A stretch of DNA of 64,000 nucleotides, from assembly GCA_030698695.1 (NCBI GenBank), contig JAUYMR010000042.1, positions 3,174-67,173 of the forward strand. Reading direction: 5' to 3'. The stretch is from a bacterium (lineage in GTDB: Bacteria > Patescibacteriota > Minisyncoccia > UBA6257 > WO2-44-18). Positions 1-64,000 of this stretch are shown here, one piece after another. The notes beneath the pieces were generated by a model, which worked only from the letters and a program-made list of their open reading frames with translations, was not told where the DNA came from and did no database searches. The first letter of the stretch is position 1. The number at the start of each line of letters is the position of its first letter. A program made the position numbers and the translations under genes.

Positions 1-891
1 GCCGATGAAAATGACAAGACCTATGAACGCGCCATTTCGGCTAGAACTTTTGACATCATGCGTGGCTTCCTTCCATTTTCAGCCACAACCTTCGTTGCTT
101 GGACTACTAACTTGCGCCAAGCGGCCGATAGATTGGAAATACTGCGTCACCATCCCCTAGCGGAAATTCGTGAAGTTGTTGAATTAATTTTTGATAATCT
201 TAGAAAGCGTTATCCGAAATCTTTTTCCCACAAAATCCGACCCGAACAAAACGCGTATTGGGAAAAAGTTAATGAAAGTGTTTATTATCAACCCGCATAT
301 GATCCGGGCTTCAGTTTTCAACATTTAATTTGTCAAAGAGATCTGAATCGTTATGCCAACTTGTTCGCCAATAGACCAAATCATGCCGATCTCCCCAATT
401 TCTTGGAAAGTCTCGGACAAATACACATCACTTTTATGCTGGATGGCGGATCTTGGCGAGATCTGCAACGACATCGCGCCTGCATCATCAGAGTTCCACT
501 TTTTGAAACCAAATGGGGATTCTATCCTTGGTATCTGGAACAATTGACGCCCATCCTCAAAGAAGAAGCCGAAAATATCATTAATTTGCAAATCAAGCGT
601 ATTAACAATTTGGACGCCGATCCTATCACTAAACAATATTATTTAGCGATGGGCTTTTCAGCTCCTATGCGCATCGTAGGAGGTCTGCCGGCAATCGTTT
701 ATCTTCTTGAATTGCGCTGTAGCAAAACAGTCCATCCCACTTTGCGTCAGCGGGCGCAAGAGATGGCCAAAGCCTTTATTACCGCCTTTCCCATAATTAA
801 AATATATGCCGATCTTAATCCGCACGACTGGGACATCAAACGCGGCACACAAACAATAACTGACGCTGATGGCCGCGCTATCAGTGATTAA
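1..891 (+). CDS. thyX: ThyX-like FAD-dependent thymidylate synthase, tandem-domain form; 5' end lies upstream of the window
   Basis: The frame is open back to nt 1. The first ~70 aa (..ARTFDIMRGFLPFSATTFVAWTTNLRQAADRLEILRHHPLAEIRE..) match the C-terminal half of ThyX (AR..LP...T..v.tN.R....LR...A..EIR). The remainder repeats a ThyX-like core with 'SWRDLQRHRACII' (RHR motif) and a second 'LLELRCSKTVHPTLRQRAQEMA' segment. Confidence 0.5.
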   Translation, partial: ADENDKTYERAISARTFDIMRGFLPFSATTFVAWTTNLRQAADRLEILRHHPLAEIREVVELIFDNLRKRYPKSFSHKIRPEQNAYWEKVNESVYYQPAYDPGFSFQHLICQRDLNRYANLFANRPNHADLPNFLESLGQIHITFMLDGGSWRDLQRHRACIIRVPLFETKWGFYPWYLEQLTPILKEEAENIINLQIKRINNLDADPITKQYYLAMGFSAPMRIVGGLPAIVYLLELRCSKTVHPTLRQRAQEMAKAFITAFPIIKIYADLNPHDWDIKRGTQTITDADGRAISD

Positions 892-895
892 ACCC

Positions 896-924
896 AAAAC
901 CCCCGACAATCATCGGGGGTTTTT
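896..924. terminator. bidirectional rho-independent terminator between thyX-like (+) and groEL (-)
   Basis: A 7-bp GC stem cccccga/tcggggg (900-906 / 913-919) is flanked by an A-run on one side and ttttt on the other. Confidence 0.75.
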
Positions 925-975
925 AGCTGTTCTCTCACATGTTATCTCTCCAACTAACTATTTAATAATTTCCAG

Positions 976-2706
<1,731 letters not shown>

Positions 2707-2771
2707 TTAAATTCTCTAAATATTTTTTAATTCTGATTTGTTTAGGATTTAGCGTTTCGGATTTATCACGA

Positions 2772-3062
2772 TTATTCTATGATCGCGAGTATATCATCCT
2801 CATCACCAACTAAATATTTTTTACTATCAACCTCTATTTCGTCAGGGCCGTATTTTTTAAACAAAACTACGTCGCCGACCTTGACCGACATAGCTATGCG
2901 CTCTCCTTTCTCATTAAGCTTACCCGGACCTGTTGCCAAAATTTTACCCTTCATCGGCTTCTCTCTTTCAGCCGTATCCGGGATAACAATTCCCGACTTA
3001 GTAGTTTTGTCCTCGCTAACGGGCTCTATAAAAACACGATTTGATAATGGTTTTAAATTCAT
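2772..3062 (-). CDS. groES: co-chaperonin GroES (Cpn10)
   Basis: MNLKPLSNRVFIEP..KTTKSGIVIPDTA..GKILATGPG..VKVGDVVLF is a typical Cpn10 of 96 aa, immediately upstream of groEL. Confidence 0.95.
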   Translation of the reverse strand: MNLKPLSNRVFIEPVSEDKTTKSGIVIPDTAEREKPMKGKILATGPGKLNEKGERIAMSVKVGDVVLFKKYGPDEIEVDSKKYLVGDEDDILAIIE

Positions 3063-3126
3063 ATTTTATTTATATTATTCATTTAAATTAGCTATATTCC
3101 TCCCTGCTGGAAAGTATAATCGCTAT

Positions 3127-3153
3127 CTGGCACTCTCGACCTAAGAGTGCTAA
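3127..3153. promoter_or_regulatory. CIRCE operator (HrcA binding site) upstream of groES
   Basis: cTgGCACTC-tcgacctaa-GAGTGCTAA matches TTAGCACTC-N9-GAGTGCTAA with 2 mismatches in the left arm. It lies between the putative promoter and the groES start. Confidence 0.85.
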
Positions 3154-3159
3154 GAGTAT

Positions 3160-3187
3160 TGTATATTACAACTATTAAAAACGTCAA
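3160..3187 (-). promoter_or_regulatory. sigma70-like promoter for groES-groEL
   Basis: On the minus strand, TTGACG (rc of 3182-3187) is followed after 16 nt by TATACA (rc of 3160-3165), just upstream of CIRCE. Confidence 0.45.
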
Positions 3188-3198
3188 TAGGTTTTGTT

Positions 3199-3224
3199 AA
3201 AAACAGCCCCGCTAAACGGGGCTG
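3199..3224 (-). terminator. rho-independent terminator of the upstream gene (3231-3668)
   Basis: An 8-bp stem cagccccg/cggggctg with loop ctaaa is followed on the minus strand by a U-run (plus-strand aaaaa at 3199-3203). Confidence 0.7.
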
Positions 3225-3230
3225 TGGGGG

Positions 3231-3668
3231 CTACAACAAATCAACTCTAATCTTGTGACGAAAGAAAGGACGCCTGGATTTTCTATCTTTTAAAACCCAG
3301 TAGAAAATCTTTTTAACATCTCTTACTACGCGCTTATCGGAATAACTGATCTTTACCAATAAACATAATGTATTGCGACTGAATTTGGAGTTGCGCAAAA
3401 ACGTCTCATAAGATCTGTCCGTAGATTTAATCTGAAGAACGAATACGCGTCTCATAATCTTTGGACGTCTGAGACTTCGTTTTTCAAAGACAACTACAAT
3501 ATCAACCTTTTTAGCGTCAAGTCTGCTAATTTTTTTAGACGCGTGCCGGTAGGTTCGGGCGGCCCTAACAATGGACCATCCGCGAAAAGCTTGATGAGCA
3601 GTCTGCAAACTCAAAATCGCCTGCAAACATCTTTCTTCTGCCCGCAATCCAGCTTCTACCACTAGCAA
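3231..3668 (-). CDS. hypothetical small basic protein (Lys/Arg-rich)
   Basis: A 145-aa ORF ending at its own terminator. Composition is very basic (..RHASKKISRLDAKKVDIVVVFEKRSLRRPKIMRR..). It resembles RnpA only loosely, so it is not assigned. Confidence 0.4.
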   Translation of the reverse strand: MLVVEAGLRAEERCLQAILSLQTAHQAFRGWSIVRAARTYRHASKKISRLDAKKVDIVVVFEKRSLRRPKIMRRVFVLQIKSTDRSYETFLRNSKFSRNTLCLLVKISYSDKRVVRDVKKIFYWVLKDRKSRRPFFRHKIRVDLL

Positions 3669-3744
3669 ACTCCTTTATCTCGTTTTGTTTTAAAACTTCT
3701 AAGATCAATCTATAACAAACAAAAAATAATTGCAATCTTTTTAA

Positions 3745-4449
3745 TTACCACCCCTCTTGTCGTTGATACTCAGCAATTCTTCTAGTGTCAGGATGAAATT
3801 CCAATTCAGCATCGCCATATTTAATACGCGGCTCATAGCCGGGCCTGTCCGTCTTAAGACTTCGCTCAATTTTTCTAGTTTGAATTGTTTTAAAATATTT
3901 CTCTATTTTATTCCCCAACCAGCCCGCTAAAATGGTTTCTAAAAATCTCTTATCTATAGCTCCCGACCTGCCATCATATCTTAAATCATCTTCTAAAATA
4001 ACCGATTCCCCCAACCAATCATGATTAGCCGCCCAAAAATCATCAATCATATTCGCATCTCCAAAAATAGGAACTAAATTTTTATAAAGTTTCTGCCAAT
4101 AATAATTGTGAGGTGGCGACAACCGCCACGATTGATTAGTTACAAAATGATTAAGGCATATTTTATCGGCTGCCGATTCTTTATGGCTTAATTTACGCCT
4201 GCGCCAACCCAACAATCCCAGAACAACAACGGCCACAGCCCGGGCGGTAAAAATCCTGCCTTGTTTTACGCTTATCAAAACGTCAAAATCAGAACTCTCA
4301 TGAACATTGCCAGTAGCCAATGACCCGGCCGCTAAAACAAAATCCACGAAGGGCAAATGACGAAAAATCCAAGTACGTTTTGAAAGTTTGCGCCACTTTA
4401 TATCATAAAGCACTTGTTGTTGCCGTCGCTTCACAATATCTTTATCCAT
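3745..4449 (-). CDS. nucleotidyltransferase-fold protein (minimal NTase, GS..D.D motif)
   Basis: 'AAGSLATGNVHESSDFDVLI' fits the GS-x9-13-DxD polymerase-beta-like NTase signature. Confidence 0.55.
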   Translation of the reverse strand: MDKDIVKRRQQQVLYDIKWRKLSKRTWIFRHLPFVDFVLAAGSLATGNVHESSDFDVLISVKQGRIFTARAVAVVVLGLLGWRRRKLSHKESAADKICLNHFVTNQSWRLSPPHNYYWQKLYKNLVPIFGDANMIDDFWAANHDWLGESVILEDDLRYDGRSGAIDKRFLETILAGWLGNKIEKYFKTIQTRKIERSLKTDRPGYEPRIKYGDAELEFHPDTRRIAEYQRQEGW

Positions 4450-4455
4450 AAAAAA

Positions 4456-5514
4456 CTAGCCGTCAGCTTCGCTGGCTGGCTTTTCTAATTGCTGAACCTC
4501 AATACCAACCGCGTCACCGGTTATCTTTAAAACATCTTTATCTATTTTGCCAAATTCCTTATAAGCATGGTTATACATACTGACTGTTGTGCTAAGATTT
4601 TTGCCCAATTTATCCATATAATTATCATAACTACCGAGATGCTTGCCCAAATTTTCAACTTGTTTAACAATTTCCTTGGCTTGTTCGGAAATCTTTTGAT
4701 TGCGCAAACCCTGCAATACCGTTTGCAGATAAGCCGTAAACGACGTCGGCGAAACAACGATAACTTTTTTCTGACCAGCGTAATTAATTAAATTTCTTGT
4801 TTCGTCCGTAACGGCGCCAACTTTATTTATTAATAAATCGTAATAAATAGCTTCCGAGGGGATGAACATAAAAGCGAAATCCATTGTATTTTCTTCTGGC
4901 TTCACATACTTTGATGTCTCATCAATGCGAATCTTAATATCAGAGACCAATGCCGCTTCATATTTTTTCTTTTCCGTAGGATCGCGAGCTTCTAAAATAC
5001 GATTATAATTCTCCAAACTAAACTTAGAATCAATGGGGATTATTCTTTTATCAACAAATACAACCGCGTCAACAATCACGCCATCGCTAAAACCATACTG
5101 CATCTGATAAGACCCGGGTGGCAATACGTTTTTTAGAACTGTTTCCAGATAATACTCTCCCAAAATGCCGCGTTGTTTTGGATTTTTTAAAATGTCTTGC
5201 AAATTTTGTAATTGATCGGCAAAGCTAATAACTTGCCGGTTGGTTTCGTCAAGTTTGGTCAAGCGCTCAGTTACGTCGCGAATGATTTTAGCAGACTCAG
5301 AAAATTGATGCCGCACAGCTTCTTGAGTCTGGCGAGAAGATTCGCCCATCTTAGAATCCAATGTACGGGCGATTTCATTAAGCTGATTTTGCAACAATAA
5401 TAGAGATTTATCTTCGGTTGGTTTCTGCGATGATTGTTTTTTTATAAACGAAAAAAGAACCGCGAAGCCCACGATTACAGCTGTCAATATAACTATAAAA
5501 AATGTCCATTGCAT
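4456..5514 (-). CDS. rmuC: DNA recombination protein RmuC
   Basis: N-terminal TM helix, long coiled-coil, then the conserved RmuC C-terminal region (..GILGEYYLETVLKNVLPPGSY..DAVVFVDKRIIPIDSKF..). Confidence 0.8.
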   Translation of the reverse strand: MQWTFFIVILTAVIVGFAVLFSFIKKQSSQKPTEDKSLLLLQNQLNEIARTLDSKMGESSRQTQEAVRHQFSESAKIIRDVTERLTKLDETNRQVISFADQLQNLQDILKNPKQRGILGEYYLETVLKNVLPPGSYQMQYGFSDGVIVDAVVFVDKRIIPIDSKFSLENYNRILEARDPTEKKKYEAALVSDIKIRIDETSKYVKPEENTMDFAFMFIPSEAIYYDLLINKVGAVTDETRNLINYAGQKKVIVVSPTSFTAYLQTVLQGLRNQKISEQAKEIVKQVENLGKHLGSYDNYMDKLGKNLSTTVSMYNHAYKEFGKIDKDVLKITGDAVGIEVQQLEKPASEADG

Positions 5515-5649
5515 AACTTAATAATAGCATAGCTCCTCAAATGAAAAACCCTCTCTCAATAAATACCCTGGGCAATAATTCTTCGCCTTTTTTTATCGCA
5601 GGTGGCAAAAAGCTTAAGTTTCAAAGCAATCTTAGCTTATCACGCAATT

Positions 5650-5678
5650 GAAAAGAGCGCCCTCACAGCGCTCTTTTC
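5650..5678. terminator. strong hairpin, probable terminator in the 338-bp intergenic region
   Basis: An 11-bp perfect stem gaaaagagcgc/gcgctcttttc with a 7-nt loop has U-rich flanks on both strands. Confidence 0.55.
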
Positions 5679-5852
5679 AATTAGTTTTCTTCACCGAGTC
5701 AGACTCGGTTTAGTCTAACTCACCCTGTTATGACAAGTCTCATAAACAAAGTAACACGTATGTGTACTATCAATAGTAGCATATTGATAATATATAATAA
5801 AATCCCCTTGTGGATAACTCCAAATTCACGCGATTAGTAATTTAAAATCACT

Positions 5853-6419
5853 CTACGCACTCAACACTACGAGGCCAACTATCAAGATGCCCACAAAATT
5901 CGCGATAAACGACAGCCATATGAAAGATTTTACGCTTAACTTTGAAATTCCCATCATGGCCAATCCAATCTCATCTGGCAACGGCGAGGCCACTAATAAA
6001 AATCCCAATATGGGCAATAGACGATGCCAAAACGCCATTTTCATAATATGCCTCCACCCCTTATCGTCGCCACCGTTAATTAAAGCCATAAAATCATCGG
6101 AAATGCGGTCTTTTACAAAACTGAATAATATAAAATCGCCCACCACAGAGCCAATGGCTCCAACAATCACGACCGGCCACAGACCAATATCCGCAACTAA
6201 GGCGGCTAGAGTCGCCACCGCCACACCAACCGTCAATACTGATGTAAAAAACATACCGGCTATAAAGATGGCCAAAAACTCAAACTCTTTTGATTGCGCC
6301 AATATCGCGTCAACAACTCCTAATTTCACCAAAAATATAGCCAACAAAACACCCACCAACAGGATAATAAAATTGCGCTGGAGATGACGCTTTATTTCGG
6401 CCGGACTAGTTTTCTGCAT
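5853..6419 (-). CDS. hypothetical polytopic membrane protein
   Basis: 188 aa with about 5 hydrophobic helices. Its 3' end overlaps the PPIase gene start by 14 nt. Confidence 0.5.
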   Translation of the reverse strand: MQKTSPAEIKRHLQRNFIILLVGVLLAIFLVKLGVVDAILAQSKEFEFLAIFIAGMFFTSVLTVGVAVATLAALVADIGLWPVVIVGAIGSVVGDFILFSFVKDRISDDFMALINGGDDKGWRHIMKMAFWHRLLPILGFLLVASPLPDEIGLAMMGISKLSVKSFIWLSFIANFVGILIVGLVVLSA

Positions 6420-7032
6420 TAATAACTATTTTCTCTAACACTATATCTTTCAGCGGCAACGACAATTCGCCGGCGCCATTATATGTCACTGAGGTATCGG
6501 CTATAGCATCCAATACGTCCCAACCATCTATAACTTGTCCGAAAATCACATAATTTTTGGGCAATGGATAATCTTGATGCATAATAAAAAACTGACTACC
6601 GTTAGTATCTGGACCGGCATTGGCCATGGCTACTATGCCGCGTTTATAATCTCTGGCGATAGATTCATCAGGAAATCTGTAGCCCGGCCCTCCAGTACCA
6701 TCGCCTTTAGGATCACCGCCTTGAATCATAAAATTTTTAATAACGCGATGAAACTTGGTATTGTCATAAAAATTCTGCTGGGCTAAAAAGACGAAGTTAT
6801 TAACCGTTACCGGAACTTCCTCGGTAAAAAGCTCTATCTTAATATTGCCCCCCGAAGTAAACAATTCAGCGATATACTGCTTATCTCTATCAATGGTAAA
6901 TAACGGGGGCTCCTGCCAATTTTTGATCATATTATCTGATGTCATATTTGATTTATTCAACCAATTATTCGCGACTACAATTAGTATTATTATGCCGATC
7001 AAGACGATTATATAGTTTATTATAGTTTTCAT
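6406..7032 (-). CDS. ppiB: peptidyl-prolyl cis-trans isomerase, cyclophilin type, membrane-anchored or secreted
   Basis: Cyclophilin core motifs are present (FHRVIKNFMIQGGDP.GDGTGGPGY.F.DE, MANAGPDTNGSQFFI). The N-terminus is hydrophobic. Confidence 0.9.
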   Translation of the reverse strand: MKTIINYIIVLIGIIILIVVANNWLNKSNMTSDNMIKNWQEPPLFTIDRDKQYIAELFTSGGNIKIELFTEEVPVTVNNFVFLAQQNFYDNTKFHRVIKNFMIQGGDPKGDGTGGPGYRFPDESIARDYKRGIVAMANAGPDTNGSQFFIMHQDYPLPKNYVIFGQVIDGWDVLDAIADTSVTYNGAGELSLPLKDIVLEKIVINAEN

Positions 7033-7036
7033 ATTT

Positions 7037-7648
7037 CTATTTAAACACCACTAATCTATAAGCCATAAAATTCCACAGCAACGAAGGCGCTACTGCTATT
7101 AATTTAGCAATATTTTCCCAAAGAGGCAAAGAAATACCAGTCAGCTGTATAAACGTCGTAAGTCCATAAACGATAGCTGTATTTATAACCAATCCCCCAA
7201 AACTAGCCAAAACAAACTTGATATATTCACCTCTGTTGATGGGGTCCACATTTCTAAAGGTCCAAAATTTATTAAAAATATAACTATTGGTAACAGCTAT
7301 AGAAAAAGAAATCACATTAAAAATAATAATCATCGGTCCTTGATAAACTTGAAATATTAAACTCAATAAGTTTAATATGCTGAGATCCAAAATGGCGTTA
7401 AATGAACCAATGGCGGCGAATTTTGTAAACTGCCACATAGCCGGCCAATTATGACCCGTAATTCCACCCACCCATAAAGCCGCGTTAGCAAAAATAAAAA
7501 AAGACATCACCAACAGGCCGACGTTTAAAAAGGTTAATGACCAAAACCCGGGATTAATATTTTCCAACACCGGAACCAACAAAATCCCAAAACCAATACC
7601 TATTAAGGAAACTAAAAAATAATCGTTTTTTGCGGCAACGGAGTTCAT
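7037..7648 (-). CDS. GtrA-family membrane protein
   Basis: Four TM helices and the GtrA-like 'NSYIFNKFWTFRN' motif. Confidence 0.6.
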   Translation of the reverse strand: MNSVAAKNDYFLVSLIGIGFGILLVPVLENINPGFWSLTFLNVGLLVMSFFIFANAALWVGGITGHNWPAMWQFTKFAAIGSFNAILDLSILNLLSLIFQVYQGPMIIIFNVISFSIAVTNSYIFNKFWTFRNVDPINRGEYIKFVLASFGGLVINTAIVYGLTTFIQLTGISLPLWENIAKLIAVAPSLLWNFMAYRLVVFK

Positions 7649-8310
7649 GTAAATCTTTTCAAAAAATTGATTATTTTTTCTGACAGCTCTTGATGAGTTT
7701 CCAATAAATCCGTACCGTGACCACCGCTTCTATAAATCATCACCTCTTTGACAATATTTACAGACACTAACTTGGCTAGCTGTTGATTCATAGTCGCGCA
7801 ATTACCACCAGAACGATTATCGTCTTCACTGGCTACCAACACAATCCCCTGCCCTGAAGCCAATTTAGGCACGAAGGCTGCCGCATTAACACCGTGATAA
7901 TTTAAGCCGGCAGATAATAAAACCGCCGCCCTGGCGCTATGATATTCAGCTAAATACCGCAGAGACAAATTGGCGCCGATAGAAGCGCCTACCAAAAAAA
8001 TATTTTTATCAACAGCGCCAAATCTCTTTAGCTGTTCTGTGGCGGCCACTAAATCCAAAAAACTTTTTTGATGATCGTCATCGCTAAAATCCCTATAGCC
8101 ATCCGGCCCCCCATCGGATTGGCCATGACCACGCAAATCTATAGCTATGGAAGCTAGATTATATTTTTGAGCTAGGGTAGCAAAGTTAACCCAAGACTCT
8201 TTAGTGGCCGGCATCATATGAACTAATAACAAATAGCCAACTGGTTTATCAACCGGATAATAATTATAGGCAATCCTAATATTATCTGTTGTTTGTAAAA
8301 AACTAGGCAT
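7645..8310 (-). CDS. alpha/beta-hydrolase (dienelactone hydrolase/esterase-like)
   Basis: A GxSxG nucleophile elbow (LVGASIGANL), HGQSDG, and the length of 221 aa fit this fold. Confidence 0.75.
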   Translation of the reverse strand: MPSFLQTTDNIRIAYNYYPVDKPVGYLLLVHMMPATKESWVNFATLAQKYNLASIAIDLRGHGQSDGGPDGYRDFSDDDHQKSFLDLVAATEQLKRFGAVDKNIFLVGASIGANLSLRYLAEYHSARAAVLLSAGLNYHGVNAAAFVPKLASGQGIVLVASEDDNRSGGNCATMNQQLAKLVSVNIVKEVMIYRSGGHGTDLLETHQELSEKIINFLKRFT

Positions 8311-8349
8311 AAATATGCAATCTACGATTAAACCATCGGATTATTGCTT

Positions 8350-9102
8350 CTATCTAATTTCGTAAGTCACGCTAATCACAACGTTGAGCTCCTGGCTCCC
8401 AGGCTCAATAGTCGGAGCCATGGCCATATCCTCAGCTACAGCGCCACCCAAAGCTCTATAAATGGGCCCTGGCGGATAATATCCTTGAGATTCAGAAAAG
8501 GTAACCACTCTTTTTATACTCACGCCATTTTGTTTGGCCATAACTTTGGCCTTAGAATAAGCCTTGGCGAAAGCCTCAGCTCGAGCCTGATTAAGATAAA
8601 CATCTTGATCATCAACCTCAAATCGCAACTGACCTATTTCATTTACCCCTAAATTGGGTAGTCCGGCCAAAATAAATGAAATTTTAGAGAAGTCTCTTAT
8701 CTTTAGAGACACGCCTTGAACTAACTGATATCCCGAAATAAAAGTCTGACGCCTCTCTTTATCATATTCATAGCGCGGGTAAAGATTATACTGCGAGGTT
8801 TGAATATCGTCTGATTTGATTCCTTGATCTTTTACAAAATCAATCGCCGCGTTAATCTTCTGCGTATTATTTTCCTGAATCTTTACCGGATCAACTCCTT
8901 CTGAAATTACAGAAAAACTCACTTGGGCTATGTCCGGAGTTGCCACCGCCTTACCCTCAGCTGAAACCATAATTGTTCTTGATGGAGCTAAAGATGATCC
9001 ATAACTACCAACCACCTTAACGCCATACAGCATACCCACTATTAATACCGCCAAACCAACATTGATTAATGTCCAGAATATATTTTTTGAATCCAATCTC
9101 AT
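8350..9102 (-). CDS. SIMPL/DUF541-domain protein (26-kDa periplasmic immunogenic protein family), membrane-anchored
   Basis: N-terminal TM helix, then ..AQVSFSV..A.SA..A..N..K....I..L...GI...DIQT..Y.L.P.Y.Y.., the typical SIMPL layout. Confidence 0.7.
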   Translation of the reverse strand: MRLDSKNIFWTLINVGLAVLIVGMLYGVKVVGSYGSSLAPSRTIMVSAEGKAVATPDIAQVSFSVISEGVDPVKIQENNTQKINAAIDFVKDQGIKSDDIQTSQYNLYPRYEYDKERRQTFISGYQLVQGVSLKIRDFSKISFILAGLPNLGVNEIGQLRFEVDDQDVYLNQARAEAFAKAYSKAKVMAKQNGVSIKRVVTFSESQGYYPPGPIYRALGGAVAEDMAMAPTIEPGSQELNVVISVTYEIR

Positions 9103-9113
9103 ATTTTTTATAT

Positions 9114-9845
9114 TTAATAATTTTTGGCTATTGCGACTATTTTTTTAATTTCATCTGATTTCAAGCTCGCGCCACCAACCAAAGCGCCGTCAATATCTTG
9201 ATTTTTTAAAAAATCATCGGCATTAATACTCGTAACAGATCCTCCATAAATAATTTTAGCATTTAACGAGGAATTAATGGCGTGTATGGTTTTTTTAATA
9301 AACTTGGTTATCTCAACGGTATCGGCCGGGACATCTGGAACACCAGTTCCTATGGCCCAAATCGGCTCATAAGCGATAACGATGTCTAATTGGTTGATCT
9401 CTGAATCGATTAAATAACTCAAACCTGTTTTTAATTCGCGCTCAATCACGGCCTTAGTTTGACCGCTATCGTGTTCGCTCTTGGTCTCGCCAACGCATAG
9501 AATCGGTTTTAACCCGACATCAATAACTGCTTTTATTTTTTTAGCTATCATTTCGTCGGTTTCTCCAAGATTCTGTCGCCGCTCGGAATGGCCGATGATA
9601 ACATATTTAGCGCCAAGATTCTGAAGCTGTGTTGCGGAAACCTCGCCCGTGTAAGCGCCCGCCGTTTCCCAAAACACATCTTGAGATCCCAAAACAGCGT
9701 TTTTAATACTATCTCCAACACTATTTATAAAAATAAACGGCGGACAAATGATTAACCCAGCGACATCACTATTAGTAGCTAATTCCACGGCTTCCCCTAT
9801 TGAATGCGGGTTCATTTTCCAATTCGCTACGACTAATTTACTCAT
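9114..9845 (-). CDS. tpiA: triose-phosphate isomerase
   Basis: VVANWKMN.., IGHSERR and AYEPIWAIGTG are the TIM signatures. Confidence 0.95.
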   Translation of the reverse strand: MSKLVVANWKMNPHSIGEAVELATNSDVAGLIICPPFIFINSVGDSIKNAVLGSQDVFWETAGAYTGEVSATQLQNLGAKYVIIGHSERRQNLGETDEMIAKKIKAVIDVGLKPILCVGETKSEHDSGQTKAVIERELKTGLSYLIDSEINQLDIVIAYEPIWAIGTGVPDVPADTVEITKFIKKTIHAINSSLNAKIIYGGSVTSINADDFLKNQDIDGALVGGASLKSDEIKKIVAIAKNY

Positions 9846-9950
9846 TGTAACTAATTATAACACGTCCTTAATGTAGATTTACGGCAATAGACAAAAAATG
9901 GCGACTATCACTTCTCGCGGGAAAATTCATAATATCTTCAATGGTTATTC

Positions 9951-10025
9951 TGGTGCCAGGGGCGAGGATCGAACTCGCGACCTGACGCTTATGAAACGTC
10001 TGCTCTGCCACTGAGCTACCCTGGC
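9951..10025 (-). tRNA. tRNA-Met/Ile2 (anticodon CAT), CCA encoded
   Basis: rc = GCCAGGGTAGCTCAGTGGCAGAGCAGACGTTTCATAAGCGTCAGGTCGCGAGTTCGATCCTCGCCCCTGGCACCA. It folds as a cloverleaf with anticodon loop TTCATAA and a GTTCGAT T-loop. Confidence 0.85.
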
Positions 10026-10158
10026 ATATATCGTTGAAAATAATTCTATAAAACATCCACCCCATTATTGAACTACGCCGGCCTGTATTATTAGCTATAT
10101 CAGAGACAAGCAAAATAACAGCTAAAACTATTATAACCATTAACCATCAAAATACAAC

Positions 10159-10530
10159 TTATGATAAAAATTCTTTGACTCGTTTGCTGAGCTCTTCCAA
10201 TGAACAATTGGCCTTGACTATGTAGGCATCGACTTTAAGACCCATGCTTTCTAACGATTCCTCTTGGCCGGAAAGATTGGTAAAAACAAAAACCGGCGTA
10301 TTAACAAACGGAGACTGTGGGTCGCGTATTTTCTTCAACACATCAGTACCCGGCATTTCTGGTAAAATTATATCCAACAATATGAGGTCTGGCTTAAACT
10401 GACTAAGCTTATCTACTGCTTGCAAACCGTCAGTCGCGATATCAATTTCATAACCATCACTACGCAGGCTATCCGCGATAGCGTTAGCTAATATCTTTTC
10501 ATCTTCTACTACTAAAATTTTCTTGCCCAT
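10159..10530 (-). CDS. stand-alone response-regulator receiver (CheY-like, no output domain)
   Basis: MGKKILVVEDEKILA..D..PDLILLDIILPEM.G..VLKKIR.. carries the conserved D..D..K receiver residues in only 124 aa. Confidence 0.88.
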   Translation of the reverse strand: MGKKILVVEDEKILANAIADSLRSDGYEIDIATDGLQAVDKLSQFKPDLILLDIILPEMPGTDVLKKIRDPQSPFVNTPVFVFTNLSGQEESLESMGLKVDAYIVKANCSLEELSKRVKEFLS

Positions 10531-10605
10531 AAATTTATTCTTTTTAGCAAATATATTTTTAAAAAATGACCACTTGTTCATATTATAACACAAAATATTA
10601 ATTTG

Positions 10606-12750
10606 TTATTCTATTGGCAAAGCAAAATAAAAATCGGTTCCCTTGTCTCGACCTTCAGAATAAAACCATATATCTCCGCCATGCGCTCTAATAAAAGATC
10701 TGGCGATAAACATGCCCAACCCCAAACCATCTGGCAAAGTGGTTCTGGCTTTATCTCCTCGGAAAAACTGATCAAAAATGTGCCCCTTCTCATCTCCATC
10801 AATACCAATACCCTGATCACTCACGCTGATTACGACTCTGTTCTTATCTCCAACTTGATCCAAACTTGAAGTAATTTTAATCTCACCGTCCTTATGAGAA
10901 TAGGCTATGGCATTACTTATAATAACCTTTAAAATTCTTTTCAACTTGTCATAATCCGCCGGCACAATGACTGCCCTACTCTTAAAATCTCGGCTAATAA
11001 CCAAACGCTTCGGGAAAATAATGTCTTTAAAATCCTTAATAATTTCATTAACTATTTCCGATAAATCACAATCAGTCTTTTTGACCAACAATTTCCTGTC
11101 ATAAATATCTAAAGCCACCAAAATATCGTCCAATTGGCCGCCCAAAAAAACCGTACTCTGATAGGCGTTATCAACCATTTTCCGCCTATCTGCTTCCGAT
11201 AGCTTGTTTTGAGATAAAGATTCCAAAGACCATCTCAAAGCCGAAACTGGTGTGCGTAGTTGATGAGAAACTACGTTTATAAATTTTGATTTAGATTCGG
11301 ATAATTCTTTAACATCCGAATAAAGTTTGGCATTCTGGATCGCAAAACCAGCCTCGGCGGTAAATATATTCAATAAATTCATATCCTGATGAAAATAACC
11401 CTCACCGGATAATTTACTGCCAAGAACCAATATGGCAATCTCAGCGTCTTCGGCCATAATTGGGATCACTACGTCAATATCGTGAGACCTCATAACTTGT
11501 TTAATCGGCCCCTCTTCTAGGTAGTCAAAAGCTAATTCTATGGGGCGGGGGTCTCTGACCGTGGAGAGAGTTGAAAAATTGTTTGTTGATTGAAGGTGTA
11601 ACAAACTCTCCAATTCTTTGGCTGTGTCGTCCCCAAAACCAAATCCCATATCAAATTGGTTGATGATTTTATGATCATCAACCAACAACCAAGCTCCCTT
11701 GGCAATACCCATTTGTTCGGTTAAAAGCTTTAATGTTTCATTAGTCATTTTCTCCAAATCAACTGTACGACTAATGATGTTATTAAGCCGCGTCAGTAAT
11801 TCATCGGGGTCATAACGAACAGCATGAAATATTCTATTGGTTAGCTGTCTAAAAAAACTCTCTAAGGGACGGAAAGTAGTCAAAATCAATAAGGCCAATG
11901 CTATTGATATCGCCGATACGGTAATATCAAACTGCAATCCCAAAACCTCTTTGATAACAGCCAGTAAAACGAAGGCGTAAGCTACGGTTAAAACGGCCAT
12001 AGTCAATAAAAATGATGCCGCCCGTATTATAAAAATTCTAATATCAAAAAGACGATGCTTGATAATGGCGTAAGCGGTAAAAGCTACGAAGGGAAAGATG
12101 AAAATAGCGGCGAACGGCAAATAAGAAGGGTTATTAAAGACAACTGGCAAGAAAAAATTAGTCATCATAACGGCCAAAAACATGGCGGCAACTCCGGTGG
12201 TAACAAAAATAAATTTTCTACGATTATTTTTATCGGCCTTAAAAGTTTTAACCACTAAAATCACCAATCCAACAATGGCATAGCCAACAGTAGTCATGCC
12301 GAATACGGGCATCAACGGACCATTGACGGCTGACAATATAATGCCGTCGGGAGATAAAAACCCCACCTCTTTTAAAACCAATGGCGTCAACGTCAAAATA
12401 GAAATAATTGATGTCCAAATACTCAATATAATCACATAAATTTTTGATAATTTTATACGCTGATCGGGGAATGACAAAGCGAATAGAAAAAAAGAAAAGG
12501 TATATAAAGTGGCCGTAAACAGCGTCAAGCGCAGAACAGAAAAAGCATAGAAAACCGGCAATGGCCGGGAGCTAAGATAGTTAGCTATAGACCAAAAAGC
12601 TATAAAAAATGTAAATAGAAAGAACGTTATGTGGGTGGCGCTCCGACGCAATGATAAAAACACAATAAAACCCAAAATCACTGTCGCCATAATAGCCAAC
12701 CCGACAACAGAAAAATCCCAATTTATTAATAGAGGGTAGGTGGCTTGCAT
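10606..12750 (-). CDS. sensor histidine kinase with large (~10 TM) N-terminal membrane sensor domain
   Basis: Multi-TM N-terminal half, a GAF-like middle, the HisKA H-box 'VSHQLRTPVSALRWSLESL', and HATPase_c motifs (DQGIGI.., GLGLGM). Confidence 0.9.
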   Translation of the reverse strand: MQATYPLLINWDFSVVGLAIMATVILGFIVFLSLRRSATHITFFLFTFFIAFWSIANYLSSRPLPVFYAFSVLRLTLFTATLYTFSFFLFALSFPDQRIKLSKIYVIILSIWTSIISILTLTPLVLKEVGFLSPDGIILSAVNGPLMPVFGMTTVGYAIVGLVILVVKTFKADKNNRRKFIFVTTGVAAMFLAVMMTNFFLPVVFNNPSYLPFAAIFIFPFVAFTAYAIIKHRLFDIRIFIIRAASFLLTMAVLTVAYAFVLLAVIKEVLGLQFDITVSAISIALALLILTTFRPLESFFRQLTNRIFHAVRYDPDELLTRLNNIISRTVDLEKMTNETLKLLTEQMGIAKGAWLLVDDHKIINQFDMGFGFGDDTAKELESLLHLQSTNNFSTLSTVRDPRPIELAFDYLEEGPIKQVMRSHDIDVVIPIMAEDAEIAILVLGSKLSGEGYFHQDMNLLNIFTAEAGFAIQNAKLYSDVKELSESKSKFINVVSHQLRTPVSALRWSLESLSQNKLSEADRRKMVDNAYQSTVFLGGQLDDILVALDIYDRKLLVKKTDCDLSEIVNEIIKDFKDIIFPKRLVISRDFKSRAVIVPADYDKLKRILKVIISNAIAYSHKDGEIKITSSLDQVGDKNRVVISVSDQGIGIDGDEKGHIFDQFFRGDKARTTLPDGLGLGMFIARSFIRAHGGDIWFYSEGRDKGTDFYFALPIE

Positions 12751-12752
12751 AT

Positions 12753-13535
12753 TTAATTATAACTGGCCATTTTTTTAAAAAACTCCATTTTGTGTTCTAG
12801 AACACACCTTTCTGCCTCGGGATGCCAAAAACGATTCTTCATAAATCCTATAAAATCTTTACCGCCGAAAAAATTATGCTTAAGAGGCTTCAATCCGTTG
12901 TTAAAATCTTCACAATTCAGACACTTAGTCTCTACGTTTTTATATTTTTCAGAGATATCAATAGCATATTCTAATGTGCCTTCGGGCACTATTTCGTCAT
13001 CATCACAAATAAATAATAGGGTACGAATATTGGGTGGGATGTGTTCTAATTTAACAGCCGGCCGAACTACGCCCTGCGGATAGAAAATAAGGGGCGATAT
13101 GCCAAACAGGCCGACTATATGATTTTTAAGATTTCTCACGCTATGTTTTTTAATTTCTTCATCTGACGGCTCCTGAACCACTCTTCCAGCGAAAACGAAT
13201 CCCCCACTCATACCGCCAAGCACAATCTTGCTCTTTCCTCGACTCAAACACTCTTTAATGCCTTCTTCTATCTTATCAAAAACCCTACTCTCAGGAAAGG
13301 AATTGGCAAATTTAATCCTCCTCTGATAAGCCCCGGGCAACACCGTAAGTTTTAAGACTTTCCAAAAAGTCTTCTTCTCATAAGAATCGTCAAAAATATC
13401 AACACCGACAACAAACGCGCCCTCTTTAACAATGGGGTCAAAAACATCCATCATTGACTTGGTCAACCCTATGATGGGACTTATAAAAACAATTCCCAGA
13501 TTATTTAAATTATTATTGTTTTCCGATGCCAGCAT
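12753..13535 (-). CDS. alpha/beta-hydrolase-like protein (GxSxG 'GGMSGG')
   Basis: 260 aa with a putative nucleophile elbow LGGMSGGFVFAG. It overlaps the nitroreductase gene by 23 nt. Fold assignment is tentative. Confidence 0.4.
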   Translation of the reverse strand: MLASENNNNLNNLGIVFISPIIGLTKSMMDVFDPIVKEGAFVVGVDIFDDSYEKKTFWKVLKLTVLPGAYQRRIKFANSFPESRVFDKIEEGIKECLSRGKSKIVLGGMSGGFVFAGRVVQEPSDEEIKKHSVRNLKNHIVGLFGISPLIFYPQGVVRPAVKLEHIPPNIRTLLFICDDDEIVPEGTLEYAIDISEKYKNVETKCLNCEDFNNGLKPLKHNFFGGKDFIGFMKNRFWHPEAERCVLEHKMEFFKKMASYN

Positions 13536-14619
13536 GATGATTTTTATTATTTAATTTAGATATCAGTTTTTCTTCTACCGAAATACGCGAACTAAAAGAG
13601 CTGGCAGGTCCGGCCTCGCCAAGCCTAAACATCATAGCAATAGTTTCGTTACCCACATCAAATGTTCTTTTTATATCGTCATAAGCGGACTTCATCAAGC
13701 TTATATGATATGAAGATAATAAATTTTCGGTTTTTTCAGAGATTATGCGTTGAGCAAAAAACAATGTGGCGGTTACCGGCTGTAAAACCAAACCGAACGA
13801 AGTAGCTTTCAACCACACTCTTTGCATCAATCTACCGGCATTTACATAATCTCTGCTATTGTTGCCGCTCATTGTTATAATTCCCATCGCGGACCCACTG
13901 GCATAAAGCTTAGAATCTTCTTTAGCAATAAATCTCGGCAAACCCAAATGAATGGCTAACTTCATAAGCGGCCAATTCTTAGCTAGTCTAAACATTATTT
14001 TTTGAACAGGATTAAACTCCATCGCATTGATATACAATCCATGACGCAATCTTTTTTCTCTTGATTCATTCCAAACCACATCTTTGAACAATAGGCCATG
14101 AAGTTTTTTATTCTCTAAAATAACTATTTCGGCTAACGCCCCAGCTTTGCCGGCTATTTGTTTTTCTTTTTCGGATTCTAATAACTTAATCCCACCCGAT
14201 TCCGACTCTTGAGATGCCCTCAAAATACCGCTCCTTTGCTCCGCCGTTAACGGAATATTTTTATATGGCCTGCGATTAGTGTGGCGTTTTTTAATAAATT
14301 CAAAAAGAGCATCTTGTCGGACGCTGTCTGACTTTGAAAAAAACACCTCTGCCACTAAATTTTTATCAGTAGCTGACGGAAATAAATCAACTTTTGAAGA
14401 ATAGCCAAAATGCGAAGCGGCAATGACCATATTTTCAATCAATCCACCATGAGCAATATAAGAACCGCTTTGTTCAAAATTTAAATAAGGATTATCTTTA
14501 TCCGGTAAATTATATATCAAAAGACTATCTCCACCTATCTGAAATGCCCATGGCTGGCTATTATCTCCCGATGGAGCCCAAATGGCATAATCTAAAATGT
14601 CTTTAATATAACCCGACAT
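13513..14619 (-). CDS. nitroreductase-superfamily protein, two-lobed/tandem (368 aa; SagB/McbC-like size class)
   Basis: The N-terminal 'DYAIWAPSGDNSQPWAF' is the nitroreductase APS..N.QPW signature, and a second NTR-like half follows (..RRPYKNIPLTAEQ..). Confidence 0.7.
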   Translation of the reverse strand: MSGYIKDILDYAIWAPSGDNSQPWAFQIGGDSLLIYNLPDKDNPYLNFEQSGSYIAHGGLIENMVIAASHFGYSSKVDLFPSATDKNLVAEVFFSKSDSVRQDALFEFIKKRHTNRRPYKNIPLTAEQRSGILRASQESESGGIKLLESEKEKQIAGKAGALAEIVILENKKLHGLLFKDVVWNESREKRLRHGLYINAMEFNPVQKIMFRLAKNWPLMKLAIHLGLPRFIAKEDSKLYASGSAMGIITMSGNNSRDYVNAGRLMQRVWLKATSFGLVLQPVTATLFFAQRIISEKTENLLSSYHISLMKSAYDDIKRTFDVGNETIAMMFRLGEAGPASSFSSRISVEEKLISKLNNKNHHAGIGKQ

Positions 14620-14664
14620 ATCTCATTAAATTATACCACCTAGAACTCTAGGCATAAACTCAGT

Positions 14665-16197
14665 CTATTTTTTTACCCATTTTTGCTTACCGCCAGAATG
14701 GAAATATAGCGGATGTTCATAGGGCCAAAGAGTTAATCTAGGCAACATCCTAATTTTCGTTTGGTTATAACTCTCTCTGTATTCAGAATTTTCTTTCAGC
14801 AGATGGTTAATAATGATTGATCTAATCTTATCGCTAAGCTGTTTGGATTTTTTAATTTTCCGCCGTAATTCAATATTGATTTTAAAAACTTGATTTTGTC
14901 CTTTGTCTCTATCAACTACCATAGTGAATTTGCCCGTAATATTTTTTGATAAACTGCTAGCGCCCAAAGCCCTCCTTATTGTTTCCGGATATATATTAAA
15001 ACCGTTTAGAGTAACCACAAAATCACTTCTCTCATAAACAAAAACAAACGGCAATCTTTGAATTGTATCTTTGATGCCGGCCTTCTTTATTTCATTTTCC
15101 AAATTGATGCCCGCATTGCGGCAATGCTGAAGCATCTCATCAAAACCAATCACGCCGCCATTATCTTTCAAATCATAACGCGCCAAAGGCAATCCGCTAT
15201 AAGCCGAACATACTAAGCCGCCGTTTATTTCTTCAAAAAAGAACATTTCGGGAAAATATTGAGTTAATGTAGGTAATTTATAAATATCTCCAAAAATTGT
15301 TTTATAAAGCTTCTTGTTTTTGATAGCTAATCTTCTTATTAAAATTGACAATGGAGTCTCATAAGACATCGTTCCTAAATCTACCGTACCATAATGATTT
15401 AGCGTATCACGATAGATATTTTTAAGACCGGCTTGATGGGCTATATAATCTCTAAACTTTTCACTAAAACCTTCGGCTGAAAAGATAAACTTCATATTGT
15501 AATTTCGCCACTTTATTCCCTCGGCCAAGCCTTCATCCAATAAATCTTTAACGAATGGCGGATAACCGCCAATAATTATCTGATTGTAATAAGGAGCTAA
15601 TTTCCTAAATGCCTTTAAAATTTCTGACTTGTTCAATCCGGGATTTATAATGCTCAAAGCATAATCACCGCGACTAACCAAATGTTTAAGAGCTTGATAA
15701 GTAAACAAACCGCCGATCCACGCGCCCATAGCGAAACCGTTTATATATAAAGTTTTATGGCGATCAATTTTAAAATTACTATTTAGATATATTTCAGCAG
15801 TGGTTGCGTACTGCATATCTTGATCATCTTGGCGTGGGAAATAAAAAGGTTCTCCCGTAGATCCCGATGTGACTGAATACACCCAATGCTTTTCAGACAA
15901 TTCGCCACCCCAACATAAATCAACTAACGGGTATTTTTTAAGATATTCGCCCTTATCAAGGGTGGGCAACAATTTAAAATCAGCCATATTTTTAATATCG
16001 CCCATTTTAATGCCGTTGGACTTTAAAAATCTTTTATAGGCTGGCACCTCTTTAACCATTTCTCCGAAAAGACGCAAAGCCATCTGTTCTCCTCTCTTAA
16101 TCCAATAAACAGCCGGCTTGATTTTTAAATCTCTGATAATATTACGAATCTTCTTATTCATACATATCGTATCTTTATATGATAACAAAATACTCAC
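14665..16197 (-). CDS. PaaK-like adenylate-forming enzyme (phenylacetate-CoA ligase / coenzyme F390 synthetase family)
   Basis: The AMP-binding P-loop 'VTSGSTGEPFYFP' and 510-aa PaaK/CapK-like architecture. Confidence 0.75.
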   Translation of the reverse strand: MSILLSYKDTICMNKKIRNIIRDLKIKPAVYWIKRGEQMALRLFGEMVKEVPAYKRFLKSNGIKMGDIKNMADFKLLPTLDKGEYLKKYPLVDLCWGGELSEKHWVYSVTSGSTGEPFYFPRQDDQDMQYATTAEIYLNSNFKIDRHKTLYINGFAMGAWIGGLFTYQALKHLVSRGDYALSIINPGLNKSEILKAFRKLAPYYNQIIIGGYPPFVKDLLDEGLAEGIKWRNYNMKFIFSAEGFSEKFRDYIAHQAGLKNIYRDTLNHYGTVDLGTMSYETPLSILIRRLAIKNKKLYKTIFGDIYKLPTLTQYFPEMFFFEEINGGLVCSAYSGLPLARYDLKDNGGVIGFDEMLQHCRNAGINLENEIKKAGIKDTIQRLPFVFVYERSDFVVTLNGFNIYPETIRRALGASSLSKNITGKFTMVVDRDKGQNQVFKINIELRRKIKKSKQLSDKIRSIIINHLLKENSEYRESYNQTKIRMLPRLTLWPYEHPLYFHSGGKQKWVKK

Positions 16198-16265
16198 AGA
16201 AAAGCCCCAATTTTCATCGGGAACTAAAATTCAATTAAGTCTATATGGGTTATTTATATGCCCCG

Positions 16266-17315
16266 CTAATAAGCATCAACCTTGGCCCTGGCCATTGAGT
16301 CGGCAATAAAATCCGTAGATTTACGCATTTTAGAACTTTTAACAAAAATATCGCCGAGAGTCTTTTTTATCATTTTGACCCGGTTGATTATTAGCTTCTT
16401 ATTAATTTTATTTTCATATTCACTGACTACGCTTATTAATCCGCCAGCATTTACTACATAATCTGGCGCATATAAAATACCGGAGCGGTACAACAACTCC
16501 CCCGCCTTATCGTTAGCTAATTGATTGTTGGCGCCGCCTAAAACAATCTGACATCTCAATTCTTTAATAGTTTTGTTATTTAGTATGCCGCTCATGGCGC
16601 ATGGTGAATAAACGTCTACCCTTTGCTCGTGTATCTTAGAGGGTGAAATGGCAATTACTTTGGGGAATCTCTTTTCTATTGATTTTACTTTGTCTTTATC
16701 AATATCCGAAACAAATATTTTTTGATTGGAATTATCGCTATAAATCAATTTCAAAAATTCAGAACCAACCTTTCCAAGGCCGGCTATGGCAAAATTAGTT
16801 TCAGTCACATCTTTTTCGCCGAAAACCTCTCTTAAGGCCGCCTCCAAACCATAAAATAATCCCAAGCCAGTAAACTCAGTCGGATCTATTTTGGAACCAA
16901 CCATAAAAGGACTGGTGCGGCTCATCGTTTTAACGTCTGCCTGAGTCAAGCCGATGTCCGAACCGGTAATAAAAAGACCTTCTAATAGATTTACCCTTTC
17001 GGCATAAGCTTTCAATAAAGCGCTTGATTTGGGAACTGATCCAGATATAACAGCTTTAGCGCCTCCATATGGCAATCCCGCCATAGCCGCTTTATAAGAC
17101 ATTAATTTAGACAATCTCAAAACATCTTTAATAGCCTCCAATTGAGAACTATATGGCCATAAACGAGTGGCGCCAAAAGATGGAAATTTCTTGTTCTTCC
17201 GATGAATACCTATAAAACCCTTCAGGCCAATATTAGAATCATTCAAAAAGACCACTTTATGATGGTTGTCATATTCAACTAATTTTTCTACATCAAAACT
17301 GTGTCTAAAAGACAT
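16266..17315 (-). CDS. Glu/Leu/Phe/Val-type amino-acid dehydrogenase (Leu/Phe dehydrogenase-like)
   Basis: 'GIHRKN..GATRLWPY' and the catalytic-Lys motif 'AMAGLPYGGAKAVI' are followed by a C-terminal Rossmann fold (AIAGLGKVG). Confidence 0.85.
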   Translation of the reverse strand: MSFRHSFDVEKLVEYDNHHKVVFLNDSNIGLKGFIGIHRKNKKFPSFGATRLWPYSSQLEAIKDVLRLSKLMSYKAAMAGLPYGGAKAVISGSVPKSSALLKAYAERVNLLEGLFITGSDIGLTQADVKTMSRTSPFMVGSKIDPTEFTGLGLFYGLEAALREVFGEKDVTETNFAIAGLGKVGSEFLKLIYSDNSNQKIFVSDIDKDKVKSIEKRFPKVIAISPSKIHEQRVDVYSPCAMSGILNNKTIKELRCQIVLGGANNQLANDKAGELLYRSGILYAPDYVVNAGGLISVVSEYENKINKKLIINRVKMIKKTLGDIFVKSSKMRKSTDFIADSMARAKVDAY

Positions 17316-17322
17316 TGTTAGA

Positions 17323-18405
17323 TTAAAGATGCGGGTTGATGTGGATTCGCGCTACCAGCTGCTTGTCTTTGCTTAAAGCAATCTTCTTGAGGGCATAGAC
17401 CGCGTACACGCCCCCCAACATAGCAGCACTACCCAATTGAGGCCAAGAAACTAATTTTTTACTAATAACTTTTTTCACCGATTTTATCATTTCGGGATCC
17501 ACCAAATGTATTCCTCCGACAATATCTTTCATTATAATACTACCAACCATCTGCATTTTATTTATCTTAGGATCGCCGAATTCTCTAAGTTTTCTATTCC
17601 AATAGCTAAGCGGACGATGAAATATTTTCTTATAGCCCAAATCATAACGCTCAATATGCAAAACTATGCCATTACCGTTATCGGTGACCATTATAACTGG
17701 AACTTTATATTTTAAGGCTAATTTCCTAAGATTTATTTTCATAGGTAAATTATCAATCTCATCAACTAGACAATTTAATTTTTTTTGTGCTAATAGCGGC
17801 TCTAAATTATCTTCCGTTATACCTTTGGGCATAATCCTGACCTTAGCGAACGGATTATCCTCATAGATGCGGCGCGCGGCCAAAACGCATTTATTTAAGC
17901 CAATTTGATGAACTCCGCCAAAAATACGATTAAGATTGGTATTGTCCAAATTATCAAAATCAGCGATAGTTATTTCTCGCGCGATGCCGGCTTGCGTCGC
18001 GACAAAAGCGATATTACTACCAACGCTCATGCCGAATACAGCGACCTTGTAATTATATAACTTCTTTTGTTCCGCCGCGGTAATAAGATCTTGATTACGA
18101 TTTGTCTTTAATCTGAAATAGTCATCGGCGCGAACAGTTTTAACTAGATGATAATTCCACGGATAATACACCCAAACAAAAGATTTTTCTTTTTTAGTTT
18201 TGTATTTTTTAAAATCTTGCGTCTTATAAACAACTTCTTTATCTGCGCCGATGTATTTATGATTATCTATAAAAAACAACTCATTGATCTGGCGATTAAA
18301 AGAATCTACCACAATAACGGCATTATTGCCCCTCTTCAATCTATTAGCTTTGTCGTTGCTTAAAATTAGCGATCTATATTCTGAAGCTTCAAATTTCATA
18401 ATCAT
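17323..18405 (-). CDS. ThiF/MoeB/HesA-family E1-like adenylyltransferase with ~110-aa N-terminal extension
   Basis: Rossmann motif 'VAVFGMSVGSNIAFVATQAGI..ITIADFDNLDNTNLNRI'. There are no CxxC zinc motifs. An N-terminal ~110-aa domain is of unknown function. Confidence 0.75.
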   Translation of the reverse strand: MIMKFEASEYRSLILSNDKANRLKRGNNAVIVVDSFNRQINELFFIDNHKYIGADKEVVYKTQDFKKYKTKKEKSFVWVYYPWNYHLVKTVRADDYFRLKTNRNQDLITAAEQKKLYNYKVAVFGMSVGSNIAFVATQAGIAREITIADFDNLDNTNLNRIFGGVHQIGLNKCVLAARRIYEDNPFAKVRIMPKGITEDNLEPLLAQKKLNCLVDEIDNLPMKINLRKLALKYKVPVIMVTDNGNGIVLHIERYDLGYKKIFHRPLSYWNRKLREFGDPKINKMQMVGSIIMKDIVGGIHLVDPEMIKSVKKVISKKLVSWPQLGSAAMLGGVYAVYALKKIALSKDKQLVARIHINPHL

Positions 18406-18418
18406 ATCATTTAAAAAA

Positions 18419-19897
18419 TTAATCTTGTTTGGGGACGGGCAGACTCAGCCAGAATGTAACCCCATTGCCATCTTTTATCGGCGATTCAAACCATATTTTG
18501 CCTTGATTGGCCTCCATGGCCAGCTTAGCTATAAAAAGACCTAGGCCGCTACCGCGCGGTCTCAATTTTTGAGCCAATGGCCCACGATAGAATTTATTAA
18601 ATATTTTATCGTGCTCAATTTCGGGTATGCCCGGACCATCATTGCGTATGCCTATAAGATATTCATCGTTCCTCTTGCTAACACTAACGGCTACTGCCGA
18701 ACCTTCGGGAGAATAAGCAATCGCATTATCTAAAATATTCTCAAACGCCTCACTAAATAGCGCCCTATCTATAGACAATGTTTTTATGTCATCGGTTATA
18801 GATAACTCCACTCTAACATTACGAGATTTCGCGACTGGCTCAAATAAGGTCATCGTCTCCCTAATTAACTCACTAATATCAGTAGGCTGTCGCTTTGATG
18901 CTACGGAACCGGCTTCCAATCTAGAAATGCTCAACAAATCACCCACTAAAGAGATTAATCTTTCGTTTGATTCATATATGTTGGCCAGCTTTTCTTCTTG
19001 TTTATCAGAAAAATGATCGTCTTTGCGCAAAGACTCTATTAACCATTTCATAGACGATAAAGGTGTACGCAACTGATGCGAAGCAATAGAAATAAATTCT
19101 GTCTTAGATTTGTTCATCTCTTCTAACTCTCTAACGTTGCGAGTCAGCGCGTCTCCCATGCGGCTTACAGATTTATATAAACCACCTATTTCGCCATCGG
19201 CTAGCCGTTTGGGAATTATTTCCACCCTACCTTCGGCTATATTATTAGCCAAACTGGACACCTCTTTAATCGGTTCCAAAACACTTCTGTAAGCGTAGAC
19301 CATAAAGGCCACTCCTCCCAAAGTAACCAATAACCAAGCGGCAGAAAAAATAGGATAAAACAAAACCGCATTATTTTCAAAACTCTCTATCTGATCGGCA
19401 CTAACTTGGCGCAATATTACCAATAAAATATCGCTATTGACGCTAATATCATTTAGTAAATTTATTGATAATGGATTGGCGAGATAATCATTGACAGACT
19501 GCTTAAGCGCTAAGAATGATTCATATTCTAGCTGGGATAAAACTAATAAATTATCGCTAAGATATCGTTTATTGTCCGGCAAAAACAATCCATAATTATT
19601 CTCATAGTCCGCTATAGATGTATTCAGTCTGGCTTTCTGCTCCTTGATTAGATTTTCATATTCTGATTGAGTATATAAATTAGCGCTTCTCGCCAAAATG
19701 TCCAATCTTAAAGAAGTCTCCCGAATATCAGCCGCTGTCCTTCTTCCATTGGTAACAACATTTTCCTGTTGACTAATATAATTGACGGCATCGTTATAGA
19801 TATAAACGCTAAAAATGGCGCTTAAAAAAACCGGGATAGTGGCCAATATCACAAATCTCAAACCAAACTTTTCCGAAAGAGGCATTCTTGATTTCAT
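18419..19897 (-). CDS. sensor histidine kinase (2 TM, periplasmic sensor, HAMP-like linker, HisKA, HATPase_c)
   Basis: H-box 'IASHQLRTPLSSMKWLIESL' with N/G1/G2 boxes (NILDNAIAYSP, RNDGPGIP, GSGLGL). Confidence 0.9.
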   Translation of the reverse strand: MKSRMPLSEKFGLRFVILATIPVFLSAIFSVYIYNDAVNYISQQENVVTNGRRTAADIRETSLRLDILARSANLYTQSEYENLIKEQKARLNTSIADYENNYGLFLPDNKRYLSDNLLVLSQLEYESFLALKQSVNDYLANPLSINLLNDISVNSDILLVILRQVSADQIESFENNAVLFYPIFSAAWLLVTLGGVAFMVYAYRSVLEPIKEVSSLANNIAEGRVEIIPKRLADGEIGGLYKSVSRMGDALTRNVRELEEMNKSKTEFISIASHQLRTPLSSMKWLIESLRKDDHFSDKQEEKLANIYESNERLISLVGDLLSISRLEAGSVASKRQPTDISELIRETMTLFEPVAKSRNVRVELSITDDIKTLSIDRALFSEAFENILDNAIAYSPEGSAVAVSVSKRNDEYLIGIRNDGPGIPEIEHDKIFNKFYRGPLAQKLRPRGSGLGLFIAKLAMEANQGKIWFESPIKDGNGVTFWLSLPVPKQD

Positions 19898-19990
19898 TAT
19901 TTAATTGTATCACAACCAGATAGATAATTACTTAAATATATCCCCACATTCCTTCAAGACGATTGATTTTGAAAATACTTCGCGCGATTG

Positions 19991-20040
19991 TATTCCCTCG
20001 TCGTTTTATTCCTCACGACAATTGAAAATCTATTCCTCGC
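19991..20040 (-). promoter_or_regulatory. three direct repeats TATTCC(C)TC(G/A)C upstream of the kinase/ThiF operon
   Basis: tattccctcg (19991), tattcctcac (20007) and tattcctcgc (20031) lie 95-140 bp upstream of the start codon at 19897. Confidence 0.25.
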
Positions 20041-20067
20041 TATACTCGCAATGATTTCCTAATTAGT

Positions 20068-20137
20068 TGCGGGGGTGGGAGTTGAACCCACTGCCTCCTG
20101 GTTATGAGCCAGACGAGCTACCGTTGCTCTACCCCGC
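20068..20137 (-). tRNA. tRNA-Met/Ile2 (anticodon CAT), no encoded CCA
   Basis: rc = GCGGGGTAGAGCAACGGTAGCTCGTCTGGCTCATAACCAGGAGGCAGTGGGTTCAACTCCCACCCCCGCA, with anticodon loop CTCATAA and T-arm GTGGG-TTCAACT-CCCAC. Confidence 0.8.
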
Positions 20138-20190
20138 GTGAATAGTGTATCACAATTGTTGCCAAATGCAAAAATTGGTAACCTTAAGCC

Positions 20191-21510
20191 ATGATTCCGC
20201 GGGCTCGCCATAATATGAATATAGCCATTCTTGGTTTCGCGCGAGAAGGAAGATCTCTATTAAAATTTCTAAAAAAAGCCCCTAAATTCAAGGGAGCTAA
20301 AATTACTATTTTAGATAAAAAGCTTAATAAAAATTATCTCCATCGTCTTGATAGATTTGACTTGCTCTTTCGCTCACCGGGCATCCCCTATAACTTGCCA
20401 GAAATTCAACAAGCTATTAAAGGGGGCCTTAAAATTTCCAGCGCCACTAAATTATTTTTTGATCTCTGTCCGGCTAAAGTTATCGGCGTTACCGGCACCA
20501 AGGGCAAGGGCACAACTTCCACGTTAATATATAAAATCCTTAAAGAGGCCGACAAAGACGTCTATCTAGCCGGCAATATCGGCAAACCGGCATTGAATAT
20601 CTTGCCCGAATTATCCAAAAAATCTTTGGTGATATTAGAACTATCTAGCTTTCAATTGCAGGATCTCAAAAAATCGCCAACTATTGCCATCGTATTAGAT
20701 ATCTTCCCCGATCATTTAGATTCTCATAAAAATATGCGAGAATATTTAGCCGCCAAAACTAATATTTGCGCCCACCAAACCAAAAAAGATGTTGTCTTTT
20801 ATTTCAAAAATAACCCACTATCTCAAAAAATGGCGCTCCATAGCCGCGGCCGTCACATTCCAATCTCCGCGCCCGACAACCTTTCAAAAAATAAAATAAT
20901 GGCCGCGACAGTAGCCGCCCATCTCAATTGTTCGCGCGCCACTATTGATAGAGTCATCAAAAATTTTCATGGCATGAAGCACCGCTTAGAACTTATTCGT
21001 AACATCAAAATCTCCAGAACCACTAAGCAACATTCTGGCATTCTTAATAATATGAGGGTGTTATTTTACGACGATTCGGCTAGTACTAATCCCCAAACCG
21101 CCGCCGTAGCCGTTCTATCTTTTGCGCCGAACAAATTAACCAATTCACCAACTAACCAACTAACCATTTTAATAGCCGGTGGCAAAGACAAAAATCTCAA
21201 TTATACTCCCCTAGCCAAGGCCATCAAAAAATCTGGTAACGTAAAACTAGTAATCCTTTTCGGCGAAAATAAAATTAAAATTAAAAAAACACTAGAGACT
21301 GGTGACCAGAAACCGAATATAAAACTAGCCAAAAATTTAAAATCCGCCGTTGATTTAGCTTATCAATCTGCCCGAAAACTAAGTAACCAACCAACTAATC
21401 AACTAATTAACATTATCCTCTCTTCCGGCGCCGCCAGTTTTGATATGTTCAAAGATTATGCCGATCGGGGCCAGCAATTCAAAAAGATTGTAAAAAAAAT
21501 AGCAAGATAG
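20191..21510 (+). CDS. murD: UDP-N-acetylmuramoyl-L-alanine--D-glutamate ligase
   Basis: Mur-ligase P-loop 'VIGVTGTKGKGTTSTLIYKIL', a MurD-like N-terminal Rossmann (NIAILGFAREGRS), and three-domain length. An alternative start lies at 20215. Confidence 0.8.
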   Translation: MIPRARHNMNIAILGFAREGRSLLKFLKKAPKFKGAKITILDKKLNKNYLHRLDRFDLLFRSPGIPYNLPEIQQAIKGGLKISSATKLFFDLCPAKVIGVTGTKGKGTTSTLIYKILKEADKDVYLAGNIGKPALNILPELSKKSLVILELSSFQLQDLKKSPTIAIVLDIFPDHLDSHKNMREYLAAKTNICAHQTKKDVVFYFKNNPLSQKMALHSRGRHIPISAPDNLSKNKIMAATVAAHLNCSRATIDRVIKNFHGMKHRLELIRNIKISRTTKQHSGILNNMRVLFYDDSASTNPQTAAVAVLSFAPNKLTNSPTNQLTILIAGGKDKNLNYTPLAKAIKKSGNVKLVILFGENKIKIKKTLETGDQKPNIKLAKNLKSAVDLAYQSARKLSNQPTNQLINIILSSGAASFDMFKDYADRGQQFKKIVKKIAR

Positions 21511-21526
21511 TATACTTTTTTTAGTT

Positions 21527-21601
21527 GCAGCCGTAGTGTAGCCCGGTTAACACGTCTCCCTGTCACGGAGAAGATCGCCGGTTCGAATCCGGTCGGCTGC
21601 G
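21527..21601 (+). tRNA. tRNA-Asp (GTC)
   Basis: GCAGCCGTAGTGTAGCCCGGTTAACACGTCTCCCTGTCACGGAGAAGATCGCCGGTTCGAATCCGGTCGGCTGCG, with anticodon loop CTGTCAC and discriminator G. Confidence 0.88.
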
Positions 21602-21674
21602 CATCAGATTTTTCAAGCAAGATAACGAGCTTTAAAAATCAATTCTCCGATCAAGCATCGGAACATCATATTTT

Positions 21675-23141
21675 CTAAGCCGATATTTTCTCATAATACT
21701 GACCTATCCCCAAAATATCTTTTTCTCGCCAATGTTTGCCAATGAGTTGAAAGCCCACTGGCAACCCCTCGCGACCTCGGACTGGAATAGAAATAGCCGG
21801 CAATCCGGCCATGTTGACTGGAATAGTAAAAATATCTGAAAGGTACATAGTTAAGGGATCAGCCGTTTTCTCTCCTAACTTAAATGCCGTAGTCGGTGAG
21901 ACTGGGGTTAAAATAACATCCACTTCCTTAAAGGCCTCGTCAAAATCTTTTTTGATAAGCGCCCTTACTTTTTGCGCCTTAGCATAATAGGCATCATAAT
22001 ATCCAGAAGATAAAACATAAGTCCCTAAAATAATTCTCCGCTTAACCTCTTGACCAAAACCATCACTGCGATTCTTTTTATAAAGATCCAACAAATTATC
22101 GGCCTTAGCATGGCCATCTTTTCGGCCATATCTAATACCATCAAAACGAGCCAAGTTGGCGCTAACTTCCGCGGGCATAATTATGTAATAGCAAGAAAGC
22201 GCGTATTTTGTGTGAGGTAATTTGATTGTTTTAAAATTAATCCTCAAGCTTTTTATTTTCTCTATAGCGCCCTCTACGGCTTTAACAACTTCCGAATCCG
22301 CGCCAGCGGTAAAATATTCTTCCGGCAATCCAATGGTCAAATTTTTAATATCTTCCAATTCGGGATTGAACAAGGTATTGCCATAGCCACCTTCCGGGTC
22401 AGCGCTGGTAGCGTCAAATTGATCTCGGCCGGCTATGGCCTGAAATAAAATAGCCACATCTTCAACGGTTTTAGCAAACGGACCAATCTGATCTAAACTA
22501 GATGCCATAGCTGTCGCCCCATATCTAGAAACAGCTCCATAAGTCGGCTTAAGACCCACCACCCCGCATAAACTAGCGGGCTGACGAATAGAGCCGCCCG
22601 TATCTGTGCCTAGAGCGCCTAAGGCCATATGAGCAGAGACAGCGGCCGCTGATCCGCCAGAAGATCCTCCCGGAACTCTCTCTAAATCATGCGGATTCCG
22701 AGTTAATTTAAAAGCCGATGTTTCCGTGGAAGACCCCATAGCAAACTCATCCATATTGGTTTTACCCAGAAAAACCGCGTCAACCCCTTTAAGTTTTCTA
22801 ATAACAGTCGCGTCGTAAGGGGCGCGATAATCTTCCAATATTTTAGAAGCGCAAGTCATAGGTTGACCAGACACTAAAAGATTGTCCTTAATAGCTAATG
22901 GCGCGCCGGCTAACATGCCCACTGGTTCATCTCCGGCTATTTTAAGATCAACCCGCTCGGCTTGCCTATAAGCTTCATCTTTAGCCAGCGATAGATAGGC
23001 ATTAATCTCCCGATCTTTGGAATCTATATATTCAAAAAATTTCTGCGCCACTTCCAAAGCGGTATACTCTTTTTTGAGTAATCCTTCGTGAAGCTTTTTA
23101 ATTGTAAGATCATGTAATGAATGCATATTATTCTCCGCCAA
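21675..23141 (-). CDS. gatA: Asp/Glu-tRNA amidotransferase subunit A
   Basis: Amidase signature (GGSSGGSAAAV, ..GTDTGGSIRQPA..) in 488 aa, overlapping gatC by 14 nt. Confidence 0.92.
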   Translation of the reverse strand: MAENNMHSLHDLTIKKLHEGLLKKEYTALEVAQKFFEYIDSKDREINAYLSLAKDEAYRQAERVDLKIAGDEPVGMLAGAPLAIKDNLLVSGQPMTCASKILEDYRAPYDATVIRKLKGVDAVFLGKTNMDEFAMGSSTETSAFKLTRNPHDLERVPGGSSGGSAAAVSAHMALGALGTDTGGSIRQPASLCGVVGLKPTYGAVSRYGATAMASSLDQIGPFAKTVEDVAILFQAIAGRDQFDATSADPEGGYGNTLFNPELEDIKNLTIGLPEEYFTAGADSEVVKAVEGAIEKIKSLRINFKTIKLPHTKYALSCYYIIMPAEVSANLARFDGIRYGRKDGHAKADNLLDLYKKNRSDGFGQEVKRRIILGTYVLSSGYYDAYYAKAQKVRALIKKDFDEAFKEVDVILTPVSPTTAFKLGEKTADPLTMYLSDIFTIPVNMAGLPAISIPVRGREGLPVGFQLIGKHWREKDILGIGQYYEKISA

Positions 23142-23457
23142 GGGCGGATCTGTCTTCGGCGTAAAAAACTGGGGGCACTTTCAAAAACCCACCATCCTGT
23201 TCTGGAAATTGCTCTCTCAATTTATCAACATTCTCAAAATGTCCTTCGGTAAAAACCTCGTCTTCACGCGTCACGTTCTTCAGCATCGTACCTCCAGTCA
23301 TTGGCCGGACTTCGTCAGTGTTAACTTCCTGCAACTCTTTAAAGTGATTAAGAATGCTGGTTAGATCAGTTAAAAACTTTTCCTGCTCTTTTTCAGTCAA
23401 TTTTAACCTTGCCAATTCAGCCAAATGCTCAATAGATTTTTTGTTTATTTCAAACAT
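23128..23457 (-). CDS. gatC: Asp/Glu-tRNA amidotransferase subunit C
   Basis: A ~100-aa protein (..IEHLAELARLKLTEKEQEKF..DL..IL..) immediately upstream of, and overlapping, gatA. Confidence 0.8.
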   Translation of the reverse strand: MFEINKKSIEHLAELARLKLTEKEQEKFLTDLTSILNHFKELQEVNTDEVRPMTGGTMLKNVTREDEVFTEGHFENVDKLREQFPEQDGGFLKVPPVFYAEDRSALGGE

Positions 23458-23543
23458 ACAATTAATTCTATATTAAATAGAGATTCTATTCAAAATAAAA
23501 AACTCCCGCAATACTATTACACAGCGGGAGCAGTTGGCGGCCA

Positions 23544-23738
23544 CTAGATACCGATATAGCGAGCCACCGCAGAGGCGACGAACACCACTCCTATCAATAC
23601 AACATCAAAAAACATTTTCCATTTTGACGATTCGTCAAATACCGTCGGGAAAAAACGCCTCAAGAAAACCAGCATCAACAATATCATTCCAACAGTATAA
23701 AGAGCTCCTGACGTATCCATAGCCACATCCTTTCTCAA
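23544..23738 (-). CDS. small membrane protein (2 TM), hypothetical
   Basis: 64 aa with two hydrophobic helices, co-oriented between ligA and gatC. Confidence 0.3.
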   Translation of the reverse strand: MRKDVAMDTSGALYTVGMILLMLVFLRRFFPTVFDESSKWKMFFDVVLIGVVFVASAVARYIGI

Positions 23739-23802
23739 GGGGAGGGGCAGAGAAATAAAATAAACTTTTTAATTTGCTTACGACATCATAGCACAATCGA
23801 CA

Positions 23803-25917
<2,115 letters not shown>

Positions 25918-25985
25918 CTAACATAAAAAATACCGCGGTTATGGGGCGTTTTTGTGCTTCGTGGCGGCTTATTTATCTATAAATA

Positions 25986-26321
25986 CTAAAAGGTCGCTTC
26001 AAAGGCGCGAGCCACCTGACCGGATTCGCCCAACGACTGTATAGTGTCCGCATCTGGCAAATTCGTACTAAAACTCGCTTCATTATTCAGAACCATTGAA
26101 CTGCAATAATCGGTTGAATCGGCATCTTTAAATCTGCGATAAAACTGACATTCTAAACCACTGTCAGCCGCGAAAATGGCCTTAGCTGAATCAGCAACAT
26201 TGGTAGTTTGTCTTATCTGATAGAGCATCAATAATCCGGCTATGGCCGTAGCGCCCAAAATCGTGCCAGATAAAATCAGTACCGTAACCAACATAACTTG
26301 TCCTTTGGAATTATTATTCAT
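25986..26321 (-). CDS. hypothetical membrane-anchored protein at the edge of the pilus locus
   Basis: A single N-terminal TM helix after 'SKGQVMLVTVLIL'. There is no canonical prepilin G-F-T-L-I-E motif. Confidence 0.3.
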   Translation of the reverse strand: MNNNSKGQVMLVTVLILSGTILGATAIAGLLMLYQIRQTTNVADSAKAIFAADSGLECQFYRRFKDADSTDYCSSMVLNNEASFSTNLPDADTIQSLGESGQVARAFEATF

Positions 26322-26327
26322 AATATT

Positions 26328-26582
26328 TTATTGTCCCGGCAACGACGGTAATGAAAAGTCGGGCTGTAAATTGCCATATTGATAAAGCAATATGGCATAA
26401 ATCACGGCTGACCATACAAGAATAATAACCCCCTCTTTGCGATGTTCTCTTTCGCTAGCTAAAGCGATTCCATAAACAATGCCCGCTACAACATTAAAAA
26501 AACCTATAATTATGCCTATCCAGAACCATTTTTTATAAAGCTTAAAATTATCTTCCATGATGTAATTATAACACGCACTCAC
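26328..26582 (-). CDS. small membrane protein, hypothetical
   Basis: 84 aa with two TM helices, overlapping the next gene by 17 nt. Confidence 0.3.
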   Translation of the reverse strand: MSACYNYIMEDNFKLYKKWFWIGIIIGFFNVVAGIVYGIALASEREHRKEGVIILVWSAVIYAILLYQYGNLQPDFSLPSLPGQ

Positions 26583-27162
26583 GAGAGGTATCTAAAACTC
26601 TCGGACTTATAGTAGTTTGAATATCTGTGAAAAAATCTCGCAACTGAGCCAACGACGACCCCACTCTTAACGAGATGGTTATTTTAACTTGCTCAAAGTC
26701 CGTAGTAGATTCTCCCTTTAACAAAAATCTCAATCTTTCAACATCAACGTCATCGCTGGTAATGCGGCGAAATGACAGCGGATCTGGATCCGGCGGAGGG
26801 ATAAAATCAGATTCGCTACGCTCTATATATCCCGTTCTATCTCTAAGCAAATTCAATCTATAAACAACGTATTTTCTATTCGCATTAATAAAATTTAATT
26901 CACTATCAGAGGTGTCAAAACAAATGCCCGTTCGTATTTCACGAGCCATCTGCTCTAAAGTTAAACTCGCGTTATTGTTTACCGCTATCAAACTAACAAT
27001 AGTTCTTTGACTACGCAACGATTTGATAAAAATACCGCTAGTAATAGCTAGAACCGTCACAAACAAAGTCATGGCCACCAAAAGCTCAATCAAAGTAAAA
27101 CCGTCCCGGACGCGCGATATATAGCATCTTAAAATTGTTAATTTATGTAATAATTTTTTCAT
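26566..27162 (-). CDS. prepilin-type N-terminal cleavage/methylation-domain protein (minor pilin/pseudopilin)
   Basis: 'RDGFTLIELLVAMTLFV' is a class III signal peptide. Confidence 0.85.
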   Translation of the reverse strand: MKKLLHKLTILRCYISRVRDGFTLIELLVAMTLFVTVLAITSGIFIKSLRSQRTIVSLIAVNNNASLTLEQMAREIRTGICFDTSDSELNFINANRKYVVYRLNLLRDRTGYIERSESDFIPPPDPDPLSFRRITSDDVDVERLRFLLKGESTTDFEQVKITISLRVGSSLAQLRDFFTDIQTTISPRVLDTSRECVL

Positions 27163-27192
27163 CTCGCAACTATATATTTAACTTTAATCATA

Positions 27193-27720
27193 TTAACGCC
27201 AGTTGAAAAAATGATCCTCTAGATTAATCTCAAAATCGCCGCCGCCACGGGTAGTCCAATTAACAATTGAATTAACCCGCATTTCATCATTTGACCCATC
27301 TAAATGTCTATCAAATGGATAGCTGATGCGAATATATCTAGTAAACCGGGTATCATCTCCAGACGCATAACTATACACATCGCGGCCATCATCATATCTA
27401 AGCGGTGGTGGGTTGGCTGATAATAACGATATTGACCCATTGTAATTGACAAGATATAAGCCAGCGCTCAGACCCAAAGACCAATCATTATTATTGATAT
27501 AATTAGTATCAATTTTATTTTTAACAATCTCTATCCCCTCAGATGCCAAATAAGTCGCTATATAACGATCACTTAATACCCTATTCAAGCTTTGAGATTC
27601 TGAAAGCAATGTAAAAATACCCAAAAGACCTATCACGATGATGCTGATAGCAATCATCGATTCAATCAACAACTCGCCTTTTTGCGAATTGTCTAATTTG
27701 ATATATATTTTTTTAAACAT
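27193..27720 (-). CDS. pilin-like protein with a degenerate class III signal
   Basis: 'QKGELLIESMIAISIIVIGLLG' has a G-x-x-x-x-E arrangement like prepilins, but F is replaced. Confidence 0.5.
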   Translation of the reverse strand: MFKKIYIKLDNSQKGELLIESMIAISIIVIGLLGIFTLLSESQSLNRVLSDRYIATYLASEGIEIVKNKIDTNYINNNDWSLGLSAGLYLVNYNGSISLLSANPPPLRYDDGRDVYSYASGDDTRFTRYIRISYPFDRHLDGSNDEMRVNSIVNWTTRGGGDFEINLEDHFFNWR

Positions 27721-27726
27721 ATAATT

Positions 27727-28248
27727 TTATCTGGATGAAACCTGACCGGCACTATTAACAACAACAACCACCGAAGATTGTTCGCCGGCTATATTCGTTG
27801 AGAGTGTGATGGTGGTTTCGGACGCATTGGGGGTCAGGGTAGTTTTCGGGTCTGGCGGCGTAAAGAAAATATCAGTTACATTGGGGTTGCTACTCAACTC
27901 AATATCTACAGCATACAGATTTGTTTTCTCTTCCAGCTCCTCTCCAACATCAAACTTCTTATTACTAGCTCTTAAGCTACAATCTCCATTAATTTTAGAA
28001 TCTTTAAAGAGTTGATAATATTTAGGCACTATATGCACACCGTAACCACAAGCGGCGCCATCAACTCTAAAAGTTTGGATGCTCAAAGATTTAGCCCTTA
28101 AAATAGTATTGACTAATTTAGCCTGCTCTCTAAGCAGGGTTAATTGTTTCTCACTATCGCGGCTGTACAACAACAACATTGAAGTCAACAGCGCCAGAAT
28201 ACCGATGACAACCAACAGCTCTATTACAGTAAAACCTCTTTGCTTCAT
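27727..28248 (-). CDS. prepilin-type N-terminal cleavage/methylation-domain protein (minor pilin)
   Basis: 'KQRGFTVIELLVVIGILALL'. Confidence 0.85.
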   Translation of the reverse strand: MKQRGFTVIELLVVIGILALLTSMLLLYSRDSEKQLTLLREQAKLVNTILRAKSLSIQTFRVDGAACGYGVHIVPKYYQLFKDSKINGDCSLRASNKKFDVGEELEEKTNLYAVDIELSSNPNVTDIFFTPPDPKTTLTPNASETTITLSTNIAGEQSSVVVVVNSAGQVSSR

Positions 28249-29009
28249 AATCTAATAATAGCAAAAATACGCGGTCCGAAAAACAAAGCAATCAAAGTTC
28301 CGATTACTAAAAATGGCCCAAACGGTATGGCGTCTTTCATTTTTTTTATATTTGCGGCCATAAGAATAATCCCCCAGACCCCGCCCGCGATAAAAGCCGT
28401 CATAAAAGCCACCAAAATCTGTGGCCAACCCAATAATAACCCCATAGCGCCGGCCAATTTAACATCGCCCATTCCCATAGCTCTACCTTTGCTGAAAAAT
28501 GCCAGACTACCGAAAAATAACAATCCGCCTAAAGCCGATAAAATATGACCCCAATAAGCGCCGCTTAATATGATAATTATCGCGCCCAGAATAGCTAAAA
28601 AAATATTTAGGCCATCCGGCAAAATAGATAATCTCGCGTCAATAGAAGCCATTAAAATCAATGTCAATGATGCCAAGACTAAGACTAAAAACTGCCACCA
28701 TGTCACAAAATTGAATATATAAATATAAAGCGACGCGAAAACTAGACCCGTCATAAACTCAACAATTGGATAACGCCAAGAAATTTTATAACTACATTGG
28801 CGACATTTTCTATTTTGAATAAAAAAACTTACCAATGGGATAAGTTCATACCAACTAAGCATTTTGCTACAGTTGGGGCATTTAGATCTGCCGCCGAAAT
28901 AGTAACTAGGATAACGTTCGGCAACCACATTTATAAAACTACCCATCACTAAACCGAAAATAAAAATTATTAAAATGTTTATTATCATTATCTGCTGTTC
29001 ATTATACAA
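28245..29009 (-). CDS. pilD: prepilin peptidase (A24 family)
   Basis: An N-terminal tetra-Cys (CPNCSKML..CRQCSYKI), polytopic membrane topology and the catalytic Asp region (..GMGDVKLAG..). Confidence 0.88.
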   Translation of the reverse strand: MYNEQQIMIINILIIFIFGLVMGSFINVVAERYPSYYFGGRSKCPNCSKMLSWYELIPLVSFFIQNRKCRQCSYKISWRYPIVEFMTGLVFASLYIYIFNFVTWWQFLVLVLASLTLILMASIDARLSILPDGLNIFLAILGAIIIILSGAYWGHILSALGGLLFFGSLAFFSKGRAMGMGDVKLAGAMGLLLGWPQILVAFMTAFIAGGVWGIILMAANIKKMKDAIPFGPFLVIGTLIALFFGPRIFAIIRL

Positions 29010-29065
29010 ACTTGGGGAGGCGGTTGCCTCCCCAAGCCGATTTATTCTAACTAAATATTGTCAGT

Positions 29066-29578
29066 CTATAAAGTAACACAATATTTATCAGTCGGAGTCT
29101 CAACAGTACTGCAAAGCGAACTAGGACTGCTTTGCCCATTGTTGGGCACCGTCATCGGAGAGGCAACCCCAGGACCACAAGCATCTTCAAATGCCCTATT
29201 CGGAGTTTGCTTAAGAGCAGAATTATTGCCGTCCTCCAGTATCGCTCCTAACACATAACGAGAGCCATTTTCGCTACAATATCCATAATGACGGGGGTTG
29301 GTTGGACTATTAACGGGATCGTCTGGTACCTGATTAATTCCGATAGTCGCATTAATCAATACATTAGCCAAATCATCCCAATTGTTGGAAGACGGATAAA
29401 CGCCCTCCTTAGCAAAGTACAACTCAAGAGCGTTCTGTACTTGCTTAAGATCGCTGATACGACGCGCATCGCGACTCTTACCTCTAAAGCCGCCCAAACC
29501 GACCAAAACAATGGAAGCTAAGATACCGATAATAGCTATAACGATAACTAATTCTATTAAAGTAAAGCCTTTCTTCAT
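29066..29578 (-). CDS. pilA: type IV pilin (major pilin candidate)
   Basis: 'MKKGFTLIELVIVIAIIGILASIVL' is a canonical class III leader plus alpha1 helix, with a Cys pair near the C-terminus. Confidence 0.88.
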   Translation of the reverse strand: MKKGFTLIELVIVIAIIGILASIVLVGLGGFRGKSRDARRISDLKQVQNALELYFAKEGVYPSSNNWDDLANVLINATIGINQVPDDPVNSPTNPRHYGYCSENGSRYVLGAILEDGNNSALKQTPNRAFEDACGPGVASPMTVPNNGQSSPSSLCSTVETPTDKYCVTL

Positions 29579-29720
29579 ATATGTTTACAGATGGACACAG
29601 ATTGAGAGCTGATCGGCACGGATCACAGATCGGTGCCTATCCGCATATTATCAGCGTCTATCCGTAATATCTTTTCTCGACCTTTCCGGATTAATTATTG
29701 CTTATTATTAATTATACCAA

Positions 29721-30929
29721 TTAAAACGATTGTATCAAATTATAAATAGGCAATAGCACCGAGGCAAACAATACACCCACCAAAACTCCCATAACAACCA
29801 TTAGGGTGGGCTGGATCAATTCCACTAGATTAGCTACTAAATCATTAACCTCTCGGGTATAAAATATAGCCACGCGATCCAGCATCTCATCCAATTTACC
29901 AGTCTTTTCACCTACGGCCACCATCTGCCCTACCAAAACAGGAAAATATTTCTCGTTAGTCTCAATTGCTTCCGAAACCAATCTTCCACTACGAACTTTT
30001 TCGGCCAAATCATGTATCACCTCGCGATAAATAACGTTATCAATAGTATGTCCGCTAATCTCAATTGCTTGAGCAACCGGAATACCTCCCTTTATCAAAA
30101 TAGACAACCCTTCCGAAAATCTGCTTATGTAGACTTTTTTAAATAGATCTCCAAAAACAGGAGCTCTAATAATCAACTGCCCATAAACCATGCGCCCCTC
30201 TTGGCTGCGCAAATAATCAGCAACAATTACCAGCAAAATAGCGACCGCGATAATAACACCCAACCACCAAGCAGCGATAAAATTACCGACATCTAAAAGA
30301 ATTTGAGTGAAAAATGGCAATTGCACATTGGATTCCGCGAAAATCGGACTTAACTGCGGAAAAACTACCCCGACTAAAATACCGGCCACCACCAAAAATA
30401 ATCCCAAAACAAAAGCTGGATAAATTAAAGCGTTGCGAACCTTGGCTATAAGAGCCATTTCTTTTTCTAAATAATCTGCCAAAAATTCCATCACTTCATC
30501 TATGCGCCCCGTAACCTCTGCCGATCTAACTAAATTTATATAAAATTCTGAGAAGATGGCGCTATGTTTTTCCAGGGCCTGCGATAACGACAATCCAGCA
30601 TCAACATCAGACCACATTTCAAAAATTGCCTCTTTCAAAGTCGGATTTTTAGACTGTAAATACAATCCTTTTAGCGCTTCATCTAACGGCAAATCTGCTT
30701 TAAGCATCGCGGAAAATTGGCGCGTGAAAATCACCAAATCCACCCTTTTGGCGCGTTGCATAAAATTAAGCATTGAGGCGTAGAACTTGGGCACTCTTAC
30801 TTCGGCTAAACTTAAAATATACAGGCTGTGTCCCTGTAAAATATCTAGAGCAGTATTACGATTAATTGCCTCAACGTAACCCGCTTGCAACTCCCCCTCT
30901 TTAGTTCTGGCCTTATATTTAAACTTCAT
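29721..30929 (-). CDS. pilC: type IV pilus platform protein PilC (GspF family)
   Basis: 402 aa with a duplicated T2SSF domain and three TM helices. Confidence 0.88.
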   Translation of the reverse strand: MKFKYKARTKEGELQAGYVEAINRNTALDILQGHSLYILSLAEVRVPKFYASMLNFMQRAKRVDLVIFTRQFSAMLKADLPLDEALKGLYLQSKNPTLKEAIFEMWSDVDAGLSLSQALEKHSAIFSEFYINLVRSAEVTGRIDEVMEFLADYLEKEMALIAKVRNALIYPAFVLGLFLVVAGILVGVVFPQLSPIFAESNVQLPFFTQILLDVGNFIAAWWLGVIIAVAILLVIVADYLRSQEGRMVYGQLIIRAPVFGDLFKKVYISRFSEGLSILIKGGIPVAQAIEISGHTIDNVIYREVIHDLAEKVRSGRLVSEAIETNEKYFPVLVGQMVAVGEKTGKLDEMLDRVAIFYTREVNDLVANLVELIQPTLMVVMGVLVGVLFASVLLPIYNLIQSF

Positions 30930-30966
30930 CGTAGGGCATTCACTAATAATGCGTTCGCGATTACTC

Positions 30967-32037
30967 CTATCTTTCTAATAATACTTTTAACTCTGATGGA
31001 TTTAAAGAATATAATTCCGCGTTTTCCAAAGAAATCATTTTTCTTTTGACTAAATCAACCAGTGAACGATTTAGACTAACCATACCTTCTTGTGAGCTAG
31101 TTTCAATCACTAAATCAATCTGATGAACTTTTCTTTCTCTTATTAAATTTCTAATAGCGGAGTTCATAATCATAACTTCGCAAGCCGGCACGCGACCACC
31201 TCCGATTTTAGGTATTAACCTTTCAGAGACAATAGCCACCAAAGTAGATGCTAGCTGTGAAGCGGCTTGGTTTTGTTGTTCAGCGGGAAAACTATCAATA
31301 ATACGATCAATGGTCTGCGCGGCTGAATTGGTATGCAGAGTAGAAAATACCAAGTGGCCGGTTTCGGCGGCAGTCATAGCGGCGGCTACGGATTCATGCC
31401 CACGCATTTCACCAACCATAATAACATCGGGGTCTTGACGCAAAACAGATGTCAAAGCTTTGTTAAAACTTAGCGCGTCTATTTTAATTTCTCGTTGTGA
31501 AACAATGGATTTATCTTGAGTAAATAAATATTCTATGGGATCCTCAACGGTTATTATATGATCCAGACGAGTATGATTAATCTCATCAACCATCGCGGCA
31601 GATGTCGTTGATTTGCCGTGACCAGCCGGACCGACTATCAACACAAAACCTTGAGCTAACTTAGTAAAATCGTGAAGTATGGGCGGCAAATTAAGATCGT
31701 CTAAAGTCGGCGGTTTGGCTCTCACTAATCTCATGGCGGCGGCCAAAAAACCTCGTTGATGGAAAACATTAACCCTAAAACGCGCCTTGTTATCAAAAGA
31801 GTAAGAAAAATCTATCTCTTTGTCTCGCAATACCTCGTCTTTTTGGTCTGATGTTAACAAAGCCGTAATCAAGCCCTCCACTGCTTCTGGTGTTAATACC
31901 ACCTCTTCATTCAGTGGGATTAAAGACCCGTCAATTCTTAAAGTTGGCTTAGTGCCTACTCCCAAATGCAAATCCGACGCGCCACGACTAGCGGCCGCCA
32001 ACAACAGTTCATTAAGTTTTTGCTGGTAGTTATTCAT
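30967..32037 (-). CDS. pilT: twitching-motility/retraction ATPase PilT
   Basis: Walker A 'GPAGHGKSTT', Asp box, His box and the PilT size of 356 aa. Confidence 0.85.
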   Translation of the reverse strand: MNNYQQKLNELLLAAASRGASDLHLGVGTKPTLRIDGSLIPLNEEVVLTPEAVEGLITALLTSDQKDEVLRDKEIDFSYSFDNKARFRVNVFHQRGFLAAAMRLVRAKPPTLDDLNLPPILHDFTKLAQGFVLIVGPAGHGKSTTSAAMVDEINHTRLDHIITVEDPIEYLFTQDKSIVSQREIKIDALSFNKALTSVLRQDPDVIMVGEMRGHESVAAAMTAAETGHLVFSTLHTNSAAQTIDRIIDSFPAEQQNQAASQLASTLVAIVSERLIPKIGGGRVPACEVMIMNSAIRNLIRERKVHQIDLVIETSSQEGMVSLNRSLVDLVKRKMISLENAELYSLNPSELKVLLER

Positions 32038-32099
32038 AGAGTTTAGGGATTAGGAATTTTTAAACTATACCTCAAACTCCGCACCCTATTATTATTGTA

Positions 32100-33818
32100 T
32101 CACGCTTCTTCGGTATCTCTTAACACTTCCTCCATACTAACCCTGCCATCAAGACTCTTAAGAATTCCATCTTGTCTTAAAGTTACCATTCCCTGTCTTT
32201 TAGATTCATCCCAAAGTTTATTCTCGGTTACGCCACTGCTAATAATATCTGAAAGTTGCGGCGTCATTTTAAAGGCCTCAAAAACAGCCAAACGTCCGAC
32301 AATGCCTTTTTGATTGCAAGTGGCGCATCCGCCAGCGTGATAGATTTTATAAGGCGCTTTATATTTAGATCTAATACTTTCCGGCATTTCAGATAATTCT
32401 TTGTTAATAATCTCTGTCATTGCTTGTGAGGCCACGGTGGATTTTTTGCAATCAGGGCACAATTCAGAAACTAAGCGTTGAGCGCCCATAAGATTAAGCG
32501 ATGATGGCAATAAAAATGGTTGTATGCCCAGATCAATTAATCTTGGCACGGCTGTAACTGCATTGTTGGTGTGTAATGTTGTTAAAACAATATGACCGGT
32601 TAGGGCCGCATGCACGGCTAGAGTTGCGGTTTCGCTGTCTCTTATTTCGCCGACCATAATTACATCCGGATCCTGACGCAATATCTCTCTCAAACCACTG
32701 GCAAAATCGTAGCCAATCTCTGGCTTAATTTGTGATTGATTCACTCCTTCAATGGAATATTCCACCGGATCCTCCAAGCTAACAATATTAACGCCATCAT
32801 TATTAAGTATTTGCATCAACGAATAAAGAGTAGTGGTTTTACCAGAGCCCGTCGGACCAGTAATTAGTACCATGCCGTAAGGCTTAGCAATGGCCTCTTT
32901 CAATAAATCTGCGTTCCTGTTCAAAAAACCCAAATCATCTAAACTGCGTAGTCCAACTTTGGGGTCAAGTACGCGCAAAGCCAACTTCTCGCCAAAAGGC
33001 GTTGGAAAACTGGACACGCGAAAATCAATATCTCTATCTAAAATATTCGTACGAAATCGTCCATCTTGAGGAATGCGAGTCTCATCAATTTTTAAATTGG
33101 AAAGTATCTTAACGCGAGAAATAATAGGTTGATGCAATTCTATTGGCAACGATAATACTTCTTGCAGAACTCCATTTTTTCTAAATCTAACTCGCAAACG
33201 ATTGCGTTGCGGCTCTAAATGGATATCTGAAGCATCGGCGCCGACTGCGTCCTTTAAAATAGACGACACTATCTTGATAACTGGCGCTTCTTGAGCTACG
33301 GCCATCTCCGATTCCATTGTTATGCCCCGCTGACCGCTTAACGGCTTAATGGCTCTCAAAGCTGCCTGCACCTCGTCTTTATTGGCCCCACCATATTGTT
33401 TGAGGACAGCCATAACGTCTTTAGGCGTAACCAAATAAACTCCCAAATTGATTTTTAAATCCTTACCCACAAAACGCAAGGCCTCTTTTACACTGGCGTC
33501 TTCCGGATTGACAGCGCCGACTATCAACATATCACTTTTCTTTTCCAGCGGAATTATTTTGTATCTATTAGCCGCGTCTGTAGGTATTAATTTTAATAGT
33601 TCCGGCGATAATTGATCGGGATCAACCTTTTTATAAGGTATTTTTAATAGCTGGCTTTTTATTTTAGCGACCTCTTCTTCGGCCACTAATTGACGATCAT
33701 AAACCAATTGCTCTGCCGATCTTTTAGTAGATCCAACATCGCCTAACAACCTATCGGCCGCATCCGAAGTGATCAATTTTGCATCAATTAAAGCTTTTAT
33801 AAGTTCTTTGTCTTTCAT
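32100..33818 (-). CDS. pilB: type IV pilus assembly ATPase PilB (GspE family)
   Basis: An N-terminal GSPII-like domain, Walker A 'GPTGSGKTTT' and a tetra-Cys (CPDC..C..CN) in 572 aa. Confidence 0.9.
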   Translation of the reverse strand: MKDKELIKALIDAKLITSDAADRLLGDVGSTKRSAEQLVYDRQLVAEEEVAKIKSQLLKIPYKKVDPDQLSPELLKLIPTDAANRYKIIPLEKKSDMLIVGAVNPEDASVKEALRFVGKDLKINLGVYLVTPKDVMAVLKQYGGANKDEVQAALRAIKPLSGQRGITMESEMAVAQEAPVIKIVSSILKDAVGADASDIHLEPQRNRLRVRFRKNGVLQEVLSLPIELHQPIISRVKILSNLKIDETRIPQDGRFRTNILDRDIDFRVSSFPTPFGEKLALRVLDPKVGLRSLDDLGFLNRNADLLKEAIAKPYGMVLITGPTGSGKTTTLYSLMQILNNDGVNIVSLEDPVEYSIEGVNQSQIKPEIGYDFASGLREILRQDPDVIMVGEIRDSETATLAVHAALTGHIVLTTLHTNNAVTAVPRLIDLGIQPFLLPSSLNLMGAQRLVSELCPDCKKSTVASQAMTEIINKELSEMPESIRSKYKAPYKIYHAGGCATCNQKGIVGRLAVFEAFKMTPQLSDIISSGVTENKLWDESKRQGMVTLRQDGILKSLDGRVSMEEVLRDTEEA

Positions 33819-33946
33819 CCCGTTAGAGATAGGATGCGCTGATAAAGCACATCCGTAAAGTTAGGATTAATTTAAAATCACAGATGACACGTAATCTCAT
33901 AATAAATATAATGATATAACTAAATTGTCTCTAAAAGGATTCATCG

Positions 33947-34258
33947 TTAAAACGGCTGAAAAGGATTGGCCCGACCAATTACACCAACAGTCTGAACGGG
34001 TACGTAATTCGTCAGATTTCTGAACGCCTGACTGTTCAAAACTGTTGTTGAGTCAATCTCGGAATTATAAATTCGCTCTGCCGATTGCAATGGCGGAGGT
34101 ACGATAATATCAAAAGCCGGTGTCGGGGCGAAAAACAAATAATAGACAATCGCTCCTATTATCACTATCAAAACTATCAGCCCGATAAGCTTTCCCAAGC
34201 CAGATGATTTTTCTTTTCCTTCTATAATGTTTGCCATGTTATTGATAGTATGCGTCAA
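33947..34258 (-). CDS. small membrane-anchored protein in pilMNO block (PilP-like position), hypothetical
   Basis: 103 aa with one TM helix, overlapping the upstream gene by 20 nt. Confidence 0.3.
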   Translation of the reverse strand: MTHTINNMANIIEGKEKSSGLGKLIGLIVLIVIIGAIVYYLFFAPTPAFDIIVPPPLQSAERIYNSEIDSTTVLNSQAFRNLTNYVPVQTVGVIGRANPFQPF

Positions 34259-34754
34259 CCGACAAATTATATGTATCGTCCCTAATGGTTAAATGATTCA
34301 CATCCATAATCCTAATATTAGTTTCCAGCGTTTGTAAAAATGATTTTAGCGCGTTATAAGATCCTCTAAGGCCCAGATTTATTCTAACCATACCCAAACC
34401 TGACGAATCAGAACTTGGCTGGCTCAAACTTAACGATATCATTTGCAAACCGCTGTTTTGTCCTAAACTATAAATCTGTTGGAATAACGATGCTGTGTCC
34501 GCACCTAGCGGCAATACCAAGGAAATGATTTCTTGCAATCTGGCCGCGCTTTGGTATTGAGAAAGCAAGTCGCTAACACGATCAATAATTTCTTTTTGAC
34601 CGTCAAACAATTTTGTTTTCGCCGCTAGATTCCCTCTTAACTCCTGAATATTATCATATTCAGGACTAATAAAATTAGCATAAAAAACCAACGCGCCGAT
34701 CAATAACGCGGCTGACGCCAAAAGACTTAAACTTCTTTTAGAGCTGGCTTTCAT
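34239..34754 (-). CDS. PilO-like pilus assembly protein
   Basis: N-terminal TM helix, then a coiled-coil and ferredoxin-like portion, positioned after pilN as in pilMNOP operons. Confidence 0.45.
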   Translation of the reverse strand: MKASSKRSLSLLASAALLIGALVFYANFISPEYDNIQELRGNLAAKTKLFDGQKEIIDRVSDLLSQYQSAARLQEIISLVLPLGADTASLFQQIYSLGQNSGLQMISLSLSQPSSDSSGLGMVRINLGLRGSYNALKSFLQTLETNIRIMDVNHLTIRDDTYNLSVDAYYQ

Positions 34755-34759
34755 CCCGT

Positions 34760-34794
34760 TAAAAACAGAACGCGCTTAATAGGCGCGTTCGTAC
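34760..34794 (-). terminator. intra-operon hairpin/attenuator between pilN-like and pilO-like genes
   Basis: An 8-bp stem gaacgcgc/gcgcgttc (34772-34794, loop ttaatag) is followed on the minus strand by uguuuuu. Confidence 0.5.
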
Positions 34795-34883
34795 TGCGAT
34801 AGTTAGTCTTGAGTTGTTGACCTTGTATGATTTCATGTGGAATATAATTAGTTTGATTTAATTGCTTTTAACGGGATTCATCA

Positions 34884-35414
34884 TTATTTAAATACTGTTG
34901 GATTTAAAACTAGACCAACTTTGAAATTAACCAAAGACCCGCGAGCATCTGTTTGATTAAGATAAAAACTTTCCAATTCCGACGTCTCTTTAAAAGATTG
35001 TAGTTGTTGCGACAAAACACTATAAGACTGAGCTACTCCATCAACAATAACTGTGCGCTTTGCAACATCTAAATCAAACCCGCTATAATAAACTCTTTGA
35101 TTAGTAATACGCTCTAAAAGCGGCAAAACTTTTGAAATAATGACGTGCTTGTTTAAAACATTTTGCAAATTACCCAACTGACCATAAAAACGAAGTAAGT
35201 TTTGTTGCTCAACCTCCGGTATTGTCCGAGCTAGTTCGGCTATTTCGGCATCTTTATCCTCAATTTGTGAATGAAGATATGATCCATAACCAAATCGCAA
35301 TCCTAAATAACCAGCCGCCAATGCAACAAATAATATTATAGAGAACGACAATAGCCGCCATGGCCAACCCACTTCTAATTTTTCTGGCCCAAAATTATCT
35401 AAATTATTTGCCAT
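34884..35414 (-). CDS. PilN-like pilus assembly protein
   Basis: A 176-aa bitopic protein directly downstream of pilM, with a 1-nt gap. Confidence 0.45.
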   Translation of the reverse strand: MANNLDNFGPEKLEVGWPWRLLSFSIILFVALAAGYLGLRFGYGSYLHSQIEDKDAEIAELARTIPEVEQQNLLRFYGQLGNLQNVLNKHVIISKVLPLLERITNQRVYYSGFDLDVAKRTVIVDGVAQSYSVLSQQLQSFKETSELESFYLNQTDARGSLVNFKVGLVLNPTVFK

Positions 35415-35415
35415 T

Positions 35416-36489
35416 TTAAAAATCCTTCTTCAAACCCAAGCCAATAGCTGTACTTAATTCCGTTCTCAAACCTTCCACCAAGGGCTTAAGAGCTAGAGGA
35501 TAATTGATTTTATCAAAAGGGTCGCCCCTCTTAACTACCATCCCCAACTGTTCACCGATATAAGCGGTTATTCCAGTTAACCTAGAGCCACCACCGGCTA
35601 GAACCACCAATTCAACATTGATCTTATATGTTTCTTCGTAACTATTTTTGACTCTCCTAGCTTCATTAATTATAACATCTAATATCGGCTTAATGAGTGT
35701 GGATAACTCAGCAGTGGCTCCGCTACTTGTCAAGCCATGCCGTTTTTTCAAATCTTCGGCTTTACGAACAGAGACATCAAGACCGGTAGATAAAACTTGA
35801 GTTAATGATCCTCCGGCAAAATCAGTTTGGTTAGTGAACTTCAACAAGCCATTCTGAGCAATAGAAAAACTGGTTGATCGCGCGCCTATATCAATAATCA
35901 TCATCGGCTTCTCTACGCCGGATGAAAAGATTCTCGCCTGACTTACGCCCTCCATTTCCATGGCTACCAAATCAAGCCCCGCAACTTCAAAAATCCTTTT
36001 ATATTTTTCAATTTGCTCATTTAAAATGGCAATCAAAAAAATCTGTTGTTTTTTAGACCCATTTCCATCATCTCTTTCCCCCACTTTAAACCAATTCAAA
36101 GTTACAGACTCCATAGATAACGGCACATATTGCTTAGCTTGAAATCGCATAGCGCGGTCCAAATCTTCTGTCGGCATTGATGGCAATTCAATCAAGGTGG
36201 TAAAAGCCGCGAAAGCGGGCAAAGAAACAATGGCCTGATTGGTCTCAATTCCCGCCTTATTAATTAGTAGCTTAAGATAGCTAGCCGTTTCTGTGTCTAT
36301 TAATTTTAGACTACTACTCTGCAAAACTTCATTAACTCTATCTAAATAAGAATAAGTCTCCAAAACCCCATAATTTTTTAGCGTAAAATTGTTTTTTGAT
36401 CTATTTATTTCAACCACCTTAATAGACGTGGTTCCAATATCCACGCCTAAATAAGTTTTGGATTTAGTTAATGATTGCCACCATGACAT
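35416..36489 (-). CDS. pilM: type IV pilus assembly protein PilM (actin-like ATPase)
   Basis: 'LGVDIGTTSIKVVEI' at the N-terminus and an actin/HSP70 fold of 357 aa. Confidence 0.85.
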   Translation of the reverse strand: MSWWQSLTKSKTYLGVDIGTTSIKVVEINRSKNNFTLKNYGVLETYSYLDRVNEVLQSSSLKLIDTETASYLKLLINKAGIETNQAIVSLPAFAAFTTLIELPSMPTEDLDRAMRFQAKQYVPLSMESVTLNWFKVGERDDGNGSKKQQIFLIAILNEQIEKYKRIFEVAGLDLVAMEMEGVSQARIFSSGVEKPMMIIDIGARSTSFSIAQNGLLKFTNQTDFAGGSLTQVLSTGLDVSVRKAEDLKKRHGLTSSGATAELSTLIKPILDVIINEARRVKNSYEETYKINVELVVLAGGGSRLTGITAYIGEQLGMVVKRGDPFDKINYPLALKPLVEGLRTELSTAIGLGLKKDF

Positions 36490-36529
36490 ATCATTGTTAT
36501 TATATCACGACAAGTAATAAATTGGATTT

Positions 36530-37267
36530 ATGCGAAATTTATCAAAAACCTTGTTGGTTGTCCGAAATCTATTCCTAAGTATACTATTTCCCAAATTTTG
36601 TTGTAATTGCCGCGAATTATTATCAGAGTCATATCAAGGATTGTGCTCAAATTGTTCATCTTTGATAAATTTTAACCAAACATCTTTTTGTTCTATCTGC
36701 AGAGCTCGCTTGCCCCAGAACAAAAAAATATGCCACAAAGATGCTCCATATATTTTAGCAGCGGCCACAAACTATAATAGCGCCGCGATTCGCAATTTGA
36801 TTTGCCAATATAAATATCGTCGTCGCCAAACGCTGGTTAACCCTCTGGCAAATATTGTAAATACATTCATTGATAAATCAGGACTTAAATCAATAATCTC
36901 AACCGATACTTTGATAATCCCGATACCTCTTCATCCCAAAAAACAACGAGAACGCGGCTTCAATCAAAGCCTGCTCCTGGCGCAATCATTATCTACAACT
37001 TTAAAATTACCGGTAGAAAATATATTGGAGCGTAAAAAACCTACGACCCCCCAAGCGGAAATAAATGATTTTGAAAAAAGAAAAATCAATGTAGCCGATT
37101 GCTTCGCCATTAATGAAACTGCGCGAATCACGAATAAAATTAAGAATAAGGACATTGTCTTAATTGATGACGTCTATACCTCCGGATCAACACTTAATGA
37201 AGCAGCTAAGATGTTAAAAATTTGTGGCGCCAAAAAGATTATCGCCCTAGTCATAGCTAAGGCATAA
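36530..37267 (+). CDS. comFC: ComF family protein (ComFC-like phosphoribosyltransferase, competence)
   Basis: An N-terminal Cys cluster (CCNCREL..CSNCSS..CSICRARL) and a C-terminal PRTase motif 'IVLIDDVYTSGSTLNEA'. Confidence 0.85.
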   Translation: MRNLSKTLLVVRNLFLSILFPKFCCNCRELLSESYQGLCSNCSSLINFNQTSFCSICRARLPQNKKICHKDAPYILAAATNYNSAAIRNLICQYKYRRRQTLVNPLANIVNTFIDKSGLKSIISTDTLIIPIPLHPKKQRERGFNQSLLLAQSLSTTLKLPVENILERKKPTTPQAEINDFEKRKINVADCFAINETARITNKIKNKDIVLIDDVYTSGSTLNEAAKMLKICGAKKIIALVIAKA

Positions 37268-37297
37268 TCTAAGGCCTTGCGATGGCCTTAGATTATG
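37263..37297. terminator. 14-bp perfect stem-loop spanning both convergent stop codons
   Basis: cataatctaaggcc-ttgcgat-ggccttagattatg. There is no U-tract on either side. Confidence 0.45.
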
Positions 37298-40200
37298 GGG
37301 TTGGCTCTTCAGCTGGTGCTGGCTCCTCGGGGGCTAGCGCCGGTTCTTCTGCTGGTGCTGGCTCTTCTGCTGGGGCCTCCTCTACGGCTGACTCTTCAGC
37401 TGGTGCTGGCTCTTCAGTTGACTCCGGCTGAGACTGAATCAATGACGAGCAAACACCAGAAGTGGTCTCAGCCAATCCATTGCGAACAAATAGACAATAT
37501 GGCTGATTAGTTTCGGTGTCATATAAAGTTATTCCCGTAGGAGCTGAAGATGAGCCAACTTCCAATTTCCCAACTATTAATTCTTTAATAGTCACCAAGG
37601 CGTCTCTCAACCAATTAGCCACTATATTGATAATCTGTGCTACCAGACCATCACCTTCTAAATTAAGACTGCTATTCTCTTGATTGACTGGAGATTCTAA
37701 CGAAACCGGCATCCAATAAGTAAGATTAACGAACATCAAGACCTTGCTATGATTTTCTTCGGTGGGGCCATCAAAATTGCTGATAGCATAACCCAAGATG
37801 CGGCCCGCTTGATTGGCTTTTTTAGCGACTCCGGCTTCCGAAGAAATAGTCAACGGGTCCCCTATAACGATAGGTCCATTTTCTAGATTCACTTTAACCG
37901 GAACACGACCAGAAAGAGCTAGCGGGGCTTTGTCGGGATCAGGACTATAAAAACCACTAAGAGCTTTGATGTGACTACCCTCAAACACGATGGCCGGGGA
38001 AGTTGAAATAACGCCTGCCAATTTTTCTGGCCCGGTAGCTTTTGATATATGAGCCGGACTGGAGCCGTCAAACATAACCACATCGCCACCAGTTAATGCT
38101 TCACTAGTTGGATAAAGCTCGGCAAGATCGTTTAACACACAATCACCTAAACTATTAGTATCACGGCATTGATCGTTAGCGGCTATAGAGATTGCCGTAT
38201 TGCCCTCATCGCTACCGCTAGCATTAATTAATAAAGCTGGAAGAGTATTGTTGTTGGTGTTGTCTATGGACAAAGTCCCTCCCGGCGAAGTAGTTCCAAT
38301 GCCGATTAAGCCGTTATCCAAAACCGTCATTATGGTCGTTGAGGCGTTATTAACTAATTGCAATAATTGACCGGTGCCCGTGCCTGCTCCCCAAACACTA
38401 AATTGAGAATAAGGAGTAGTGGTGCCGACAGCTACACGATTGCCAAAAGTGGCAGACGTCACATTTCCCAAACTGGTGCTGGTAGCCACGACACTGATAG
38501 GCCCAGCGCTCAACAATCCGTTAGTGCCTATATTGACGCCACCGCCAACCTGCAAACGACCGCCGATTTCAACATCTTTATATATGCGCGCCTCACCAGC
38601 TTCCAAAGAATGAATATTGGCGGCCACGGTCTCTATACCGGAAATATCTCTAACTTCTAGAACTCTAGTACCGGAGCCACCGGTCTGGGGACCTATGAAA
38701 AGACGCCTGCCGGAAATATCAAAAGATTCCGGATTAGGATTGGTAGTTGAGGCGCTACCTATTAACACTGGACTCGCTGGATCAAAGACGTCAAAAATAT
38801 GCATACTGGCTATGTCATCAAATGCCTTTCCAGCAATAACATATGCATAACGACCACGAACTTTTATGCCGGCTGGTCTTCTAAAAGCATTTGCCAATTG
38901 ACTGACTTTGGCCGGACTACTGGTAGAAATATCAAATATTTCTAACAATGGGTCATCGCCGCCGTCAGAAGTAACATAGGCATAATTTCCAACAACTTCC
39001 AAGTCATTATTAGTGACGGCATTCATATTGATGGGGGCACTACCGATAACCGCGGGCGTGCTGGTGGAAATATCCACCTTAGCCAAAGCGTTATTACCGC
39101 CGTCAAGAACGTATAAATAACGACCCAGAACTTTAGCGCCGCGCATATTGTTGCTAAAATCCATAGTGGACACAAGATTGGGAGCGATGGGATTGGTGAT
39201 GTCCCAGACAGCCAATGAAGGACTGTTGCCGAAAATATATGCCCTGCCACCAACCACAGTAACACCATTGCCACCGCCAGTATTGGTTGAGCTTATAATA
39301 GCCGGTCTCAAAGGATCAGATATATCAATTATCACCAAAGAAGTATTTATCTGATCCATAACATAGGCATAGCGACCAGCAATGGTTATAGACACCGGAT
39401 TGGGACCGCCTCCCGTAAGAGCAACTGTAGCAACTTGAGCCGGAGAAGTGGTAGAAATATCAAAGACCAGAATATTGCCGCCATTGGAATTAGTTAAATA
39501 AGCATATTTACCAGAAATAGCCATTTCTTGTGATTGAACACCATCGTCCAAAGTGGCATAGCCCAATAAACTCGGGGTAGAAGTTGCCGGATTGAATATG
39601 TTGCCCCAAACAACTAACCTATCCTTAACATTAGTAGCAACGGTTGACGTACCTATCAATAATTGACCGTTATTATTTATAGTGAGAGCAGGAATCGTAT
39701 TGAGTCCACCGCCAACCGAAGTTGGCGTAACAGTACTACCAGAAGTCCAAGTGCCCAAAGACGATCCTTTAGTAAAATCATCTGGGTCACGAGCAAATAT
39801 TCCCAAAGTGTTGTCATCTATCATCCCTAAATTGACCAAGTCCGTATGGTCATAATAATCGCTGTAGCCAGCTGAATCTATATTCCTCAAAATACGATAA
39901 CCTTCAACATCTGGATCGTCAGACGCATTCCACGTCATCGCAACCCAAAAATCAACGTCACATTTGGAACTATCAGTCTCTATATAATCAGAAGAATAGA
40001 TAACAGTTCCACTAACGGTTTTAAAAGAGTAAATTCGATAATCCAAACACCCAGAAACATAATCACCATCCCCGCCTATATTATTAGCAGTTAATGGTGA
40101 TCCTGGACCAGATATAGTCGACGCCGCTGTCGTTGAGGCAATCATACTTCCAAATTGCAAACTTCCGCTTGAAGTAGTAAGGGCAAGATTACCAGATGAA

Positions 40201-43200
40201 CTAATGCCACCCGATGTTATGTACGTCGTACCCGTACCAACTTGTAGAGTTCCCCTAACTAATAAATTATTCTCAATCGTGGAAGTGCCCGTGCCGCCGA
40301 CGTATAATCTGCCAGATAGGGCAAATTTTTCAGCCGGAGTAGATGTGCCGACCCCCAAGGCACCCATAAAAGTAGAAGTAGCTGTGGTAGATGTGGCTGT
40401 AAAATATTCTGCGGCAACCTGACCAACAATTGATAATTTTGCATATGGAGATGTGGTGCCGATGCCGACGTTGCCGTTGTTGAGAACAGTCATCACGCTG
40501 GTGGAAGCGTTGTTGACGAGTTGCAAAAGATTACCCGTTCCAGTTCCTGAACCCCAGACGGTGAGACGAGCATAGGGGGTTGAGGTGCCGATGGAGACGC
40601 GGTTGCCAAAGGAGGCGGAAATTATATCCCTAGTAGAGCTTGCGGACACAGCAATCGGGCCGTCGCTAAGAACGCCACCATAACCGACATTTAAGCCGCT
40701 ATAAACGTTGAGATTACCCGAAATATTAACACTATTGCGCACTTGAAGATCTCCGGCTTCTAAAGAGTGAACAATAGCCGATGTCGTTTCTATGCCGGAG
40801 ATGTCGTAAACTTGCAAACCTGAAGAACTTGAGAGTGCGTAAGCATAACGACCGGCAACTTTAACAGCTGAGGGATTGGCGCCGATTGTGATCGTAGATA
40901 CGACGACAGGAGATAGCGGATTAGAAACATCTATAGTCTGCAAACTGTTCGCGCCATAATTTATTACATAAGCATAGCGACCAGACACACTCAAACCATT
41001 CGGGTTGGTTTCTGTATCAATAGATGACAAAAGGACTGGTGTAACATAAGGATCGGAAACATCAAAAATATAAAGCTTGCTATCCGTATAATGGGTAACA
41101 TAGGCATAGCCATTGTTTACATAAATTTCCCCGGTATTGCTAGTCACGAAACTATAAGTGCTTATTTTTACCACATCATAAGGATCGCTCGCGTCATAGA
41201 TGGCTAGCTTGCTGGCGTTCCAATTAACCATATAAACATATTTACCAGAAACAAAGATTGATTTTGGATTCGCGTTGCCGGCAACTGAATCAGTCAAGAT
41301 GGGATTGGTCGGATTAGAAATATCAAAAACTCTCAAAGGGATTGTTGAATCTCCCACATAAGCATAGCGACCGGAAACAAATAGACCTTGAGCTATATTA
41401 AGAGTGGTAGTTGAAACAATAATGGGATTTTTAACATTAGAAATATCTACAATCTGAAAACTAATATCGGTAGCTATATACGCGTAATTACCAGCGATAT
41501 AAATTGTCCTAGGATTAGTATCCAAGGTAAGAGTTGAAACTAATGCCGGACTGCTCGTAGATATATCAAAAATTTGCAATGTTTCTCCGGTACCGACTAC
41601 ATAGGCATATCTTCCGACGATAGATAAATCATATGGAGCGGTCGCGCTAGCCGACCCCACCAAAGTCGGCGTAGAGGTAGCCGGATTGAAAATGTTGCCC
41701 CAAACGACAAGGCGGCTGTTTTTGGCTTCAGCTGTGGTAGCTAATGTTGAAGTGCCAATGAGGACTTGGCCTCCATATGGATTGAGTAGAAGTTTGCCGG
41801 TGGTGGTAGCTCCAGAGACGATAAGGTCTCCGGTGCCGGTGGTAGCGGCGGCTATTGGGCCGGCGAAGGTAGATGTAGCGGTGGTTGTGGAGGTGAAGTA
41901 GGCGCCAACGATTTCACCGACTACTGAGAGTTTGGCATATGGAGATGTAGTGCCGATACCAACGTTGCCGTTATTACTAATTCTTAACCATTCTGTGTAG
42001 GTAGATAGCGAGTCATTTAAAATACCAAAGGCAAGGGCTCCGGCTGACGACGAAGCATAAACATGCTTAAGATCTGTTCCGCCACCTATATCAGTTAGTA
42101 ACAGTTGAGGACTGGTGGTCGCAGCTATTTGTAATTTATTGTTAGGAGTTGAAGTCCCAATACCTACACTGTCAGTAAGAGTGTCTAAAACCACGACTGT
42201 TCCATTATCACCCCAACCGCCAACGCCGCCCCAAGCGCCGTTAACATAAGCGCGCAAGCCATTGGTGTCGGTAGAATAATATAAAGTACCGTTGCCCACC
42301 CCAGACGGATCGCCACTCAATGATCCTAAAGTCAGCGAACCAGATAAAGTTGTAGTAGCCGCGCTAAGTATTCCTGAAAATGTTGAAGTAGATGTATTGG
42401 AAACTATTAAATTGGTGATAGTTGTCGTGCCCAATGTTCCGGTAAAATTAGTGATGCCGTTGGTAATACTAGCCGTTCCGCTCACGGTCAAGCTATCAAC
42501 CGACAAGCTGGAAATAGTATTAGTAAAATTCGGACTGGTGATATTGGGAGAATTGATAGTCGGCGAAGAAATAGTTAAATAATTAGTGTCTCCAACTGAC
42601 CCCAATGAATTGATACGATTGCTTAACGCTAAACTTTTATTGAGTTCGGCAATGGCTTCTGATTTGTTTTCATTTTGGACTTGAAGCAATCCAATTTGTG
42701 ATTCCAATAAACTAAGACGAGATAGCAATTCGTTGCTGGCTAGAAGACCGGAACTAACTTCTCTGATAATAGTCGTAGTCGTTGGTTGTAGTTGGGATTG
42801 AATTAACAAATTATTGCTAGTCGTAACATTTTGTATATTTGTATCTGGCGAGTCTTGTCCGGAATCTATAACAATATCCGCGTCTGAAGATGTGAACCAT
42901 TCCCCAATAGCATAAAAAATATTTTTAGCTTTTAATAACGCCGAATCAAAAATCTCTCCGAGAGTAGGCCAGGTCCTGGGTTTAAAAATTGGCGCTTGAT
43001 TTTGTTGTGTCTGGTTTTGAGAAGAAACAAATTCTAAAGAATTTATATCATATATATCCGGTATTGTCGGGGAGGTCGGATTCAGATCTGTTATTTGTGT
43101 TTGAGCTTGTGCTAGATAGTTATTAGCAACCGACAATGAACTGGAAACGTTGGTGGTTTGTTTTATATCAACACCGACCGACGACACCGGAGAAATCGGT

Positions 43201-43442
43201 TTTTCAACAACTACTATTGTGGTTTTTGATGGAGCAAAAAAATCAACAATGACGCTAACTGTATTTTTAGCGCCATCCACGACACCGCCGATTATTTCAT
43301 TTATTATTGTGGCCGATGACTGATCTAATCCTTGTACCCGATTCAATTGTCCGTCAGAAGCCGCTTGTGAATTAGAAAACAAAAACAGACCAATCGTTAG
43401 GCTAAAAAATATCAATCCTAAAATAACAATGTTTTTTATCAT
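37293..43442 (-). CDS. giant secreted/surface protein (2049 aa) with LVIVD beta-propeller repeats, tail-fibre-like repeats and a PAEEP-repeat C-terminus
   Basis: Signal/TM 'MIKNIVILGLIFFSLTIGLFLFSNSQA', then two blocks of recurring 'G[RNK]YAYV..LQIFDIS.P..' units (LVIVD-type). 'NGNVGIGTTSPYAKLS[VI]VG' is repeated three times, and modules around aa ~860-990 and ~1640-1770 are duplicated. The C-terminus is (EEPAPA)n. Confidence 0.85.
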   Translation of the reverse strand: MIKNIVILGLIFFSLTIGLFLFSNSQAASDGQLNRVQGLDQSSATIINEIIGGVVDGAKNTVSVIVDFFAPSKTTIVVVEKPISPVSSVGVDIKQTTNVSSSLSVANNYLAQAQTQITDLNPTSPTIPDIYDINSLEFVSSQNQTQQNQAPIFKPRTWPTLGEIFDSALLKAKNIFYAIGEWFTSSDADIVIDSGQDSPDTNIQNVTTSNNLLIQSQLQPTTTTIIREVSSGLLASNELLSRLSLLESQIGLLQVQNENKSEAIAELNKSLALSNRINSLGSVGDTNYLTISSPTINSPNITSPNFTNTISSLSVDSLTVSGTASITNGITNFTGTLGTTTITNLIVSNTSTSTFSGILSAATTTLSGSLTLGSLSGDPSGVGNGTLYYSTDTNGLRAYVNGAWGGVGGWGDNGTVVVLDTLTDSVGIGTSTPNNKLQIAATTSPQLLLTDIGGGTDLKHVYASSSAGALAFGILNDSLSTYTEWLRISNNGNVGIGTTSPYAKLSVVGEIVGAYFTSTTTATSTFAGPIAAATTGTGDLIVSGATTTGKLLLNPYGGQVLIGTSTLATTAEAKNSRLVVWGNIFNPATSTPTLVGSASATAPYDLSIVGRYAYVVGTGETLQIFDISTSSPALVSTLTLDTNPRTIYIAGNYAYIATDISFQIVDISNVKNPIIVSTTTLNIAQGLFVSGRYAYVGDSTIPLRVFDISNPTNPILTDSVAGNANPKSIFVSGKYVYMVNWNASKLAIYDASDPYDVVKISTYSFVTSNTGEIYVNNGYAYVTHYTDSKLYIFDVSDPYVTPVLLSSIDTETNPNGLSVSGRYAYVINYGANSLQTIDVSNPLSPVVVSTITIGANPSAVKVAGRYAYALSSSSGLQVYDISGIETTSAIVHSLEAGDLQVRNSVNISGNLNVYSGLNVGYGGVLSDGPIAVSASSTRDIISASFGNRVSIGTSTPYARLTVWGSGTGTGNLLQLVNNASTSVMTVLNNGNVGIGTTSPYAKLSIVGQVAAEYFTATSTTATSTFMGALGVGTSTPAEKFALSGRLYVGGTGTSTIENNLLVRGTLQVGTGTTYITSGGISSSGNLALTTSSGSLQFGSMIASTTAASTISGPGSPLTANNIGGDGDYVSGCLDYRIYSFKTVSGTVIYSSDYIETDSSKCDVDFWVAMTWNASDDPDVEGYRILRNIDSAGYSDYYDHTDLVNLGMIDDNTLGIFARDPDDFTKGSSLGTWTSGSTVTPTSVGGGLNTIPALTINNNGQLLIGTSTVATNVKDRLVVWGNIFNPATSTPSLLGYATLDDGVQSQEMAISGKYAYLTNSNGGNILVFDISTTSPAQVATVALTGGGPNPVSITIAGRYAYVMDQINTSLVIIDISDPLRPAIISSTNTGGGNGVTVVGGRAYIFGNSPSLAVWDITNPIAPNLVSTMDFSNNMRGAKVLGRYLYVLDGGNNALAKVDISTSTPAVIGSAPINMNAVTNNDLEVVGNYAYVTSDGGDDPLLEIFDISTSSPAKVSQLANAFRRPAGIKVRGRYAYVIAGKAFDDIASMHIFDVFDPASPVLIGSASTTNPNPESFDISGRRLFIGPQTGGSGTRVLEVRDISGIETVAANIHSLEAGEARIYKDVEIGGRLQVGGGVNIGTNGLLSAGPISVVATSTSLGNVTSATFGNRVAVGTTTPYSQFSVWGAGTGTGQLLQLVNNASTTIMTVLDNGLIGIGTTSPGGTLSIDNTNNNTLPALLINASGSDEGNTAISIAANDQCRDTNSLGDCVLNDLAELYPTSEALTGGDVVMFDGSSPAHISKATGPEKLAGVISTSPAIVFEGSHIKALSGFYSPDPDKAPLALSGRVPVKVNLENGPIVIGDPLTISSEAGVAKKANQAGRILGYAISNFDGPTEENHSKVLMFVNLTYWMPVSLESPVNQENSSLNLEGDGLVAQIINIVANWLRDALVTIKELIVGKLEVGSSSAPTGITLYDTETNQPYCLFVRNGLAETTSGVCSSLIQSQPESTEEPAPAEESAVEEAPAEEPAPAEEPALAPEEPAPAEEPTP

Positions 43443-43548
43443 TAACTAGCGCGTATTAAAATGATTATTTGCTTTCTATGCTTCTGCTTATAATTATAGC
43501 AAACTTAAGGCTTTTAGATCATTCATCTTGTGTGGATAACTTGATCGC

Positions 43549-46152
43549 CTACTTATTTCTATAAATCCATTTTCCAAATTCTATCAATGCGATATTGATA
43601 AAGCTGACTATCGCGACACCCCATAACCAACTTGGCGGCAAAGTAATCGTACCCAATAATCCTTGGAAAAATGGCACATAAACAGCCACAGCCATCAAGA
43701 CAAATCCTAACAATATGCTGAATATTATATATGGATTGGAAAATAGATTAATAGAGAAAATACTATGACTTAAACTGCGTACCGCCAAAATAGCAAACAA
43801 AGTATATGTTCCGAAAACCGTAAAAGTGAAGGTGTTAACCAATTTTTCTTCAAAGCCCAAATGAGTTAATCCGGCATAAATAATAAGCAACAAAACGCTG
43901 GTTAATACGCCGATGATCATTATTAAAAACTTCATTTCCGAATCTAATAGTCCCTTGGGAATCTTTGGCGGCTTCTGGCCTAAACGATCATGTCCGTCTT
44001 CAAATGCTAAAGCTATTCCGGGGAAACTATCAGTGAAAAAATTAACCCATAAAATCTGTAAAGGATTCAACGGCATTCCCAGCCCCAACGCCAAAGCCCC
44101 GCCTATCAAAATAACGGCGTCTAAAGAATCTGATAGTAGGTAGACAATTGCTTTACGAATATTGGCCAATATTCTCCGGCCTTCGTTGATGGCCTCTACA
44201 ATAGTTTCAAAATTATCATCAAGCAAAACCAAATCCGCCACATCTTTCGCCACGTCAGAACCAGAACCCATCCCGACTCCGATGTCCGCCTCTTTCAAGG
44301 TCGGCGCATCGTTGATTCCATCCCCCGTCATAGCCACCGTGGCGCCGCTAGCTTGATAAGCCTTGAGAATTCTTAATTTTCCTTGTGGGCTTATGCGAGA
44401 AACTATTTTTAAATTATCTAATTTTGATTTCAAAACCTCGTCACTCAAAGATTCTAATTCAGTGCCGTCAATCACTTGATCTGGGTTAATCACAAAACCA
44501 ATTTCTCTGGCTACTGATACAGCTGTCCCCATGTGATCACCGGTTATAATAACGACCTTAACTCCGGCGCTGGTGACGCGCTCCATGGCATCTTTGACTT
44601 CAGACCTCACCGGATCACGAAAAGAGATTGTCCCCAAAAAATCAGCTCCCTGAAAATTATTTCTATCGCTTAACGAAACCTTGCTCGTCAACTTCTTAAC
44701 TGCCACTGATAATACTCTGTCGCCACCATAAGCCATTTTATCAACTGCGGATAAAACTCTCTTTCTTTCTTCGGGCGTTAAATCAGCATATTTCAATATT
44801 ATCTCCGGCGCCCCGAATAGACTTAATAGATATCTATCATCGTTATTGTATTTAATGATTGACGCTGAAAATTTATTAGCTGAACTAAATGGCAAGTAAT
44901 CAACTACTTTTATATCTTTTTTTAGTTTGGGTAAAATAATATTTCTTCTAGCAGCCGCTTTGACAGCCGCTATCTCTAAAGGACGACCGATAATCTGCCA
45001 ATTGTCTGGAAGATCGTTGGGATTTTCTATAACCACGTCGCTATTAACAATGGCGAGTTCTATAATTTTATCGCTGATGTTTTCTCCTTTATCATGATCA
45101 CTAAAAACAGTTACGCGCGACAAATCCATTTTAGCCTGAGTTAAAGTTCCAGTTTTATCAGTTAACACGATGGATGTACTGCCCAACGTCTCGGCCGCCA
45201 ACAATTTTCTAACAATCCCCCTCTTGCCGGCTAAACGCTGAACACCTATCGCCAAAATCACCGTCAATACCACCGGCAAACCTTCGGGCACAGCCGAAAC
45301 CGCCATAGCCACCGCTATCAAAAACATATCAAAAACCGATTGCCCACTATAAACGCCCAAACCGAAAATAAGAGCTGTCAAGCCCAATAGAAAAAACCCT
45401 ATCCGCCAACTTAAACGCGCGACGCTTCCCTGTAGCGGAGTCTTTTCTCTCTCCGGCCTACCAACCAATAAAGCGATTTTTCCGATTTCGGTGTGCCGCC
45501 CAGTGGCCGTCACTACTGCATTGCCGAAACCCTGCACTGCTACTGTTCCGCTGAAAATCATTGATTGTTGGTCGGCTAACACAGTTTCAAAACTCATTGA
45601 TTCAACCGATTTAGGAACTGGCAAAGATTCACCGGTCAAAATAGATTGATCAACTTGTAAATCATTGGCGTAAATAATGCGCCCGTCAGCCGGTATTCTA
45701 TCTCCCTGTGATAAATGGATGATATCTCCAGGCACTAATTCAGTAACATCAACTTCTAATTCACGATTGTCGCGGAATACCCTAACGCGCTTTTCAATAT
45801 ATGTCCTCAAATGATCTAGGGCTTCTTCGGCTTTGTTTTCCTGATAGAAGCCAAGAACCGCGTTAACGAACGCCGCGGCTAAAATAAAAATTGTGTCTTT
45901 AAAGTCCTCTAAAAATAAAGTTATAGTGCCGGATATTAGAAGCAAAATAATAAAAGGGTTTTTAAATTGCCTCATAAAAATCTTTAATTTGGTAATTTTA
46001 CCCTTTTCTGGTAATTTATTTACACCAAAAAAGGACGAGCGCTGATTGACATCTTCGTGGGATAAACCGAAAGTGGTTGTCTCTAGCATATTCAAACACT
46101 CTTCCGCTGGTAGCGCCCAAAACGATCTCTTTAAAATTTCTTTGGTAATCAT
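43549..46152 (-). CDS. P-type ATPase, cation-transporting (Ca2+/Mg2+-type, P2)
   Basis: 'DKTGTLT' phosphorylation motif, 'TGDHMGTA', a 'GDGINDAP' hinge and 10 TM helices in 867 aa. Confidence 0.9.
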   Translation of the reverse strand: MITKEILKRSFWALPAEECLNMLETTTFGLSHEDVNQRSSFFGVNKLPEKGKITKLKIFMRQFKNPFIILLLISGTITLFLEDFKDTIFILAAAFVNAVLGFYQENKAEEALDHLRTYIEKRVRVFRDNRELEVDVTELVPGDIIHLSQGDRIPADGRIIYANDLQVDQSILTGESLPVPKSVESMSFETVLADQQSMIFSGTVAVQGFGNAVVTATGRHTEIGKIALLVGRPEREKTPLQGSVARLSWRIGFFLLGLTALIFGLGVYSGQSVFDMFLIAVAMAVSAVPEGLPVVLTVILAIGVQRLAGKRGIVRKLLAAETLGSTSIVLTDKTGTLTQAKMDLSRVTVFSDHDKGENISDKIIELAIVNSDVVIENPNDLPDNWQIIGRPLEIAAVKAAARRNIILPKLKKDIKVVDYLPFSSANKFSASIIKYNNDDRYLLSLFGAPEIILKYADLTPEERKRVLSAVDKMAYGGDRVLSVAVKKLTSKVSLSDRNNFQGADFLGTISFRDPVRSEVKDAMERVTSAGVKVVIITGDHMGTAVSVAREIGFVINPDQVIDGTELESLSDEVLKSKLDNLKIVSRISPQGKLRILKAYQASGATVAMTGDGINDAPTLKEADIGVGMGSGSDVAKDVADLVLLDDNFETIVEAINEGRRILANIRKAIVYLLSDSLDAVILIGGALALGLGMPLNPLQILWVNFFTDSFPGIALAFEDGHDRLGQKPPKIPKGLLDSEMKFLIMIIGVLTSVLLLIIYAGLTHLGFEEKLVNTFTFTVFGTYTLFAILAVRSLSHSIFSINLFSNPYIIFSILLGFVLMAVAVYVPFFQGLLGTITLPPSWLWGVAIVSFINIALIEFGKWIYRNK

Positions 46153-46243
46153 ATTTTGTATAGATGTTGCAATAATATCTTAATTCATTATATATTGTTA
46201 ACTGATTCATTGAAACCTAAAAACCCCAACGGAGGATGCGCTT

Positions 46244-46867
46244 ATGTCTGACAGGAAGCATGGCCAATTAACAGTTGTCGCCGGAACGATGTTTTCCGGA
46301 AAAACAGATCGTTTGATTGATAAAGCTGTGAAGCTCGGCGACTACGGCAAAAAAGGCGGCAGGAATAATGTGGTGGTCGTCTTTAAGCCAACTATTGACA
46401 CTCGTAGCCCTGCCGGCTTTATCAAAAGCGAAACTGGCAAACAACTTCCGTGTATAGATATTGCATCCGATAAACCGGAGAATATGATCTCCTATCTCAA
46501 AGATCATTCAGATGTCACTCATGTGTTTATTGACGAAGCTCAGTTCTTCCCCCAAACCAAAAAATTCGTAAGAATTATTATTTACATCTTGGATATGGGG
46601 GTGGACGTGTGGGCCGCCGGCTTACCTTTAGATTTTCGTTGTGAACCATTTGGAGCTATGCCTTATTTGCTGGCTAGAGCCGATATTATCATTCAACTGA
46701 ACGAAGCTCACTGCAATGAATGTGGGGAGTCTGGTACTTTCCCTCAACGCTTGGTCAATAGCAAACCAGCTAATTACAATGATCAGCTGATTGTTGTTGG
46801 CGGCAAAGATTCTTATGAAGTGCGTTGTCGGGAATGTCACGAGCTCCCCGGCAAACCAACATTTTAA
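46244..46867 (+). CDS. tdk: thymidine kinase
   Basis: P-loop 'GTMFSGKT', 'VFIDEAQFF' and a C-terminal Zn ribbon (CNECGES..C..CH). Confidence 0.9.
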   Translation: MSDRKHGQLTVVAGTMFSGKTDRLIDKAVKLGDYGKKGGRNNVVVVFKPTIDTRSPAGFIKSETGKQLPCIDIASDKPENMISYLKDHSDVTHVFIDEAQFFPQTKKFVRIIIYILDMGVDVWAAGLPLDFRCEPFGAMPYLLARADIIIQLNEAHCNECGESGTFPQRLVNSKPANYNDQLIVVGGKDSYEVRCRECHELPGKPTF

Positions 46868-46876
46868 AAACAACAC

Positions 46877-46903
46877 AGCCCCGATATATCGGGGCTATTT
46901 TTT
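46877..46903. terminator. bidirectional rho-independent terminator (tdk / convergent membrane-protein gene)
   Basis: Palindrome agccccgata|tatcggggct is flanked by an A-run and a T-run. Confidence 0.75.
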
Positions 46904-46909
46904 AGGTCT

Positions 46910-47692
46910 TCATCTATGGTCGTCATCAAAAAATTCGTAATAAGACAACACGCAAATTGCCGCCATAATAAACCACGCAAAAAATTCTTCAAAAGGAAAT
47001 CTGTAACCGAATAATTCCACCCAACCGACAAAATTATCACCGGGAAACGCCCACTGTCCCAATTCCAAACCAGTTAATTCAAATAATAAAGCTATCAAGA
47101 AAAAATAGGCGGCAGTTTTAACATACTTGGAAAGCAATCTCGGAAAGAATGATAAAAAGGTTATTGACGGCAATATGGAAACTATTATTAAAATCCATAA
47201 ATAAGCATAACGCATCATTAACAATCCCGGATTAATTAACCAAATTATCAAAAACGTTATAAAAATGACAATCAACGGCCATATCAGATATTTCATTCGC
47301 CTATCCACCAGTTGCTCCCTGCCCTTATCCAAAAAATGTTCATAAAAAATGATGATATTGTAAATCAAAAAGAAAAACCAAACCAAATCTTCAATCGGCA
47401 CAATGTCAAAAAAACGGAAAGGAAGAACCGTGACCGGAACAAGCCATGAGCCACTCAAAGTGCCAATATAATCCAAAATAATACCAACCGGAATTGAAAA
47501 GATTAAAGAAAATATTAAAGTTTTTAAGATTGTTGATGGGGTTCTGATGGAAAGCCATAATGATGGCAATCCCAAAAACAACAATGTTGATATTAAAAAA
47601 TTGGCTCTGATAGCCAACGACAACACAACTGCCAATACTGGGAAAAAAATTAATAAAACAATATCAAGCTTCTTCAATAACGATTCATTCAT
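46910..47692 (-). CDS. polytopic membrane protein with two lycopene-cyclase-domain-like (CrtYcd) repeats
   Basis: About 8 TM helices with two 'hPhEE' motifs (DIVPIEDLVWFF, YRFPFEEFFAWF) characteristic of heterodimeric-type lycopene cyclase domains. Confidence 0.45.
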   Translation of the reverse strand: MNESLLKKLDIVLLIFFPVLAVVLSLAIRANFLISTLLFLGLPSLWLSIRTPSTILKTLIFSLIFSIPVGIILDYIGTLSGSWLVPVTVLPFRFFDIVPIEDLVWFFFLIYNIIIFYEHFLDKGREQLVDRRMKYLIWPLIVIFITFLIIWLINPGLLMMRYAYLWILIIVSILPSITFLSFFPRLLSKYVKTAAYFFLIALLFELTGLELGQWAFPGDNFVGWVELFGYRFPFEEFFAWFIMAAICVLSYYEFFDDDHR

Positions 47693-48016
47693 AATCTATA
47701 CGCTAATTTTAACCGATTTTATTTCTTTAGAATACACAGTCGGAAAATTTGTTTATTATATCGCTATCGTTAAAAATCTAAACTTTAGATAATATTTTCA
47801 ACATAGTAACTTTTCACGCGGAGCGGCCCTATCCACATCTTAAACGGGCACATAAACTTAGTCGAAATATATCTTACACATTTGTTTGTAATTAAATACT
47901 TGTTTATAAAGGCACGTCCGGAACCAGACTTAAAATATTTCTTAAACTCAAAAGATTTATATCTACCATCAACGGCAAAGTAAAATCCTAAACTTACAGG
48001 CAGACGATCAATTTAG

Positions 48017-48062
48017 AATATATAACACTTATATTACGATCGTCAAATAAGTGTTATATATT
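48017..48062. repeat. 16-bp perfect inverted repeat with 14-nt spacer containing a nested 8-bp palindrome
   Basis: aatatataacacttat-attACGATCGTcaa-ataagtgttatatatt. Confidence 0.6.
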
Positions 48063-48147
48063 TCCAAATATATCCACGCCATAAATAAACTATATACTTA
48101 AAACATAAAGGTATTATGACGAGGGGCCTCCTTAGCGAACTCACTAG

Positions 48148-48234
48148 CGGAAGCGGGAGGATTCGAACCTCCGAGGCCCTTTCGGACCTTCCGGTTTTCA
48201 AAACCGGTGCATTCGGCCTCTCTGCCACGCTTCC
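48148..48234 (-). tRNA. tRNA-Ser (TGA), long variable arm
   Basis: rc = GGAAGCGTGGCAGAGAGGCCGAATGCACCGGTTTTGAAAACCGGAAGGTCCGAAAGGGCCTCGGAGGTTCGAATCCTCCCGCTTCCG, with discriminator G. Confidence 0.85.
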
Positions 48235-48335
48235 CACTCGTTTAAAATATCATTTTCTTTGATTTTAGAAAAGACATGATACAATTAATGTAATCCCTCG
48301 TCGCTTCGCTTACTCGGGATGATTGAAATCCTAAA

Positions 48336-49673
48336 ATGCAATTAAACATTATAAAAATTTCTAATCACATGAAAAAAATATATTTACTAACAATCATAGG
48401 AATTTTATTAATAACCGCTTCGGTTTCAGCCGCCAACGAAGAAAAGTCTTATATTTTAAGTTTCGCCAATGATCCGACAGCTGGAACAGCCCTTAATCCA
48501 CAATTCGCCATTCCCCTGCCGGCAGAGATTACAATCATCAACGCGCCAGATAACGCCGCTTTCTCGGATTCCATACTTTATCTTATCGGTCCAGAAACTA
48601 TAATACCTGGTTCATCTTGGGATATTGAAATAACCATATCCGGCCCCGCCGAAATTCTTGATAATCTTAACAACAAGGAGCTTGCTTATGGCTGGCAGGA
48701 TGAAAATTTTATCGGCGAGGGACGAGTTGTTTTGATGATGGTCGGACAACCAAATTTTATCCAGACGCTTAGATCAAATGTTCAAATTCTAAGCCAGATT
48801 AAAAAAGTTGGTGTTCCACTAGCTATCGGCTTAGGCGGCGTCGGAGTAATTTCTTTGGGAATAACCGCTGTTTCCACTAGCGCTTCGTTAGCATTTAATT
48901 TGGCTGAATTTTTACGCTATTTGGCGTTTGGTTTTCTTAGATTTAAGAAGCGCAAACCTTGGGGCACGGTTCATAATGAAATAACTAGCAGTCCGGTCGC
49001 TGGCGCTTTGGTCAAAATTTTTGATACTAAAACGCAAAAGCTAAAAGAAACCCAGCTAACCGACAAAGACGGCCGTTTTGGTTTTCTGGTGCAACCGGGA
49101 GATTATTATATCAAAACATCTCGTCATGGTTTCATAGAAAATCAAAGCGATGTTTTTAAAGTTGTTGAATCCGAAGTTATGACCGATATTAATGTCCCTC
49201 TTTTACCTCTAGCCGCCGACACTAAAACAACCGCCGCCGTCTGGCACGCCATCAAACATTTCATTACCACCATCAGCCCCTACGTCTTAGCTCTGGGGAG
49301 CATCTTGAGCGCCGCCATTGCCATTATCGTTCCCAGTAAAGTAAACATCGGCATATTGATAATCTATGTCGTGATAGACATTATTAAAATTATTATTTCT
49401 ATTCAAACCATTAGACCCTTTGGCTTGGTTGAAGATCAAAAAACCGATAAAACTCTTGATTTAGCAGTTGTCAGAATATTTGATTTGCAAAAAAATTGGC
49501 TCCTCAACACCAAAGTTACCGACCTAGATGGCAAATTTGATTTCTTGGTTATGCCGGGATCATATTACCTAACCGCCGCCAGGGATGGCTACCAGCCATT
49601 CCATTCCAAAGCAATAAAAATCACCGAATCGGGTCTTATCAATCTTGATATTAAATTGGCTGGCGAAAAATAA
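48336..49673 (+). CDS. membrane protein with two carboxypeptidase-regulatory-like (CarbopepD_reg/Ig-like) domains
   Basis: Signal peptide, then 'TDKDGRFGFLVQPGDYYIKTSRHGF' and 'TDLDGKFDFLVMPGSYYLTAARDGYQP' motifs, each preceded by TM segments. Confidence 0.45.
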   Translation: MQLNIIKISNHMKKIYLLTIIGILLITASVSAANEEKSYILSFANDPTAGTALNPQFAIPLPAEITIINAPDNAAFSDSILYLIGPETIIPGSSWDIEITISGPAEILDNLNNKELAYGWQDENFIGEGRVVLMMVGQPNFIQTLRSNVQILSQIKKVGVPLAIGLGGVGVISLGITAVSTSASLAFNLAEFLRYLAFGFLRFKKRKPWGTVHNEITSSPVAGALVKIFDTKTQKLKETQLTDKDGRFGFLVQPGDYYIKTSRHGFIENQSDVFKVVESEVMTDINVPLLPLAADTKTTAAVWHAIKHFITTISPYVLALGSILSAAIAIIVPSKVNIGILIIYVVIDIIKIIISIQTIRPFGLVEDQKTDKTLDLAVVRIFDLQKNWLLNTKVTDLDGKFDFLVMPGSYYLTAARDGYQPFHSKAIKITESGLINLDIKLAGEK

Positions 49674-51201
49674 CTCCCAACAAACTATTACCTATCATAG
49701 TTTGAGGTTTGGCTAATTCTAATAATTCTAAGATGGTGGGGGCAACATCGGGCAAAATCCCGCCTATGTTTATTTTCATATCAGCCGCCCCCTCCCCTTG
49801 TCTATCTTTAGTTACCAACCAAAGGGGCACCGGATTAACTGAATGTTCGGTGTCTATTTGTCCAGTCTCCGGATTAATCATTTCCTCGCAATTCCCATGA
49901 TCTGCGGTAATAATTAAAGCCCCCCCAACATCCAAAACCTCTTTGCTAATGGCTCCGATACATTCATCAACCGTTTCCATAGCTTTAATACTCGCCGTCA
50001 AATTGCCGGTATGGCCGACCATATCGCCGTTAGCAAAATTCACCACAATAAAATCATATTTATTTTCTTTTATCGCCACTATCAATCTTTGCGTAATTTC
50101 ATAAGCTCCCATTTCTGGTTTTTTGTCATAACTATCAACTTTGGGCGACGATATTAAAATCCTATCTTCACCCGGAAACGGCTTTTCTCTACCGCCATTG
50201 AAGAAATAAGTAACGTGGGCATATTTTTCCGTTTCGGTAATATGTAATTGTTTTTTGTCAGCGGACGAGATAATTCCCGCCAATGGTTGCAAAACGTTTT
50301 CCGGCTTAAAGACAACAGGGATTTTAAACTGTTCATCATACTGGGTCATTGATAATAAAAATTTATCGTCGGACGCGTATTTAATAAACTCGGCTGTTAA
50401 TTGTCTCGCGCGGTCGGGACGAAAATTGAAAAACACAACAGCATCCCCGTCTTTAATCGGACCTATAGACTGTTTATTCTCATCTACTATAACACTGGGC
50501 TCAATGAACTCATCCGTCTTTTTATTATTGTAAGCATTGTTTATAGCTTCCATGACATCGGTATACTGATCCCCCTTGCCCAAAGCTATTGATTCATACG
50601 CCGCCTGCGTTCGTTCCCAACGCTGATCACGATCCATGGCATAATAACGACCGCATACGGAAGCTATAGTCCCTATTTTTAATTCTTTAATTTTATTATT
50701 CAACTCTTCAATAAAAGTTGGCGCTGATTGTATCGGCGCGTCACGTCCATCGGTAAAAATATGAATAAATACTTGCCTGGTAAATTTCTTGTCAGCTAAT
50801 AATTTTAAGATTGCAAATAAATGATTATAGTGAGAATGGACTCCTCCATTGGAAAGTAGGCCGACTAAATGAACAGCGGATTGATTTTTATTGGCATGGT
50901 CAATGACTTGTCGCCAGACTTCAAAATCAGAAAATTCATTGCTAGCAATTGATTGATTAATCTGCGACAGATATTGGTACATTATTGATCCAGAACCTAT
51001 GGCCGTATGTCCGACCTCAGAATTACCAACCTCTCCCCAAGGAATGCCGACAGTTAAGCCAGCCGCCTGCAGAGCAGTGCCGGGATAAATCTGACTAATC
51101 TTTCGCAAATTAGGCAACTTGGCCATAGCCACGGCATTGCCCTTTTCCTCTACAGACAATCCAACGCCGTCCATTATTACTAAAACCAGCGGCTTATACA
51201 T
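49651..51201 (-). CDS. gpmI: 2,3-bisphosphoglycerate-independent phosphoglycerate mutase
   Basis: 'VLVIMDGVGL', catalytic Ser region, 'ITADHGN' and a metalloenzyme fold of 516 aa. Confidence 0.92.
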   Translation of the reverse strand: MYKPLVLVIMDGVGLSVEEKGNAVAMAKLPNLRKISQIYPGTALQAAGLTVGIPWGEVGNSEVGHTAIGSGSIMYQYLSQINQSIASNEFSDFEVWRQVIDHANKNQSAVHLVGLLSNGGVHSHYNHLFAILKLLADKKFTRQVFIHIFTDGRDAPIQSAPTFIEELNNKIKELKIGTIASVCGRYYAMDRDQRWERTQAAYESIALGKGDQYTDVMEAINNAYNNKKTDEFIEPSVIVDENKQSIGPIKDGDAVVFFNFRPDRARQLTAEFIKYASDDKFLLSMTQYDEQFKIPVVFKPENVLQPLAGIISSADKKQLHITETEKYAHVTYFFNGGREKPFPGEDRILISSPKVDSYDKKPEMGAYEITQRLIVAIKENKYDFIVVNFANGDMVGHTGNLTASIKAMETVDECIGAISKEVLDVGGALIITADHGNCEEMINPETGQIDTEHSVNPVPLWLVTKDRQGEGAADMKINIGGILPDVAPTILELLELAKPQTMIGNSLLGVIFRQPI

Positions 51202-51258
51202 ATAAACAATTATAGCACTCTTGAGTTATCTTCCAGAACGGGTAGAATATAAACTATC

Positions 51259-51332
51259 GCGGGTATCGTATAGTGGCAATACCTCAGCTTTCCAAGCTGA
51301 AGCCGGGGGTTCGATTCCCCCTACCCGCTCCA
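51259..51332 (+). tRNA. tRNA-Gly (TCC), CCA encoded
   Basis: GCGGGTATCGTATAGTGGCAATACCTCAGCTTTCCAAGCTGAAGCCGGGGGTTCGATTCCCCCTACCCGCTCCA. Confidence 0.88.
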
Positions 51333-51389
51333 GATATCGCCCGTCCATAACGAGATTGACTTTGCTATTAAATCATCCTAAGATAAGAC

Positions 51390-51998
51390 TTGATGAAATT
51401 AAGAACTTGGCATTGGGCATCCGGCATCTCTATTATCCTCATAGCTATTGCTATAGCCAGCTATTGGATTATGTCAGGCCCTAACGTGCCTCAAGAATTT
51501 TCTGAGGCCAGAATAAAAGGCGCTGAAATCGCCGAAGAAATTCTTGCTCAACAAGCTAATACGCTACAGACCTTGGAAAAGATTGCTCAATTTGATAAGG
51601 CGCGCAATACAGCCCAAGCGCTTATTTTAATATCTGAAGAAGTCATCCGCAACCGCGAAGCCAACTCCAAAGCAATAAAATTATCATCTCAATTACAAAG
51701 AATGGCCTCTGCCCTGACATCTATCAAACCAAATATAGCTCAAACATTGGCTACTCAAGCTGTCACTTCCGAAGTTTCTTTAGTTAGTAGATTATTAAGC
51801 TACAACGACTATCTCTCTCAGCTTTTTGAAGTATTAAAAGACAAGTTTGAGGGCAAGGCTACATATACAACCACCAAAATACAAGACTTGATAAACAATA
51901 TAAACGATGAGGTTAAGGCCATTAACGATCTCAATAAAGATTTTACTTACGCTCTCAATAGTTTTGACGCCCTATTTATAGATGGCGTCGCGCGTTAA
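51390..51998 (+). CDS. hypothetical membrane-anchored helical protein
   Basis: One N-terminal TM helix, then predicted helical repeats. No recognisable motif. Confidence 0.4.
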   Translation: MMKLRTWHWASGISIILIAIAIASYWIMSGPNVPQEFSEARIKGAEIAEEILAQQANTLQTLEKIAQFDKARNTAQALILISEEVIRNREANSKAIKLSSQLQRMASALTSIKPNIAQTLATQAVTSEVSLVSRLLSYNDYLSQLFEVLKDKFEGKATYTTTKIQDLINNINDEVKAINDLNKDFTYALNSFDALFIDGVAR

Positions 51999-52000
51999 GA

Positions 52001-52963
52001 TTAATGCGCCATTCTTTTCTTAAACTCTTCCACCATCGGAACCGCTTCTGGTTCAACGTGATAGTTTTCGGCAAGATAGTAAGACGTCCAATCGGCTAGA
52101 GAAAGTGATGAAAATATTTTTTGCCAGATATTGACACCCCTGACATCAACTGATGTCACCGACAATCCCCTGTCTTGATACAATTTTTGCGTAATATGTT
52201 GTCTCTTTTTGATGTCGGCCGAATCCGTGTTGTCTTTAAGAAAAATGAAGGCAAATTGCTTGGCTAGGTTTTTAGTAACTCCTCGCGCGTCAAAACCAGT
52301 CATTTCATTGTGATTCAATTCCGGCCAAACGTTATAAAATGCCGGCGCCTTGCTGGTTTCATTGAATCTAACTTTCCAGTTAAGAGCTAGCGCCCTATTT
52401 TTATCTGAAGCATACACGACCGGTACGCGATTTTTTAATTTTCCAGCCAGATCTTTCCCTTCTCGTTCATAAACTTCCGGTCGTAAAGTTTTTGCTAATC
52501 TGGCCGTTTCTTTTATGGCTTTTTCCTCTTTCATTATTTTTAATAATGCCAACAAACTATAACCAACTGCTGATCTGGGCTGAATACCCGTTTCGGACAT
52601 CGCTACATAGGGTACAGAGTGTTTTTTGGCTAAAGATAACAATCTGCCACCGGAGGTTATAACCGCCATCGGCAATTTCTCTTTACGCGCCACTTGAAAA
52701 GAGCTAATAACCTCTTCGGTATTGCCAGAATAAGAACTTAAAATCACTAAACGACCGCCTCGTTTTAGTTGGGGCAAACCATAGTTCCGATGAATAATTA
52801 TGTTAATATCCGGCTTCCAAATCTTTAACAAATCCGCAACCAAGTTAGAACCCCCCATACCTACCACAATAAATCTCTCAAACTTTTTTAGCTTGGATCC
52901 ATTTTTAAGTTCTGGCTTGTAAGCAAATTGCTTATTAAAATTATTTATGACATCTCTTAACAT
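52001..52963 (-). CDS. pgi: bifunctional phosphoglucose/phosphomannose isomerase (SIS-domain, archaeal-type PGI/PMI)
   Basis: 'RFIVVGMGGSNLVADLL' SIS motif and a second SIS half, in about 320 aa. Confidence 0.75.
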   Translation of the reverse strand: MLRDVINNFNKQFAYKPELKNGSKLKKFERFIVVGMGGSNLVADLLKIWKPDINIIIHRNYGLPQLKRGGRLVILSSYSGNTEEVISSFQVARKEKLPMAVITSGGRLLSLAKKHSVPYVAMSETGIQPRSAVGYSLLALLKIMKEEKAIKETARLAKTLRPEVYEREGKDLAGKLKNRVPVVYASDKNRALALNWKVRFNETSKAPAFYNVWPELNHNEMTGFDARGVTKNLAKQFAFIFLKDNTDSADIKKRQHITQKLYQDRGLSVTSVDVRGVNIWQKIFSSLSLADWTSYYLAENYHVEPEAVPMVEEFKKRMAH

Positions 52964-53103
52964 ATTTTATGGTCGCGTATTCTGAATTTAGCGCGAACCC
53001 ATTTTGAGCGAAATTGCTGACGCAATTTCGCCAACCTTTCCGAAATCCGCTCGGGTGTGGCGGAAGGAGGGGGTTGGGGGGAGGAGTTCTGCCGCGCCCT
53101 CGC

Positions 53104-53123
53104 TTCGGAAAAATTCGCGCCGA
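53104..53123. repeat. left copy of 20-bp perfect inverted repeat
   Basis: ttcggaaaaattcgcgccga is the exact reverse complement of 54261-54280. Confidence 0.9.
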
Positions 53124-53199
53124 CAATTGCGAAAACAAATACAATTAAAGGATAGCTGAAAAAATTTGTTTTCGCAAAGTTTGTTCTTTGAAATTTTGA

Positions 53200-53236
53200 G
53201 AAAAGAAAAGGGCCTTGGATGTTTCCATCCAAGGCC
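53200..53236 (-). terminator. rho-independent terminator of the SDR gene
   Basis: An 11-bp stem ggccttggatg/catccaaggcc with loop tttc is followed by a U-rich run on the minus strand. Confidence 0.75.
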
Positions 53237-53252
53237 CGGCGAAAACGGTGAA

Positions 53253-53948
53253 TCACCCAATCTGCTTGTCCACAACCTCCTCTCTTTGCAGTGCACGGAC
53301 GACTTCCTCGGCAACTGTGTTGATGGGGATCAGCTTCGGCGGCTTGGGTCCCCCGTGATGAAACGACGTATCCACTGCCGCAGGTGCTACGCGATGCACC
53401 CTGATCTTCCGTTCGGCGATCATGGGGTCGTGCCGCATGCCGTCCACCAACCAATCCTCGGCACTGATCACACCCGCGTGATAGTGCGCCTGTAGGAACG
53501 GTGGGAACTGACCCTTGAGACGAGTAATCGCTGACGAGATGAAGACGAAACAGCCGCCGTTCTCAAGATTCGCCGCCATGCACTGGAAGACGTTGAGTAC
53601 ACCGATCTGGTGCATGTCGATCTCGTTTCTGTACTTGTCGAGCGAAAGTTGCGAGAGCGGATGCTTGATCGCATCCGAGAGCCCGTTCGGCGGACAGTGT
53701 CCCACCGCGTAGACTACGCCATCAAGCTTGTAGAGTTCAGAGAGATGACTGGCATACGCCTCTATCGTCTTCCGATCAGCGACATTCTCGATAACATCCA
53801 CGAGCGCACCGCTTCGCAACAACCCCTCCCTGACTTCTTGATGATGTTCTCGCACTGAAGCGATGACGCGGTGGCCAGCGACGAGCAACTGACGCACCAC
53901 CTCTTGGCCGATTGAGCCAGCCGCACCGAAAACCAGATAGGTCTTCAC
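53253..53948 (-). CDS. SDR-family NAD(P)-dependent oxidoreductase (high-GC, probably horizontally acquired)
   Basis: 'VKTYLVFGAAGSIGQEVVRQL' Rossmann motif and the 'ISSAITRLK' region. A GTG start at 53948 is preceded by AAGGAGA with a 5-nt spacer. The longer ORF to 54035 is unlikely. Confidence 0.75.
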   Translation of the reverse strand: MKTYLVFGAAGSIGQEVVRQLLVAGHRVIASVREHHQEVREGLLRSGALVDVIENVADRKTIEAYASHLSELYKLDGVVYAVGHCPPNGLSDAIKHPLSQLSLDKYRNEIDMHQIGVLNVFQCMAANLENGGCFVFISSAITRLKGQFPPFLQAHYHAGVISAEDWLVDGMRHDPMIAERKIRVHRVAPAAVDTSFHHGGPKPPKLIPINTVAEEVVRALQREEVVDKQIG

Positions 53949-54260
53949 AGCTTTCTCCTTTCGTTCCGTTTGTGATGATGCGTATTCCTTGCCCCGCACC
54001 AATCGGGCAATGTCCACTCGAAATGAGCAGCGCAATAGACATCTTATTCAAAAAGACAACCATTGCGCTACTCACTACACCGCATTTTTTATCAAAGAGC
54101 TTGCAAAAGATACAATAGAGTGTACCTCAACTGTTGTTAATAGCATAGCAGATTACTATCAAGATGTCAAGGTCGAAATGGCGGTTAAACAAAAAACAGA
54201 ACCCTTGAGAAATTCTACTCAAAAATCCTATGAAATTATCTTATCAATTACTGAAAGTTA

Positions 54261-54280
54261 TCGGCGCGAATTTTTCCGAA
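54261..54280. repeat. right copy of 20-bp perfect inverted repeat
   Basis: tcggcgcgaatttttccgaa. Confidence 0.9.
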
Positions 54281-54293
54281 CCGTGGGGATTTG

Positions 54294-54318
54294 CCGCGTC
54301 CCGCCTTGCGGGACGCGG
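54294..54318. repeat. 11-bp perfect GC-rich stem-loop adjacent to IR-R
   Basis: ccgcgtcccgc-ctt-gcgggacgcgg. Confidence 0.7.
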
Positions 54319-54376
54319 AGATGCCGAGCGGCGAAGCCGCGAGGCAACCTCTCCCGAAAATTTGACTTGTCTTGAA

Positions 54377-54450
54377 TGGTCGGAGAGCCGGGAATCGAAC
54401 CCGAACCTCGTGCTCCCAAAGCACGTATACTACCACTATACTACTCTCCG
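54377..54450 (-). tRNA. tRNA-Pro (TGG), CCA encoded
   Basis: rc = CGGAGAGTAGTATAGTGGTAGTATACGTGCTTTGGGAGCACGAGGTTCGGGTTCGATTCCCGGCTCTCCGACCA, with G37. Confidence 0.88.
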
Positions 54451-54561
54451 ATACTACTTATTATATCATTCTGGCGCAGCGTTCTTAAATCAGTCGTCGA
54501 GCCCTTCCTCCGTCAGGATAAACTCCGCGAGGCGAACCAAAACCGCTTGATTTTTCCTTTC

Positions 54562-54636
54562 TGGTGCCCCCGCGAGGAATCGAACCTCGATCCTCTCCTT
54601 AGAAGGGAGATGTTCTATCCGTTGAACTACGGGGAC
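54562..54636 (-). tRNA. tRNA-Arg (TCT), CCA encoded
   Basis: rc = GTCCCCGTAGTTCAACGGATAGAACATCTCCCTTCTAAGGAGAGGATCGAGGTTCGATTCCTCGCGGGGGCACCA. Confidence 0.88.
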
Positions 54637-54692
54637 ATATAAAGAAATGATTGGTAATGTGCCTATGATACCACTATAACTTAAAATAAAAC

Positions 54693-54716
54693 ACCCCTCC
54701 AATCAAGTGAGGGGCG
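54693..54716 (-). terminator. hairpin downstream of the zinc-ribbon gene
   Basis: Stem cccctc..gagggg with U-rich sequence after it on the minus strand. Confidence 0.4.
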
Positions 54717-54729
54717 CTTTATTTAAGAT

Positions 54730-54900
54730 TTATTTAGCAGAAGGCAAAATCTTATACATTGTAGTGCCGCAAACCTCGCATTTGCCGGTATAAGCTCTGC
54801 CGGTCTTGCCGCCTTTCTTTTGCATTACCACCTCTTTGCCATCAACAATCTTACGATCCTTTTCTTTGCATTTAACGCAATATCCTTTTACGTCTTCCAT
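54730..54900 (-). CDS. small zinc-ribbon protein (DUF5679-like, C-x2-C...C-x2-C)
   Basis: MEDVKGYCVKCKEKDRKIVDGKEVVMQKKGGKTGRAYTGKCEVCGTTMYKILPSAK. The ATG at 54900 is preferred over the upstream in-frame ATG. Confidence 0.55.
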   Translation of the reverse strand: MEDVKGYCVKCKEKDRKIVDGKEVVMQKKGGKTGRAYTGKCEVCGTTMYKILPSAK

Positions 54901-55081
54901 AATTTTAAAAGTTAATATAATTTGGTTGACCTTTATATAAGGAATCCTAGCATATTTAAACCTATTTATCCACAAGGCGGTATATCAAGGTAACATTTGC
55001 CCACTTTGGCGCATTATATTCGTGACGCGCGCCTCGGGCTTTGATTATAGTGTTAATAGTGGTATTTTACTGATAAATCTT

Positions 55082-55645
55082 ATGTCTCTAAGTCAAAAAG
55101 AAGAAAAATCGCTTATACTCAAAATTAAAAATGGAGATCAAGGAGCCTTGTCGCTACTTTGGGACAATTTAACGCCTAAACTTTTTGGTTATCTCATAAA
55201 CACCACTCGCAACAAAACTTTAGCTGAGGATTTATTGCAAAATACTTGGCTCAAAGCTATTAACGCCCTGCCAGGTTTTGAACCGAGAAATATCAGTATC
55301 GCCGCCTGGCTGTTTGCTATCGCCAAAAATGAATGTCGCATGCATTGGAGAAAATCAGGAAGAGAAACCTTGTTTGATCCCGCGAAAGACGAAGAAACGC
55401 CAATAAAACACGATGAAGTTAATAATGTCGGTAATCTGGAAAATAAAATATTAATAGAACAAATTCTTGGGCTCCTCTCTGAAGACGATCGCGAAATACT
55501 CCGCCTACGCTATATTGCCGATCTGCCATTAAACAAAATAGCCAATGTACTAAAAATTAACTTTGTGGCGGTACGCGTTCGTATGCACAGAGCCCTAGGT
55601 CGAGCTCGCGGAATAATAGATAAAAATCATTATGAACAAATATAA
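55082..55645 (+). CDS. ECF-type RNA polymerase sigma factor (sigma-70 family)
   Basis: Region 2 (..LLQNTWLKAI..) and region 4 (..EILRLRYIADLPLNKIANVL..), overlapping the downstream gene by 14 nt. Confidence 0.85.
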   Translation: MSLSQKEEKSLILKIKNGDQGALSLLWDNLTPKLFGYLINTTRNKTLAEDLLQNTWLKAINALPGFEPRNISIAAWLFAIAKNECRMHWRKSGRETLFDPAKDEETPIKHDEVNNVGNLENKILIEQILGLLSEDDREILRLRYIADLPLNKIANVLKINFVAVRVRMHRALGRARGIIDKNHYEQI

Positions 55646-56864
55646 TTTACACAAAATCCTAACTTCTTGGGGTAAATCTCAACGGCAACTCCCAGACAAT
55701 AACGAATCGCTGAAAAAAAGCTTACTGGCCAACTTGCCAAATTCGCCTACCATTAAAGACACTGGACTTATCCATCGCGCTCCCTGGTTATCTATGTCCC
55801 TAATAGGTTTGGCGGTGCTTGTCCTAATCATTACGCCATCAAGTATTAATAGAATGAACCCGCCCATATCTGGCGCGCCTTACATGGATAATTACGGAGA
55901 TGACAGCCGCGACTCAGCATCGCCAATAACTTCAACTGCCATAAACAGCCCCGAAACCAAAACATCTTCCGCCGGAAAATTTATGGAGAATTCTATGTCC
56001 CCCAACGTCCAAAACGCTAAGCCATCTTATGTCCTTCCCGACATTTATCCCGAACCCCCTTACTACAATGACCCAGCTCCGATTAATGATACTCGTGAAT
56101 TTTTAAAAACTAGTTATAACGCTACCATTCGTACTAGAAAAGTTAACGAGATATCTCAACATATCCAGATTGCCGTACGTGGAGTTGGTGGGCGCATAGA
56201 TGGCTTCACTAGCTCAAATAAAAATGGCTATATAAATTTTGCCATACCGGCTGATAAATTAGATTTCTTTGTAGCAGATATAAAAAACCTGGTTCCCAAA
56301 AAGTTTTTTGTAGAGACGACTATGGTAGAAAACCTTTTGCCACAGAAACAATCTATTGAACGCCAACAGGAACAAATCTATAAAATGCTGGCGACTCTGA
56401 ACTCTAATCGCGATCAATTAATAATCACTCACAAAAATTACGCGGCCTCAATACAAAGACAACTTGATGATATCGCGATAGAAACCGATGCTCTAAAATC
56501 CGTAATCACCGATGATTTAATCCGCCAGACAGAGATTGCGGCTCGTCTGCAAGAATTATCAATCTTGAAAAGCTCACTTAAATCACAGCTAACTAATGAA
56601 AATTATAGTTACAACAAAAAGCTGGCTTCTTTAGATTCACAAATCAAAAATTATCAAGACAGCTTAGAATACAACTATAAACAGGATCAAAAACTAATAG
56701 ACAACGTGGCTACTGTTCGCGGCACGATCTATATCAATTGGATTGGCTACTGGGAAATAATAGGACTTTATACTCCTTCTTATTGGCCGTCCATAGTTTT
56801 AGTTGCCGCCGCCATCATTGCCTACATCAACTATCGCCGCAAATCCAGAAATATAATTCCTTAA
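55632..56864 (+). CDS. putative anti-sigma factor: cytoplasmic N-terminus, one TM helix, DUF4349-like extracytoplasmic domain, C-terminal TM
   Basis: It is translationally coupled to the sigma gene. A TM helix lies at about aa 55-75. A DUF4349-like pattern (..TSYNATIRTRKVNEISQHIQIAVRGVGGRIDGFTS..) is followed by a coiled coil and a terminal TM. Confidence 0.55.
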   Translation: MNKYNLHKILTSWGKSQRQLPDNNESLKKSLLANLPNSPTIKDTGLIHRAPWLSMSLIGLAVLVLIITPSSINRMNPPISGAPYMDNYGDDSRDSASPITSTAINSPETKTSSAGKFMENSMSPNVQNAKPSYVLPDIYPEPPYYNDPAPINDTREFLKTSYNATIRTRKVNEISQHIQIAVRGVGGRIDGFTSSNKNGYINFAIPADKLDFFVADIKNLVPKKFFVETTMVENLLPQKQSIERQQEQIYKMLATLNSNRDQLIITHKNYAASIQRQLDDIAIETDALKSVITDDLIRQTEIAARLQELSILKSSLKSQLTNENYSYNKKLASLDSQIKNYQDSLEYNYKQDQKLIDNVATVRGTIYINWIGYWEIIGLYTPSYWPSIVLVAAAIIAYINYRRKSRNIIP

Positions 56865-56883
56865 ATAATTGATAGGGCCTCAT

Positions 56884-56917
56884 AAAAACATCCCCATCGG
56901 CTAACGGGGATGTTTTT
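56884..56917. terminator. bidirectional rho-independent terminator
   Basis: aaaaa-catcccc-atcggctaac-ggggatg-ttttt. Confidence 0.8.
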
Positions 56918-56954
56918 ATGATACGCGCGTGACGCGCTTAAAAACTACCAATTA

Positions 56955-57266
56955 TTAAACCGCTATCGCCAACGCAACAACCACTAGAAAGATGATTAAC
57001 CAAGCTAACGTCAGTCCTAATAAAATCAATGCTTCTTTTTTTAGGCCATTGGAATAAAGACTAATCGGCTTTCCTAAAACCAAAAATCCGGTAACGACAG
57101 CTGATACGATAAACAACAACAACACAAACACCGGCGCCAGAAAACTATCTTTCGGTTCACCAAAAATATTCTGACTATTAAAACCCAACCAAGCCACGCC
57201 AGATACGTAAATAAAAACTCCGGCGCCGCTAACCAGACTTCGTAAAATATAGGTTGTTTTGGTCAT
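56955..57266 (-). CDS. small membrane protein (3 TM), hypothetical
   Basis: 103 aa, hydrophobic. Confidence 0.4.
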   Translation of the reverse strand: MTKTTYILRSLVSGAGVFIYVSGVAWLGFNSQNIFGEPKDSFLAPVFVLLLFIVSAVVTGFLVLGKPISLYSNGLKKEALILLGLTLAWLIIFLVVVALAIAV

Positions 57267-57455
57267 AATTATTCGTACTCCTTATCTATTTGTAGAACTA
57301 CAAATTTTATCCCTTTTGTTTCCAAAAATTGAAACGGCATCTTATGGGTTGAATCGGACTTTTTCAAAATGCCTTGGCGGGACTTGGCGGAAATACCAGT
57401 CCAAGCCCGCGCCTTTGGCGCGGGCGAGGTCAATCTTTCTTCAAATTCGGAATTG

Positions 57456-57526
57456 TGGACCTAACCGGAATCGGACCGGTGTCTCGCCCATGCGAAGGGC
57501 GCGTCTTACCACTGGACCATAGGCCC
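57456..57526 (-). tRNA. tRNA-Ala (CGC), G3:U70 identity pair, no encoded CCA
   Basis: rc = GGGCCTATGGTCCAGTGGTAAGACGCGCCCTTCGCATGGGCGAGACACCGGTCCGATTCCGGTTAGGTCCA. Confidence 0.8.
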
Positions 57527-58566
57527 TATAAATGTTCCGTTGCTTTAAGATAAAACATGAACTCCAATATTATAAGCACAAACCATCCAAGCTGTAAAAC
57601 AAAAAACACAGCTATCTGAATAAATTCCAGTCGCTCATTGCGAGATAAGCTGAATTTTTCGGACACAATATTATAGATATCTTCCAAAGATTCAAATTTG
57701 TTCCTAATAACCGATCGCCATTCTTCCAATTTGAATTTTTTAGCTATTAAATCGTAAAGCCTCGCTAAATACCAATCGCCTATCAATTTTATATCCCGCT
57801 CAAAAGACTCAAACTCAGTAATAGATTGCGTGCGAATTTTAATAATTTCTTGAAAGCTGTTGGCTAGCTCCTTTTGTCCAAAAAAGAATAATTTTTTCTC
57901 TGTTTTACTACTAGAAAGCCGAGCCACCTTCTTGAGGCGATTATCTAATTCAGAATCCAAAATTCGGTAACGCAATAGTTGCAAATTGGCTGTTTGAAAA
58001 AGATCAATAGCACTTTCCACGTCACCAACGGGATCAAAAATAAAAGACCCGTCCCAATCAACTATTATTAAATCGTCTTTGGCGTATTTTAATTGCTTGG
58101 AAAGAGTATATTCAATCTCGTTCTCGGCCAAAGTCATTTTCTCGGATTTCAAAAAGCTAGCTATGGCGGCTTTTTTGTCAGCGCTTAAAAATCGCTCCGG
58201 ATCGCCCTGATAATCATAGACGATGGCTAACGCGTATTCTTCGCTCATCTCCGGCCTACTGCCACGATCTTTTAATATTTTATGACAAGCGTCAATCAGC
58301 TCCTCACGCAACTTGAAAGTTTCTTGAGAAAAAACGTCATCAGTTTCCACGACTGTTTCGGCCAATAAAATATCCGGCGCGTACGATCTCACCAAAAATT
58401 TAACATCATTACCGCCTATTTTAAGACTAGTCTCAGAAACTGCAAATTGTTTAGGCAATTCGTAATATTGAGGAGCGCTTTGAGCGGCTTTAGCTTCAAC
58501 AATTTTATCCCCCTTTTTGGGCCGATTAACTCCGGCTATGACAAAAGCCGCTATTTTGTATTTCAT
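57526..58566 (-). CDS. hypothetical protein with C-terminal TM helix
   Basis: 346 aa with no recognisable motif. Its stop codon abuts the tRNA-Ala 5' end. Confidence 0.4.
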   Translation of the reverse strand: MKYKIAAFVIAGVNRPKKGDKIVEAKAAQSAPQYYELPKQFAVSETSLKIGGNDVKFLVRSYAPDILLAETVVETDDVFSQETFKLREELIDACHKILKDRGSRPEMSEEYALAIVYDYQGDPERFLSADKKAAIASFLKSEKMTLAENEIEYTLSKQLKYAKDDLIIVDWDGSFIFDPVGDVESAIDLFQTANLQLLRYRILDSELDNRLKKVARLSSSKTEKKLFFFGQKELANSFQEIIKIRTQSITEFESFERDIKLIGDWYLARLYDLIAKKFKLEEWRSVIRNKFESLEDIYNIVSEKFSLSRNERLEFIQIAVFFVLQLGWFVLIILEFMFYLKATEHL

Positions 58567-58619
58567 ATCTAAATCCTACCATTTCGCTAAATGTTTGGCA
58601 TCCGGCTCTCACGCAACCG

Positions 58620-59465
58620 TTAACGTCTCAAAACAAGCTTTATAAGTATGCTGATTATAAAAAATATCGTGGCGACGCTGATTATTACTGGTCCCAAAGT
58701 AAGCTGTGTCGCTGAAGCGACTAAAAAACCCACCACTACCGACAACACAGCCATAAATGAAGATAACCATAAATCCGCGTTCAAACCAGTGGCCAAATTT
58801 TTGGCCACCGCGGCCGGAACAATAACCAATGCGCCCATCAACAACACACCGAGAAATTTTAATCCCAAAAGAACGTTTATAGAAAAAAGTAATAAGAAAA
58901 TAAAATTAATTCTGCTAGTTTTTAGCCCTATGGTCCTCGCCAAATCCTGTGACACCATTGATAAAACTATTTTTTCTCTAATCATAAGCAGGGTAAAACC
59001 AATGACTAAAGTCACAATCAAGCCGACTAACCCCTCCATAACTGACGGGGTAGCAATATCGCCAAACAACACCTCTTCCAACTCATGACTGGGCGTTATC
59101 AAACTACCGATAGCTAGCGATGCCGAAAAAACCACCCCGATAACGGTCTCGGTAGAAATTTTTGTTTGACTCTCAATCGCCCAAATGATAATTGCCCCCA
59201 GAACCAAAGCAACTAAACCGCCCCACAATGGATTAATGTTCAAAAGTATGGCCAAACCCAATCCCGGCAAGGCAATATGAGATATGGCGTCTGAAGCCAA
59301 AGCCATGCGCTTCATCAACGCGAAAGACCCCACCAAACCGGAGACGGCGGCGACAGATATCATCAAAACTATATTCAATATGTCGGCTAAATTAGTTGGC
59401 ATGTTTTTAATGGTTATCTCTATCGGGACGCGGGTGATGATGATGATATAAAACACGCTCTCCAT
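58620..59465 (-). CDS. znuB: metal (Zn/Mn) ABC transporter permease (ABC-3 family)
   Basis: 8 TM helices with the ABC-3 signature region. It overlaps the ATPase gene. Confidence 0.8.
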   Translation of the reverse strand: MESVFYIIIITRVPIEITIKNMPTNLADILNIVLMISVAAVSGLVGSFALMKRMALASDAISHIALPGLGLAILLNINPLWGGLVALVLGAIIIWAIESQTKISTETVIGVVFSASLAIGSLITPSHELEEVLFGDIATPSVMEGLVGLIVTLVIGFTLLMIREKIVLSMVSQDLARTIGLKTSRINFIFLLLFSINVLLGLKFLGVLLMGALVIVPAAVAKNLATGLNADLWLSSFMAVLSVVVGFLVASATQLTLGPVIISVATIFFIISILIKLVLRR

Positions 59466-60126
59466 ATAATTTAGTTAGCACATCTGTATTCAATGTTTTC
59501 TGCGGCTCACCGAAGCAAAGCATAGATTTATTGATACACAGAACTTGGGTGGCATAACGATAGACCAGATTGAGATCGTGCGATATAAACATCAAAGTCA
59601 ACTCTTTGTGATCTTGCAATTCGTGCAAAGTTTCATAAATTAATTCTTCTCGGGGCGAATCTACGCCGGAGGTCGGCTCATCAAAAAGCAGAACATTAGT
59701 ATCGCCTATCAAAGCCAGGGCTATAAGACCTCTTTGAATTATGCCTGCCGCTAAATTAACCAATCTCTTATCAAGATCTTTTTTATCTACGTGCGCCAGA
59801 GATATAACTTCATCAATCACATCCGGTGACAATTTCAAAATACCTATCTTGAGCATTAATAAATCTCTCAAAGTTAAAGTTAGTTGTGGATCTAAATCTA
59901 ATCGTTGTGGCACATAGCCGAATCTAACGCCATCAGACCACTCAATATCACCACTAAAAGGAGTGGCTCCTATCAAAGCTTTAAATAATACCGTTTTACC
60001 GGCTCCATTGGGACCGATAACAGCCAAAGCCTGATTCCGGCTCAGTTCAAAATTTACATTTTCCAAGACCAAATGATCGCCAAAACGAACATTTAGGTTT
60101 TTGACTTTTAAGATTGGTTCTGCCAT
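59407..60126 (-). CDS. znuC: metal ABC transporter ATP-binding protein with His-rich C-terminal tail
   Basis: Walker A 'GPNGAGKT', signature 'LSGGQ'-like region, Walker B, and the tail 'YHHHHPRPDRDNH'. Confidence 0.88.
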   Translation of the reverse strand: MAEPILKVKNLNVRFGDHLVLENVNFELSRNQALAVIGPNGAGKTVLFKALIGATPFSGDIEWSDGVRFGYVPQRLDLDPQLTLTLRDLLMLKIGILKLSPDVIDEVISLAHVDKKDLDKRLVNLAAGIIQRGLIALALIGDTNVLLFDEPTSGVDSPREELIYETLHELQDHKELTLMFISHDLNLVYRYATQVLCINKSMLCFGEPQKTLNTDVLTKLYGERVLYHHHHPRPDRDNH

Positions 60127-60183
60127 AAATAAAGTCTACAAGGTTACCGATTTTTGTTATATTAATAATAACACTAGCTTTCG

Positions 60184-60208
60184 GGAACATAAAGCCCACT
60201 TATTCGTT
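60184..60208 (+). promoter_or_regulatory. ECF-type promoter GGAAC-N16-CGTT abutting the sigma-factor start codon
   Basis: gGGAACataaagcccacttattCGTTatatATG, with the -10 only 4 nt from the ATG at 60213. Confidence 0.5.
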
Positions 60209-60212
60209 ATAT

Positions 60213-60761
60213 ATGATAGCAGACGAGGAAAATCTAATAAAACAAGCTCAAGGTGGCGATTCCGGCTCATTTGGAGAGCTTTACCACCATTATTCGCCAG
60301 CTATCTACCGCTTTGTACTGCTTAAGGTTAATCAACGCCAGATGGCGGAAGATTTAACCCATGATGTGTTTACAAACGCCTGGCAAAGTATTGGCCGCTA
60401 TACCCATCAGGGCTTTCCTTTTTCCAGTTGGCTATATCAGATAGCTCGCAATCGGGTTATAGATCATTACCGCACTCACAAGAAACAAACTAGCATAGAT
60501 TTATTGGATGAAGATGTTCTAAAAGAGCATGGCTTGGAAGAAATCAAATTAGATAATTCTTTGGATGTAAAGCGTGTTCGTAAGGCCATTACCGAGTTAA
60601 GCTCGGAACAGCAAGATGTGGTGTTGATGAGATTTATGGAAGATATGTCCCATCAAGAAATAGCCGCCGCGCTAGATAAAAGCGAAGGCGCCGTAAGACT
60701 GCTTCAACATCGCGCCATCAATAAACTCAAAAATTTATTCTCTAATGACAATGGAAGATAG
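60213..60761 (+). CDS. ECF-type RNA polymerase sigma factor
   Basis: Region 2 '..YRFVLLKVNQRQMAEDLTHDVFTNAW..' and region 4 '..QQDVVLMRFMEDMSHQEIAAAL..'. Confidence 0.88.
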   Translation: MIADEENLIKQAQGGDSGSFGELYHHYSPAIYRFVLLKVNQRQMAEDLTHDVFTNAWQSIGRYTHQGFPFSSWLYQIARNRVIDHYRTHKKQTSIDLLDEDVLKEHGLEEIKLDNSLDVKRVRKAITELSSEQQDVVLMRFMEDMSHQEIAAALDKSEGAVRLLQHRAINKLKNLFSNDNGR

Positions 60762-61146
60762 ACTAAACAAAGCATTGAAGCCGTTCAAAGCGATCAAACC
60801 AAGCGCTGATTTTATGCGCTATTCTAGGGCGGAAATTTTGGCTACCAAACAAAAATTTTTCTCCGCTCGCCGAAGTTGGCATTGGAACTTTTGGAGCAGT
60901 GTTAAATTCGCCAGCTCGTTAACCTTGGCAACTTTATTGGTTTTAATTGTAATTGGCGGCCTATCTTATTTCAATTTGAATTTAGCTCCGACTCTATTGA
61001 CCGAGTTGGATAAAGAAAGTCTTTTGAGAGAAGCCAATTCTTTAGATTTTCAGATTCATCTAAAAGAACTTAAATACTACGACGATTCCGCTAAAGAAGT
61101 GGCGGCATTATTAGACCAAGTAACTGAAAATGAAACAAATTTATAG
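60745..61146 (+). CDS. putative membrane anti-sigma factor
   Basis: 133 aa with one central TM helix. It overlaps the sigma gene by 17 nt and the downstream gene by 17 nt. Confidence 0.45.
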   Translation: MTMEDRLNKALKPFKAIKPSADFMRYSRAEILATKQKFFSARRSWHWNFWSSVKFASSLTLATLLVLIVIGGLSYFNLNLAPTLLTELDKESLLREANSLDFQIHLKELKYYDDSAKEVAALLDQVTENETNL

Positions 61147-61900
61147 TTCCAAACTTCGTATTTTGGGCATATTAATAATCGGGGTGTTTCTAATGCTCCC
61201 CTATTTTAAAGTTAACGCCCAGTCAGAAGCATTAAAATCCGCCCTTAAAGAAGTTACTGATATAAAAGACAGCAATATTGAAAGTCCGGAAAGTCGCGTA
61301 TCGGCTATACTAAAAATAATTGATCTTTCAAGATTGGAAGTTGAGGATCTTATCAAAAAACTATCTTCTTTAGAGAATCTGGACAAAAACTATAGCGATC
61401 TACGGGATAGTTTCTTGTCTATTCTTAGCGATTATCTAATTTATTTAGACAACGCGGAGATTGAAGCCAATAATCCCGAGCTATCTCCCGATGATTTAAA
61501 ATTATTAGCCAACAATCTCAAACAATGGCGAGACGCTAAATACAACAACACACTCAAAAAAACGGTTAACTTTATCTGGGTATTAAGAGAGGCCGACTTG
61601 TTAGATACCGCCCATAATAGATTGGATAAAATTTCTACTGATCTGAAAAAAGCTAAAAATTCTCGCTTCATTAAAATTGCCGATCTTATGCCACCCTTAG
61701 AAAAAGCCACTACCCTATTGAAAGAGGCGAAGATGTCAAGCAAATTAGCTCACGAATTATTGTTCGCTACCACCACTCCAGAAAATTATAAATCTTCAAC
61801 TTTAGACGACGTCGTTGAAGAAACTCTTAGTAAAATAAAATCTGCTTATCAAGAATTTTTCAAAATGAATTCCTTAATAAAAGAAATGCTCGGCCTGTAG
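61130..61900 (+). CDS. secreted coiled-coil protein, third gene of the ECF operon
   Basis: Signal peptide '..ILGILIIGVFLMLPYFKVNAQS', then a helical body. Confidence 0.45.
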   Translation: MKQIYSSKLRILGILIIGVFLMLPYFKVNAQSEALKSALKEVTDIKDSNIESPESRVSAILKIIDLSRLEVEDLIKKLSSLENLDKNYSDLRDSFLSILSDYLIYLDNAEIEANNPELSPDDLKLLANNLKQWRDAKYNNTLKKTVNFIWVLREADLLDTAHNRLDKISTDLKKAKNSRFIKIADLMPPLEKATTLLKEAKMSSKLAHELLFATTTPENYKSSTLDDVVEETLSKIKSAYQEFFKMNSLIKEMLGL

Positions 61901-61911
61901 TCGGCCGATCA

Positions 61912-61975
61912 GTTGGTTAGTTGCCTAGTTACTTAGTTTTAAAACCAAGTAACCAAGTAACCAACTAACTCAGAA
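61912..61975. terminator. long imperfect AT-rich palindrome between convergent genes
   Basis: cagttggttagttgcctagttacttagtttt / aaaaccaagtaaccaagtaaccaactaactcag. Confidence 0.45.
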
Positions 61976-61982
61976 CTGGTCT

Positions 61983-62258
61983 CTATTTCACTGCCTCCTT
62001 CAAGGCCTTAGCGGCTTTGAATTTCGGCTTGATAGAAGCCTTGATTTGAATTTTTTCTCCAGTTTTTGGATTGACGCCCATACGAGCTGCGCTTTTAGCA
62101 ACGCGAAAAGTGCCAAAGCCAGCTATAGCGACCTCCTCACCGCGACCCAAAGATTTGGTAATGGTGTCAAAAACAGCTTCTACCGCTTCCTGAGATTGTT
62201 TTTTAGTACCTAGATTGGCGGCCTTCATAGCGGCGGCCATTAAATCATCTTTTTTCAT
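61983..62258 (-). CDS. hup: DNA-binding protein HU
   Basis: '..AIAGFGTFRVAKSAARMGVNPKTGEKIQIKASIKPKFKAAKALK' is the HU/IHF fold in 91 aa. Confidence 0.9.
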   Translation of the reverse strand: MKKDDLMAAAMKAANLGTKKQSQEAVEAVFDTITKSLGRGEEVAIAGFGTFRVAKSAARMGVNPKTGEKIQIKASIKPKFKAAKALKEAVK

Positions 62259-62476
62259 AGATTAGCGTAACGTAAAATGTTGATCGAGACATGGGATAAT
62301 TTCCATACATGTCACTCATCACATTAAACATTTGACTATTTATCCCGACCTTTTCAATAAATCTTATTATACTATCAGCTATTATTCTATGTCCATTTTT
62401 CAATGTCTAATGAGCCCTGTGTTTAATGTATTCCTATCTACCGCGCATCACTATATTCTCACAGACATCTATTACG

Positions 62477-63967
62477 CTATTTAGCATATTCTACAGCCCT
62501 CATCTCTCTAATAACATTGACTTTAATTTCGCCGGGATATTTTAATTCCGATTGTATCTTAGTCGCGATATTTTTAGCTAATTGCAAAGCGCCAAAGTCA
62601 TCAATTTTCTCCGGTGTGACGAATATTCTGATTTCTCGTCCAGCGGAAAGAGCGTAAGCATTTTTCACGCCCTCAAAACCAATGGCTATTTTTTCCAGGT
62701 CTTGCAAGCGTTTAAGATAGTTTTCTATTGAATCGCGACGCGCTCCCGGACGAGCCGCGGAAATAACATCGGCTGCGGCCACAATGTAAGATTCCGGAGT
62801 AGCATATGGATATTCTTCATGATGCGATTGCATGGCTTCTATAACATTTTGATTGATGCCGTATTTACTTAAAATCTTACGCCCCAATTCAACATGAGTG
62901 CCCTCAACTTCATGACTAATGGCCTTGCCAATATCGTGAAGAAGCGCCCCCTTCTTGGTTACTTCAACATTGGCCCCTAATTCCGAAGCTATCATGCCGG
63001 AAATGTGAGTCATCTCAATAGAATGAGTTAATACATTTTGGCCATAACTGGTTCTAAAATGCAGTCGTCCCAATAATTGAATAATTTCCTTTGGTAAATC
63101 TACTATACCGACTTCAAAAGCGGCCTGCTCCCCTATTTCATACATGCGCTTATTCATATCCTGCCTAGCTTCTTCAACTTTCTCCTCAATTTTAGCCGGT
63201 TGGAATCTTCCGTCCTTGACCAATTTTTCCAAAGCCAATTTAGCGATCTCTCTTCGTAATGGATCAAAAGAAGAAATAACCACGTTTTCCGGACTTTCAT
63301 CAACAATAATCTCTACTCCAGCCGCGCGCTCTAAAGCTCGTATATTGCGTCCCTCGCGACCGATAATTTTGCCCTTAAGATCCTCATTGGGCAAATTAAA
63401 AACACTAGTGGTTAATTCCGACACATTTGATCGCGCATAACGTTGGATAGCTGTGGTAATTATATCTAAACTTTTTTTCTCCACCTCTTCCCTCTTTTCC
63501 TTTTCCAATCTTTGCACGGCATTAACTAAATCATTTTTATAACTCTCTTCCACTTCTTTCAATAATTTTTTCTTAGCATCGTCAACGCTTAAATTGGCTA
63601 TCTTCTCTAAATCGGCCAGAGCTTTTTTCTGCAATTGCTCTACTTCGGACTTAACGGCGCCAACTCTGACTTCCGATTGCTCTAATTTACTCTCACGCTC
63701 CAACAAAGTTTGAGAACGCTTCTCGGTCATTTCTTCTTTTTTAAGAATCCTCTCTTCTAATTTTTCCAACTGGGCCTTATGCTCTCGCTCCTCCTTGCGA
63801 GTATTTTCAACCAAAGTCGCCGCCTCATCTTTGGCTTTTTGAATAATAATATTAGCCTGATTTTCGGCCGATGCCGCTCTCTTAGAAGCGAGCGATTGAC
63901 GAATAAAATAACCTGCTACGATACCCAAAACTAGAGCCCCCGCGGCCCACGGAATTATTGCTGACAT
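62477..63967 (-). CDS. rny: ribonuclease Y
   Basis: N-terminal TM helix, a coiled coil, a KH domain and an HD domain (..LLHDIGKA..), 496 aa. Confidence 0.92.
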   Translation of the reverse strand: MSAIIPWAAGALVLGIVAGYFIRQSLASKRAASAENQANIIIQKAKDEAATLVENTRKEEREHKAQLEKLEERILKKEEMTEKRSQTLLERESKLEQSEVRVGAVKSEVEQLQKKALADLEKIANLSVDDAKKKLLKEVEESYKNDLVNAVQRLEKEKREEVEKKSLDIITTAIQRYARSNVSELTTSVFNLPNEDLKGKIIGREGRNIRALERAAGVEIIVDESPENVVISSFDPLRREIAKLALEKLVKDGRFQPAKIEEKVEEARQDMNKRMYEIGEQAAFEVGIVDLPKEIIQLLGRLHFRTSYGQNVLTHSIEMTHISGMIASELGANVEVTKKGALLHDIGKAISHEVEGTHVELGRKILSKYGINQNVIEAMQSHHEEYPYATPESYIVAAADVISAARPGARRDSIENYLKRLQDLEKIAIGFEGVKNAYALSAGREIRIFVTPEKIDDFGALQLAKNIATKIQSELKYPGEIKVNVIREMRAVEYAK

Positions 63968-64000
63968 ATGATATGTTCGCTAAATTCTTCATTTTTAGAA

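Follow-up and report, generated by a model that had tools for sequence, protein, structure and literature searches.

The window, by which we mean the whole 64,000-nucleotide stretch of DNA that was analysed, opens inside a gene. Frame 1 of the plus strand is open from the edge (nucleotide 1) to a TAA stop codon at 889–891, and the 296 residues that it encodes are identical to residues 170–465 of a 465-residue database protein, P0001, which derives from a 69-kb MAG contig and carries the NCBI name 'FAD-dependent thymidylate synthase'. The gene start therefore lies 507 nucleotides upstream of the window, and nucleotides 1–891 (+) hold the 3' part, codons 170–465 and the stop, of a 465-codon double-domain thyX gene. 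For the part of the protein encoded upstream of the window, the sequence was taken from the database entry.

Nucleotides 1–228 (+) encode the C-terminal part of the N-terminal ThyX domain (P0001 170–245). The match covers positions 119–190 of the Pfam Thy1 HMM, the tail of the domain, so the initial annotation was right to place the window edge within a first ThyX domain. Alignments to the M. tuberculosis and T. maritima ThyX sequences, together with the conservation table described below, locate here the equivalents of T. maritima Arg147 (R190, nucleotides 61–63, +), Asn163 and Arg165 (N206 and R208, 109–111 and 115–117, +), and the non-conserved Arg174 position of this domain (R218, 145–147, +). 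A complete C-terminal ThyX-fold domain follows at 229–888 (+; P0001 246–465). In it, nucleotides 457–477 (+) encode R322-D323-L-Q-R326-H327-R328, the equivalents of Arg74 (R322, 457–459) and of the RHR of the ThyX motif, Arg78-His79-Arg80 (R326-H327-R328, 469–477). As noticed initially, this RHR has no Ser at +8. R408 (715–717, +), within 'ELRcsktvHPTLR', is the equivalent of T. maritima Arg174 and is R in 100% of the family. The C-terminal tail motif DWD.(K/R)RG.Q.I (829–867, +) contains invariant alignment columns at W446, R450, G451, and I455. Two further invariant elements of the C-domain are RP.KT.LP (R294 and P295, nucleotides 373–378) and WYL.QL (W346 and Y347; P0001 346–351). These two elements and the tail, in full DDWD.(R/K)RG.Q.I, have no counterpart in canonical ThyX. 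The subclade of the window's protein (P0001–P0008 and P0018; about 460–470 residues) also has an N-terminal insertion of 25–30 residues, DGSEDAELLNAIADDSEVAKTIRQSGLGAEE, at P0001 residues ~12–38 (alignment columns 44–69), which the ~430-residue majority of the family does not have.

An 11-bp hairpin with an A-tract and a U-tract, AAAACCCCCGA-CAAUCA-UCGGGGGUUUU, lies at 896–924. Its predicted folding energy is −17.7 kcal/mol (z −4.3), and none of 200 shuffled sequences folds as well; a consensus promoter/terminator scan did not call it. It is likely a bidirectional intrinsic terminator between thyX (+) and the convergent groEL (976–2688, −). Beyond groEL lie groES (2772–3062) and then rmuC (4456–5514). 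Two ORFs on the minus strand, 3231–3668 (145 aa) and 3745–4449 (234 aa), are found between groES and rmuC; the same positions in L001, the locus of the closest relative with readable context, hold genes of 148 and 231 aa with no Pfam match, making them a conserved pair. Eight tRNA genes, including two for tRNA-Met(CAT), were found in the window (9951–10025, 20066–20138 on the minus strand, and six others), and no further Rfam family passes its gathering threshold there.

Two ThyX domains in one chain

Full-length P0001 matches Pfam Thy1 (PF02511) with 69.7 bits (gathering score 24.8; E = 3.6e-19) over residues 62–241. The window fragment scores 35.5 bits, also above the gathering score, through the tail of the N-domain only. 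The C-half of P0001 alone does not match the Thy1 HMM, while 10 of 19 relatives have C-halves that match it (best E = 1.4e-7). Thus, the comparison of both halves with PF02511 that the initial annotation had proposed succeeded for the N-domain and for those relatives, and failed for the C-half of this protein. A profile of the family matches the crystal sequences of M. tuberculosis and C. glutamicum ThyX in the N-terminal region, and in these matches QD..LY.GQE.STRY aligns with IRHRHFSYSQLSQRY. Searches of the PDB sequences by phmmer, with either the fragment or full-length P0001, returned nothing, and the C-domain profile gave only chance matches there. The score of P0001 against the NCBIfam thyX equivalog TIGR02170, 33.6 bits, falls short of the cut-off of 87.9 bits, as do those of two relatives (32.7 and 29.6 bits).

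Comparison of the N-domain with the C-domain by hhalign gave only a weak alignment (E = 0.018, probability 2.6%), and structure prediction was therefore needed to recognise the internal duplication. In the predicted structure, both domains have the ThyX fold, and the single-chain AF2 model is confident (pLDDT 92, pTM 0.89). This is the fold of the canonical homotetrameric ThyX (FDTS) enzymes from T. maritima (TM0449, 1O26), M. tuberculosis (2AF6), and PBCV-1 (4FZB). These have a single domain of about 220–250 residues, whereas the double ThyX has two in about 430–465 residues. No double-domain ThyX structure was found in the PDB; with normalisation to the full query, the highest TM-score there is 0.37. 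Furthermore, P0001 is a single uninterrupted ORF with both domains in one chain. The single ORF and the predicted folds agree with the initial proposal of a covalent pseudo-dimer. The profile alignment of the C-domain with T. maritima ThyX is colinear and statistically weak (E = 0.21), and because these profile alignments are weak the residue mapping for this domain leans on colinearity and the predicted fold.

The window is cut at the 5' end of the gene, and nothing else would suggest that a sequencing or assembly error, or a mistake in gene calling, had joined two adjacent thyX genes, or that the gene is a decaying pseudogene. A stop or frameshift separating two genes, which the initial annotation had named as the finding that would overturn its reading, is absent, as seen for the upstream part through the database protein. 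The family comprises 1482 non-redundant homologues of the same length class, and the ORF is continuous in these proteins and in at least 579 GTDB species representatives. The linker region between the domains is strongly conserved in the family alignment, and the confident single-chain model also argues against an artefact. We consider the chance of one to be negligible, and a merged gene is refuted by the conserved, uninterrupted ORF.

How widespread is this architecture? Among 80 listed of the at least 579 species representatives with a double ThyX, nearly all are Patescibacteria/CPR, among them Falkow-, Moran-, Pacei-, Uhr-, Peregrini-, and Gracilibacteria; some of those listed are MAGs labelled 'Gammaproteobacteria', which look like default names. 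The C-domain profile matches 1321 cluster representatives among 1.84 billion. All of the matches listed have the domain at the C-terminal end, the full-length ones (~430–550 residues) with about 210–370 residues preceding it, and the shorter ones look like fragments. There is also a second, very large clade of about 520 residues with the same architecture, which includes Edaphobacter proteins and the RefSeq 'FAD-dependent thymidylate synthase [Acidobacteriaceae]' (P0417). Chlamydiaceae ThyX has about 530 residues and was reportedly assayed in 2005. Chlamydial ThyX was too divergent for early phylogenies (PMC6171736). A domain duplication in ThyX of Chloroflexi 'and a few other species' was noted, without characterisation, by Valas & Bourne in 2009 (PMC3224940), and the Chloroflexi protein resembles the double ThyX as a two-domain enzyme by that description only. 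Thus, the fused arrangement is conserved in relatives, as the initial annotation had asked, and its expectation that such a fusion would be unusual is contradicted by the at least 579 species representatives, the Acidobacteria clade, and the Chloroflexi report (PMC3224940). Such proteins are common and already carry the ThyX annotation, and those of Patescibacteria are a new clade of a known kind of ThyX, not a new kind of system. Our searches of the accessible literature turned up neither a report of a complementary split motif nor one of a Patescibacteria ThyX clade.

P0001 and P0417 align domain by domain and colinearly in BLASTP, with E = 5e-25 for the N-domain and E = 2e-6 for the C-domain. 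Because both domains align in this way, the sequences suggest that a single ancient duplication is likely common to the Patescibacteria and Acidobacteria clades. Compared with the Acidobacteria ThyX, the Patescibacteria proteins are about 60–90 residues shorter, with a shorter inter-domain region, and are about 25–33% identical.

Division of the active-site residues between the domains

T. maritima ThyX, its sequence and numbering checked against 1KQ4 and the mutant entries S88A, R174K, and Y91F, was aligned to each domain, and conservation was tabulated over 216 full-length family members, including representatives of clusters at 50% identity. The loop residues Glu86, Ser88, Arg90, and Tyr91 are found in the N-domain (E 97%, S 100%, R 100%, and Y 94%; E116, S118, R120, and Y121 of P0001), and the corresponding C-domain positions are P (96%), L (83%), T (61%), and variable. 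His53 (H82; H 98%) and Arg147 (R190; R 96%) are also in the N-domain; the C-domain is variable at the former and has Y (69%) at the latter. The N-domain positions of the FAD contacts Thr55, Glu58, Asn163, and Arg165 are S84 (S 99%), D87 (D 94%), N206 (N 75%), and R208 (R 92%). In the C-domain, the first of these is not conserved (T 55%), the second has no entry in the table, the third is variable, and the fourth is L (91%). The C-domain, for its part, keeps Arg74 (R322, 100%), Arg78-His79-Arg80 (R326, 100%; H327, 92%; R328, 99%), and Arg174 (R408, 100%). The N-domain has K (96%) at Arg74, and it has lost the RHR, with D (89%), a variable residue, and a variable position most often P (63%) in its place (QDTRLYNGQEASTRY in P0001); its Arg174 position is variable as well (R 51%). 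At Gln75, the N-domain has A (90%) and the C-domain has D (100%).

Once the domains are pooled, the catalytic residues from His53 to Arg174 are all present and 75–100% conserved, each in one domain only, with the C-domain positions mapped by the weak colinear alignment and the predicted fold. With its domains taken together, the double ThyX thus lacks none of the residues by which the canonical enzyme contacts FAD, dUMP, and folate. None of 215 family members has RHRX7S within one domain; RHR is confined to the C-half in 198 of the 215, and S-x-R-Y is confined to the N-half. Because the signature is intact in neither domain, we conclude that the ThyX motif has been split between the domains, with Ser-x-Arg-Tyr in the first and RHR and Arg174 in the second, and not duplicated with one decayed copy. 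The initial annotation had proposed one degenerate active site, in the second domain. That domain is indeed degenerate, but the first is not canonical either, since it has lost the RHR. As judged from the aligned residues, the degeneracy is reciprocal, each domain having kept active-site residues that are missing from its partner. The Acidobacteria ThyX of about 520 residues has the same split, with DEQRWDGQERSTRY in the N-domain and RDLHRHRRC in the C-domain, and RHR is confined to the C-half in all 120 of 120 sequences.

Several family members depart from this pattern or carry additions. Two high-GC members of 522–524 residues differ at the motif: P0233 reads RQR for RHR and SSRAV for S.RY, and P0237 keeps RHR and reads STRA for S.RY; P0233 may be inactive or re-purposed. 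P0158 has a Cys-rich N-terminal extension, and P0161 has a C-terminal extension of about 200 residues.

Could the C-domain be an inert scaffold or a regulatory pseudo-enzyme, with active sites formed by the N-domains only and other residues substituting for the RHR? The equivalents of Ser88, Arg90, Tyr91, Arg147, His53, and Arg165 have been lost from it, and little in its sequence still identifies it as ThyX. However, it keeps exactly the cross-subunit catalytic and FAD-binding set of Arg74, RHR, and Arg174 at 92–100%, down to about 30% identity, and a scaffold would not preserve these residues. The N-domain, moreover, reads D/W/P where the RHR would stand, and its Arg174 position varies. We therefore regard an inert C-domain as highly improbable.

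Canonical ThyX is a tetramer with its active sites at the interface of three protomers. In the UniProt annotation, residues 75–78 and 174 lie on one chain and residues 86–90 and 147 on the other. In PBCV-1 ThyX, monomer A contributes Gln75 and Arg182 to the uracil pocket, and monomer B contributes Ser88/Gln89, which belong to the ThyX-motif loop (PMC3498832, section 4.4). PBCV-1 Arg182, the equivalent of Arg174, is strictly conserved and binds uracil (PMC3498832), and Arg78 stabilises the reduced flavin (PMC11940539). Because the canonical site draws both residue sets from different subunits, we suggest that the double ThyX forms a pseudo-tetramer in which two sites work and the other two are vestigial. 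An ancient tandem duplication would have fused two ThyX protomers into one chain, and after the fusion the active-site residues would have been shared out between the halves. The N-domain would then supply the 'monomer B' set with most of the FAD and folate contacts, and the C-domain the 'monomer A' set. One N-domain and one C-domain would build one complete composite site from the N-domain loop and the C-domain RHR and Arg residues. Two chains would assemble as a pseudo-tetramer equivalent to the canonical homotetramer, in which two composite sites would bind FAD and dUMP and convert dUMP, CH2-THF, and NAD(P)H to dTMP, while the two reciprocal sites would be vestigial. The canonical enzyme has four active sites, whereas we predict two per four domains for the double ThyX. 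Thus, the double ThyX is probably a flavin-dependent thymidylate synthase of fused, duplicated protomers with the active-site residues divided between them, as the residue patterns and the modelled fold suggest; the assembly and interface are drawn from the canonical enzymes.

Engineered ThyX heterotetramers of two inactive mutants were reportedly described by Leduc et al. in PNAS in 2004 (cited in PMC5954106). The principle would be the same, in that residues of different protomers complete one site and defective types complement each other. Those heterotetramers were an artificial mixture of point mutants, whereas the double ThyX is natural, covalently fused, and evolutionarily fixed.

It is also conceivable, though rather unlikely, that the double ThyX is a distinct, unrecognised subclass, an obligate half-site enzyme in which the vestigial pockets and the clade-specific RP.KT.LP, WYL.QL, and DDWD.RRG.Q.I elements have taken on a new role. 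That role could be, for example, the dedicated docking of NAD(P)H or folate, or allosteric binding of a nucleotide, and the kinetics or oxygen sensitivity would then be changed relative to canonical ThyX.

Gene context and role in dTMP synthesis

The flanks within 4 kb of the double thyX gene were read in 81 loci, mostly from GTDB species representatives. dCMP deaminase is encoded in 52 of the 81, usually directly upstream of the double thyX, thymidylate kinase in 55, dUTPase in 39, SHMT in 17, MazG in 12, and DHFR in 4. At least one of these dTMP-pathway genes is present in 71 of the 81 loci. Since these genes supply dUMP and one-carbon units and consume dTMP, their presence speaks strongly for the protein being the thymidylate synthase of these organisms, and the double ThyX is very likely the dTMP synthase of these cells. 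The window itself gave no tblastn match to the dCMP deaminase, tmk, dut, MazG, SHMT, and kinase queries, and L001 (protein P0003, 61% identical to P0001) has the same arrangement as the window, with no adjoining dTMP-pathway genes. Because the subclade of the window's gene has no such neighbours in the window and L001, where they were read, the role of this gene is argued by orthology.

A ThyX-fold paralogue with another reaction or substrate, such as a UMP/dCMP C5-methylase like PolB or a hydroxymethylase, might be considered instead of the cell's dTMP synthase. The dCMP deaminase, dUTPase, thymidylate kinase, and SHMT context in 71 of 81 loci speaks against this, as does the survival, across both domains, of all of the residues that contact uracil and dUMP. 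PolB itself (4P5A), a ThyX-like UMP/dUMP C5-methylase of polyoxin biosynthesis, is single-domain, unlike the double ThyX. The double ThyX does not lie in a nucleoside-antibiotic biosynthetic cluster, as a PolB-like enzyme would; its neighbours are groEL/groES and rmuC here and, in relatives, genes of the dTMP pathway. Searches by tblastn revealed neither thyA nor a second thyX in the window or in the flanks of the loci, which is a weak argument from partial genomes, made with an approximate E. coli ThyA query and with T. maritima ThyX. The Acidobacteria, whose ThyX has the same architecture, are tabulated with ThyX in six of six genomes and ThyA in none (PMC5954106, Table 2). We therefore think a paralogue with a different function improbable, and retain the assignment as dTMP synthase.

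Two other genes recur at these loci. DHFR (PF00186) is encoded directly downstream of the double thyX in L003 (9475–9939), L033 (5448–5909), L016 (5530–5898), and L051 (5419–5787), which come from Gracilibacteria, Peregrinibacteria, and Peribacteria. Because ThyX yields THF and not DHF, this adjacency does not follow the classic thyA-folA logic, and it may reflect folate salvage. A P-loop kinase of about 190 residues, which matches AAA_17/AAA_18 and falls into no particular nucleotide kinase family, is often found between the double thyX and tmk (L019, 5327–5893; L021, 2605–3198; and many others), where it may serve the operon as an additional dNMP kinase.

ThyX is essential in many bacteria and is a drug target with an active site shared between subunits. 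The double ThyX would be a clean evolutionary case of subfunctionalisation of a homo-oligomer, and it predicts an enzyme with half of the usual number of sites. The split also explains why searches with the RHRX7S signature or the NCBIfam equivalog model overlook the Patescibacteria and Acidobacteria thymidylate synthase or score it too low. In practice, this allows an improved family model and gives a structural prediction that can be tested, and the split-motif, half-site reading should be of moderate interest to ThyX enzymologists and builders of annotation models. For the metabolic reconstruction of these small genomes, it means that dTMP synthesis appears to be present.

Follow-up and report, generated by a model that had tools for sequence, protein, structure and literature searches.

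An eight-gene locus on one strand

The window, a stretch of 64,000 nucleotides of DNA from a bacterium of the Patescibacteria, contains eight co-directional genes, all of which (8/8) were found as open reading frames on the minus strand. In order of transcription, they are:

18419..19897, minus strand: HAMP-HisKA-HATPase sensor kinase HK1 (Pfam HAMP, HisKA, HATPase_c)
17323..18405, minus strand: putative ThiF-like ATP-dependent cyclodehydratase, homologue of the N-terminal half of the oxazolone synthetase TrzS/Rv1355c
16266..17315, minus strand: NAD(P)-dependent Leu/Phe/Trp-type amino-acid dehydrogenase (AADH; amino acid <-> 2-oxo acid) of the ELFV family
14665..16161 (open reading frame 14665-16197), minus strand: PaaK-fold adenylate-forming ligase, here the founding member of a CPR-specific family
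13513..14619, minus strand: Acg-type single-chain (tandem) nitroreductase-fold flavin-dependent oxidase (FDO), homologue of the C-terminal half of TrzS/Rv1355c
12753..13535, minus strand: dienelactone-hydrolase-like serine alpha/beta hydrolase of 260 aa, a lineage-specific accessory gene
10606..12750, minus strand: 7TM-GAF-HisKA-HATPase sensor histidine kinase (Pfam HisKA_7TM, GAF_2, HisKA, HATPase_c)
10159..10593, minus strand: stand-alone CheY-like receiver without an output domain (Pfam Response_reg 1.1e-20, residues 26-139)

The intergenic gaps are 13, 7, 68 (104 with the ATG start of the ligase), 45, -23, 2 and 12 bp, with HK1 lying 13 bp ahead of the ThiF-like gene and the start of the 260-aa hydrolase overlapping the FDO stop by 23 bp. 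The ligase ATG at 16161 agrees with the 498-aa NCBI protein P0001, while the receiver, judged by its sequence, probably begins at the ATG at 10530 (MGKKILVVEDE...). An initial annotation had described eight co-directional genes with gaps of -23 to +69 bp, and all of its open reading frames and gaps were reproduced; the GGAK, SGSTGEP, APS..N.QPW and GxSxG motifs on which it relied are each present in the sequence. Its enzyme families are backed by Pfam and NCBIfam, except for the 260-aa protein, which has no Pfam hit and whose assignment as an alpha/beta-hydrolase is backed by invariant catalytic residues and a confident structure model.

The locus is one copy of a conserved operon

Operons of the same kind recur throughout Patescibacteria (CPR), and the locus in the window is one of them. 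The earlier description of a single unit of dedicated chemistry in a small genome is borne out by conserved synteny across related loci and by the placement of the host in a small-genome lineage. Homologues of the genes are co-localised in at least 79 other genomes, and their recurrence in an order that differs from locus to locus, together with gene fusions, indicates clustering far beyond chance. Co-occurrence was counted in 45 well-flanked Patescibacteria loci gathered via the PaaK-like ligase, so the figures are conditional on the ligase: the ThiF-like gene is present in 45/45, the 7TM histidine kinase in 43/45 and the FDO in 36/45. The dehydrogenase is found in 31/45 and a class-I aminotransferase in 12/45, which gives 43/45 in total and no locus (0/45) with both. 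The 9/45 loci without an adjacent FDO imply that desaturation is not universal.

Fusions among the related loci join the ThiF-like protein to its partners as ThiF::FDO (at least eight loci), ligase::ThiF, ThiF::ligase, ThiF::hydrolase and AADH::ligase::ThiF (1242 aa), and others occur without it (AADH::ligase in L069, P0223 and P0277, AADH::FDO in L083, and FDO::hydrolase). The ligase::ThiF and AADH::ligase::ThiF fusions imply that these enzymes hand over directly to one another. With a median of 1 bp, and with 262/267 at most 100 bp long, the gaps that separate core genes leave no space for a precursor or carrier gene; inspection of gaps and open reading frames and the Pfam/NCBIfam searches agree with the initial annotation that YcaO, a carrier and a precursor peptide are absent. 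A MurD-like ligase is a divergent neighbour in the window, and one is also found in 12/79 loci and at L088-L090; at L090 it is embedded in a dcw-type block, suggesting that the order there was inherited.

The ThiF-like protein and the flavin oxidase match the two halves of Rv1355c/TrzS

The ThiF-like protein carries the Pfam ThiF domain (1.3e-19), and its residues 20-348 match positions 27-326 of the 722-position NCBIfam model NF005901 'Rv1355c family' with 218 bits (E 1.8e-64), compared with only 60 bits for the canonical ThiF model and 46 bits for TcdA, which is among its closest solved structures by sequence. The FDO (Pfam Nitroreductase and TM1586_NiRdase) matches positions 377-718 of the same model with its residues 5-352 at 177 bits; both scores lie below the curated family cut-off of 476 bits. 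The FDO also scores 195 bits on PRK14851 and 147.5 bits on the Acg family, and Acg (2ymv) is its sole PDB sequence match. A true Rhodococcus member of the Rv1355c family, which scores 839 bits on the family model, shares 32% identity with the ThiF-like protein over 295 aa (E 1e-40) and is colinear with the FDO along residues 389-714 (22% identity, E 9e-18).

The residues G125, S127, G129, D151, N157, N159, R160, K172, D216, K221 and R225 of the ThiF-like protein recur in 73 CPR homologues. The Rhodococcus protein has the Asp of its ThiF adenylation motif at the position of D216, which is probably the counterpart of the TrzS residue mutated as D217A (PMC12856293). The ThiF-like protein contains just two Cys and lacks a CxxC, and the six best-covering of its plasmid matches are all Actinomycetota Rv1355c-family or ThiF adenylyltransferases. 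In the FDO, the motifs APS..N.QPW and R112..NR are kept in 43 homologues.

The ThiF/nitroreductase pair itself is already described as an enzyme system: TrzS (= Rv1355c), TyzB/TyzC and OxzB belong to the ATP- and flavin-dependent N-acyl-oxazolone synthetases, and their cyclisation and desaturation of N-acyl amino acids has been proven experimentally (PMC10404671, PMC12856293, bioRxiv 10.1101/2020.06.11.147165). By homology to these enzymes, the ThiF-like protein and the FDO together would form a split oxazolone synthetase of the TrzS/OxzB type. These relatives displace the earlier analogies to the C/B pair of TOMM systems, to thioquinolobactin/PDTC thiocarboxylate pathways and to MccB. Many Patescibacteria are regarded as anaerobes. 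The use of O2 by the characterised FDOs (PMC10404671) contrasts with this and counts against an oxazolone reading.

Dehydrogenase, ligase and hydrolases

The AADH (Pfam ELFV_dehydrog_N and ELFV_dehydrog) retains the catalytic GGAK Lys, the SDIG Asp and GGANNQ, and has its fold and catalytic residues in common with LeuDH 3vpx and TrpDH 5b37, its top PDB matches at about 222 bits each, and with ScyB. The Trp dehydrogenase ScyB is its top NCBIfam match with 282 bits, under the cut-off of 600, and the AADH stays below every curated cut-off. As a precedent, ScyB of scytonemin biosynthesis is a dehydrogenase encoded in a secondary-metabolite cluster, where the aryl 2-oxo acid that it makes enters the pathway. 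Unlike these enzymes, the CPR AADH swaps with an aminotransferase in related clusters, the class-I aminotransferase substituting in 12 of the 14 well-flanked loci without an AADH; this mutually exclusive replacement strongly backs a step between amino acid and 2-oxo acid for the dehydrogenase, which the initial annotation had suggested as a supplier of 2-oxo acid.

All adenylation motifs of the PaaK-fold ligase are invariant. Its four closest structures comprise two CoA ligases and two CoA-independent amide/ester ligases, NatL2 of the nataxazole and ClxA of the closoxazole pathway (PDB 6siw, 9s3l; PMC12519233). NatL2 and ClxA, which are ATP-dependent, share its fold and differ from it in sequence (about 15-17% identity) and in using aminohydroxybenzoates as substrates; direct amide formation by the CPR enzyme would follow their example, while the two CoA ligases make a CoA-thioester product possible.

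The 260-aa hydrolase has only 16 homologues among 5.8 billion proteins, in which Ser110 (GGMSGG), Asp180 and His220 are invariant. Its AF2 model (pLDDT 91) finds the dienelactone hydrolases 3f67 and 1din as top Foldseek PDB matches (TM about 0.6), and in P0130 an apparent FDO C-terminus is fused to a hydrolase of this type. An unrelated MhpC/PcaD-like alpha/beta hydrolase takes the same position in 20/79 loci, with a ThiF or FDO fusion in five. The two unrelated types resemble dienelactone hydrolase and HsaD/BphD/3-oxoadipate enol-lactonase, respectively.

One kinase and one receiver travel with the enzymes

Which of the signalling genes belong to the operon? A homologue of the sensor part of the 7TM kinase (residues 1-480) adjoins the enzymes in 43/45 well-flanked loci, and the kinase is kept even in minimal ligase + ThiF clusters. 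In a reverse look-up, made from the kinase only and with four samples, all distant homologues (4/4; 23-29% identity) immediately follow a ThiF or FDO gene. Receivers with a single domain (120-181 aa) stand beside the cluster in 28/45 loci. The sensor region of HK1 (residues 1-255) has no homologue in any of 85 related loci, and HK1 is absent at L090, the locus of the closest relative. The two-kinase/one-receiver module of the initial annotation therefore reduces to one 7TM kinase and a stand-alone receiver, which are conserved, while HK1 and the 260-aa hydrolase are lineage-specific additions and not conserved parts of the cluster.

Discussion

We see about an even chance that this Patescibacteria-wide operon encodes an ATP-driven, oxazolone-type small-molecule pathway with its own membrane sensor. 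In such a pathway, the dehydrogenase, or in other lineages the class-I aminotransferase, would turn a hydrophobic or aromatic amino acid into its 2-oxo acid. The ligase would adenylate a carboxylic acid, most simply this 2-oxo acid, and we propose that, like the CoA-independent NatL2 and ClxA, it joins the acid to an amino group without an intermediate step. The result would be an N-acyl amino acid, and the ligase would thereby replace the N-acyltransferase (OxzA/TyzA/TrzA) with which known oxazolone clusters use acyl-CoA. As in the characterised homologues, the ThiF-like enzyme would adenylate the amino-acid carboxylate and close an oxazol-5(4H)-one ring, and the FDO would desaturate the C-alpha/C-beta bond. 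As an accessory step, a lactonase-like serine hydrolase may open or transfer the azlactone. The 7TM kinase and the receiver, co-inherited with the enzymes, may detect the product or one of its precursors, or they may control the pathway. Two ATP-consuming activations favour biosynthesis over catabolism. The product is probably a small heterocyclic molecule and possibly a signal.

The closest described system is TrzAS of Mycobacterium tuberculosis, M. smegmatis and Rhodococcus, in which the ThiF-FDO fusion TrzS makes N-acyl tryptazolones (PMC12856293). The window proteins are colinear with the two halves of TrzS and retain the ATP-binding Asp and the ThiF motifs, many CPR relatives are likewise ThiF::FDO fusions, and signalling genes adjoin both systems (c-di-GMP genes in M. 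tuberculosis, a GGDEF gene in Rhodococcus, a histidine kinase here). However, the window gene is split, with two genes between the halves and only 32% and 22% identity; the host belongs to Patescibacteria instead of Actinomycetota; in place of the N-acyltransferase, no TrzA-like member of which is found in the window, the 85 loci or the Pfam annotation of neighbours, stand the PaaK-fold ligase plus either a dehydrogenase or an aminotransferase; and a dedicated 7TM kinase is inherited along with the enzymes. A ThiF-like ATP-dependent cyclase is likewise paired with a nitroreductase-superfamily flavin oxidase acting on a small molecule in OxzAB of Pseudoalteromonas rubra and TyzACB of M. tuberculosis, whose fused (OxzB) and separate adjacent (TyzB/TyzC) arrangements both recur among CPR loci; yet these clusters are defined by the adjacent acyl-CoA-dependent OxzA/TyzA, take fatty acyl-CoA together with Tyr or Phe as substrates, and lack the dehydrogenase, ligase, hydrolase and kinase partners (bioRxiv 10.1101/2020.06.11.147165, PMC10404671). 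The layout of small-molecule biosynthetic genes beside a multi-pass membrane sensor kinase and a response regulator is reminiscent of CqsA/CqsS and LqsA/LqsS, in which an autoinducer synthase is paired with a polytopic membrane histidine kinase. The likeness is one of layout, with no sequence kinship expected, and by this analogy the CPR kinase might sense a ligand.

Could these enzymes form another kind of ring? The ligase might join two amino-acid-derived units, as a dipeptide-like amide or as C-C- or ester-linked 2-oxo acids, with the ThiF-like protein closing a diketopiperazine or a butenolide/furanone lactone, the oxidase desaturating as AlbA does and the lactonase-like hydrolase acting on the ring. 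Atromentin and terrequinone clusters, which pair an aminotransferase with an aryl-pyruvate-adenylating enzyme, set a precedent, the accessory hydrolases resemble enzymes of butenolides, and the nine loci mentioned above lack an adjacent FDO. Varied adenylation-driven cyclisations are known in the ThiF family, and the diketopiperazine desaturase AlbA belongs to the nitroreductase family (bioRxiv 10.1101/2020.06.11.147165). Still, the nearest characterised relatives of both proteins are oxazolone synthetases and not AlbA or lactone-forming enzymes, making another ring unlikely in our view. We also know of no PaaK-fold enzyme that activates alpha-amino acids. Slightly less likely still is the same pathway with a plain acyl-CoA ligase supplying an acyltransferase whose gene lies elsewhere, with kinase and receiver regulating the operon on an outside cue (host contact, nutrients) and an effector, lipid or antimicrobial as the product in place of a self-sensed signal. 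Two-component systems commonly regulate adjacent operons, N-acyl-tyrosine derivatives with antimicrobial action exist, and oxazolones lack an established role even in Mycobacterium; against this stand an acyltransferase in the cluster at 0/85 loci, the hand-over implied by the fusions, the receiver without a DNA-binding domain and the retention of the kinase in minimal clusters.

A modified macromolecule, by TcdA-like cyclisation on tRNA or by tailoring of the peptidoglycan stem peptide, is suggested by the place of TcdA among the solved structures closest in sequence to the ThiF-like protein and by the recurrent MurD-like neighbour. We consider it quite improbable, as the ThiF-like protein prefers the TrzS family to TcdA by 218 to 46 bits, MurD adjacency is confined to a minority of loci and, at L090, points to inherited order, and neither an AADH or aminotransferase nor a flavin oxidase would have an obvious role there. 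Hardly credible are a TOMM-like azoline/azole system, a ThiS/MoaD-type thiocarboxylate pathway or MccB-type peptide adenylation: the likeness of E1-like and nitroreductase-fold proteins lies at the level of domains, and MccB is a weak PDB match to the ThiF-like protein (E about 6e-4), whereas matches to YcaO and SagB-type models are absent in Pfam and NCBIfam, the tight core gaps hold no carrier or precursor, the ThiF-like protein lacks the CxxC zinc motif and falls far under the ThiF/MoeB cut-offs, and the nitroreductase is of the Acg/FDO type.

The full combination of ligase, dehydrogenase or aminotransferase and kinase, which the initial annotation could not place in a described pathway, does appear undescribed in the literature searched. 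If the operon does make a small heterocycle, this pathway would stand in ultra-small bacteria thought to be nearly devoid of such chemistry.

Organization of the locus

The locus consists of eight consecutive ORFs on the minus strand, as the initial annotation had described, and the family assignments and motifs given there were upheld by Pfam and NCBIfam. From first to last in transcription order, the genes are:

18419-19897 (-): HK1, HAMP-HisKA-HATPase kinase, 492 aa (ORF call and Pfam/NCBIfam)
17323-18405 (-): ThiF-like protein, 360 aa (Pfam/NCBIfam)
16266-17315 (-): ELFV amino-acid dehydrogenase (AADH), 349 aa (Pfam/NCBIfam)
14665-16197 (-): PaaK-like protein, here the ligase (Pfam/NCBIfam); counted from an ATG at 16161, it agrees with the 498-aa NCBI protein P0001
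13513-14619 (-): tandem nitroreductase-fold flavin oxidase (FDO), 368 aa
12753-13535 (-): hydrolase, 260 aa
10606-12750 (-): HK2, HisKA_7TM-GAF-HisKA-HATPase kinase, 714 aa
10159-10593 (-): stand-alone receiver

In the same order, the intergenic gaps measure 13, 7, 68 (or 104 between dehydrogenase and ligase), 45, -23, 2 and 12 bp. Promoter and terminator scans of the locus were uninformative, performing no better than on shuffled sequence; this holds for the scan that returned weak terminator-like hairpins in the dehydrogenase-ligase gap (16205-16222, -) and the ligase-FDO gap (14637-14654, -). The flanking genes are of the housekeeping type (triose-phosphate isomerase, SIMPL, GtrA, PPIase, a MurD-like ligase, GatA and LigA). 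We find no evidence for a genomic island: the two tRNA(CAT) genes that exactly bracket the locus (9951-10025 and 20066-20138, both -) are not direct repeats but different tRNAs of about 76% column identity, one of them initiator-like in appearance, and the locus is only slightly more AT-rich than its flanks. A 90-aa ORF at 9868-10140 overlaps the first of these tRNA genes and is spurious.

Elsewhere in the window, the only rise in GC content (to about 0.445) and the only sign change in GC skew (38-42 kb) coincide with a 2049-aa ORF (37293-43442, -) featuring LVIVD repeats and a beta-propeller, which is possibly one of the giant surface proteins characteristic of the Patescibacteria (CPR) and is followed by a P-type cation ATPase (43549-46152). 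A T2SSE/MshEN-type, PilB-like secretion or pilus ATPase (32100-33818, -) is consistent with type IV pilus machinery, which is common in CPR.

A split relative of the oxazolone synthetases

What the initial annotation missed is that the ThiF protein and the nitroreductase probably form a module of a known kind, that of the oxazolone synthetases. Residues 20-348 of the ThiF protein score 218 bits (E 1.8e-64) over positions 27-326 of the 722-position NCBIfam 'Rv1355c family' model, below a cut-off of 476 bits set for the full-length fusion; every ThiF, MoeB or TcdA model stays at or below 61 bits. The nitroreductase (residues 5-352) reaches 177 bits against positions 377-718 of this model, in addition to matching PRK14851 (195 bits) and the Acg family (147.5 bits). 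Because the two proteins match successive parts of one model, their genes appear to encode the two halves of a known fusion protein. When the window ThiF was searched against plasmids by tblastn, the six best-covering matches were all actinomycete proteins annotated 'Rv1355c family' or 'ThiF family adenylyltransferase', annotations carried by 13 of the 15 ThiF matches listed. One Rhodococcus qingshengii plasmid protein, which reaches 839 bits against the Rv1355c-family model, is colinear with the window ThiF (32% identity over 295 aa, E 1e-40) and, in its FDO half, with the window nitroreductase (22% over 342 aa, E 9e-18). The best-scoring plasmid relatives also include a stand-alone Streptomyces ThiF (L092, NZ_CP109451.1, 4704-6502), with a MerR regulator before it, a GNAT-family gene after it and no FDO, another variant of the ThiF-plus-acyltransferase theme.

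The ThiF/FDO module itself is already known from work of 2020 to 2025. In Pseudoalteromonas rubra, the oxazolone synthetase OxzB combines a ThiF and a nitroreductase domain in one protein (bioRxiv 10.1101/2020.06.11.147165), and TrzS (Rv1355c) cyclises N-acyl-tryptophan with ATP and then desaturates it with O2 (PMC12856293). Oxazolones do not survive contact with acids or alcohols (PMC12856293). The substitution D217A abolishes cyclisation by TrzS (PMC12856293); D216 of the window ThiF, which aligns with the adenylation-motif Asp of the Rhodococcus protein, is probably its counterpart. It is conserved in 73 CPR homologues, together with G125, S127, G129, D151, N157, N159, R160, K172, K221 and R225. 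As expected of an oxazolone synthetase, ThiF is accompanied by an FDO, encoded in the same operon here and fused to it (ThiF::FDO) in at least eight related loci. The solved structures nearest to the window ThiF in sequence are the ThiF-type protein 9egc and the cyclodehydratase TcdA, while for the nitroreductase the only relative with a solved structure is Acg (2ymv), which also served the TrzS authors as reference structure (PMC12856293).

A single pathway across the CPR

No exact copy of the window ThiF protein was found in public assemblies, and the PaaK-like ligase was used as the probe for related loci. Its database relatives number more than 5000; of these, the best 120 are 53-62% identical and, where taxonomically named, nearly all from Patescibacteria. 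A HMMER scan of 1.84 billion cluster representatives (clusters at 50% identity) returned 562 clusters at E<=1e-30, and a scan of one genome per GTDB species returned 233 relatives, with the best 80 loci all in CPR MAGs. Some TPA MAG loci (L006, L008, L015, L016, L020, L030 and others) are titled 'uncultured Gammaproteobacteria bacterium' and carry the CPR-type cluster; among these records, L020 (OZ246401.1) is entered as a 'chromosome' of 0.94 Mb. The organisms are probably mislabelled Patescibacteria.

ORFs were called in the relatives' loci and searched with the window proteins, and occurrences were counted in the 45 loci that were sufficiently flanked on both sides.

Occurrence of cluster genes in the 45 well-flanked loci
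ThiF: 45/45
Homologue of the HK2 7TM sensor region: 43/45
FDO: 36/45
Amino-acid dehydrogenase: 31/45
Single-domain receiver: 28/45
MhpC/PcaD-like alpha/beta hydrolase: 13/45

Gene order varies by lineage. The window order ThiF-AADH-ligase-FDO-kinase is also found in Paceibacteria-type MAGs; in L090, the nearest relative on a long contig, the ligase gene is found on the opposite strand. A 3.7-kb insertion in L024 (11492-15250) parts the ligase from the FDO. Besides ThiF::FDO, we found fusions of ligase::ThiF (database proteins P0061 and P0199), the reverse ThiF::ligase (P0304), AADH::ligase (L069, P0223), AADH::FDO (L083), ThiF::hydrolase and FDO::hydrolase, as well as a triple fusion AADH::ligase::ThiF of 1242 aa (P0277). 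Gaps between consecutive core genes have a median of 1 bp, with 262 of 267 at or below 100 bp (79 loci). This combination of co-occurrence, fusion and short gaps shows a single pathway, and the gene-neighbourhood comparison suggested by the initial annotation thus bears out that its enzymes belong together. The pathway is kept across Saccharimonadia, Paceibacteria, Doudna-, Roizman-, Magasanik-, Gottesman-, Woesebacteria and other CPR lineages.

A MurD-like Mur ligase (20191-21510, +) is a recurrent divergent neighbour, present also in L088, L089 and L090 and in 12 of 79 GTDB loci; it often adjoins the receiver gene. It is probably not a functional partner, on account of this low count and its position in L090, within a dcw-type block (MraY, MurD, FtsW, MurG); the adjacency is probably inherited gene order, a link to the cell wall being less likely.

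Proposed supply of the substrate

The window dehydrogenase falls into the class of ELFV hydrophobic amino-acid dehydrogenases: both ELFV domains score above the Pfam cut-off, leucine and tryptophan dehydrogenases are equally near (about 222 bits each), and GGAK, SDIG and GGANNQ are kept in alignments to LeuDH and TrpDH. Twelve of the 14 well-flanked loci without a dehydrogenase contain a class-I aminotransferase, encoded divergently 1.2-2.4 kb upstream of the ligase. This gene, first found in L089 and matching broad Asp/aromatic-type aminotransferases best in NCBIfam, is present in 21 loci overall and never alongside the dehydrogenase, so that 43 of the 45 loci (31 plus 12) encode exactly one enzyme interconverting amino acid and 2-oxo acid. 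The reaction would run from the amino acid to the 2-oxo acid, since these organisms need amino acids anyway and the 2-oxo acid is the special intermediate. The N-to-C order of the triple fusion, AADH-ligase-ThiF, fits a sequence of amino acid to 2-oxo acid, activation and coupling, and cyclisation.

But what provides the N-acyl amino acid? Known oxazolone clusters are defined by an adjoining acyl-CoA N-acyltransferase (bioRxiv 10.1101/2020.06.11.147165, PMC10404671), whereas no acyltransferase domain was found in the eight proteins of the locus or in the Pfam-annotated neighbours of related loci. Likewise, the presumed TrzA homologue beside the Rhodococcus Rv1355c gene gave no match at E<=10 in the 64-kb window and 85 loci. 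[quoted passage not shown] The ligase is only marginally similar to the PaaK equivalog (35.9 bits, not reaching the cut-off of 646; PDB E 2.7e-8), and its AF2 model is confident (pLDDT 86.7) and has a clear PaaK fold, comparing best with BT_0428 (PaaK; 27.6), followed by NatL2 (6siw; 24.7), 2-hydroxyisobutyryl-CoA ligase (6hdw; 24.6), ClxA (9s3l; 23.7), EhpF (18.6) and GH3.15 (15.9). It possesses the P-loop, ribose-binding Asp, hinge and C-terminal catalytic Lys of the ANL superfamily, and T98-S-G-S-T-G-E-P105, Y257-G-T-V-D-L-G-T264, D333, E377-R378-x-D380 and K492 vary little or not at all among 22 homologues. NatL2 and ClxA join the acyl-adenylate straight to an O or N nucleophile and do not use CoA (PMC12519233). 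The protein represents a new PaaK-fold family, for which we infer an amide-forming role; less probably, it is a plain CoA ligase and the kinase acts only as a regulator.

The 260-aa hydrolase belongs to a tiny family of 16 sequences with an invariant Ser110-Asp180-His220 triad, and its model (pLDDT 91) is nearest to dienelactone hydrolases. Triad and fold rule it out as the missing N-acyltransferase. In 20 of 79 other loci, the same slot is taken by a different alpha/beta hydrolase, sometimes fused to ThiF or FDO, which matches HsaD, BphD and 3-oxoadipate enol-lactonase best, though never above cut-off. That this position is filled by either of two unrelated lactonase-like hydrolases suggests that the azlactone, the proposed product ring, may optionally be opened or undergo acyl transfer. 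The window encodes a second alpha/beta hydrolase (7645-8310, -; 221 aa, Abhydrolase_1/Hydrolase_4), surrounded by housekeeping genes about 2 kb downstream of the receiver; no homologue of it was found close to the clusters of other genomes.

Signalling genes

Among the non-enzymatic genes, the 7TM kinase accompanies the pathway most faithfully. When the look-up was reversed to start from remote homologues of its sensor domain (23-29% identity), all four of those sampled lay directly after ThiF or FDO. Every receiver is a single-domain protein of 120-181 aa. HK1 is missing from the nearest relative (L090), and searches of the related loci recovered no homologue of its sensor region; it is a local, lineage-specific neighbour. 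The proposed wiring to two kinases is therefore retained for the 7TM kinase (43/45) and, in 28 of 45 loci, the receiver, but not for HK1. On the 1-Mb CPR contig L087 (8698-15080), the cluster kinase directly precedes the genes of a SpvB/TcdB/RHS-type toxin of 1988 aa and a Barstar-like immunity protein.

The layout resembles that of CqsA/CqsS-type systems, in which a synthase adjoins a polytopic membrane kinase. The Rhodococcus Rv1355c-family locus has an adjoining GGDEF gene, and the TrzAS authors noted that oxazolones resemble signalling molecules and that trzAS adjoins c-di-GMP genes (PMC12856293).

Alternative chemistries

The analogies drawn by the initial annotation, to TOMM, thiocarboxylate and MccB-type systems, fail on the features that define those systems. 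A small-ORF search of the kind it suggested, listing all ORFs of at least 20 aa between 10100 and 20250, showed none for a precursor or carrier peptide in the coding-strand intergenic space, and the core-gene gaps across 79 loci are too short for one; both the RiPP and the ThiS-type readings were rejected. For a TOMM or linear azol(in)e, a match to a YcaO or SagB model is missing as well, the small intergenic ORF is absent and the median gap is 1 bp. Activation of a ThiS/MoaD-type carrier, as by ThiF/MoeB or in the PDTC and thioquinolobactin pathways, is rejected since there is no carrier ORF and the window ThiF contains two isolated cysteines and no CxxC; the ThiF and MoeB models give 35-61 bits against cut-offs of 152-450. 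Anti-phage defence (CBASS Cap2, 6A-MBL and others) was likewise discarded, as PADLOC reports only generic E1 domain matches of at most 37 bits, and none for ligase, dehydrogenase, nitroreductase or hydrolase.

The oxazolone itself has a more serious competitor. The same enzymes could possibly make a different ring, such as a diketopiperazine or a butenolide: ThiF-type cyclisations are diverse, AlbA-type desaturation exists in the nitroreductase superfamily (bioRxiv 10.1101/2020.06.11.147165), and an adjacent FDO is absent from 9 of the 45 loci. That the locus enzymes modify a macromolecule is unlikely.

The product, the sensing role and the enzymology beyond homology are predictions from sequence. 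Taken together, we tentatively put forward a phylum-wide, self-contained chemical signalling module of Patescibacteria, a proposal that in this complete form is rather doubtful: an amino-acid-derived 2-oxoacyl (or other acyl) oxazolone-type heterocycle would be made without CoA by the dehydrogenase or aminotransferase, a PaaK-fold amide ligase and a split oxazolone synthetase, detected by the co-inherited 7TM kinase and relayed through the stand-alone receiver.

Implications

In the searchable literature, we found no paper linking Patescibacteria/CPR with ThiF plus nitroreductase, oxazolones or this ligase, and no description of the CPR-wide architecture. This architecture lacks the acyltransferase and comprises a new PaaK-fold ligase family, an obligatory dehydrogenase-or-aminotransferase step, optional lactonase-like hydrolases, and a dedicated 7TM kinase with its receiver. 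The oxazolone-synthetase field, which is very young, would thereby be extended to a new phylum and to an acyltransferase-free, probably CoA-free logic, and the ligase family, with its 562 clusters, may serve as a source of amide-bond biocatalysts. Even if the product turns out to be mundane, the annotations 'phenylacetate-CoA ligase', 'ThiF/MoeB' and 'nitroreductase' are corrected for thousands of CPR genes.

Patescibacteria make up a large part of bacterial diversity and live attached to hosts, with tiny genomes and almost no biosynthesis. That a multi-enzyme pathway costing two ATP is kept across many of their classes, nearly always with one 7TM kinase, implies an important function. For the regulation and communication of CPR during host-attached life, the cluster offers a specific candidate for small-molecule signalling or interaction with the host that can be put to the test; it also bears on the physiological role of biological oxazolones. 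Should the signalling module prove real, these ultra-small episymbionts would have their first proposed autoinducer-like (or symbiont-host) small-molecule system, and biological oxazolones their first physiological role.

Follow-up and report, generated by a model that had tools for sequence, protein, structure and literature searches.

ThiF-like enzymes as a group are known to work with a wide variety of nucleophiles, and according to a 2025 review, oxazolone synthesis is still the sole validated case in which such an enzyme acts on a small-molecule substrate. OxzB (2021) is the founding member, to which TyzB and TrzS were added between 2023 and 2025. TrzS, which corresponds to Rv1355c, catalyzes the ATP-dependent cyclization and subsequent O2-dependent desaturation of N-acyl-Trp, and a conserved aspartate of its ThiF domain, D217 in M. 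smegmatis TrzS, is essential (PMC12856293). TyzB (formerly "MoeW") and TyzC carry out the same cyclization and desaturation chemistry as two separate proteins (PMC10404671). Rv1355c/TrzS-type members cyclize N-acyl amino acids (PMC12856293, PMC10404671), and the pairing of a ThiF protein with a flavin-dependent oxidase (FDO) defines oxazolone synthesis (PMC10404671). In the known systems, the N-acyl amino acid is supplied by an acyl-CoA-dependent N-acyltransferase (OxzA, TyzA, or TrzA). Oxazolones undergo hydrolysis or alcoholysis when exposed to acid or methanol (PMC12856293).

Here, we analyzed a window of 64,000 nucleotides from a metagenome-assembled genome of the Patescibacteria (CPR). 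An ORF on its minus strand, at 17323–18405, encodes a ThiF/E1-like protein, which is probably the ATP-dependent cyclodehydratase of a split, ligase-dependent oxazolone synthetase of the TrzS/Rv1355c type, acting on a small-molecule substrate.

A ThiF-like protein with an intact adenylation core

The ORF (hereafter, the ThiF ORF) starts with ATG and encodes 360 aa, and its coordinates match the ORF listing exactly. An identical 360-aa protein in a public collection (P0001) carries the name "ThiF family adenylyltransferase". Pfam matches ThiF at aa 105–240, and the adenylation core together with a helical carboxyl-terminal region takes up aa 93–360 (17326–18129, minus strand). The residues for adenylation are intact and conserved in the family: G125, S127, and G129 of the G125-x-S127-x-G129 loop; D149 and D151; N157, N159, and R160 of the N157-L-N-R160 motif; K172; D218; K223; and R227. 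Two further motifs, E252-R253-x-D255 and P322-Q323-L324, are specific to the family. In the family alignment, these core and family-specific residues were 96% to 100% conserved, with the exception of E252 and L324 (92%). D218 probably corresponds to the essential D217 of M. smegmatis TrzS, judging by motif position rather than by direct alignment.

An earlier, sequence-only reading of this DNA had the core start near aa 115, which holds approximately where the first Rossmann strand is concerned: the segment VAVFGMSVGSN occupies aa 121–131 and contains a strand (aa 121–124 in the AF2 model) and the glycine loop, in which G125, S127, and G129 are invariant. The E1/ThiF fold itself begins earlier, however, with a helix at aa 93–102, and matches to ThiF-family structures in the PDB begin at query aa 91–95.

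The same reading had noted that the CxxC zinc motifs of ThiF and MoeB are lacking, and a residue count bears this out, as C173 and C212 are the only cysteines and do not form any C..C pattern. Their absence fits an enzyme that does not bind a ThiS/MoaD-type protein. A classical ThiF/MoeB-type adenylyltransferase of sulfur-carrier proteins with an odd N-terminus is therefore hard to reconcile with this protein. All ThiF/MoeB equivalog models scored it far below their cut-offs of 152 to 449 bits (60.7 bits for the best ThiF model, with a cut-off of 159, and 46.3 bits for MoeB, with a cut-off of 449), and neither the ORF list nor a domain search revealed a ThiS/MoaD-like (beta-grasp) ORF, a rhodanese, or thiamine/Moco genes nearby. 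In addition, work on TyzB has shown that, despite its former name, it is not a Moco enzyme (PMC10404671). We consider a sulfur-carrier role extremely improbable; the sequence-only reading had already argued against it.

Two halves of an Rv1355c-type enzyme

NCBIfam NF005901, the "Rv1355c family", was the best-scoring family for the ThiF ORF and also for the FDO ORF found downstream of it (13513–14619, minus strand). The ThiF ORF scored 218.2 bits (query aa 20–348 on profile positions 27–326) and the FDO ORF 177.2 bits (aa 5–352 on positions 377–718). The two proteins thus match the two halves of a single profile, suggesting that they make up a split Rv1355c-type enzyme. The curated cut-off of this profile, 476 bits, applies to the fused protein; both ORFs score below it, summing to 395 bits, while fused homologs scored 776 (P0193), 786 (P0199), 534 (P0158), and 485 bits (P0153). 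P0158, a 743-aa fusion above the cut-off, aligned without a break to aa 23–357 of the ThiF ORF in BLASTP, at 35% identity. Among the 150 representatives listed, most align from about aa 20–35 of the ThiF ORF; in a minority, the alignment begins no earlier than about aa 56–77, or the sequence is a fragment. Judging by these alignments, homology to the ThiF half of Rv1355c/TrzS proteins extends over the whole ThiF ORF, its N-terminal domain included. The identity to bona fide members of this family is only about 35%, however, and the scores lie below the cut-off, so a different substrate or product is quite possible.

TcdA, which also belongs to the ThiF-like proteins without zinc, converts t6A to ct6A by cyclizing a carboxylate of this tRNA nucleoside, and an enzyme like it could act on tRNA or another macromolecule. 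The TcdA model NF011696 gave only 46.3 bits (cut-off 304), compared to 218 bits for the Rv1355c model, so that the protein does not group with the TcdA/CsdL dehydratases. TcdA also has no counterpart of the N-terminal domain, as its PDB matches begin at query aa 121, and a conserved operon with fusions to an FDO, a ligase, and an amino-acid dehydrogenase (see below) would make little sense for a tRNA enzyme. A TcdA-like function is therefore very unlikely. The sequence-only reading had left the choice between a peptide and a small-molecule substrate. As the best-matching family, Rv1355c/TrzS, cyclizes N-acyl amino acids, homology points to a small molecule as the most likely substrate.

The N-terminal domain is conserved but is not an RRE

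An N-terminal extension of some 110 aa had been noted before and likened to a PqqD-like RRE or peptide-binding clamp. The extension is a real, folded domain and not the result of a mis-called start, although its length is about 90 aa (structured part aa 11–92; 18130–18375, minus strand) rather than 110 to 115. AF2 gave confident models of it within the full-length protein (pLDDT 90.1, pTM 0.88) and on its own (pLDDT 90.6). The domain is retained in the best 120 of 1,135 close homologs, with a query coverage of 90% to 100%. Across 144 family representatives, the gap fraction is at most 0.11 over most of aa 11–100, and D34, E42, L43, W78, P82, and W83 are conserved; 103 standalone and 40 fused representatives share it. 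It is a domain specific to this ThiF clade, present in fused TrzS-type as well as standalone proteins. It is not universal among ThiF-FDO enzymes, since a second fusion family, NF011424, aligns aa 93–239 of the query with its profile positions 18–165, which places the ThiF core at the very N-terminus.

Its resemblance to an RRE did not hold up. RREs have the element order β-β-β-α-α-α. The AF2 model of the domain instead consists of β13–15, α17–26, β31–34, α36–47, α56–59, α63–72, β76–81, and β86–91, giving the order β-α-β-α-α-α-β-β. A Foldseek search with the domain returned no match better than an E-value of 1.9 or a TM-score of 0.30, and Pfam returned none even at E ≤ 10. These results bear on the possibility that the protein is a RiPP-type E1-like enzyme, comparable to MccB, PaaA, GrcB, or IndF, in which the N-terminal domain recruits a precursor peptide as an RRE or clamp and the core adenylates a peptide carboxylate. 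Besides a domain with the PqqD-like fold (a winged helix-turn-helix), such an enzyme would require a precursor. No gene for a precursor peptide, nor a small ThiS-like ORF, was found in the operon, where gaps of 2 to 68 nt leave no room for one, and the ORFs of at least 20 aa in the upstream spacer either overlap a tRNA-Met gene or are short, unsupported frames. A RiPP-type function is accordingly highly improbable.

The domain might instead help form or cap a binding site for a small-molecule substrate, or serve as an interface for dimerization or for a partner protein. We flag it as a domain of approximately 80 residues that is conserved in a newly characterized family of enzymes and is without structural relatives among PDB entries.

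The operon and its conservation in Patescibacteria

The genes of the operon all lie on the minus strand. Adjoining the ThiF gene, at 16266–17315, is a gene for a 349-aa amino-acid dehydrogenase of the Leu/Trp/Phe type (ELFV family; Pfam ELFV_dehydrog_N and ELFV_dehydrog). It scored 282 bits against the ScyB Trp dehydrogenase model, under the cut-off of 600, and matched Leu dehydrogenase 3vpx (E = 1.3e-64) and Trp dehydrogenase 5b37 (E = 1.9e-64) in the PDB. It is followed by an adenylate-forming ligase resembling PaaK and F390 synthetase (14665–16197; weak PaaK matches), which is 510 aa long when read from a GTG; the public annotation starts at an ATG 12 codons in, giving 498 aa. Its adenylation motifs are all kept: the SGSxGxP loop, YG, RYxxxD, and the carboxyl-terminal K504. 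With these two genes in between, the FDO is encoded as a separate ORF 2.7 kb downstream of the ThiF gene in the same operon. This putative desaturase scored 195 bits against NF011424, 177 bits against NF005901, and 147.5 bits against the Acg family, and matched the Acg structure 2ymv with E = 8.8e-5.

Further downstream, a 260-aa protein with a GMSGG (GxSxG-like) motif is encoded at 12753–13535. It had no match in Pfam, NCBIfam, or the PDB, and a counterpart at the same position was found in only two other loci (L019 and L035), making it an accessory protein that is not generally conserved in the cassette. Next are a sensor histidine kinase with an N-terminal 7TM region and a GAF domain (10606–12750; Pfam HisKA_7TM, GAF_2, HisKA, and HATPase_c) and a 144-aa response regulator consisting of a receiver only (10159–10593; Pfam Response_reg at aa 26–139 and nothing else). 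Directly upstream of the ThiF gene, after a gap of 13 nt, lies a gene for a HAMP-type sensor histidine kinase (18419–19897; Pfam HAMP, HisKA, and HATPase_c). Searches with domain and family profiles detected no acyltransferase of the OxzA/TyzA/TrzA type among the operon proteins. A scan of the operon for promoters and terminators gave counts that were not above those of shuffled controls. We also considered whether a duplicated tRNA-Met gene marks the two ends of a genomic island, and rejected this, as the flanking pair is only 77% identical and represents different tRNAs.

To judge conservation, 32 loci with at least 5 kb on either side of the ThiF gene were compared. A ligase gene was present within 9 kb of the ThiF gene in all 32, a dehydrogenase gene adjoined it in 25, and an FDO gene was likewise found in 25. 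The 7TM kinase, matched by its N-terminal region, was encoded in 26 of the 32, and additionally in L003 and L061. The cassette genes share one strand and occur in several orders. Natural fusions confirm the cassette: ligase and ThiF are joined in P0198 and P0331, ThiF and ligase in P0216, and dehydrogenase, ligase, and ThiF in P0236. In P0137, ThiF is fused to an MIO enzyme (lyase or aminomutase), for which the best model was tyrosine 2,3-aminomutase, and the locus has the order fusion, ligase, FDO, 7TM kinase. The cassette is thus conserved across Patescibacteria. It is absent from L001 and L002, where the ThiF gene lies beside genes for an S9-type hydrolase and NDH-2, and loci of Gordonia contain ligase and ThiF genes with no adjacent FDO gene.

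A proposed pathway and its significance

From these genes, we infer a pathway in which the dehydrogenase, or an MIO lyase or aminomutase in one variant of the cassette, would provide an amino-acid-derived acid. The PaaK-like ligase would activate this acid with ATP and couple it to an amino acid, yielding an N-acyl amino acid. Together, the ligase and the dehydrogenase would thereby stand in for the acyl-CoA-dependent N-acyltransferase of the known systems. By homology, the ThiF protein may then adenylate the α-carboxylate of this N-acyl amino acid, after which attack by the amide oxygen would close a 5(4H)-oxazolone ring, and the FDO may desaturate the Cα–Cβ bond. The last two activities have been shown in the literature for relatives of these proteins, and are proposed here by analogy. 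On this view, the ligase would produce an amide and not a CoA thioester, although the only relatives of it that bear a name are CoA ligases and F390 synthetase, with weak scores.

The same clade and cassette could also make another product. A different nucleophile would lead to a lactam, an imide, another heterocycle, or an activated ester, or the ligase could form a CoA thioester that is used elsewhere. The low identity to the characterized oxazolone enzymes and the summed score of 395 bits against 476 would be in line with this, as would the range of nucleophiles of ThiF-like enzymes and the loci without an FDO. Moreover, the replacement of the acyltransferase by a ligase with a dehydrogenase or MIO enzyme suggests that the substrate may be a conjugate of a 2-oxoacyl group or a β-amino acid. 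On the other hand, 25 of the 32 loci have conserved an FDO along with the ThiF gene, and the FDO of this operon is closer to the FDO domains of ThiF-FDO fusions (195 and 177 bits) than to Acg (147.5 bits). It is by this pairing of ThiF and FDO that oxazolone synthesis is defined (PMC10404671). Another product is therefore a possibility that we regard as rather doubtful, and an oxazolone remains our preferred reading.

The clade of TrzS-type cyclases reaches well beyond Actinobacteria, into many lineages of the otherwise biosynthetically minimal Patescibacteria, where it is partnered by a ligase that uses ATP, together with an enzyme that deaminates amino acids, rather than by an acyl-CoA acyltransferase. 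Given that CPR organisms have little acyl-CoA metabolism, the use of a ligase makes sense. A role of oxazolones in signaling has been proposed, and a 7TM sensor kinase is usually encoded downstream of the cassette. It is tempting to speculate, although we think it unlikely in its entirety, that dehydrogenase or MIO enzyme, amide-forming ligase, TrzS-type cyclase, and flavin desaturase form a self-contained, acyl-CoA-independent pathway, widespread in CPR bacteria, to an oxazolone-type product sensed by the 7TM kinase, as a diffusible-signal (autoinducer-like) module, with the N-terminal domain having a novel fold and serving to capture the small-molecule substrate or to dock the ligase. Confirmation of the proposed pathway would add a second, CoA-independent way into the synthesis of oxazolones or related heterocycles, as well as a rare case of specialized small-molecule biosynthesis in CPR bacteria and a testable link between product and sensor. 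A literature search for oxazolones in Patescibacteria returned unrelated matches only, mostly papers on the gut microbiome and on colitis or allergy models.

Comparison with known systems

Among ThiF-like enzymes of other pathways, the RiPP enzymes MccB, PaaA, GrcB, and IndF likewise carry an extra N-terminal domain before an E1-like adenylation core and do not perform sulfur-carrier chemistry. Their domain is a leader-peptide-binding RRE, however, to which the domain described here has no detectable structural similarity, and the locus lacks a precursor gene. TcdA/CsdL, the tRNA t6A dehydratase, shares the absence of zinc and an ATP-driven intramolecular cyclodehydration that yields an oxazolone-type ring, but acts on tRNA and has neither the N-terminal domain nor an FDO partner. 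The nearest solved structure is AclA from Tenacibaculum discolor (PDB 9EGB and 9EGC), a protein of 264 aa without the N-terminal domain, which matches from query aa 94; a literature search on AclA (PDB 9EGB) found nothing relevant.

OxzB and OxzA from Pseudoalteromonas rubra, the first oxazolone synthetase, show the same pairing of a ThiF-like with a nitroreductase-family protein on an N-acyl amino acid, although OxzB unites the two domains in a single polypeptide and requires an acyl-CoA acyltransferase. TyzB and TyzC (Rv2338c and Rv2337c), which belong to the N-acyl tyrazolone pathway in M. tuberculosis, resemble the present proteins in that the ThiF-type cyclase and the FDO desaturase each stand alone and are encoded in one operon (PMC10404671). 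At 318 aa, TyzB is about 40 aa shorter, leaving room for part of the N-terminal domain at most, and TyzA, an acyltransferase that depends on acyl-CoA and has an AHL-synthase-like fold, is without a counterpart in the operon as far as domain and family profiles show. TrzS, which in mycobacteria and Rhodococcus acts as N-acyl tryptazolone synthase, is homologous from around aa 20 to the end, so that the N-terminal domain is common to both; the adenylation aspartate and ATP-binding motifs are conserved, and the zinc-site architecture of ThiF/MoeB is missing from both. It differs in being a single ThiF-FDO polypeptide, where the locus described here has two genes with two others in between; in its partner, the N-acyltransferase TrzA, in place of which a PaaK-like ligase and an ELFV dehydrogenase are encoded; and in its actinobacterial host.

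A split relative of the Rv1355c/TrzS family

The ThiF gene (17323-18405, minus strand) has exact ORF boundaries and an ATG start, and encodes a 360-aa protein identical to P0001, a deposited "ThiF family adenylyltransferase" encoded on a 69-kb contig of a MAG. The Pfam ThiF match covers aa 105-240, alignments to ThiF-family chains in the PDB begin at query aa 91-95, and the full-length AF2 model is confident (pLDDT 90.1, pTM 0.88). VAVFGMSVGSN (aa 121-131) forms the glycine loop together with the first Rossmann strand; within it, G125-x-S127-x-G129 is conserved family-wide, with Ser replacing the canonical ThiF Gly. Family-wide conservation in the core extends to D149, D151, N157, N159, R160, K172, D218, K223, and R227, and the family alignment revealed the clade-specific motifs E252-R253-x-D255 and P322-Q323-L324. 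Judged by its sequence, the protein has an intact adenylation machinery. As the sequence-only reading had noted, CxxC zinc motifs are absent: C173 and C212 are the only cysteines, and helices occupy the position of the ThiF/MoeB Zn site in the AF2 model. Zn cysteines are also lacking in TcdA (PMC12596934). The accompanying suggestion that the substrate is not ThiS/MoaD and is probably a small molecule is supported, and the locus has no place for a ThiS-like ORF or a precursor peptide.

The best curated family was NF005901, the "Rv1355c family" (218 bits), whose 722-position profile aligned over positions 27-326 with aa 20-348. A nitroreductase-superfamily ORF at 13513-14619 (minus strand), a flavin-dependent oxidase and putative desaturase (FDO), matched this profile over positions 377-718 with 177 bits, and the window therefore carries in split form what is elsewhere one fused protein. 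Exhaustive searching without a profile gave 3189 relatives, of which 699 lay at E<=1e-30; they include standalone forms (~340-400 aa) as well as fused ones (~700-780 aa). Among the matches listed, most alignments start at query aa ~20-35; a minority are fragments or start only from ~aa 56-77 or further in. Fused relatives scored above the 476-bit NF005901 cut-off (P0193, 776 bits; P0199, 786; P0158, 534). P0158 is 35% identical to the ThiF protein over aa 23-357 (BLASTP), with clear matches ahead of the core (VVDSFNRQINELFFIDN vs IFDTYLDQLKELFLLRN; VWVYYPWNYHLV vs SWIYYPWLGQVV). Because the ThiF protein scores below the cut-off, is not fused, and has no acyltransferase partner, it is not classed as a TrzS orthologue. 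In its mode of action it resembles TrzS and TyzB/TyzC, and a family whose characterisation dates from 2021-2025 accounts for the gene as such.

An orphan N-terminal domain

Ahead of a helix at aa 93-102, aa 11-92 are structured (β13-15, α17-26, β31-34, α36-47, α56-59, α63-72, β76-81, β86-91), and aa 1-96 modelled alone kept the same secondary structure (pLDDT 90.6). Homologues cover 90-100% of the protein (best 120 of 1135 close homologues), and the region has few gaps among 144 diverse representatives, with conservation of 84-94% for D34, E42, L43, W78, P82, and W83. Since it is kept in both sets, the extension does not stem from misannotation, and the earlier observation is confirmed with one correction: the part without a counterpart in minimal ThiF proteins spans ~90 aa rather than the ~110 first estimated.

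N-terminal RREs are carried by MccB, PaaA, GrcB, and IndF (PMC12596934), and the extension had been proposed to be such an RRE or peptide clamp. That idea finds no support, because a Foldseek search against 350,542 chains gave a best hit of only E 1.9 (TM 0.30), Pfam gave no match at E<=10, and the structural aligned lengths for MccB (218) and PaaA (232) differ little from the values for two proteins without an N-terminal domain, MoeB (213) and AclA (232). These similar lengths are consistent with MccB and PaaA matching the core alone. The domain is characteristic of Rv1355c-type ThiF proteins as a clade, and ligase-ThiF fusions keep it between both enzymes. Not all ThiF-FDO fusions have it: the ThiF core of the NF011424 family starts at about profile position 18. 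It may shape a small-substrate site or an interface, and its orphan fold merits experimental follow-up.

The gene cluster in the window

The ThiF gene lies in a tight, co-directional array on the minus strand with gaps of -23 to 68 nt, between genes for a HAMP histidine kinase (18419-19897) and a Leu/Trp-type ELFV dehydrogenase (16266-17315), the latter closest in the PDB to Leu dehydrogenase 3vpx (E 1e-64) and Trp dehydrogenase 5b37 (E 2e-64). These are followed by a PaaK-like ligase (14665-16197) that keeps the SGSxGxP loop, YG, RYxxxD, and the C-terminal Lys, and by the FDO, a 260-aa protein (12753-13535), a 7TM-GAF histidine kinase (10606-12750), and a 144-aa response regulator (10159-10593). 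The regulator consists of a receiver without an output domain, so any signalling output would not be direct DNA binding by that protein. Among the proteins of the operon, no acyltransferase of the OxzA/TyzA type was detected.

The ligase ORF begins at GTG; P0271 (498 aa), its deposited counterpart, begins 12 codons downstream at an ATG (MNKKIRN...), probably the true start codon. The 260-aa ORF overlaps the end of the FDO gene by 23 nt, contains a GxSxG-like GMSGG motif, and matches nothing in Pfam, NCBIfam, or the PDB; homologues between FDO and 7TM kinase genes occur only at loci L019 and L035.

Two tRNA-Met genes (9951-10025 and 20066-20138, both minus strand) almost exactly flank the eight genes. 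As they are different tRNAs with 77% identity, they give no sign of a duplicated attachment site. Elsewhere, the window carries type IV pilus/type II secretion genes typical of CPR genomes (29721-33818, minus strand), including an MshEN-domain T2SSE ATPase (32100-33818) and a T2SSF platform protein (29721-30929), as well as a 2049-aa ORF (37293-43442, minus strand), probably for a giant surface protein, that has LVIVD repeats and the signature of a beta-propeller. A 410-aa ORF (55632-56864, plus strand) matched no Pfam family at E<=1e-5. Most genes lie on the minus strand. The GC content ranges from 36 to 47%, and GC skew is negative in all 2-kb bins but 40001-42000 (+0.07), reaching about zero at 42001-44000.

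Conservation and natural fusions of the cassette

Scanning a single genome for each GTDB species gave 57 ThiF loci, nearly all from Patescibacteria (Paceibacteria, Nomura-, Magasanik-, Woese-, Doudna-, Harrison-, and Kaiserbacteria), with two from Gordonia. In the 32 loci with at least 5 kb on both sides, a ligase was always found within 9 kb of ThiF (32/32), along with a dehydrogenase in 25, an FDO in 25, and a 7TM kinase in 26, with all partners sharing one strand. The principal arrangements were ThiF-dehydrogenase-ligase-FDO-kinase (13 loci) and dehydrogenase-ligase-ThiF-FDO-kinase (5 loci). The Gordonia loci have the order ligase-ThiF, and their standalone ThiF retains the N-terminal "YPW" hairpin. 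These pairs (L053, 8349-10861, Gordonia alkanivorans; L055) have no adjacent FDO and an Hsp70-like gene nearby; the ligase-ThiF partnership thus extends beyond CPR bacteria. At L001 (9001-12173) and L002, a 56%-identical homologue with the N-terminal domain occurs without ligase, dehydrogenase, or FDO, next to a 261-aa S9/alpha-beta-hydrolase-like protein, an NDH-2-type oxidoreductase, and YceI; not every family member thus requires the cassette.

Several partners also occur joined in one protein: ligase+ThiF (P0198, P0331), ThiF+ligase (P0216), and dehydrogenase+ligase+ThiF (P0236). In P0137, ThiF is joined to an MIO enzyme (Tyr 2,3-aminomutase model, 547 bits; His ammonia-lyase model, 542 bits), and its locus, L061, has the order fusion-ligase-FDO-7TM kinase. 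These natural fusions confirm that the cassette enzymes are functionally linked.

A putative pathway and its relation to known oxazolone systems

Synteny and fusions suggest that the dehydrogenase or MIO enzyme would convert an amino acid to a 2-oxo or an unsaturated/beta-amino acid, that the ligase would activate a carboxylate with ATP for amide formation, and that together they may stand in for the acyl-CoA-dependent acyltransferase. Following literature precedent, ThiF would adenylate the N-acyl amino acid at its alpha-carboxylate, the amide oxygen would close the oxazolone ring, and the FDO would desaturate it; the 7TM kinase could, speculatively, act as a sensor or regulator. The sub-threshold profile scores of the ThiF and FDO ORFs and the identity of only about 35% leave real room for a ThiF cassette with a different substrate or ring, an alternative we consider rather unlikely. 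Follow-up of the putative oxazolone pathway is merited by the conserved CPR cassette, the ligase that would replace the acyltransferase, and the kinase linkage.

The first example of the oxazolone enzymes was OxzB of P. rubra. A literature search for oxazolone and Patescibacteria gave nothing relevant, and the two oxazolone papers cited here make no mention of a ligase or CPR taxa. TyzB (ThiF) and TyzC (FDO) act as separate proteins on N-acyl-Tyr (PMC10404671), with the same chemistry as TrzS (Rv1355c), which carries out ATP-dependent cyclisation and then O2-dependent desaturation of N-acyl-Trp to N-acyl tryptazolone and in which the ThiF-motif Asp is essential (PMC12856293). Whereas ThiF and FDO are split in the window and no acyltransferase accompanies them, TrzS joins ThiF to the FDO and has an acyltransferase partner.

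What the first reader, a model, noticed from the sequence alone, without database searches (positions are those of the whole stretch)
37293..43442. 2049-aa secreted giant protein with two LVIVD beta-propeller blocks and phage-tail-fibre-like repeats, directly abutting the type IV pilus/competence locus
The protein has a signal peptide, two blocks of repeated 'G[RNK]YAYV...LQIFDIS.P' units (LVIVD repeat, a cell-surface beta-propeller) and three copies of 'NGNVGIGTTSPYAKLS[VI]VG'. A large internal duplication shows as two near-parallel ~130-aa stretches around aa ~860-990 and ~1640-1770 (minus-strand nt ~40860-40470 and ~38520-38130), '..ISGIETTSAIVHSLEAGDLQV..' versus '..ISGIETVAANIHSLEAGEARI..'. 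The C-terminal tail is acidic (EEPAPA)n. Such giant adhesin-like proteins next to pili fit a surface-attachment or host-contact role, plausible for an episymbiotic lifestyle. The domain combination of propeller plus tail-fibre repeats is unusual.
Basis: partly seen in the sequence, partly recalled or inferred. Interest (0 to 1): 0.62.

Follow-up and report, generated by a model that had tools for sequence, protein, structure and literature searches.

The report
Phage-tail-fibre-like surface fibre with propellers
This 2049-residue gene most likely encodes a long three-chain surface fibre, built from the same parts as phage tail fibres and carrying two rings of variable beta-propeller "heads", that a probable ultra-small (Patescibacteria-type) bacterium could use to grip other cells; hundreds of relatives exist, so it is a variant of a known kind, not a one-off.

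The parts
43359..43442 (-). aa 1-28: the only hydrophobic segment in the protein (MIKNIVILGLIFFSLTIGLFLFSNSQA|AS). It is either a Sec signal peptide or a signal-anchor.
   Evidence: Kyte-Doolittle maximum of the whole protein at aa 1-23. No lipobox, LPXTG or prepilin motif. Cleavage is not predicted by a dedicated tool.
42768..43358 (-). aa 29-225: lineage-specific N-terminal region of unknown fold.
   Evidence: No Pfam hit. No match in 48 homologs by phmmer. 22-32% identical to ortholog P0001.
42603..42767 (-). aa 226-280: coiled-coil-like heptad segment.
   Evidence: Highest heptad a/d hydrophobic score in the protein: 0.625 against 0.22 +/- 0.12 for random windows (a crude measure). 47% identical to P0001.
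41667..42602 (-). aa 281-592: S/T/G-rich fibre shaft. It includes one complete MAT-type beta-helix unit (aa 419-512, ending NGNVGIGTTSPYAKLSVVG) and the pre-propeller linker.
   Evidence: Profile A4 of this unit hits only Bdellovibrio MAT fibres in the PDB: 8ond_A 4.3e-22, 8oml_A 4.8e-13, 8ojn_C 3.4e-9. 72-76% identical to P0001.
40803..41666 (-). aa 593-880: LVIVD beta-propeller 1 (7 blades).
   Evidence: Pfam PF08309. Seven anchors. The AlphaFold2 model has 28 strands with mean pLDDT above 90 in nearly every 10-residue block (lowest 85). Foldseek gives only generic 7-8-bladed propellers. 40% identical to P0001.
40413..40802 (-). aa 881-1010: post-propeller 'neck' (ISGIETTSAIVHSLEAGDLQV...VGYGGVLSDG) plus stalk with two GIGT capping motifs.
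   Evidence: The neck matches 26 of the 49 sequences searched (the giant plus 48 homologs); in the hits inspected it lies directly after a propeller. No PDB relative. 66-68% identical to P0001.
40113..40412 (-). aa 1011-1110: mid-fibre shaft.
   Evidence: Contains the GIGT-type motif GALGVGTSTPAEKF. Poorly conserved with P0001.
39768..40112 (-). aa 1111-1225: divergent FN3-like insert with Cys pair 1132/1161. Absent from ortholog P0001.
   Evidence: Exhaustive phmmer gave 33 weak hits. The best two are FN3-repeat proteins (fn3 188-190 bits), matched around W..D..V.GY.I.R. Only partly alignable to P0001.
39558..39767 (-). aa 1226-1295: pre-propeller-2 linker, a duplicate of aa 558-592.
   Evidence: Self-BLAST 558-678 vs 1259-1385, 49% identity, E = 9e-30.
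38646..39557 (-). aa 1296-1599: LVIVD beta-propeller 2 (7 blades). It is the most divergent module.
   Evidence: Seven anchors. Only 28% identical to P0001.
38130..38645 (-). aa 1600-1771: neck 2 plus stalk 2. It ends with Cys pair 1759/1768 and the predicted cleavage site N1771|D1772.
   Evidence: Self-BLAST with neck/stalk 1. Position of the DLAE motif.
37668..38129 (-). aa 1772-1925: phi29-gp12-type (Peptidase G2-like) intramolecular chaperone/autocleavage domain with a beta-tulip fold.
37446..37667 (-). aa 1926-1999: amphipathic helix plus a Cys-bridged mini-module (GITLYDTETNQPYCLFVRNGLAETTSGVC). Function unknown.
   Evidence: Present in 17 of the 49 family proteins searched (the giant plus 48 homologs), always 42-148 aa from the C-terminus, after either G2-like or S74 chaperones. 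79% identical to P0001. No Pfam hit.
37296..37445 (-). aa 2000-2049: acidic Pro/Glu/Ala-rich low-complexity tail.
   Evidence: Composition. 18-nt imperfect tandem repeat. Analogous P/T/S/E/D tails in the other 16 proteins with the mini-module.
43443..43548 (-). Upstream intergenic region with an extended -10-like TGCTATAAT. Possibly the gene's own promoter.
   Evidence: Sequence read directly. The consensus scan overall is not above shuffles, so this is weak.
37243..37264 (-). Terminator-like hairpin 29 nt after the stop codon.
   Evidence: pattern match only.

Best explanation
The gene encodes a cell-surface, probably homotrimeric fibre assembled from phage tail-fibre/tailspike building blocks.

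Proposed mechanism:
1. It is exported by its N-terminal Sec-type signal and probably held at the envelope by its N-terminal part.
2. Three chains intertwine into a MAT/S74-type trimeric beta-helix shaft. I estimate this at roughly 40-60 nm by scaling from Bd2133.
3. The shaft is interrupted at two levels by a ring of three 7-bladed LVIVD beta-propellers and, between them, by an FN3-like knob.
4. Folding and trimerisation are templated by a C-terminal phi29-gp12-type (Peptidase G2-like, beta-tulip) intramolecular chaperone. This chaperone is predicted to cut itself off between N1771 and D1772.
5. The fast-evolving propellers, and the exchangeable insert, are the ligand-binding heads. They most plausibly recognise surface structures of a host or partner cell.

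Shown: domain identities and homologies, duplication, synteny, and mosaic conservation.
Inferred: trimer, autocleavage, anchoring end, adhesive function and ligand.
For: - LVIVD: 166 bits against a 20.2 cutoff. There are 7 + 7 blades. The confident propeller model has 28 strands.
- The GIGT unit profile matches only the crystallographically trimeric Bdellovibrio MAT fibres: 8ond 4.3e-22 and four more entries. The MAT paper describes trimeric beta-helices with a V-G-G/N-pi-x-x-P-x-x-x-L capping loop, related to the T5 and K1F fibres, acting in prey recognition (PMC10769870).
- At least 419 IMG/VR stretches are 33-43% identical. In 44 complete viral ORFs the domain lies at the extreme C-terminus with a YADLAE.Y motif. 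The four ORFs scanned match PHROG tail-fibre families.
- gp12 D4 is an autochaperone for trimer assembly (bioRxiv 10.1101/216911).
- Mosaic conservation against syntenic ortholog P0001: scaffold, chaperone and mini-module are 66-79% identical, propellers 40% and 28%, and the insert is exchanged. Neighbouring genes are 52-79% identical.
- Extracellular hallmarks: a single N-terminal hydrophobic segment and three local Cys pairs.
- A related locus encodes a prepilin-LVIVD propeller fusion. This shows LVIVD heads displayed on an extracellular filament.
Against: - No direct evidence of trimerisation. The fibre parts fold with low confidence as a monomer. That is expected for a trimeric fibre but is not proof.
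- The protein's own C-terminus does not reach any Pfam threshold. The profile-to-gp12 E-values are marginal (0.015). The fold match rests on a predicted model from an 18-sequence alignment.
- Viral homologs end about 3 residues after the chaperone core. This protein continues for about 125 aa with a conserved mini-module and tail. Processing or topology may therefore differ. The most conserved, C-terminal end could be the anchored end.
- No recognised wall- or membrane-anchoring motif: no LPXTG and no C-terminal TM; the Pfam scans returned no wall-binding family such as SLH.
- LVIVD has no experimentally defined ligand. Structural matches of the propeller are generic.
- No PHROG hit for the protein itself. 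No tblastn hit of the stalk in 50,697 phage genomes.
- No expression or localisation data.
Confidence: 0.58

Rival explanations
1. Same fibre, opposite topology. The N-terminal signal is cleaved. The conserved C-terminal block (chaperone + Cys-bridged mini-module + acidic P/E tail) stays attached, cleaved or not, and is the envelope-proximal anchor or sorting element. The variable N-terminal region is then the distal tip.
For: - The C-terminal mini-module is the best-conserved part against the ortholog (79%), and the N-terminal region the worst (22-32%).
- The mini-module plus low-complexity tail recurs in 17 of 49 family proteins behind two different chaperone types, as a shared anchoring or sorting element would.
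- Viral homologs lack this extension.
- SQA|AS fits a signal-peptidase site.
Against: - In phage fibres and MAT fibres the chaperone end is distal and is removed.
- The tail has no hydrophobic or known wall-binding motif.
- The mini-module is missing from 32 of 49 family members.
Confidence: 0.15
2. An enzymatic tailspike-like depolymerase. The LVIVD propellers are catalytic, as the 6-bladed sialidase propeller is in the trimeric phage K1F endosialidase. They would degrade host capsule or cell-wall polymers rather than merely bind.
For: - The overall plan of propeller + trimeric beta-helix stalk + C-terminal chaperone equals the endosialidase plan (own knowledge; K1F is cited as a structural relative of MAT stalks).
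- Weak sub-threshold similarities of the propeller to lactonase and SBP56 families.
Against: - No hit to any glycosidase, lyase or sialidase family at threshold.
- The propellers diverge fast (28-40% against the ortholog), with conservation concentrated in the structural GRYAYV/DIS.P motifs. That pattern is more typical of binding heads than of a conserved active site.
- Foldseek hits are generic scaffolds.
Confidence: 0.12
3. A structural envelope or S-layer-type protein of the bacterium itself, not a host-recognition device.
For: - LVIVD repeats were first described in archaeal and bacterial cell-surface proteins (PMC2447325).
- The protein is very large and rich in S/T/G.
Against: - A chaperone-terminated fibre architecture and the fastest divergence in the locus are atypical for a lattice protein.
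- The family is highly variable in length and domain content, 1100-3500 aa.
Confidence: 0.08
4. A dedicated accessory or tip adhesin of the adjacent type IV pilus/competence machinery.
For: - Adjacency to ComF-PilMNO-PilB-PilT-PilC is conserved in the syntenic genome L001.
- Homolog P0019 also lies 2.5 kb from PilB/PilC, and that locus has a prepilin-LVIVD fusion.
Against: - No prepilin leader or N_methyl motif.
- comF on the opposite strand separates it from pilM. It appears to have its own terminator-like hairpin.
- Five of six other homolog loci have no pilus genes within 8-10 kb.
Confidence: 0.05
5. A tail-fibre gene of an integrated prophage or phage-like particle.
For: - Phage-type chaperone and fibre modules.
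- GC of 0.445 against about 0.40 in the flanks.
Against: - The flanks are housekeeping genes (P-type ATPase, thymidine kinase, pilus genes) in conserved synteny with another genome.
- There are no phage structural, integrase or terminase genes among the characterised neighbours.
- The protein has an export signal and no PHROG match.
Confidence: 0.02

Closest known systems
Bdellovibrio bacteriovorus MAT (mosaic adhesive trimer) fibres, e.g. Bd2133 (PDB 8OND) and Bd3182 (Caulton et al. 2024, PMC10769870)
   Same: Both are cell-encoded rather than phage-encoded and carry a signal peptide. They share long trimeric beta-helix shafts built of units ending in the VGIGT..P...L capping motif (profile E = 4e-22). 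They share mosaic exchange of adhesive modules and occur in a bacterium that must attach to other bacteria.
   Different: - MATs are about 1000 aa and carry the adhesive domain at the C-terminal tip, or an S74 chaperone.
- This protein is twice as long and has two internal LVIVD propeller tiers plus an FN3-like insert.
- It uses a G2-type instead of an S74-type chaperone and has a further C-terminal mini-module and tail.
- The conserved ~130-aa N-terminal MAT domain was not tested.
- The organism is different (probably a monoderm-like Patescibacterium).
Phage phi29 pre-neck appendage (tailspike) gp12, C-terminal autochaperone D4 (PDB 3GQH/3GQK; Pfam PF11962 Peptidase_G2)
   Different: - This sequence is too divergent to reach the Pfam threshold.
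- It is followed by about 125 extra residues.
- The upstream body is MAT-type beta-helix plus propellers, not the gp12 pectin-lyase-like helix.
- Cleavage is untested.
Tail-fibre proteins of uncultivated phages (IMG/VR) ending in the same 'YADLAE.Y...GRVPVKV' domain
   Same: 33-43% identical over about 120 aa. Some also carry the GIGT capping motif just upstream (L040-L042). The four scanned match PHROG tail-fibre families.
   Different: - The viral proteins have a median stop-to-stop ORF length of 518 aa and end 0-13 aa after the domain.
- No mini-module or tail extension follows the domain in the viral ORFs; signal peptides and propellers were not looked for.
Phage K1F endosialidase (trimeric tailspike: beta-propeller + triple beta-helix stalk + C-terminal S74 chaperone)
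   Same: It is an architectural precedent for propellers carried on a trimeric, chaperone-terminated fibre. (The architecture is from own knowledge; the stalk relationship to MATs is cited.)
   Different: - Its propeller is a 6-bladed sialidase, not 7-bladed LVIVD.
- It has an S74 rather than a G2 chaperone.
- It has one propeller tier.
- It is virion-borne.
LVIVD repeat cell-surface proteins (PF08309; Adindla et al. 2004, PMC2447325)
   Same: Clear HMM membership, about 42-aa repeats, and a surface context.
   Different: The family is defined only by the repeat. No ligand or function is established, and the fibre context is not part of its description.

Membership tests
LVIVD repeat / beta-propeller (Pfam PF08309) | Score above Pfam's gathering threshold. 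| tested here: met
   166.3 bits against a cutoff of 20.2, E = 8e-50.
LVIVD repeat / beta-propeller (Pfam PF08309) | Tandem ~42-aa repeats that close into a propeller. | tested here: met
   7 + 7 anchors at 41-45-aa spacing. The AlphaFold2 model of aa 593-880 has 28 strands with mean pLDDT above 90 in nearly every 10-residue block (lowest 85). Propeller 2 was not modelled.
MAT-type / S74-associated trimeric beta-helix fibre (Bdellovibrio MAT family) | Beta-helix units with the capping-loop motif (V-G-G/N-pi-x-x-P-x-x-x-L). | tested here: met
   Profile of aa 419-512 plus homolog units: 8ond_A 4.3e-22, 8oml_A 4.8e-13, 8ojn_C 3.4e-9, 8on4_A 1.2e-6, 8ol4_A 1.1e-4. There are no other significant PDB hits. 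Nine GIGT-type motifs are present.
MAT-type / S74-associated trimeric beta-helix fibre (Bdellovibrio MAT family) | Homotrimeric, intertwined assembly. | not testable with these tools
   Only monomer prediction was available. Fibre segments have low pLDDT as a monomer.
MAT-type / S74-associated trimeric beta-helix fibre (Bdellovibrio MAT family) | Conserved ~130-aa beta-rich domain directly after the signal peptide. | not tested
This protein's N-terminal region (aa 29-225) has no detectable relatives among 48 homologs.
MAT-type / S74-associated trimeric beta-helix fibre (Bdellovibrio MAT family) | C-terminal S74 chaperone (SDxxxK) or a terminal adhesive tip domain. | tested here: not met
   No PF13884 hit. 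The C-terminus is G2-like instead. Adhesive-type domains are internal rather than terminal.
Peptidase G2 / phi29 gp12-type intramolecular chaperone (Pfam PF11962) | Pfam HMM match above threshold. | tested here: not met
   No hit even at E <= 10 for aa 1760-2049. However, 6 of 18 close family members match PF11962 (best 3.7e-6), and homolog P0057 carries a precomputed PF11962 hit.
Peptidase G2 / phi29 gp12-type intramolecular chaperone (Pfam PF11962) | Fold of the gp12 C-terminal fragment (beta-tulip). | tested here: met
Peptidase G2 / phi29 gp12-type intramolecular chaperone (Pfam PF11962) | D-x-A-E motif at the domain's N-terminal boundary, aligned with gp12 S691|D692-F-A-E695. | tested here: met
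   D1772-L-A-E1775 aligns with DFAE, and 3gqh chain residue 1 is that D. D-x-[AG]-E is present in 16 of 16 family sequences covering the site. The catalytic role of Asp/Glu is from my own knowledge of MEROPS G2.
Peptidase G2 / phi29 gp12-type intramolecular chaperone (Pfam PF11962) | Autoproteolytic release after trimerisation. | not testable with these tools
   Needs expression, SDS-PAGE, mass spectrometry and D1772/E1775 mutants.
Type IV pilin / minor pilin / pilus tip protein | Class III (prepilin) leader G|[FM]xxxE / N_methyl domain. | tested here: not met
   No PF07963 hit and no motif by regex. The pilin-like ORFs of this locus have it by eye, as does the L002 LVIVD protein.
Prophage tail fibre | Embedded among phage structural and lysogeny genes. 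| tested here: not met
   Neighbours are a P-type ATPase, thymidine kinase, ComF and pilus genes, in conserved synteny with GCA_030689595.1. No PHROG hit.

The most novel reading that the evidence does not exclude
Patescibacteria may have domesticated the phage tail-fibre toolkit on a large scale as their principal host-recognition apparatus. That toolkit comprises the MAT-type trimeric beta-helix and S74- or G2-type self-cleaving chaperones. In this reading, LVIVD propellers serve as interchangeable receptor-binding heads displayed either on such fibres or on type IV pilins, as in the prepilin-LVIVD fusion in L002. The conserved, so far unnamed C-terminal Cys-bridged mini-module plus acidic or hydroxylated tail would be a lineage-specific envelope-anchoring or sorting signal that keeps the 'chaperone end' on the cell.
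Probability: 0.2. Interest if true: 0.75.

Novelty: new variant of a known kind. Interest (0 to 1): 0.5.

Why it matters
How ultra-small episymbiotic bacteria find and hold their hosts is largely open. So far, type IV pili and unnamed 'adhesins' are implicated in the few cultivated Saccharibacteria (PMC10633639). Giant surface proteins are noted in Vampirococcus (PMC8080830).

This locus gives a concrete, testable candidate. It is a fibre whose scaffold and self-cleaving chaperone are recognisably phage- and MAT-like, and whose propellers diverge far faster than the rest. That makes the propellers the obvious place to look for host specificity.

It also shows two further points. A G2-type chaperone missed by Pfam terminates many such proteins. 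And an unnamed C-terminal module is shared across the family.

Tried and rejected
- PHROGs scan of the whole protein: no family.
- NCBIfam: only a sub-threshold lactonase hit.
- Pfam on six non-propeller segments at E <= 10: nothing meaningful.
- Full-length phmmer against the PDB: only a weak 8ond lead (E = 0.63). It became significant only with a unit profile.
- tblastn of stalk aa 880-1070 against 50,697 phage genomes: no match.
- Neck-module profile against the PDB: only insignificant resemblance to GlmU left-handed beta-helix (E ~7).
- Foldseek of the propeller model: generic WD40/BamB-type hits with no functional clue.
- Exhaustive phmmer of the middle insert: only weak FN3-repeat hits. 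It was not modelled.
- Word-index search with the C-terminal mini-module: nothing (the query was too short for that tool).
- Genome-contig scan with the protein: one distant locus only (L008).
- Exact-sequence look-up: the giant protein is not in the 15-billion-protein collection, although its neighbour PilB is (MDP3901896.1). The PilB contig retrieved was only 3.5 kb. I could not see how the source annotates this ORF.
- Literature: no paper in the searchable library links Patescibacteria with LVIVD or intramolecular chaperones.
- Pilus-component and prophage readings were rejected for the reasons given under the rival explanations.

Full report
**Observation**

The window holds an uninterrupted 2049-codon ORF on the minus strand, 37293-43442.
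- Pfam gives LVIVD (PF08309) 166.3 bits against a cutoff of 20.2, plus Beta_propel (PF09826) 43.8 bits.
- Motif counting finds seven blade anchors at aa 610-864 and seven at aa 1311-1578.
- Self-comparison shows that a whole cassette is duplicated. The cassette comprises the pre-propeller linker, the propeller, a post-propeller 'neck' and a stalk ending in a GIGT motif. Aa ~558-1010 matches ~1259-1726, with up to 53.5% identity and E = 1e-48.
- Only two motifs fit NGNVGIGTTSPYAKLS[VI]VG exactly (aa 491 and 989). A third, at aa 1710, is degenerate, and six further GIGT-type motifs exist.
- The tail is E/P/A-rich and encoded by an imperfect 18-nt tandem repeat.
- DNA-level repeats inside the gene are at most 85% identical over at most 96 nt. 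The syntenic ortholog has the same plan. Repeat collapse is therefore unlikely, though reads were not available.

**Surroundings**

- Downstream lie a ComFC-like gene on the opposite strand (36530-37267) and then PilM, PilN, PilO, a 103-aa ORF, PilB, PilT and PilC.
- Beyond PilC lie pilin-like ORFs with prepilin-type N-termini and a membrane ORF at the position of the prepilin peptidase of L001 (read by eye and synteny, not scanned).
- Upstream lie a P-type ATPase and thymidine kinase.
- The whole arrangement is syntenic with GCA_030689595.1 (L001). There, neighbours are 52-79% identical, but the giant protein is only 42-43% identical.
- The window's PilB is MDP3901896.1 from a MAG labelled only 'bacterium'. 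Named homologs of the giant are almost all Patescibacteria. The organism is therefore probably a Patescibacterium, by inference.

**What the unannotated two-thirds are**

(a) The GIGT motif
- It closes a ~90-aa unit at aa 419-512.
- A profile of this unit from 12 copies matches only Bdellovibrio MAT fibres in the whole PDB: Bd2133 8OND at E = 4.3e-22, plus 8OML, 8OJN, 8ON4 and 8OL4.
- Those crystal structures are intertwined trimeric beta-helices. Their 'capping loop' consensus is the same motif, and their authors relate them to the phage T5 L-shaped fibre and the K1F endosialidase stalk (PMC10769870).

(b) The C-terminus, aa 1772-1925
- It has no Pfam hit itself.
- A profile of it and 17 relatives hits only phi29 gp12 in the PDB, exactly at TWS|DFAEYFE. 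The crystallised released fragment 3GQH starts at that Asp.
- Six of 18 relatives match PF11962.
- D-x-[AG]-E is present in all 16 relatives that cover the site.
- At least 419 IMG/VR stretches encode 33-43%-identical copies. In 44 complete viral ORFs the domain lies at the extreme C-terminus, with YADLAE.Y. The four scanned match PHROG tail-fibre families. Some of the viral proteins also carry a GIGT motif just upstream.
- A local HMM finds the same domain near the C-terminus of 25 of 48 giant homologs.

(c) Aa 1111-1225
- This is a divergent FN3-like insert. It is missing from the ortholog.

(d) Aa 226-280
- This is the most heptad-periodic stretch of the protein (a crude measure).

(e) After the chaperone
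- An amphipathic helix, a Cys-bridged mini-module (GITL[YF]D..TG.PYC....NG.....G.C) and a low-complexity tail follow.
- This block recurs in 17 of 49 family proteins, always near the C-terminus, and behind either G2-like or S74 chaperones. It has no Pfam family.

**Propellers**

- Propeller 1 models as a closed 7-bladed propeller: 28 strands, mean pLDDT above 90 in nearly every 10-residue block.
- Structural neighbours are generic.
- Domain-wise comparison with the syntenic ortholog is the most informative functional clue.
  - MAT unit 72%, linker 76%, necks 57-68%, stalk 66%, chaperone 68%, mini-module 79%.
  - Propeller 1 is 40% and propeller 2 is 28%.
  - The N-terminal region is 22-32%, and the middle insert is exchanged.
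- This is the conserved-scaffold, variable-head pattern of receptor-binding proteins.

**Mechanism proposed**

1. The protein is exported through Sec.
2. Three chains are brought into register by the C-terminal beta-tulip chaperone and fold into a trimeric beta-helix shaft.
3. Two tiers of three LVIVD propellers and an FN3-like knob project from the shaft.
4. The chaperone then probably cuts at N1771|D1772.
5. The variable propellers bind surface structures of another cell.

Homologies, duplication, synteny and differential conservation are shown. Trimer, cleavage, anchoring end, length (~40-60 nm, scaled from 370 aa = 142-150 Å in Bd2133) and ligand are inferred.

The ~125-aa extension after the chaperone is absent from viral homologs. 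It is the main unexplained element. It keeps open a reversed topology in which the conserved C-terminal block is the cell-proximal anchor.

**Comparison with the known**

- It works like a MAT fibre or a phage tailspike.
- It fails the strict membership tests for S74-terminated MATs (no S74) and for Pfam Peptidase_G2 (below threshold).
- It meets the fold and motif tests for a gp12-type chaperone and the repeat test for MAT beta-helices.
- K1F endosialidase is an architectural precedent for propellers on a chaperone-terminated trimeric stalk (own knowledge).
Of the 120 best hits, 22 combine LVIVD with Peptidase_S74.
- Pilus adjacency is lineage-specific. It is present in L001 and near P0019 (L002). 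It is absent in five other loci.
- L002 encodes a prepilin-LVIVD fusion inside its pilus cluster. This independently shows LVIVD propellers being displayed on an extracellular filament.

**Verdict**

This is a real, intact gene. It is a new variant of a known kind, the tail-fibre-like trimeric surface adhesin. It uses a G2-type chaperone, two internal propeller tiers and an unnamed C-terminal module. It is of moderate interest as a concrete host-recognition candidate for Patescibacteria. I found no publication describing this family in the searchable library.

Noticed in passing
L002 19600-21063 (+) (JGI 3300027835, locus of homolog P0019): A 487-aa protein with a canonical type IV prepilin N-terminus (KQG|FSLIEIILGV...) is fused to an LVIVD beta-propeller. 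It sits in a pilus cluster next to PilB, PilC and a pilin-like gene. It may be a pilus-displayed propeller adhesin, possibly a PilY1 analogue.
   Followed up: partly
window 37446-37667 (aa 1926-1999), and 16 homologs: An unnamed C-terminal module: an amphipathic helix plus 'GITL[YF]D..TG.PYC[LV].[IV].NG.....G.C'. It is always followed by a 42-148-aa low-complexity P/T/S/E/D tail. It is found after both G2-like and S74 chaperones in 17 of 49 family proteins. It has no Pfam family and its function is unknown.
   Followed up: partly
L005 17067-21597 and L004 7244-9445 (loci of homologs P0027 and P0007): In two unrelated loci the giant homolog is directly followed by a ~715-733-aa Laminin_G_3 protein. 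In L005 there are also three 23S_rRNA_IVP/bAvd-type genes, which are accessory genes of diversity-generating retroelements. This hints at targeted hypervariation near such fibres.
   Followed up: no
window 38001-42000: GC (0.445-0.448) and GC skew (-0.08 to +0.07) inside the gene differ from the flanks (GC ~0.39-0.41, skew ~-0.15). This is probably due to the S/T/G/A-rich composition (40% of residues) rather than foreign origin, but it was not tested.
   Followed up: no
window 37293-43442: The exact 2049-aa product is absent from the 15-billion-protein collection, although the neighbouring PilB (MDP3901896.1) is present. The public annotation may use another start (in-frame TTG/GTG at codons 10, 21, 33, 55) or may not call the gene.
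   Followed up: partly
window 33947-34258 (-): A 103-aa ORF with no Pfam family lies between PilO and PilB. It is conserved in position and is 57% identical in the syntenic genome L001 (96 aa). It may be an uncharacterised pilus-assembly component.
   Followed up: no
homologs P0016 and P0005: Two giant homologs carry two tandem copies of the G2-like chaperone domain near the C-terminus.
   Followed up: no
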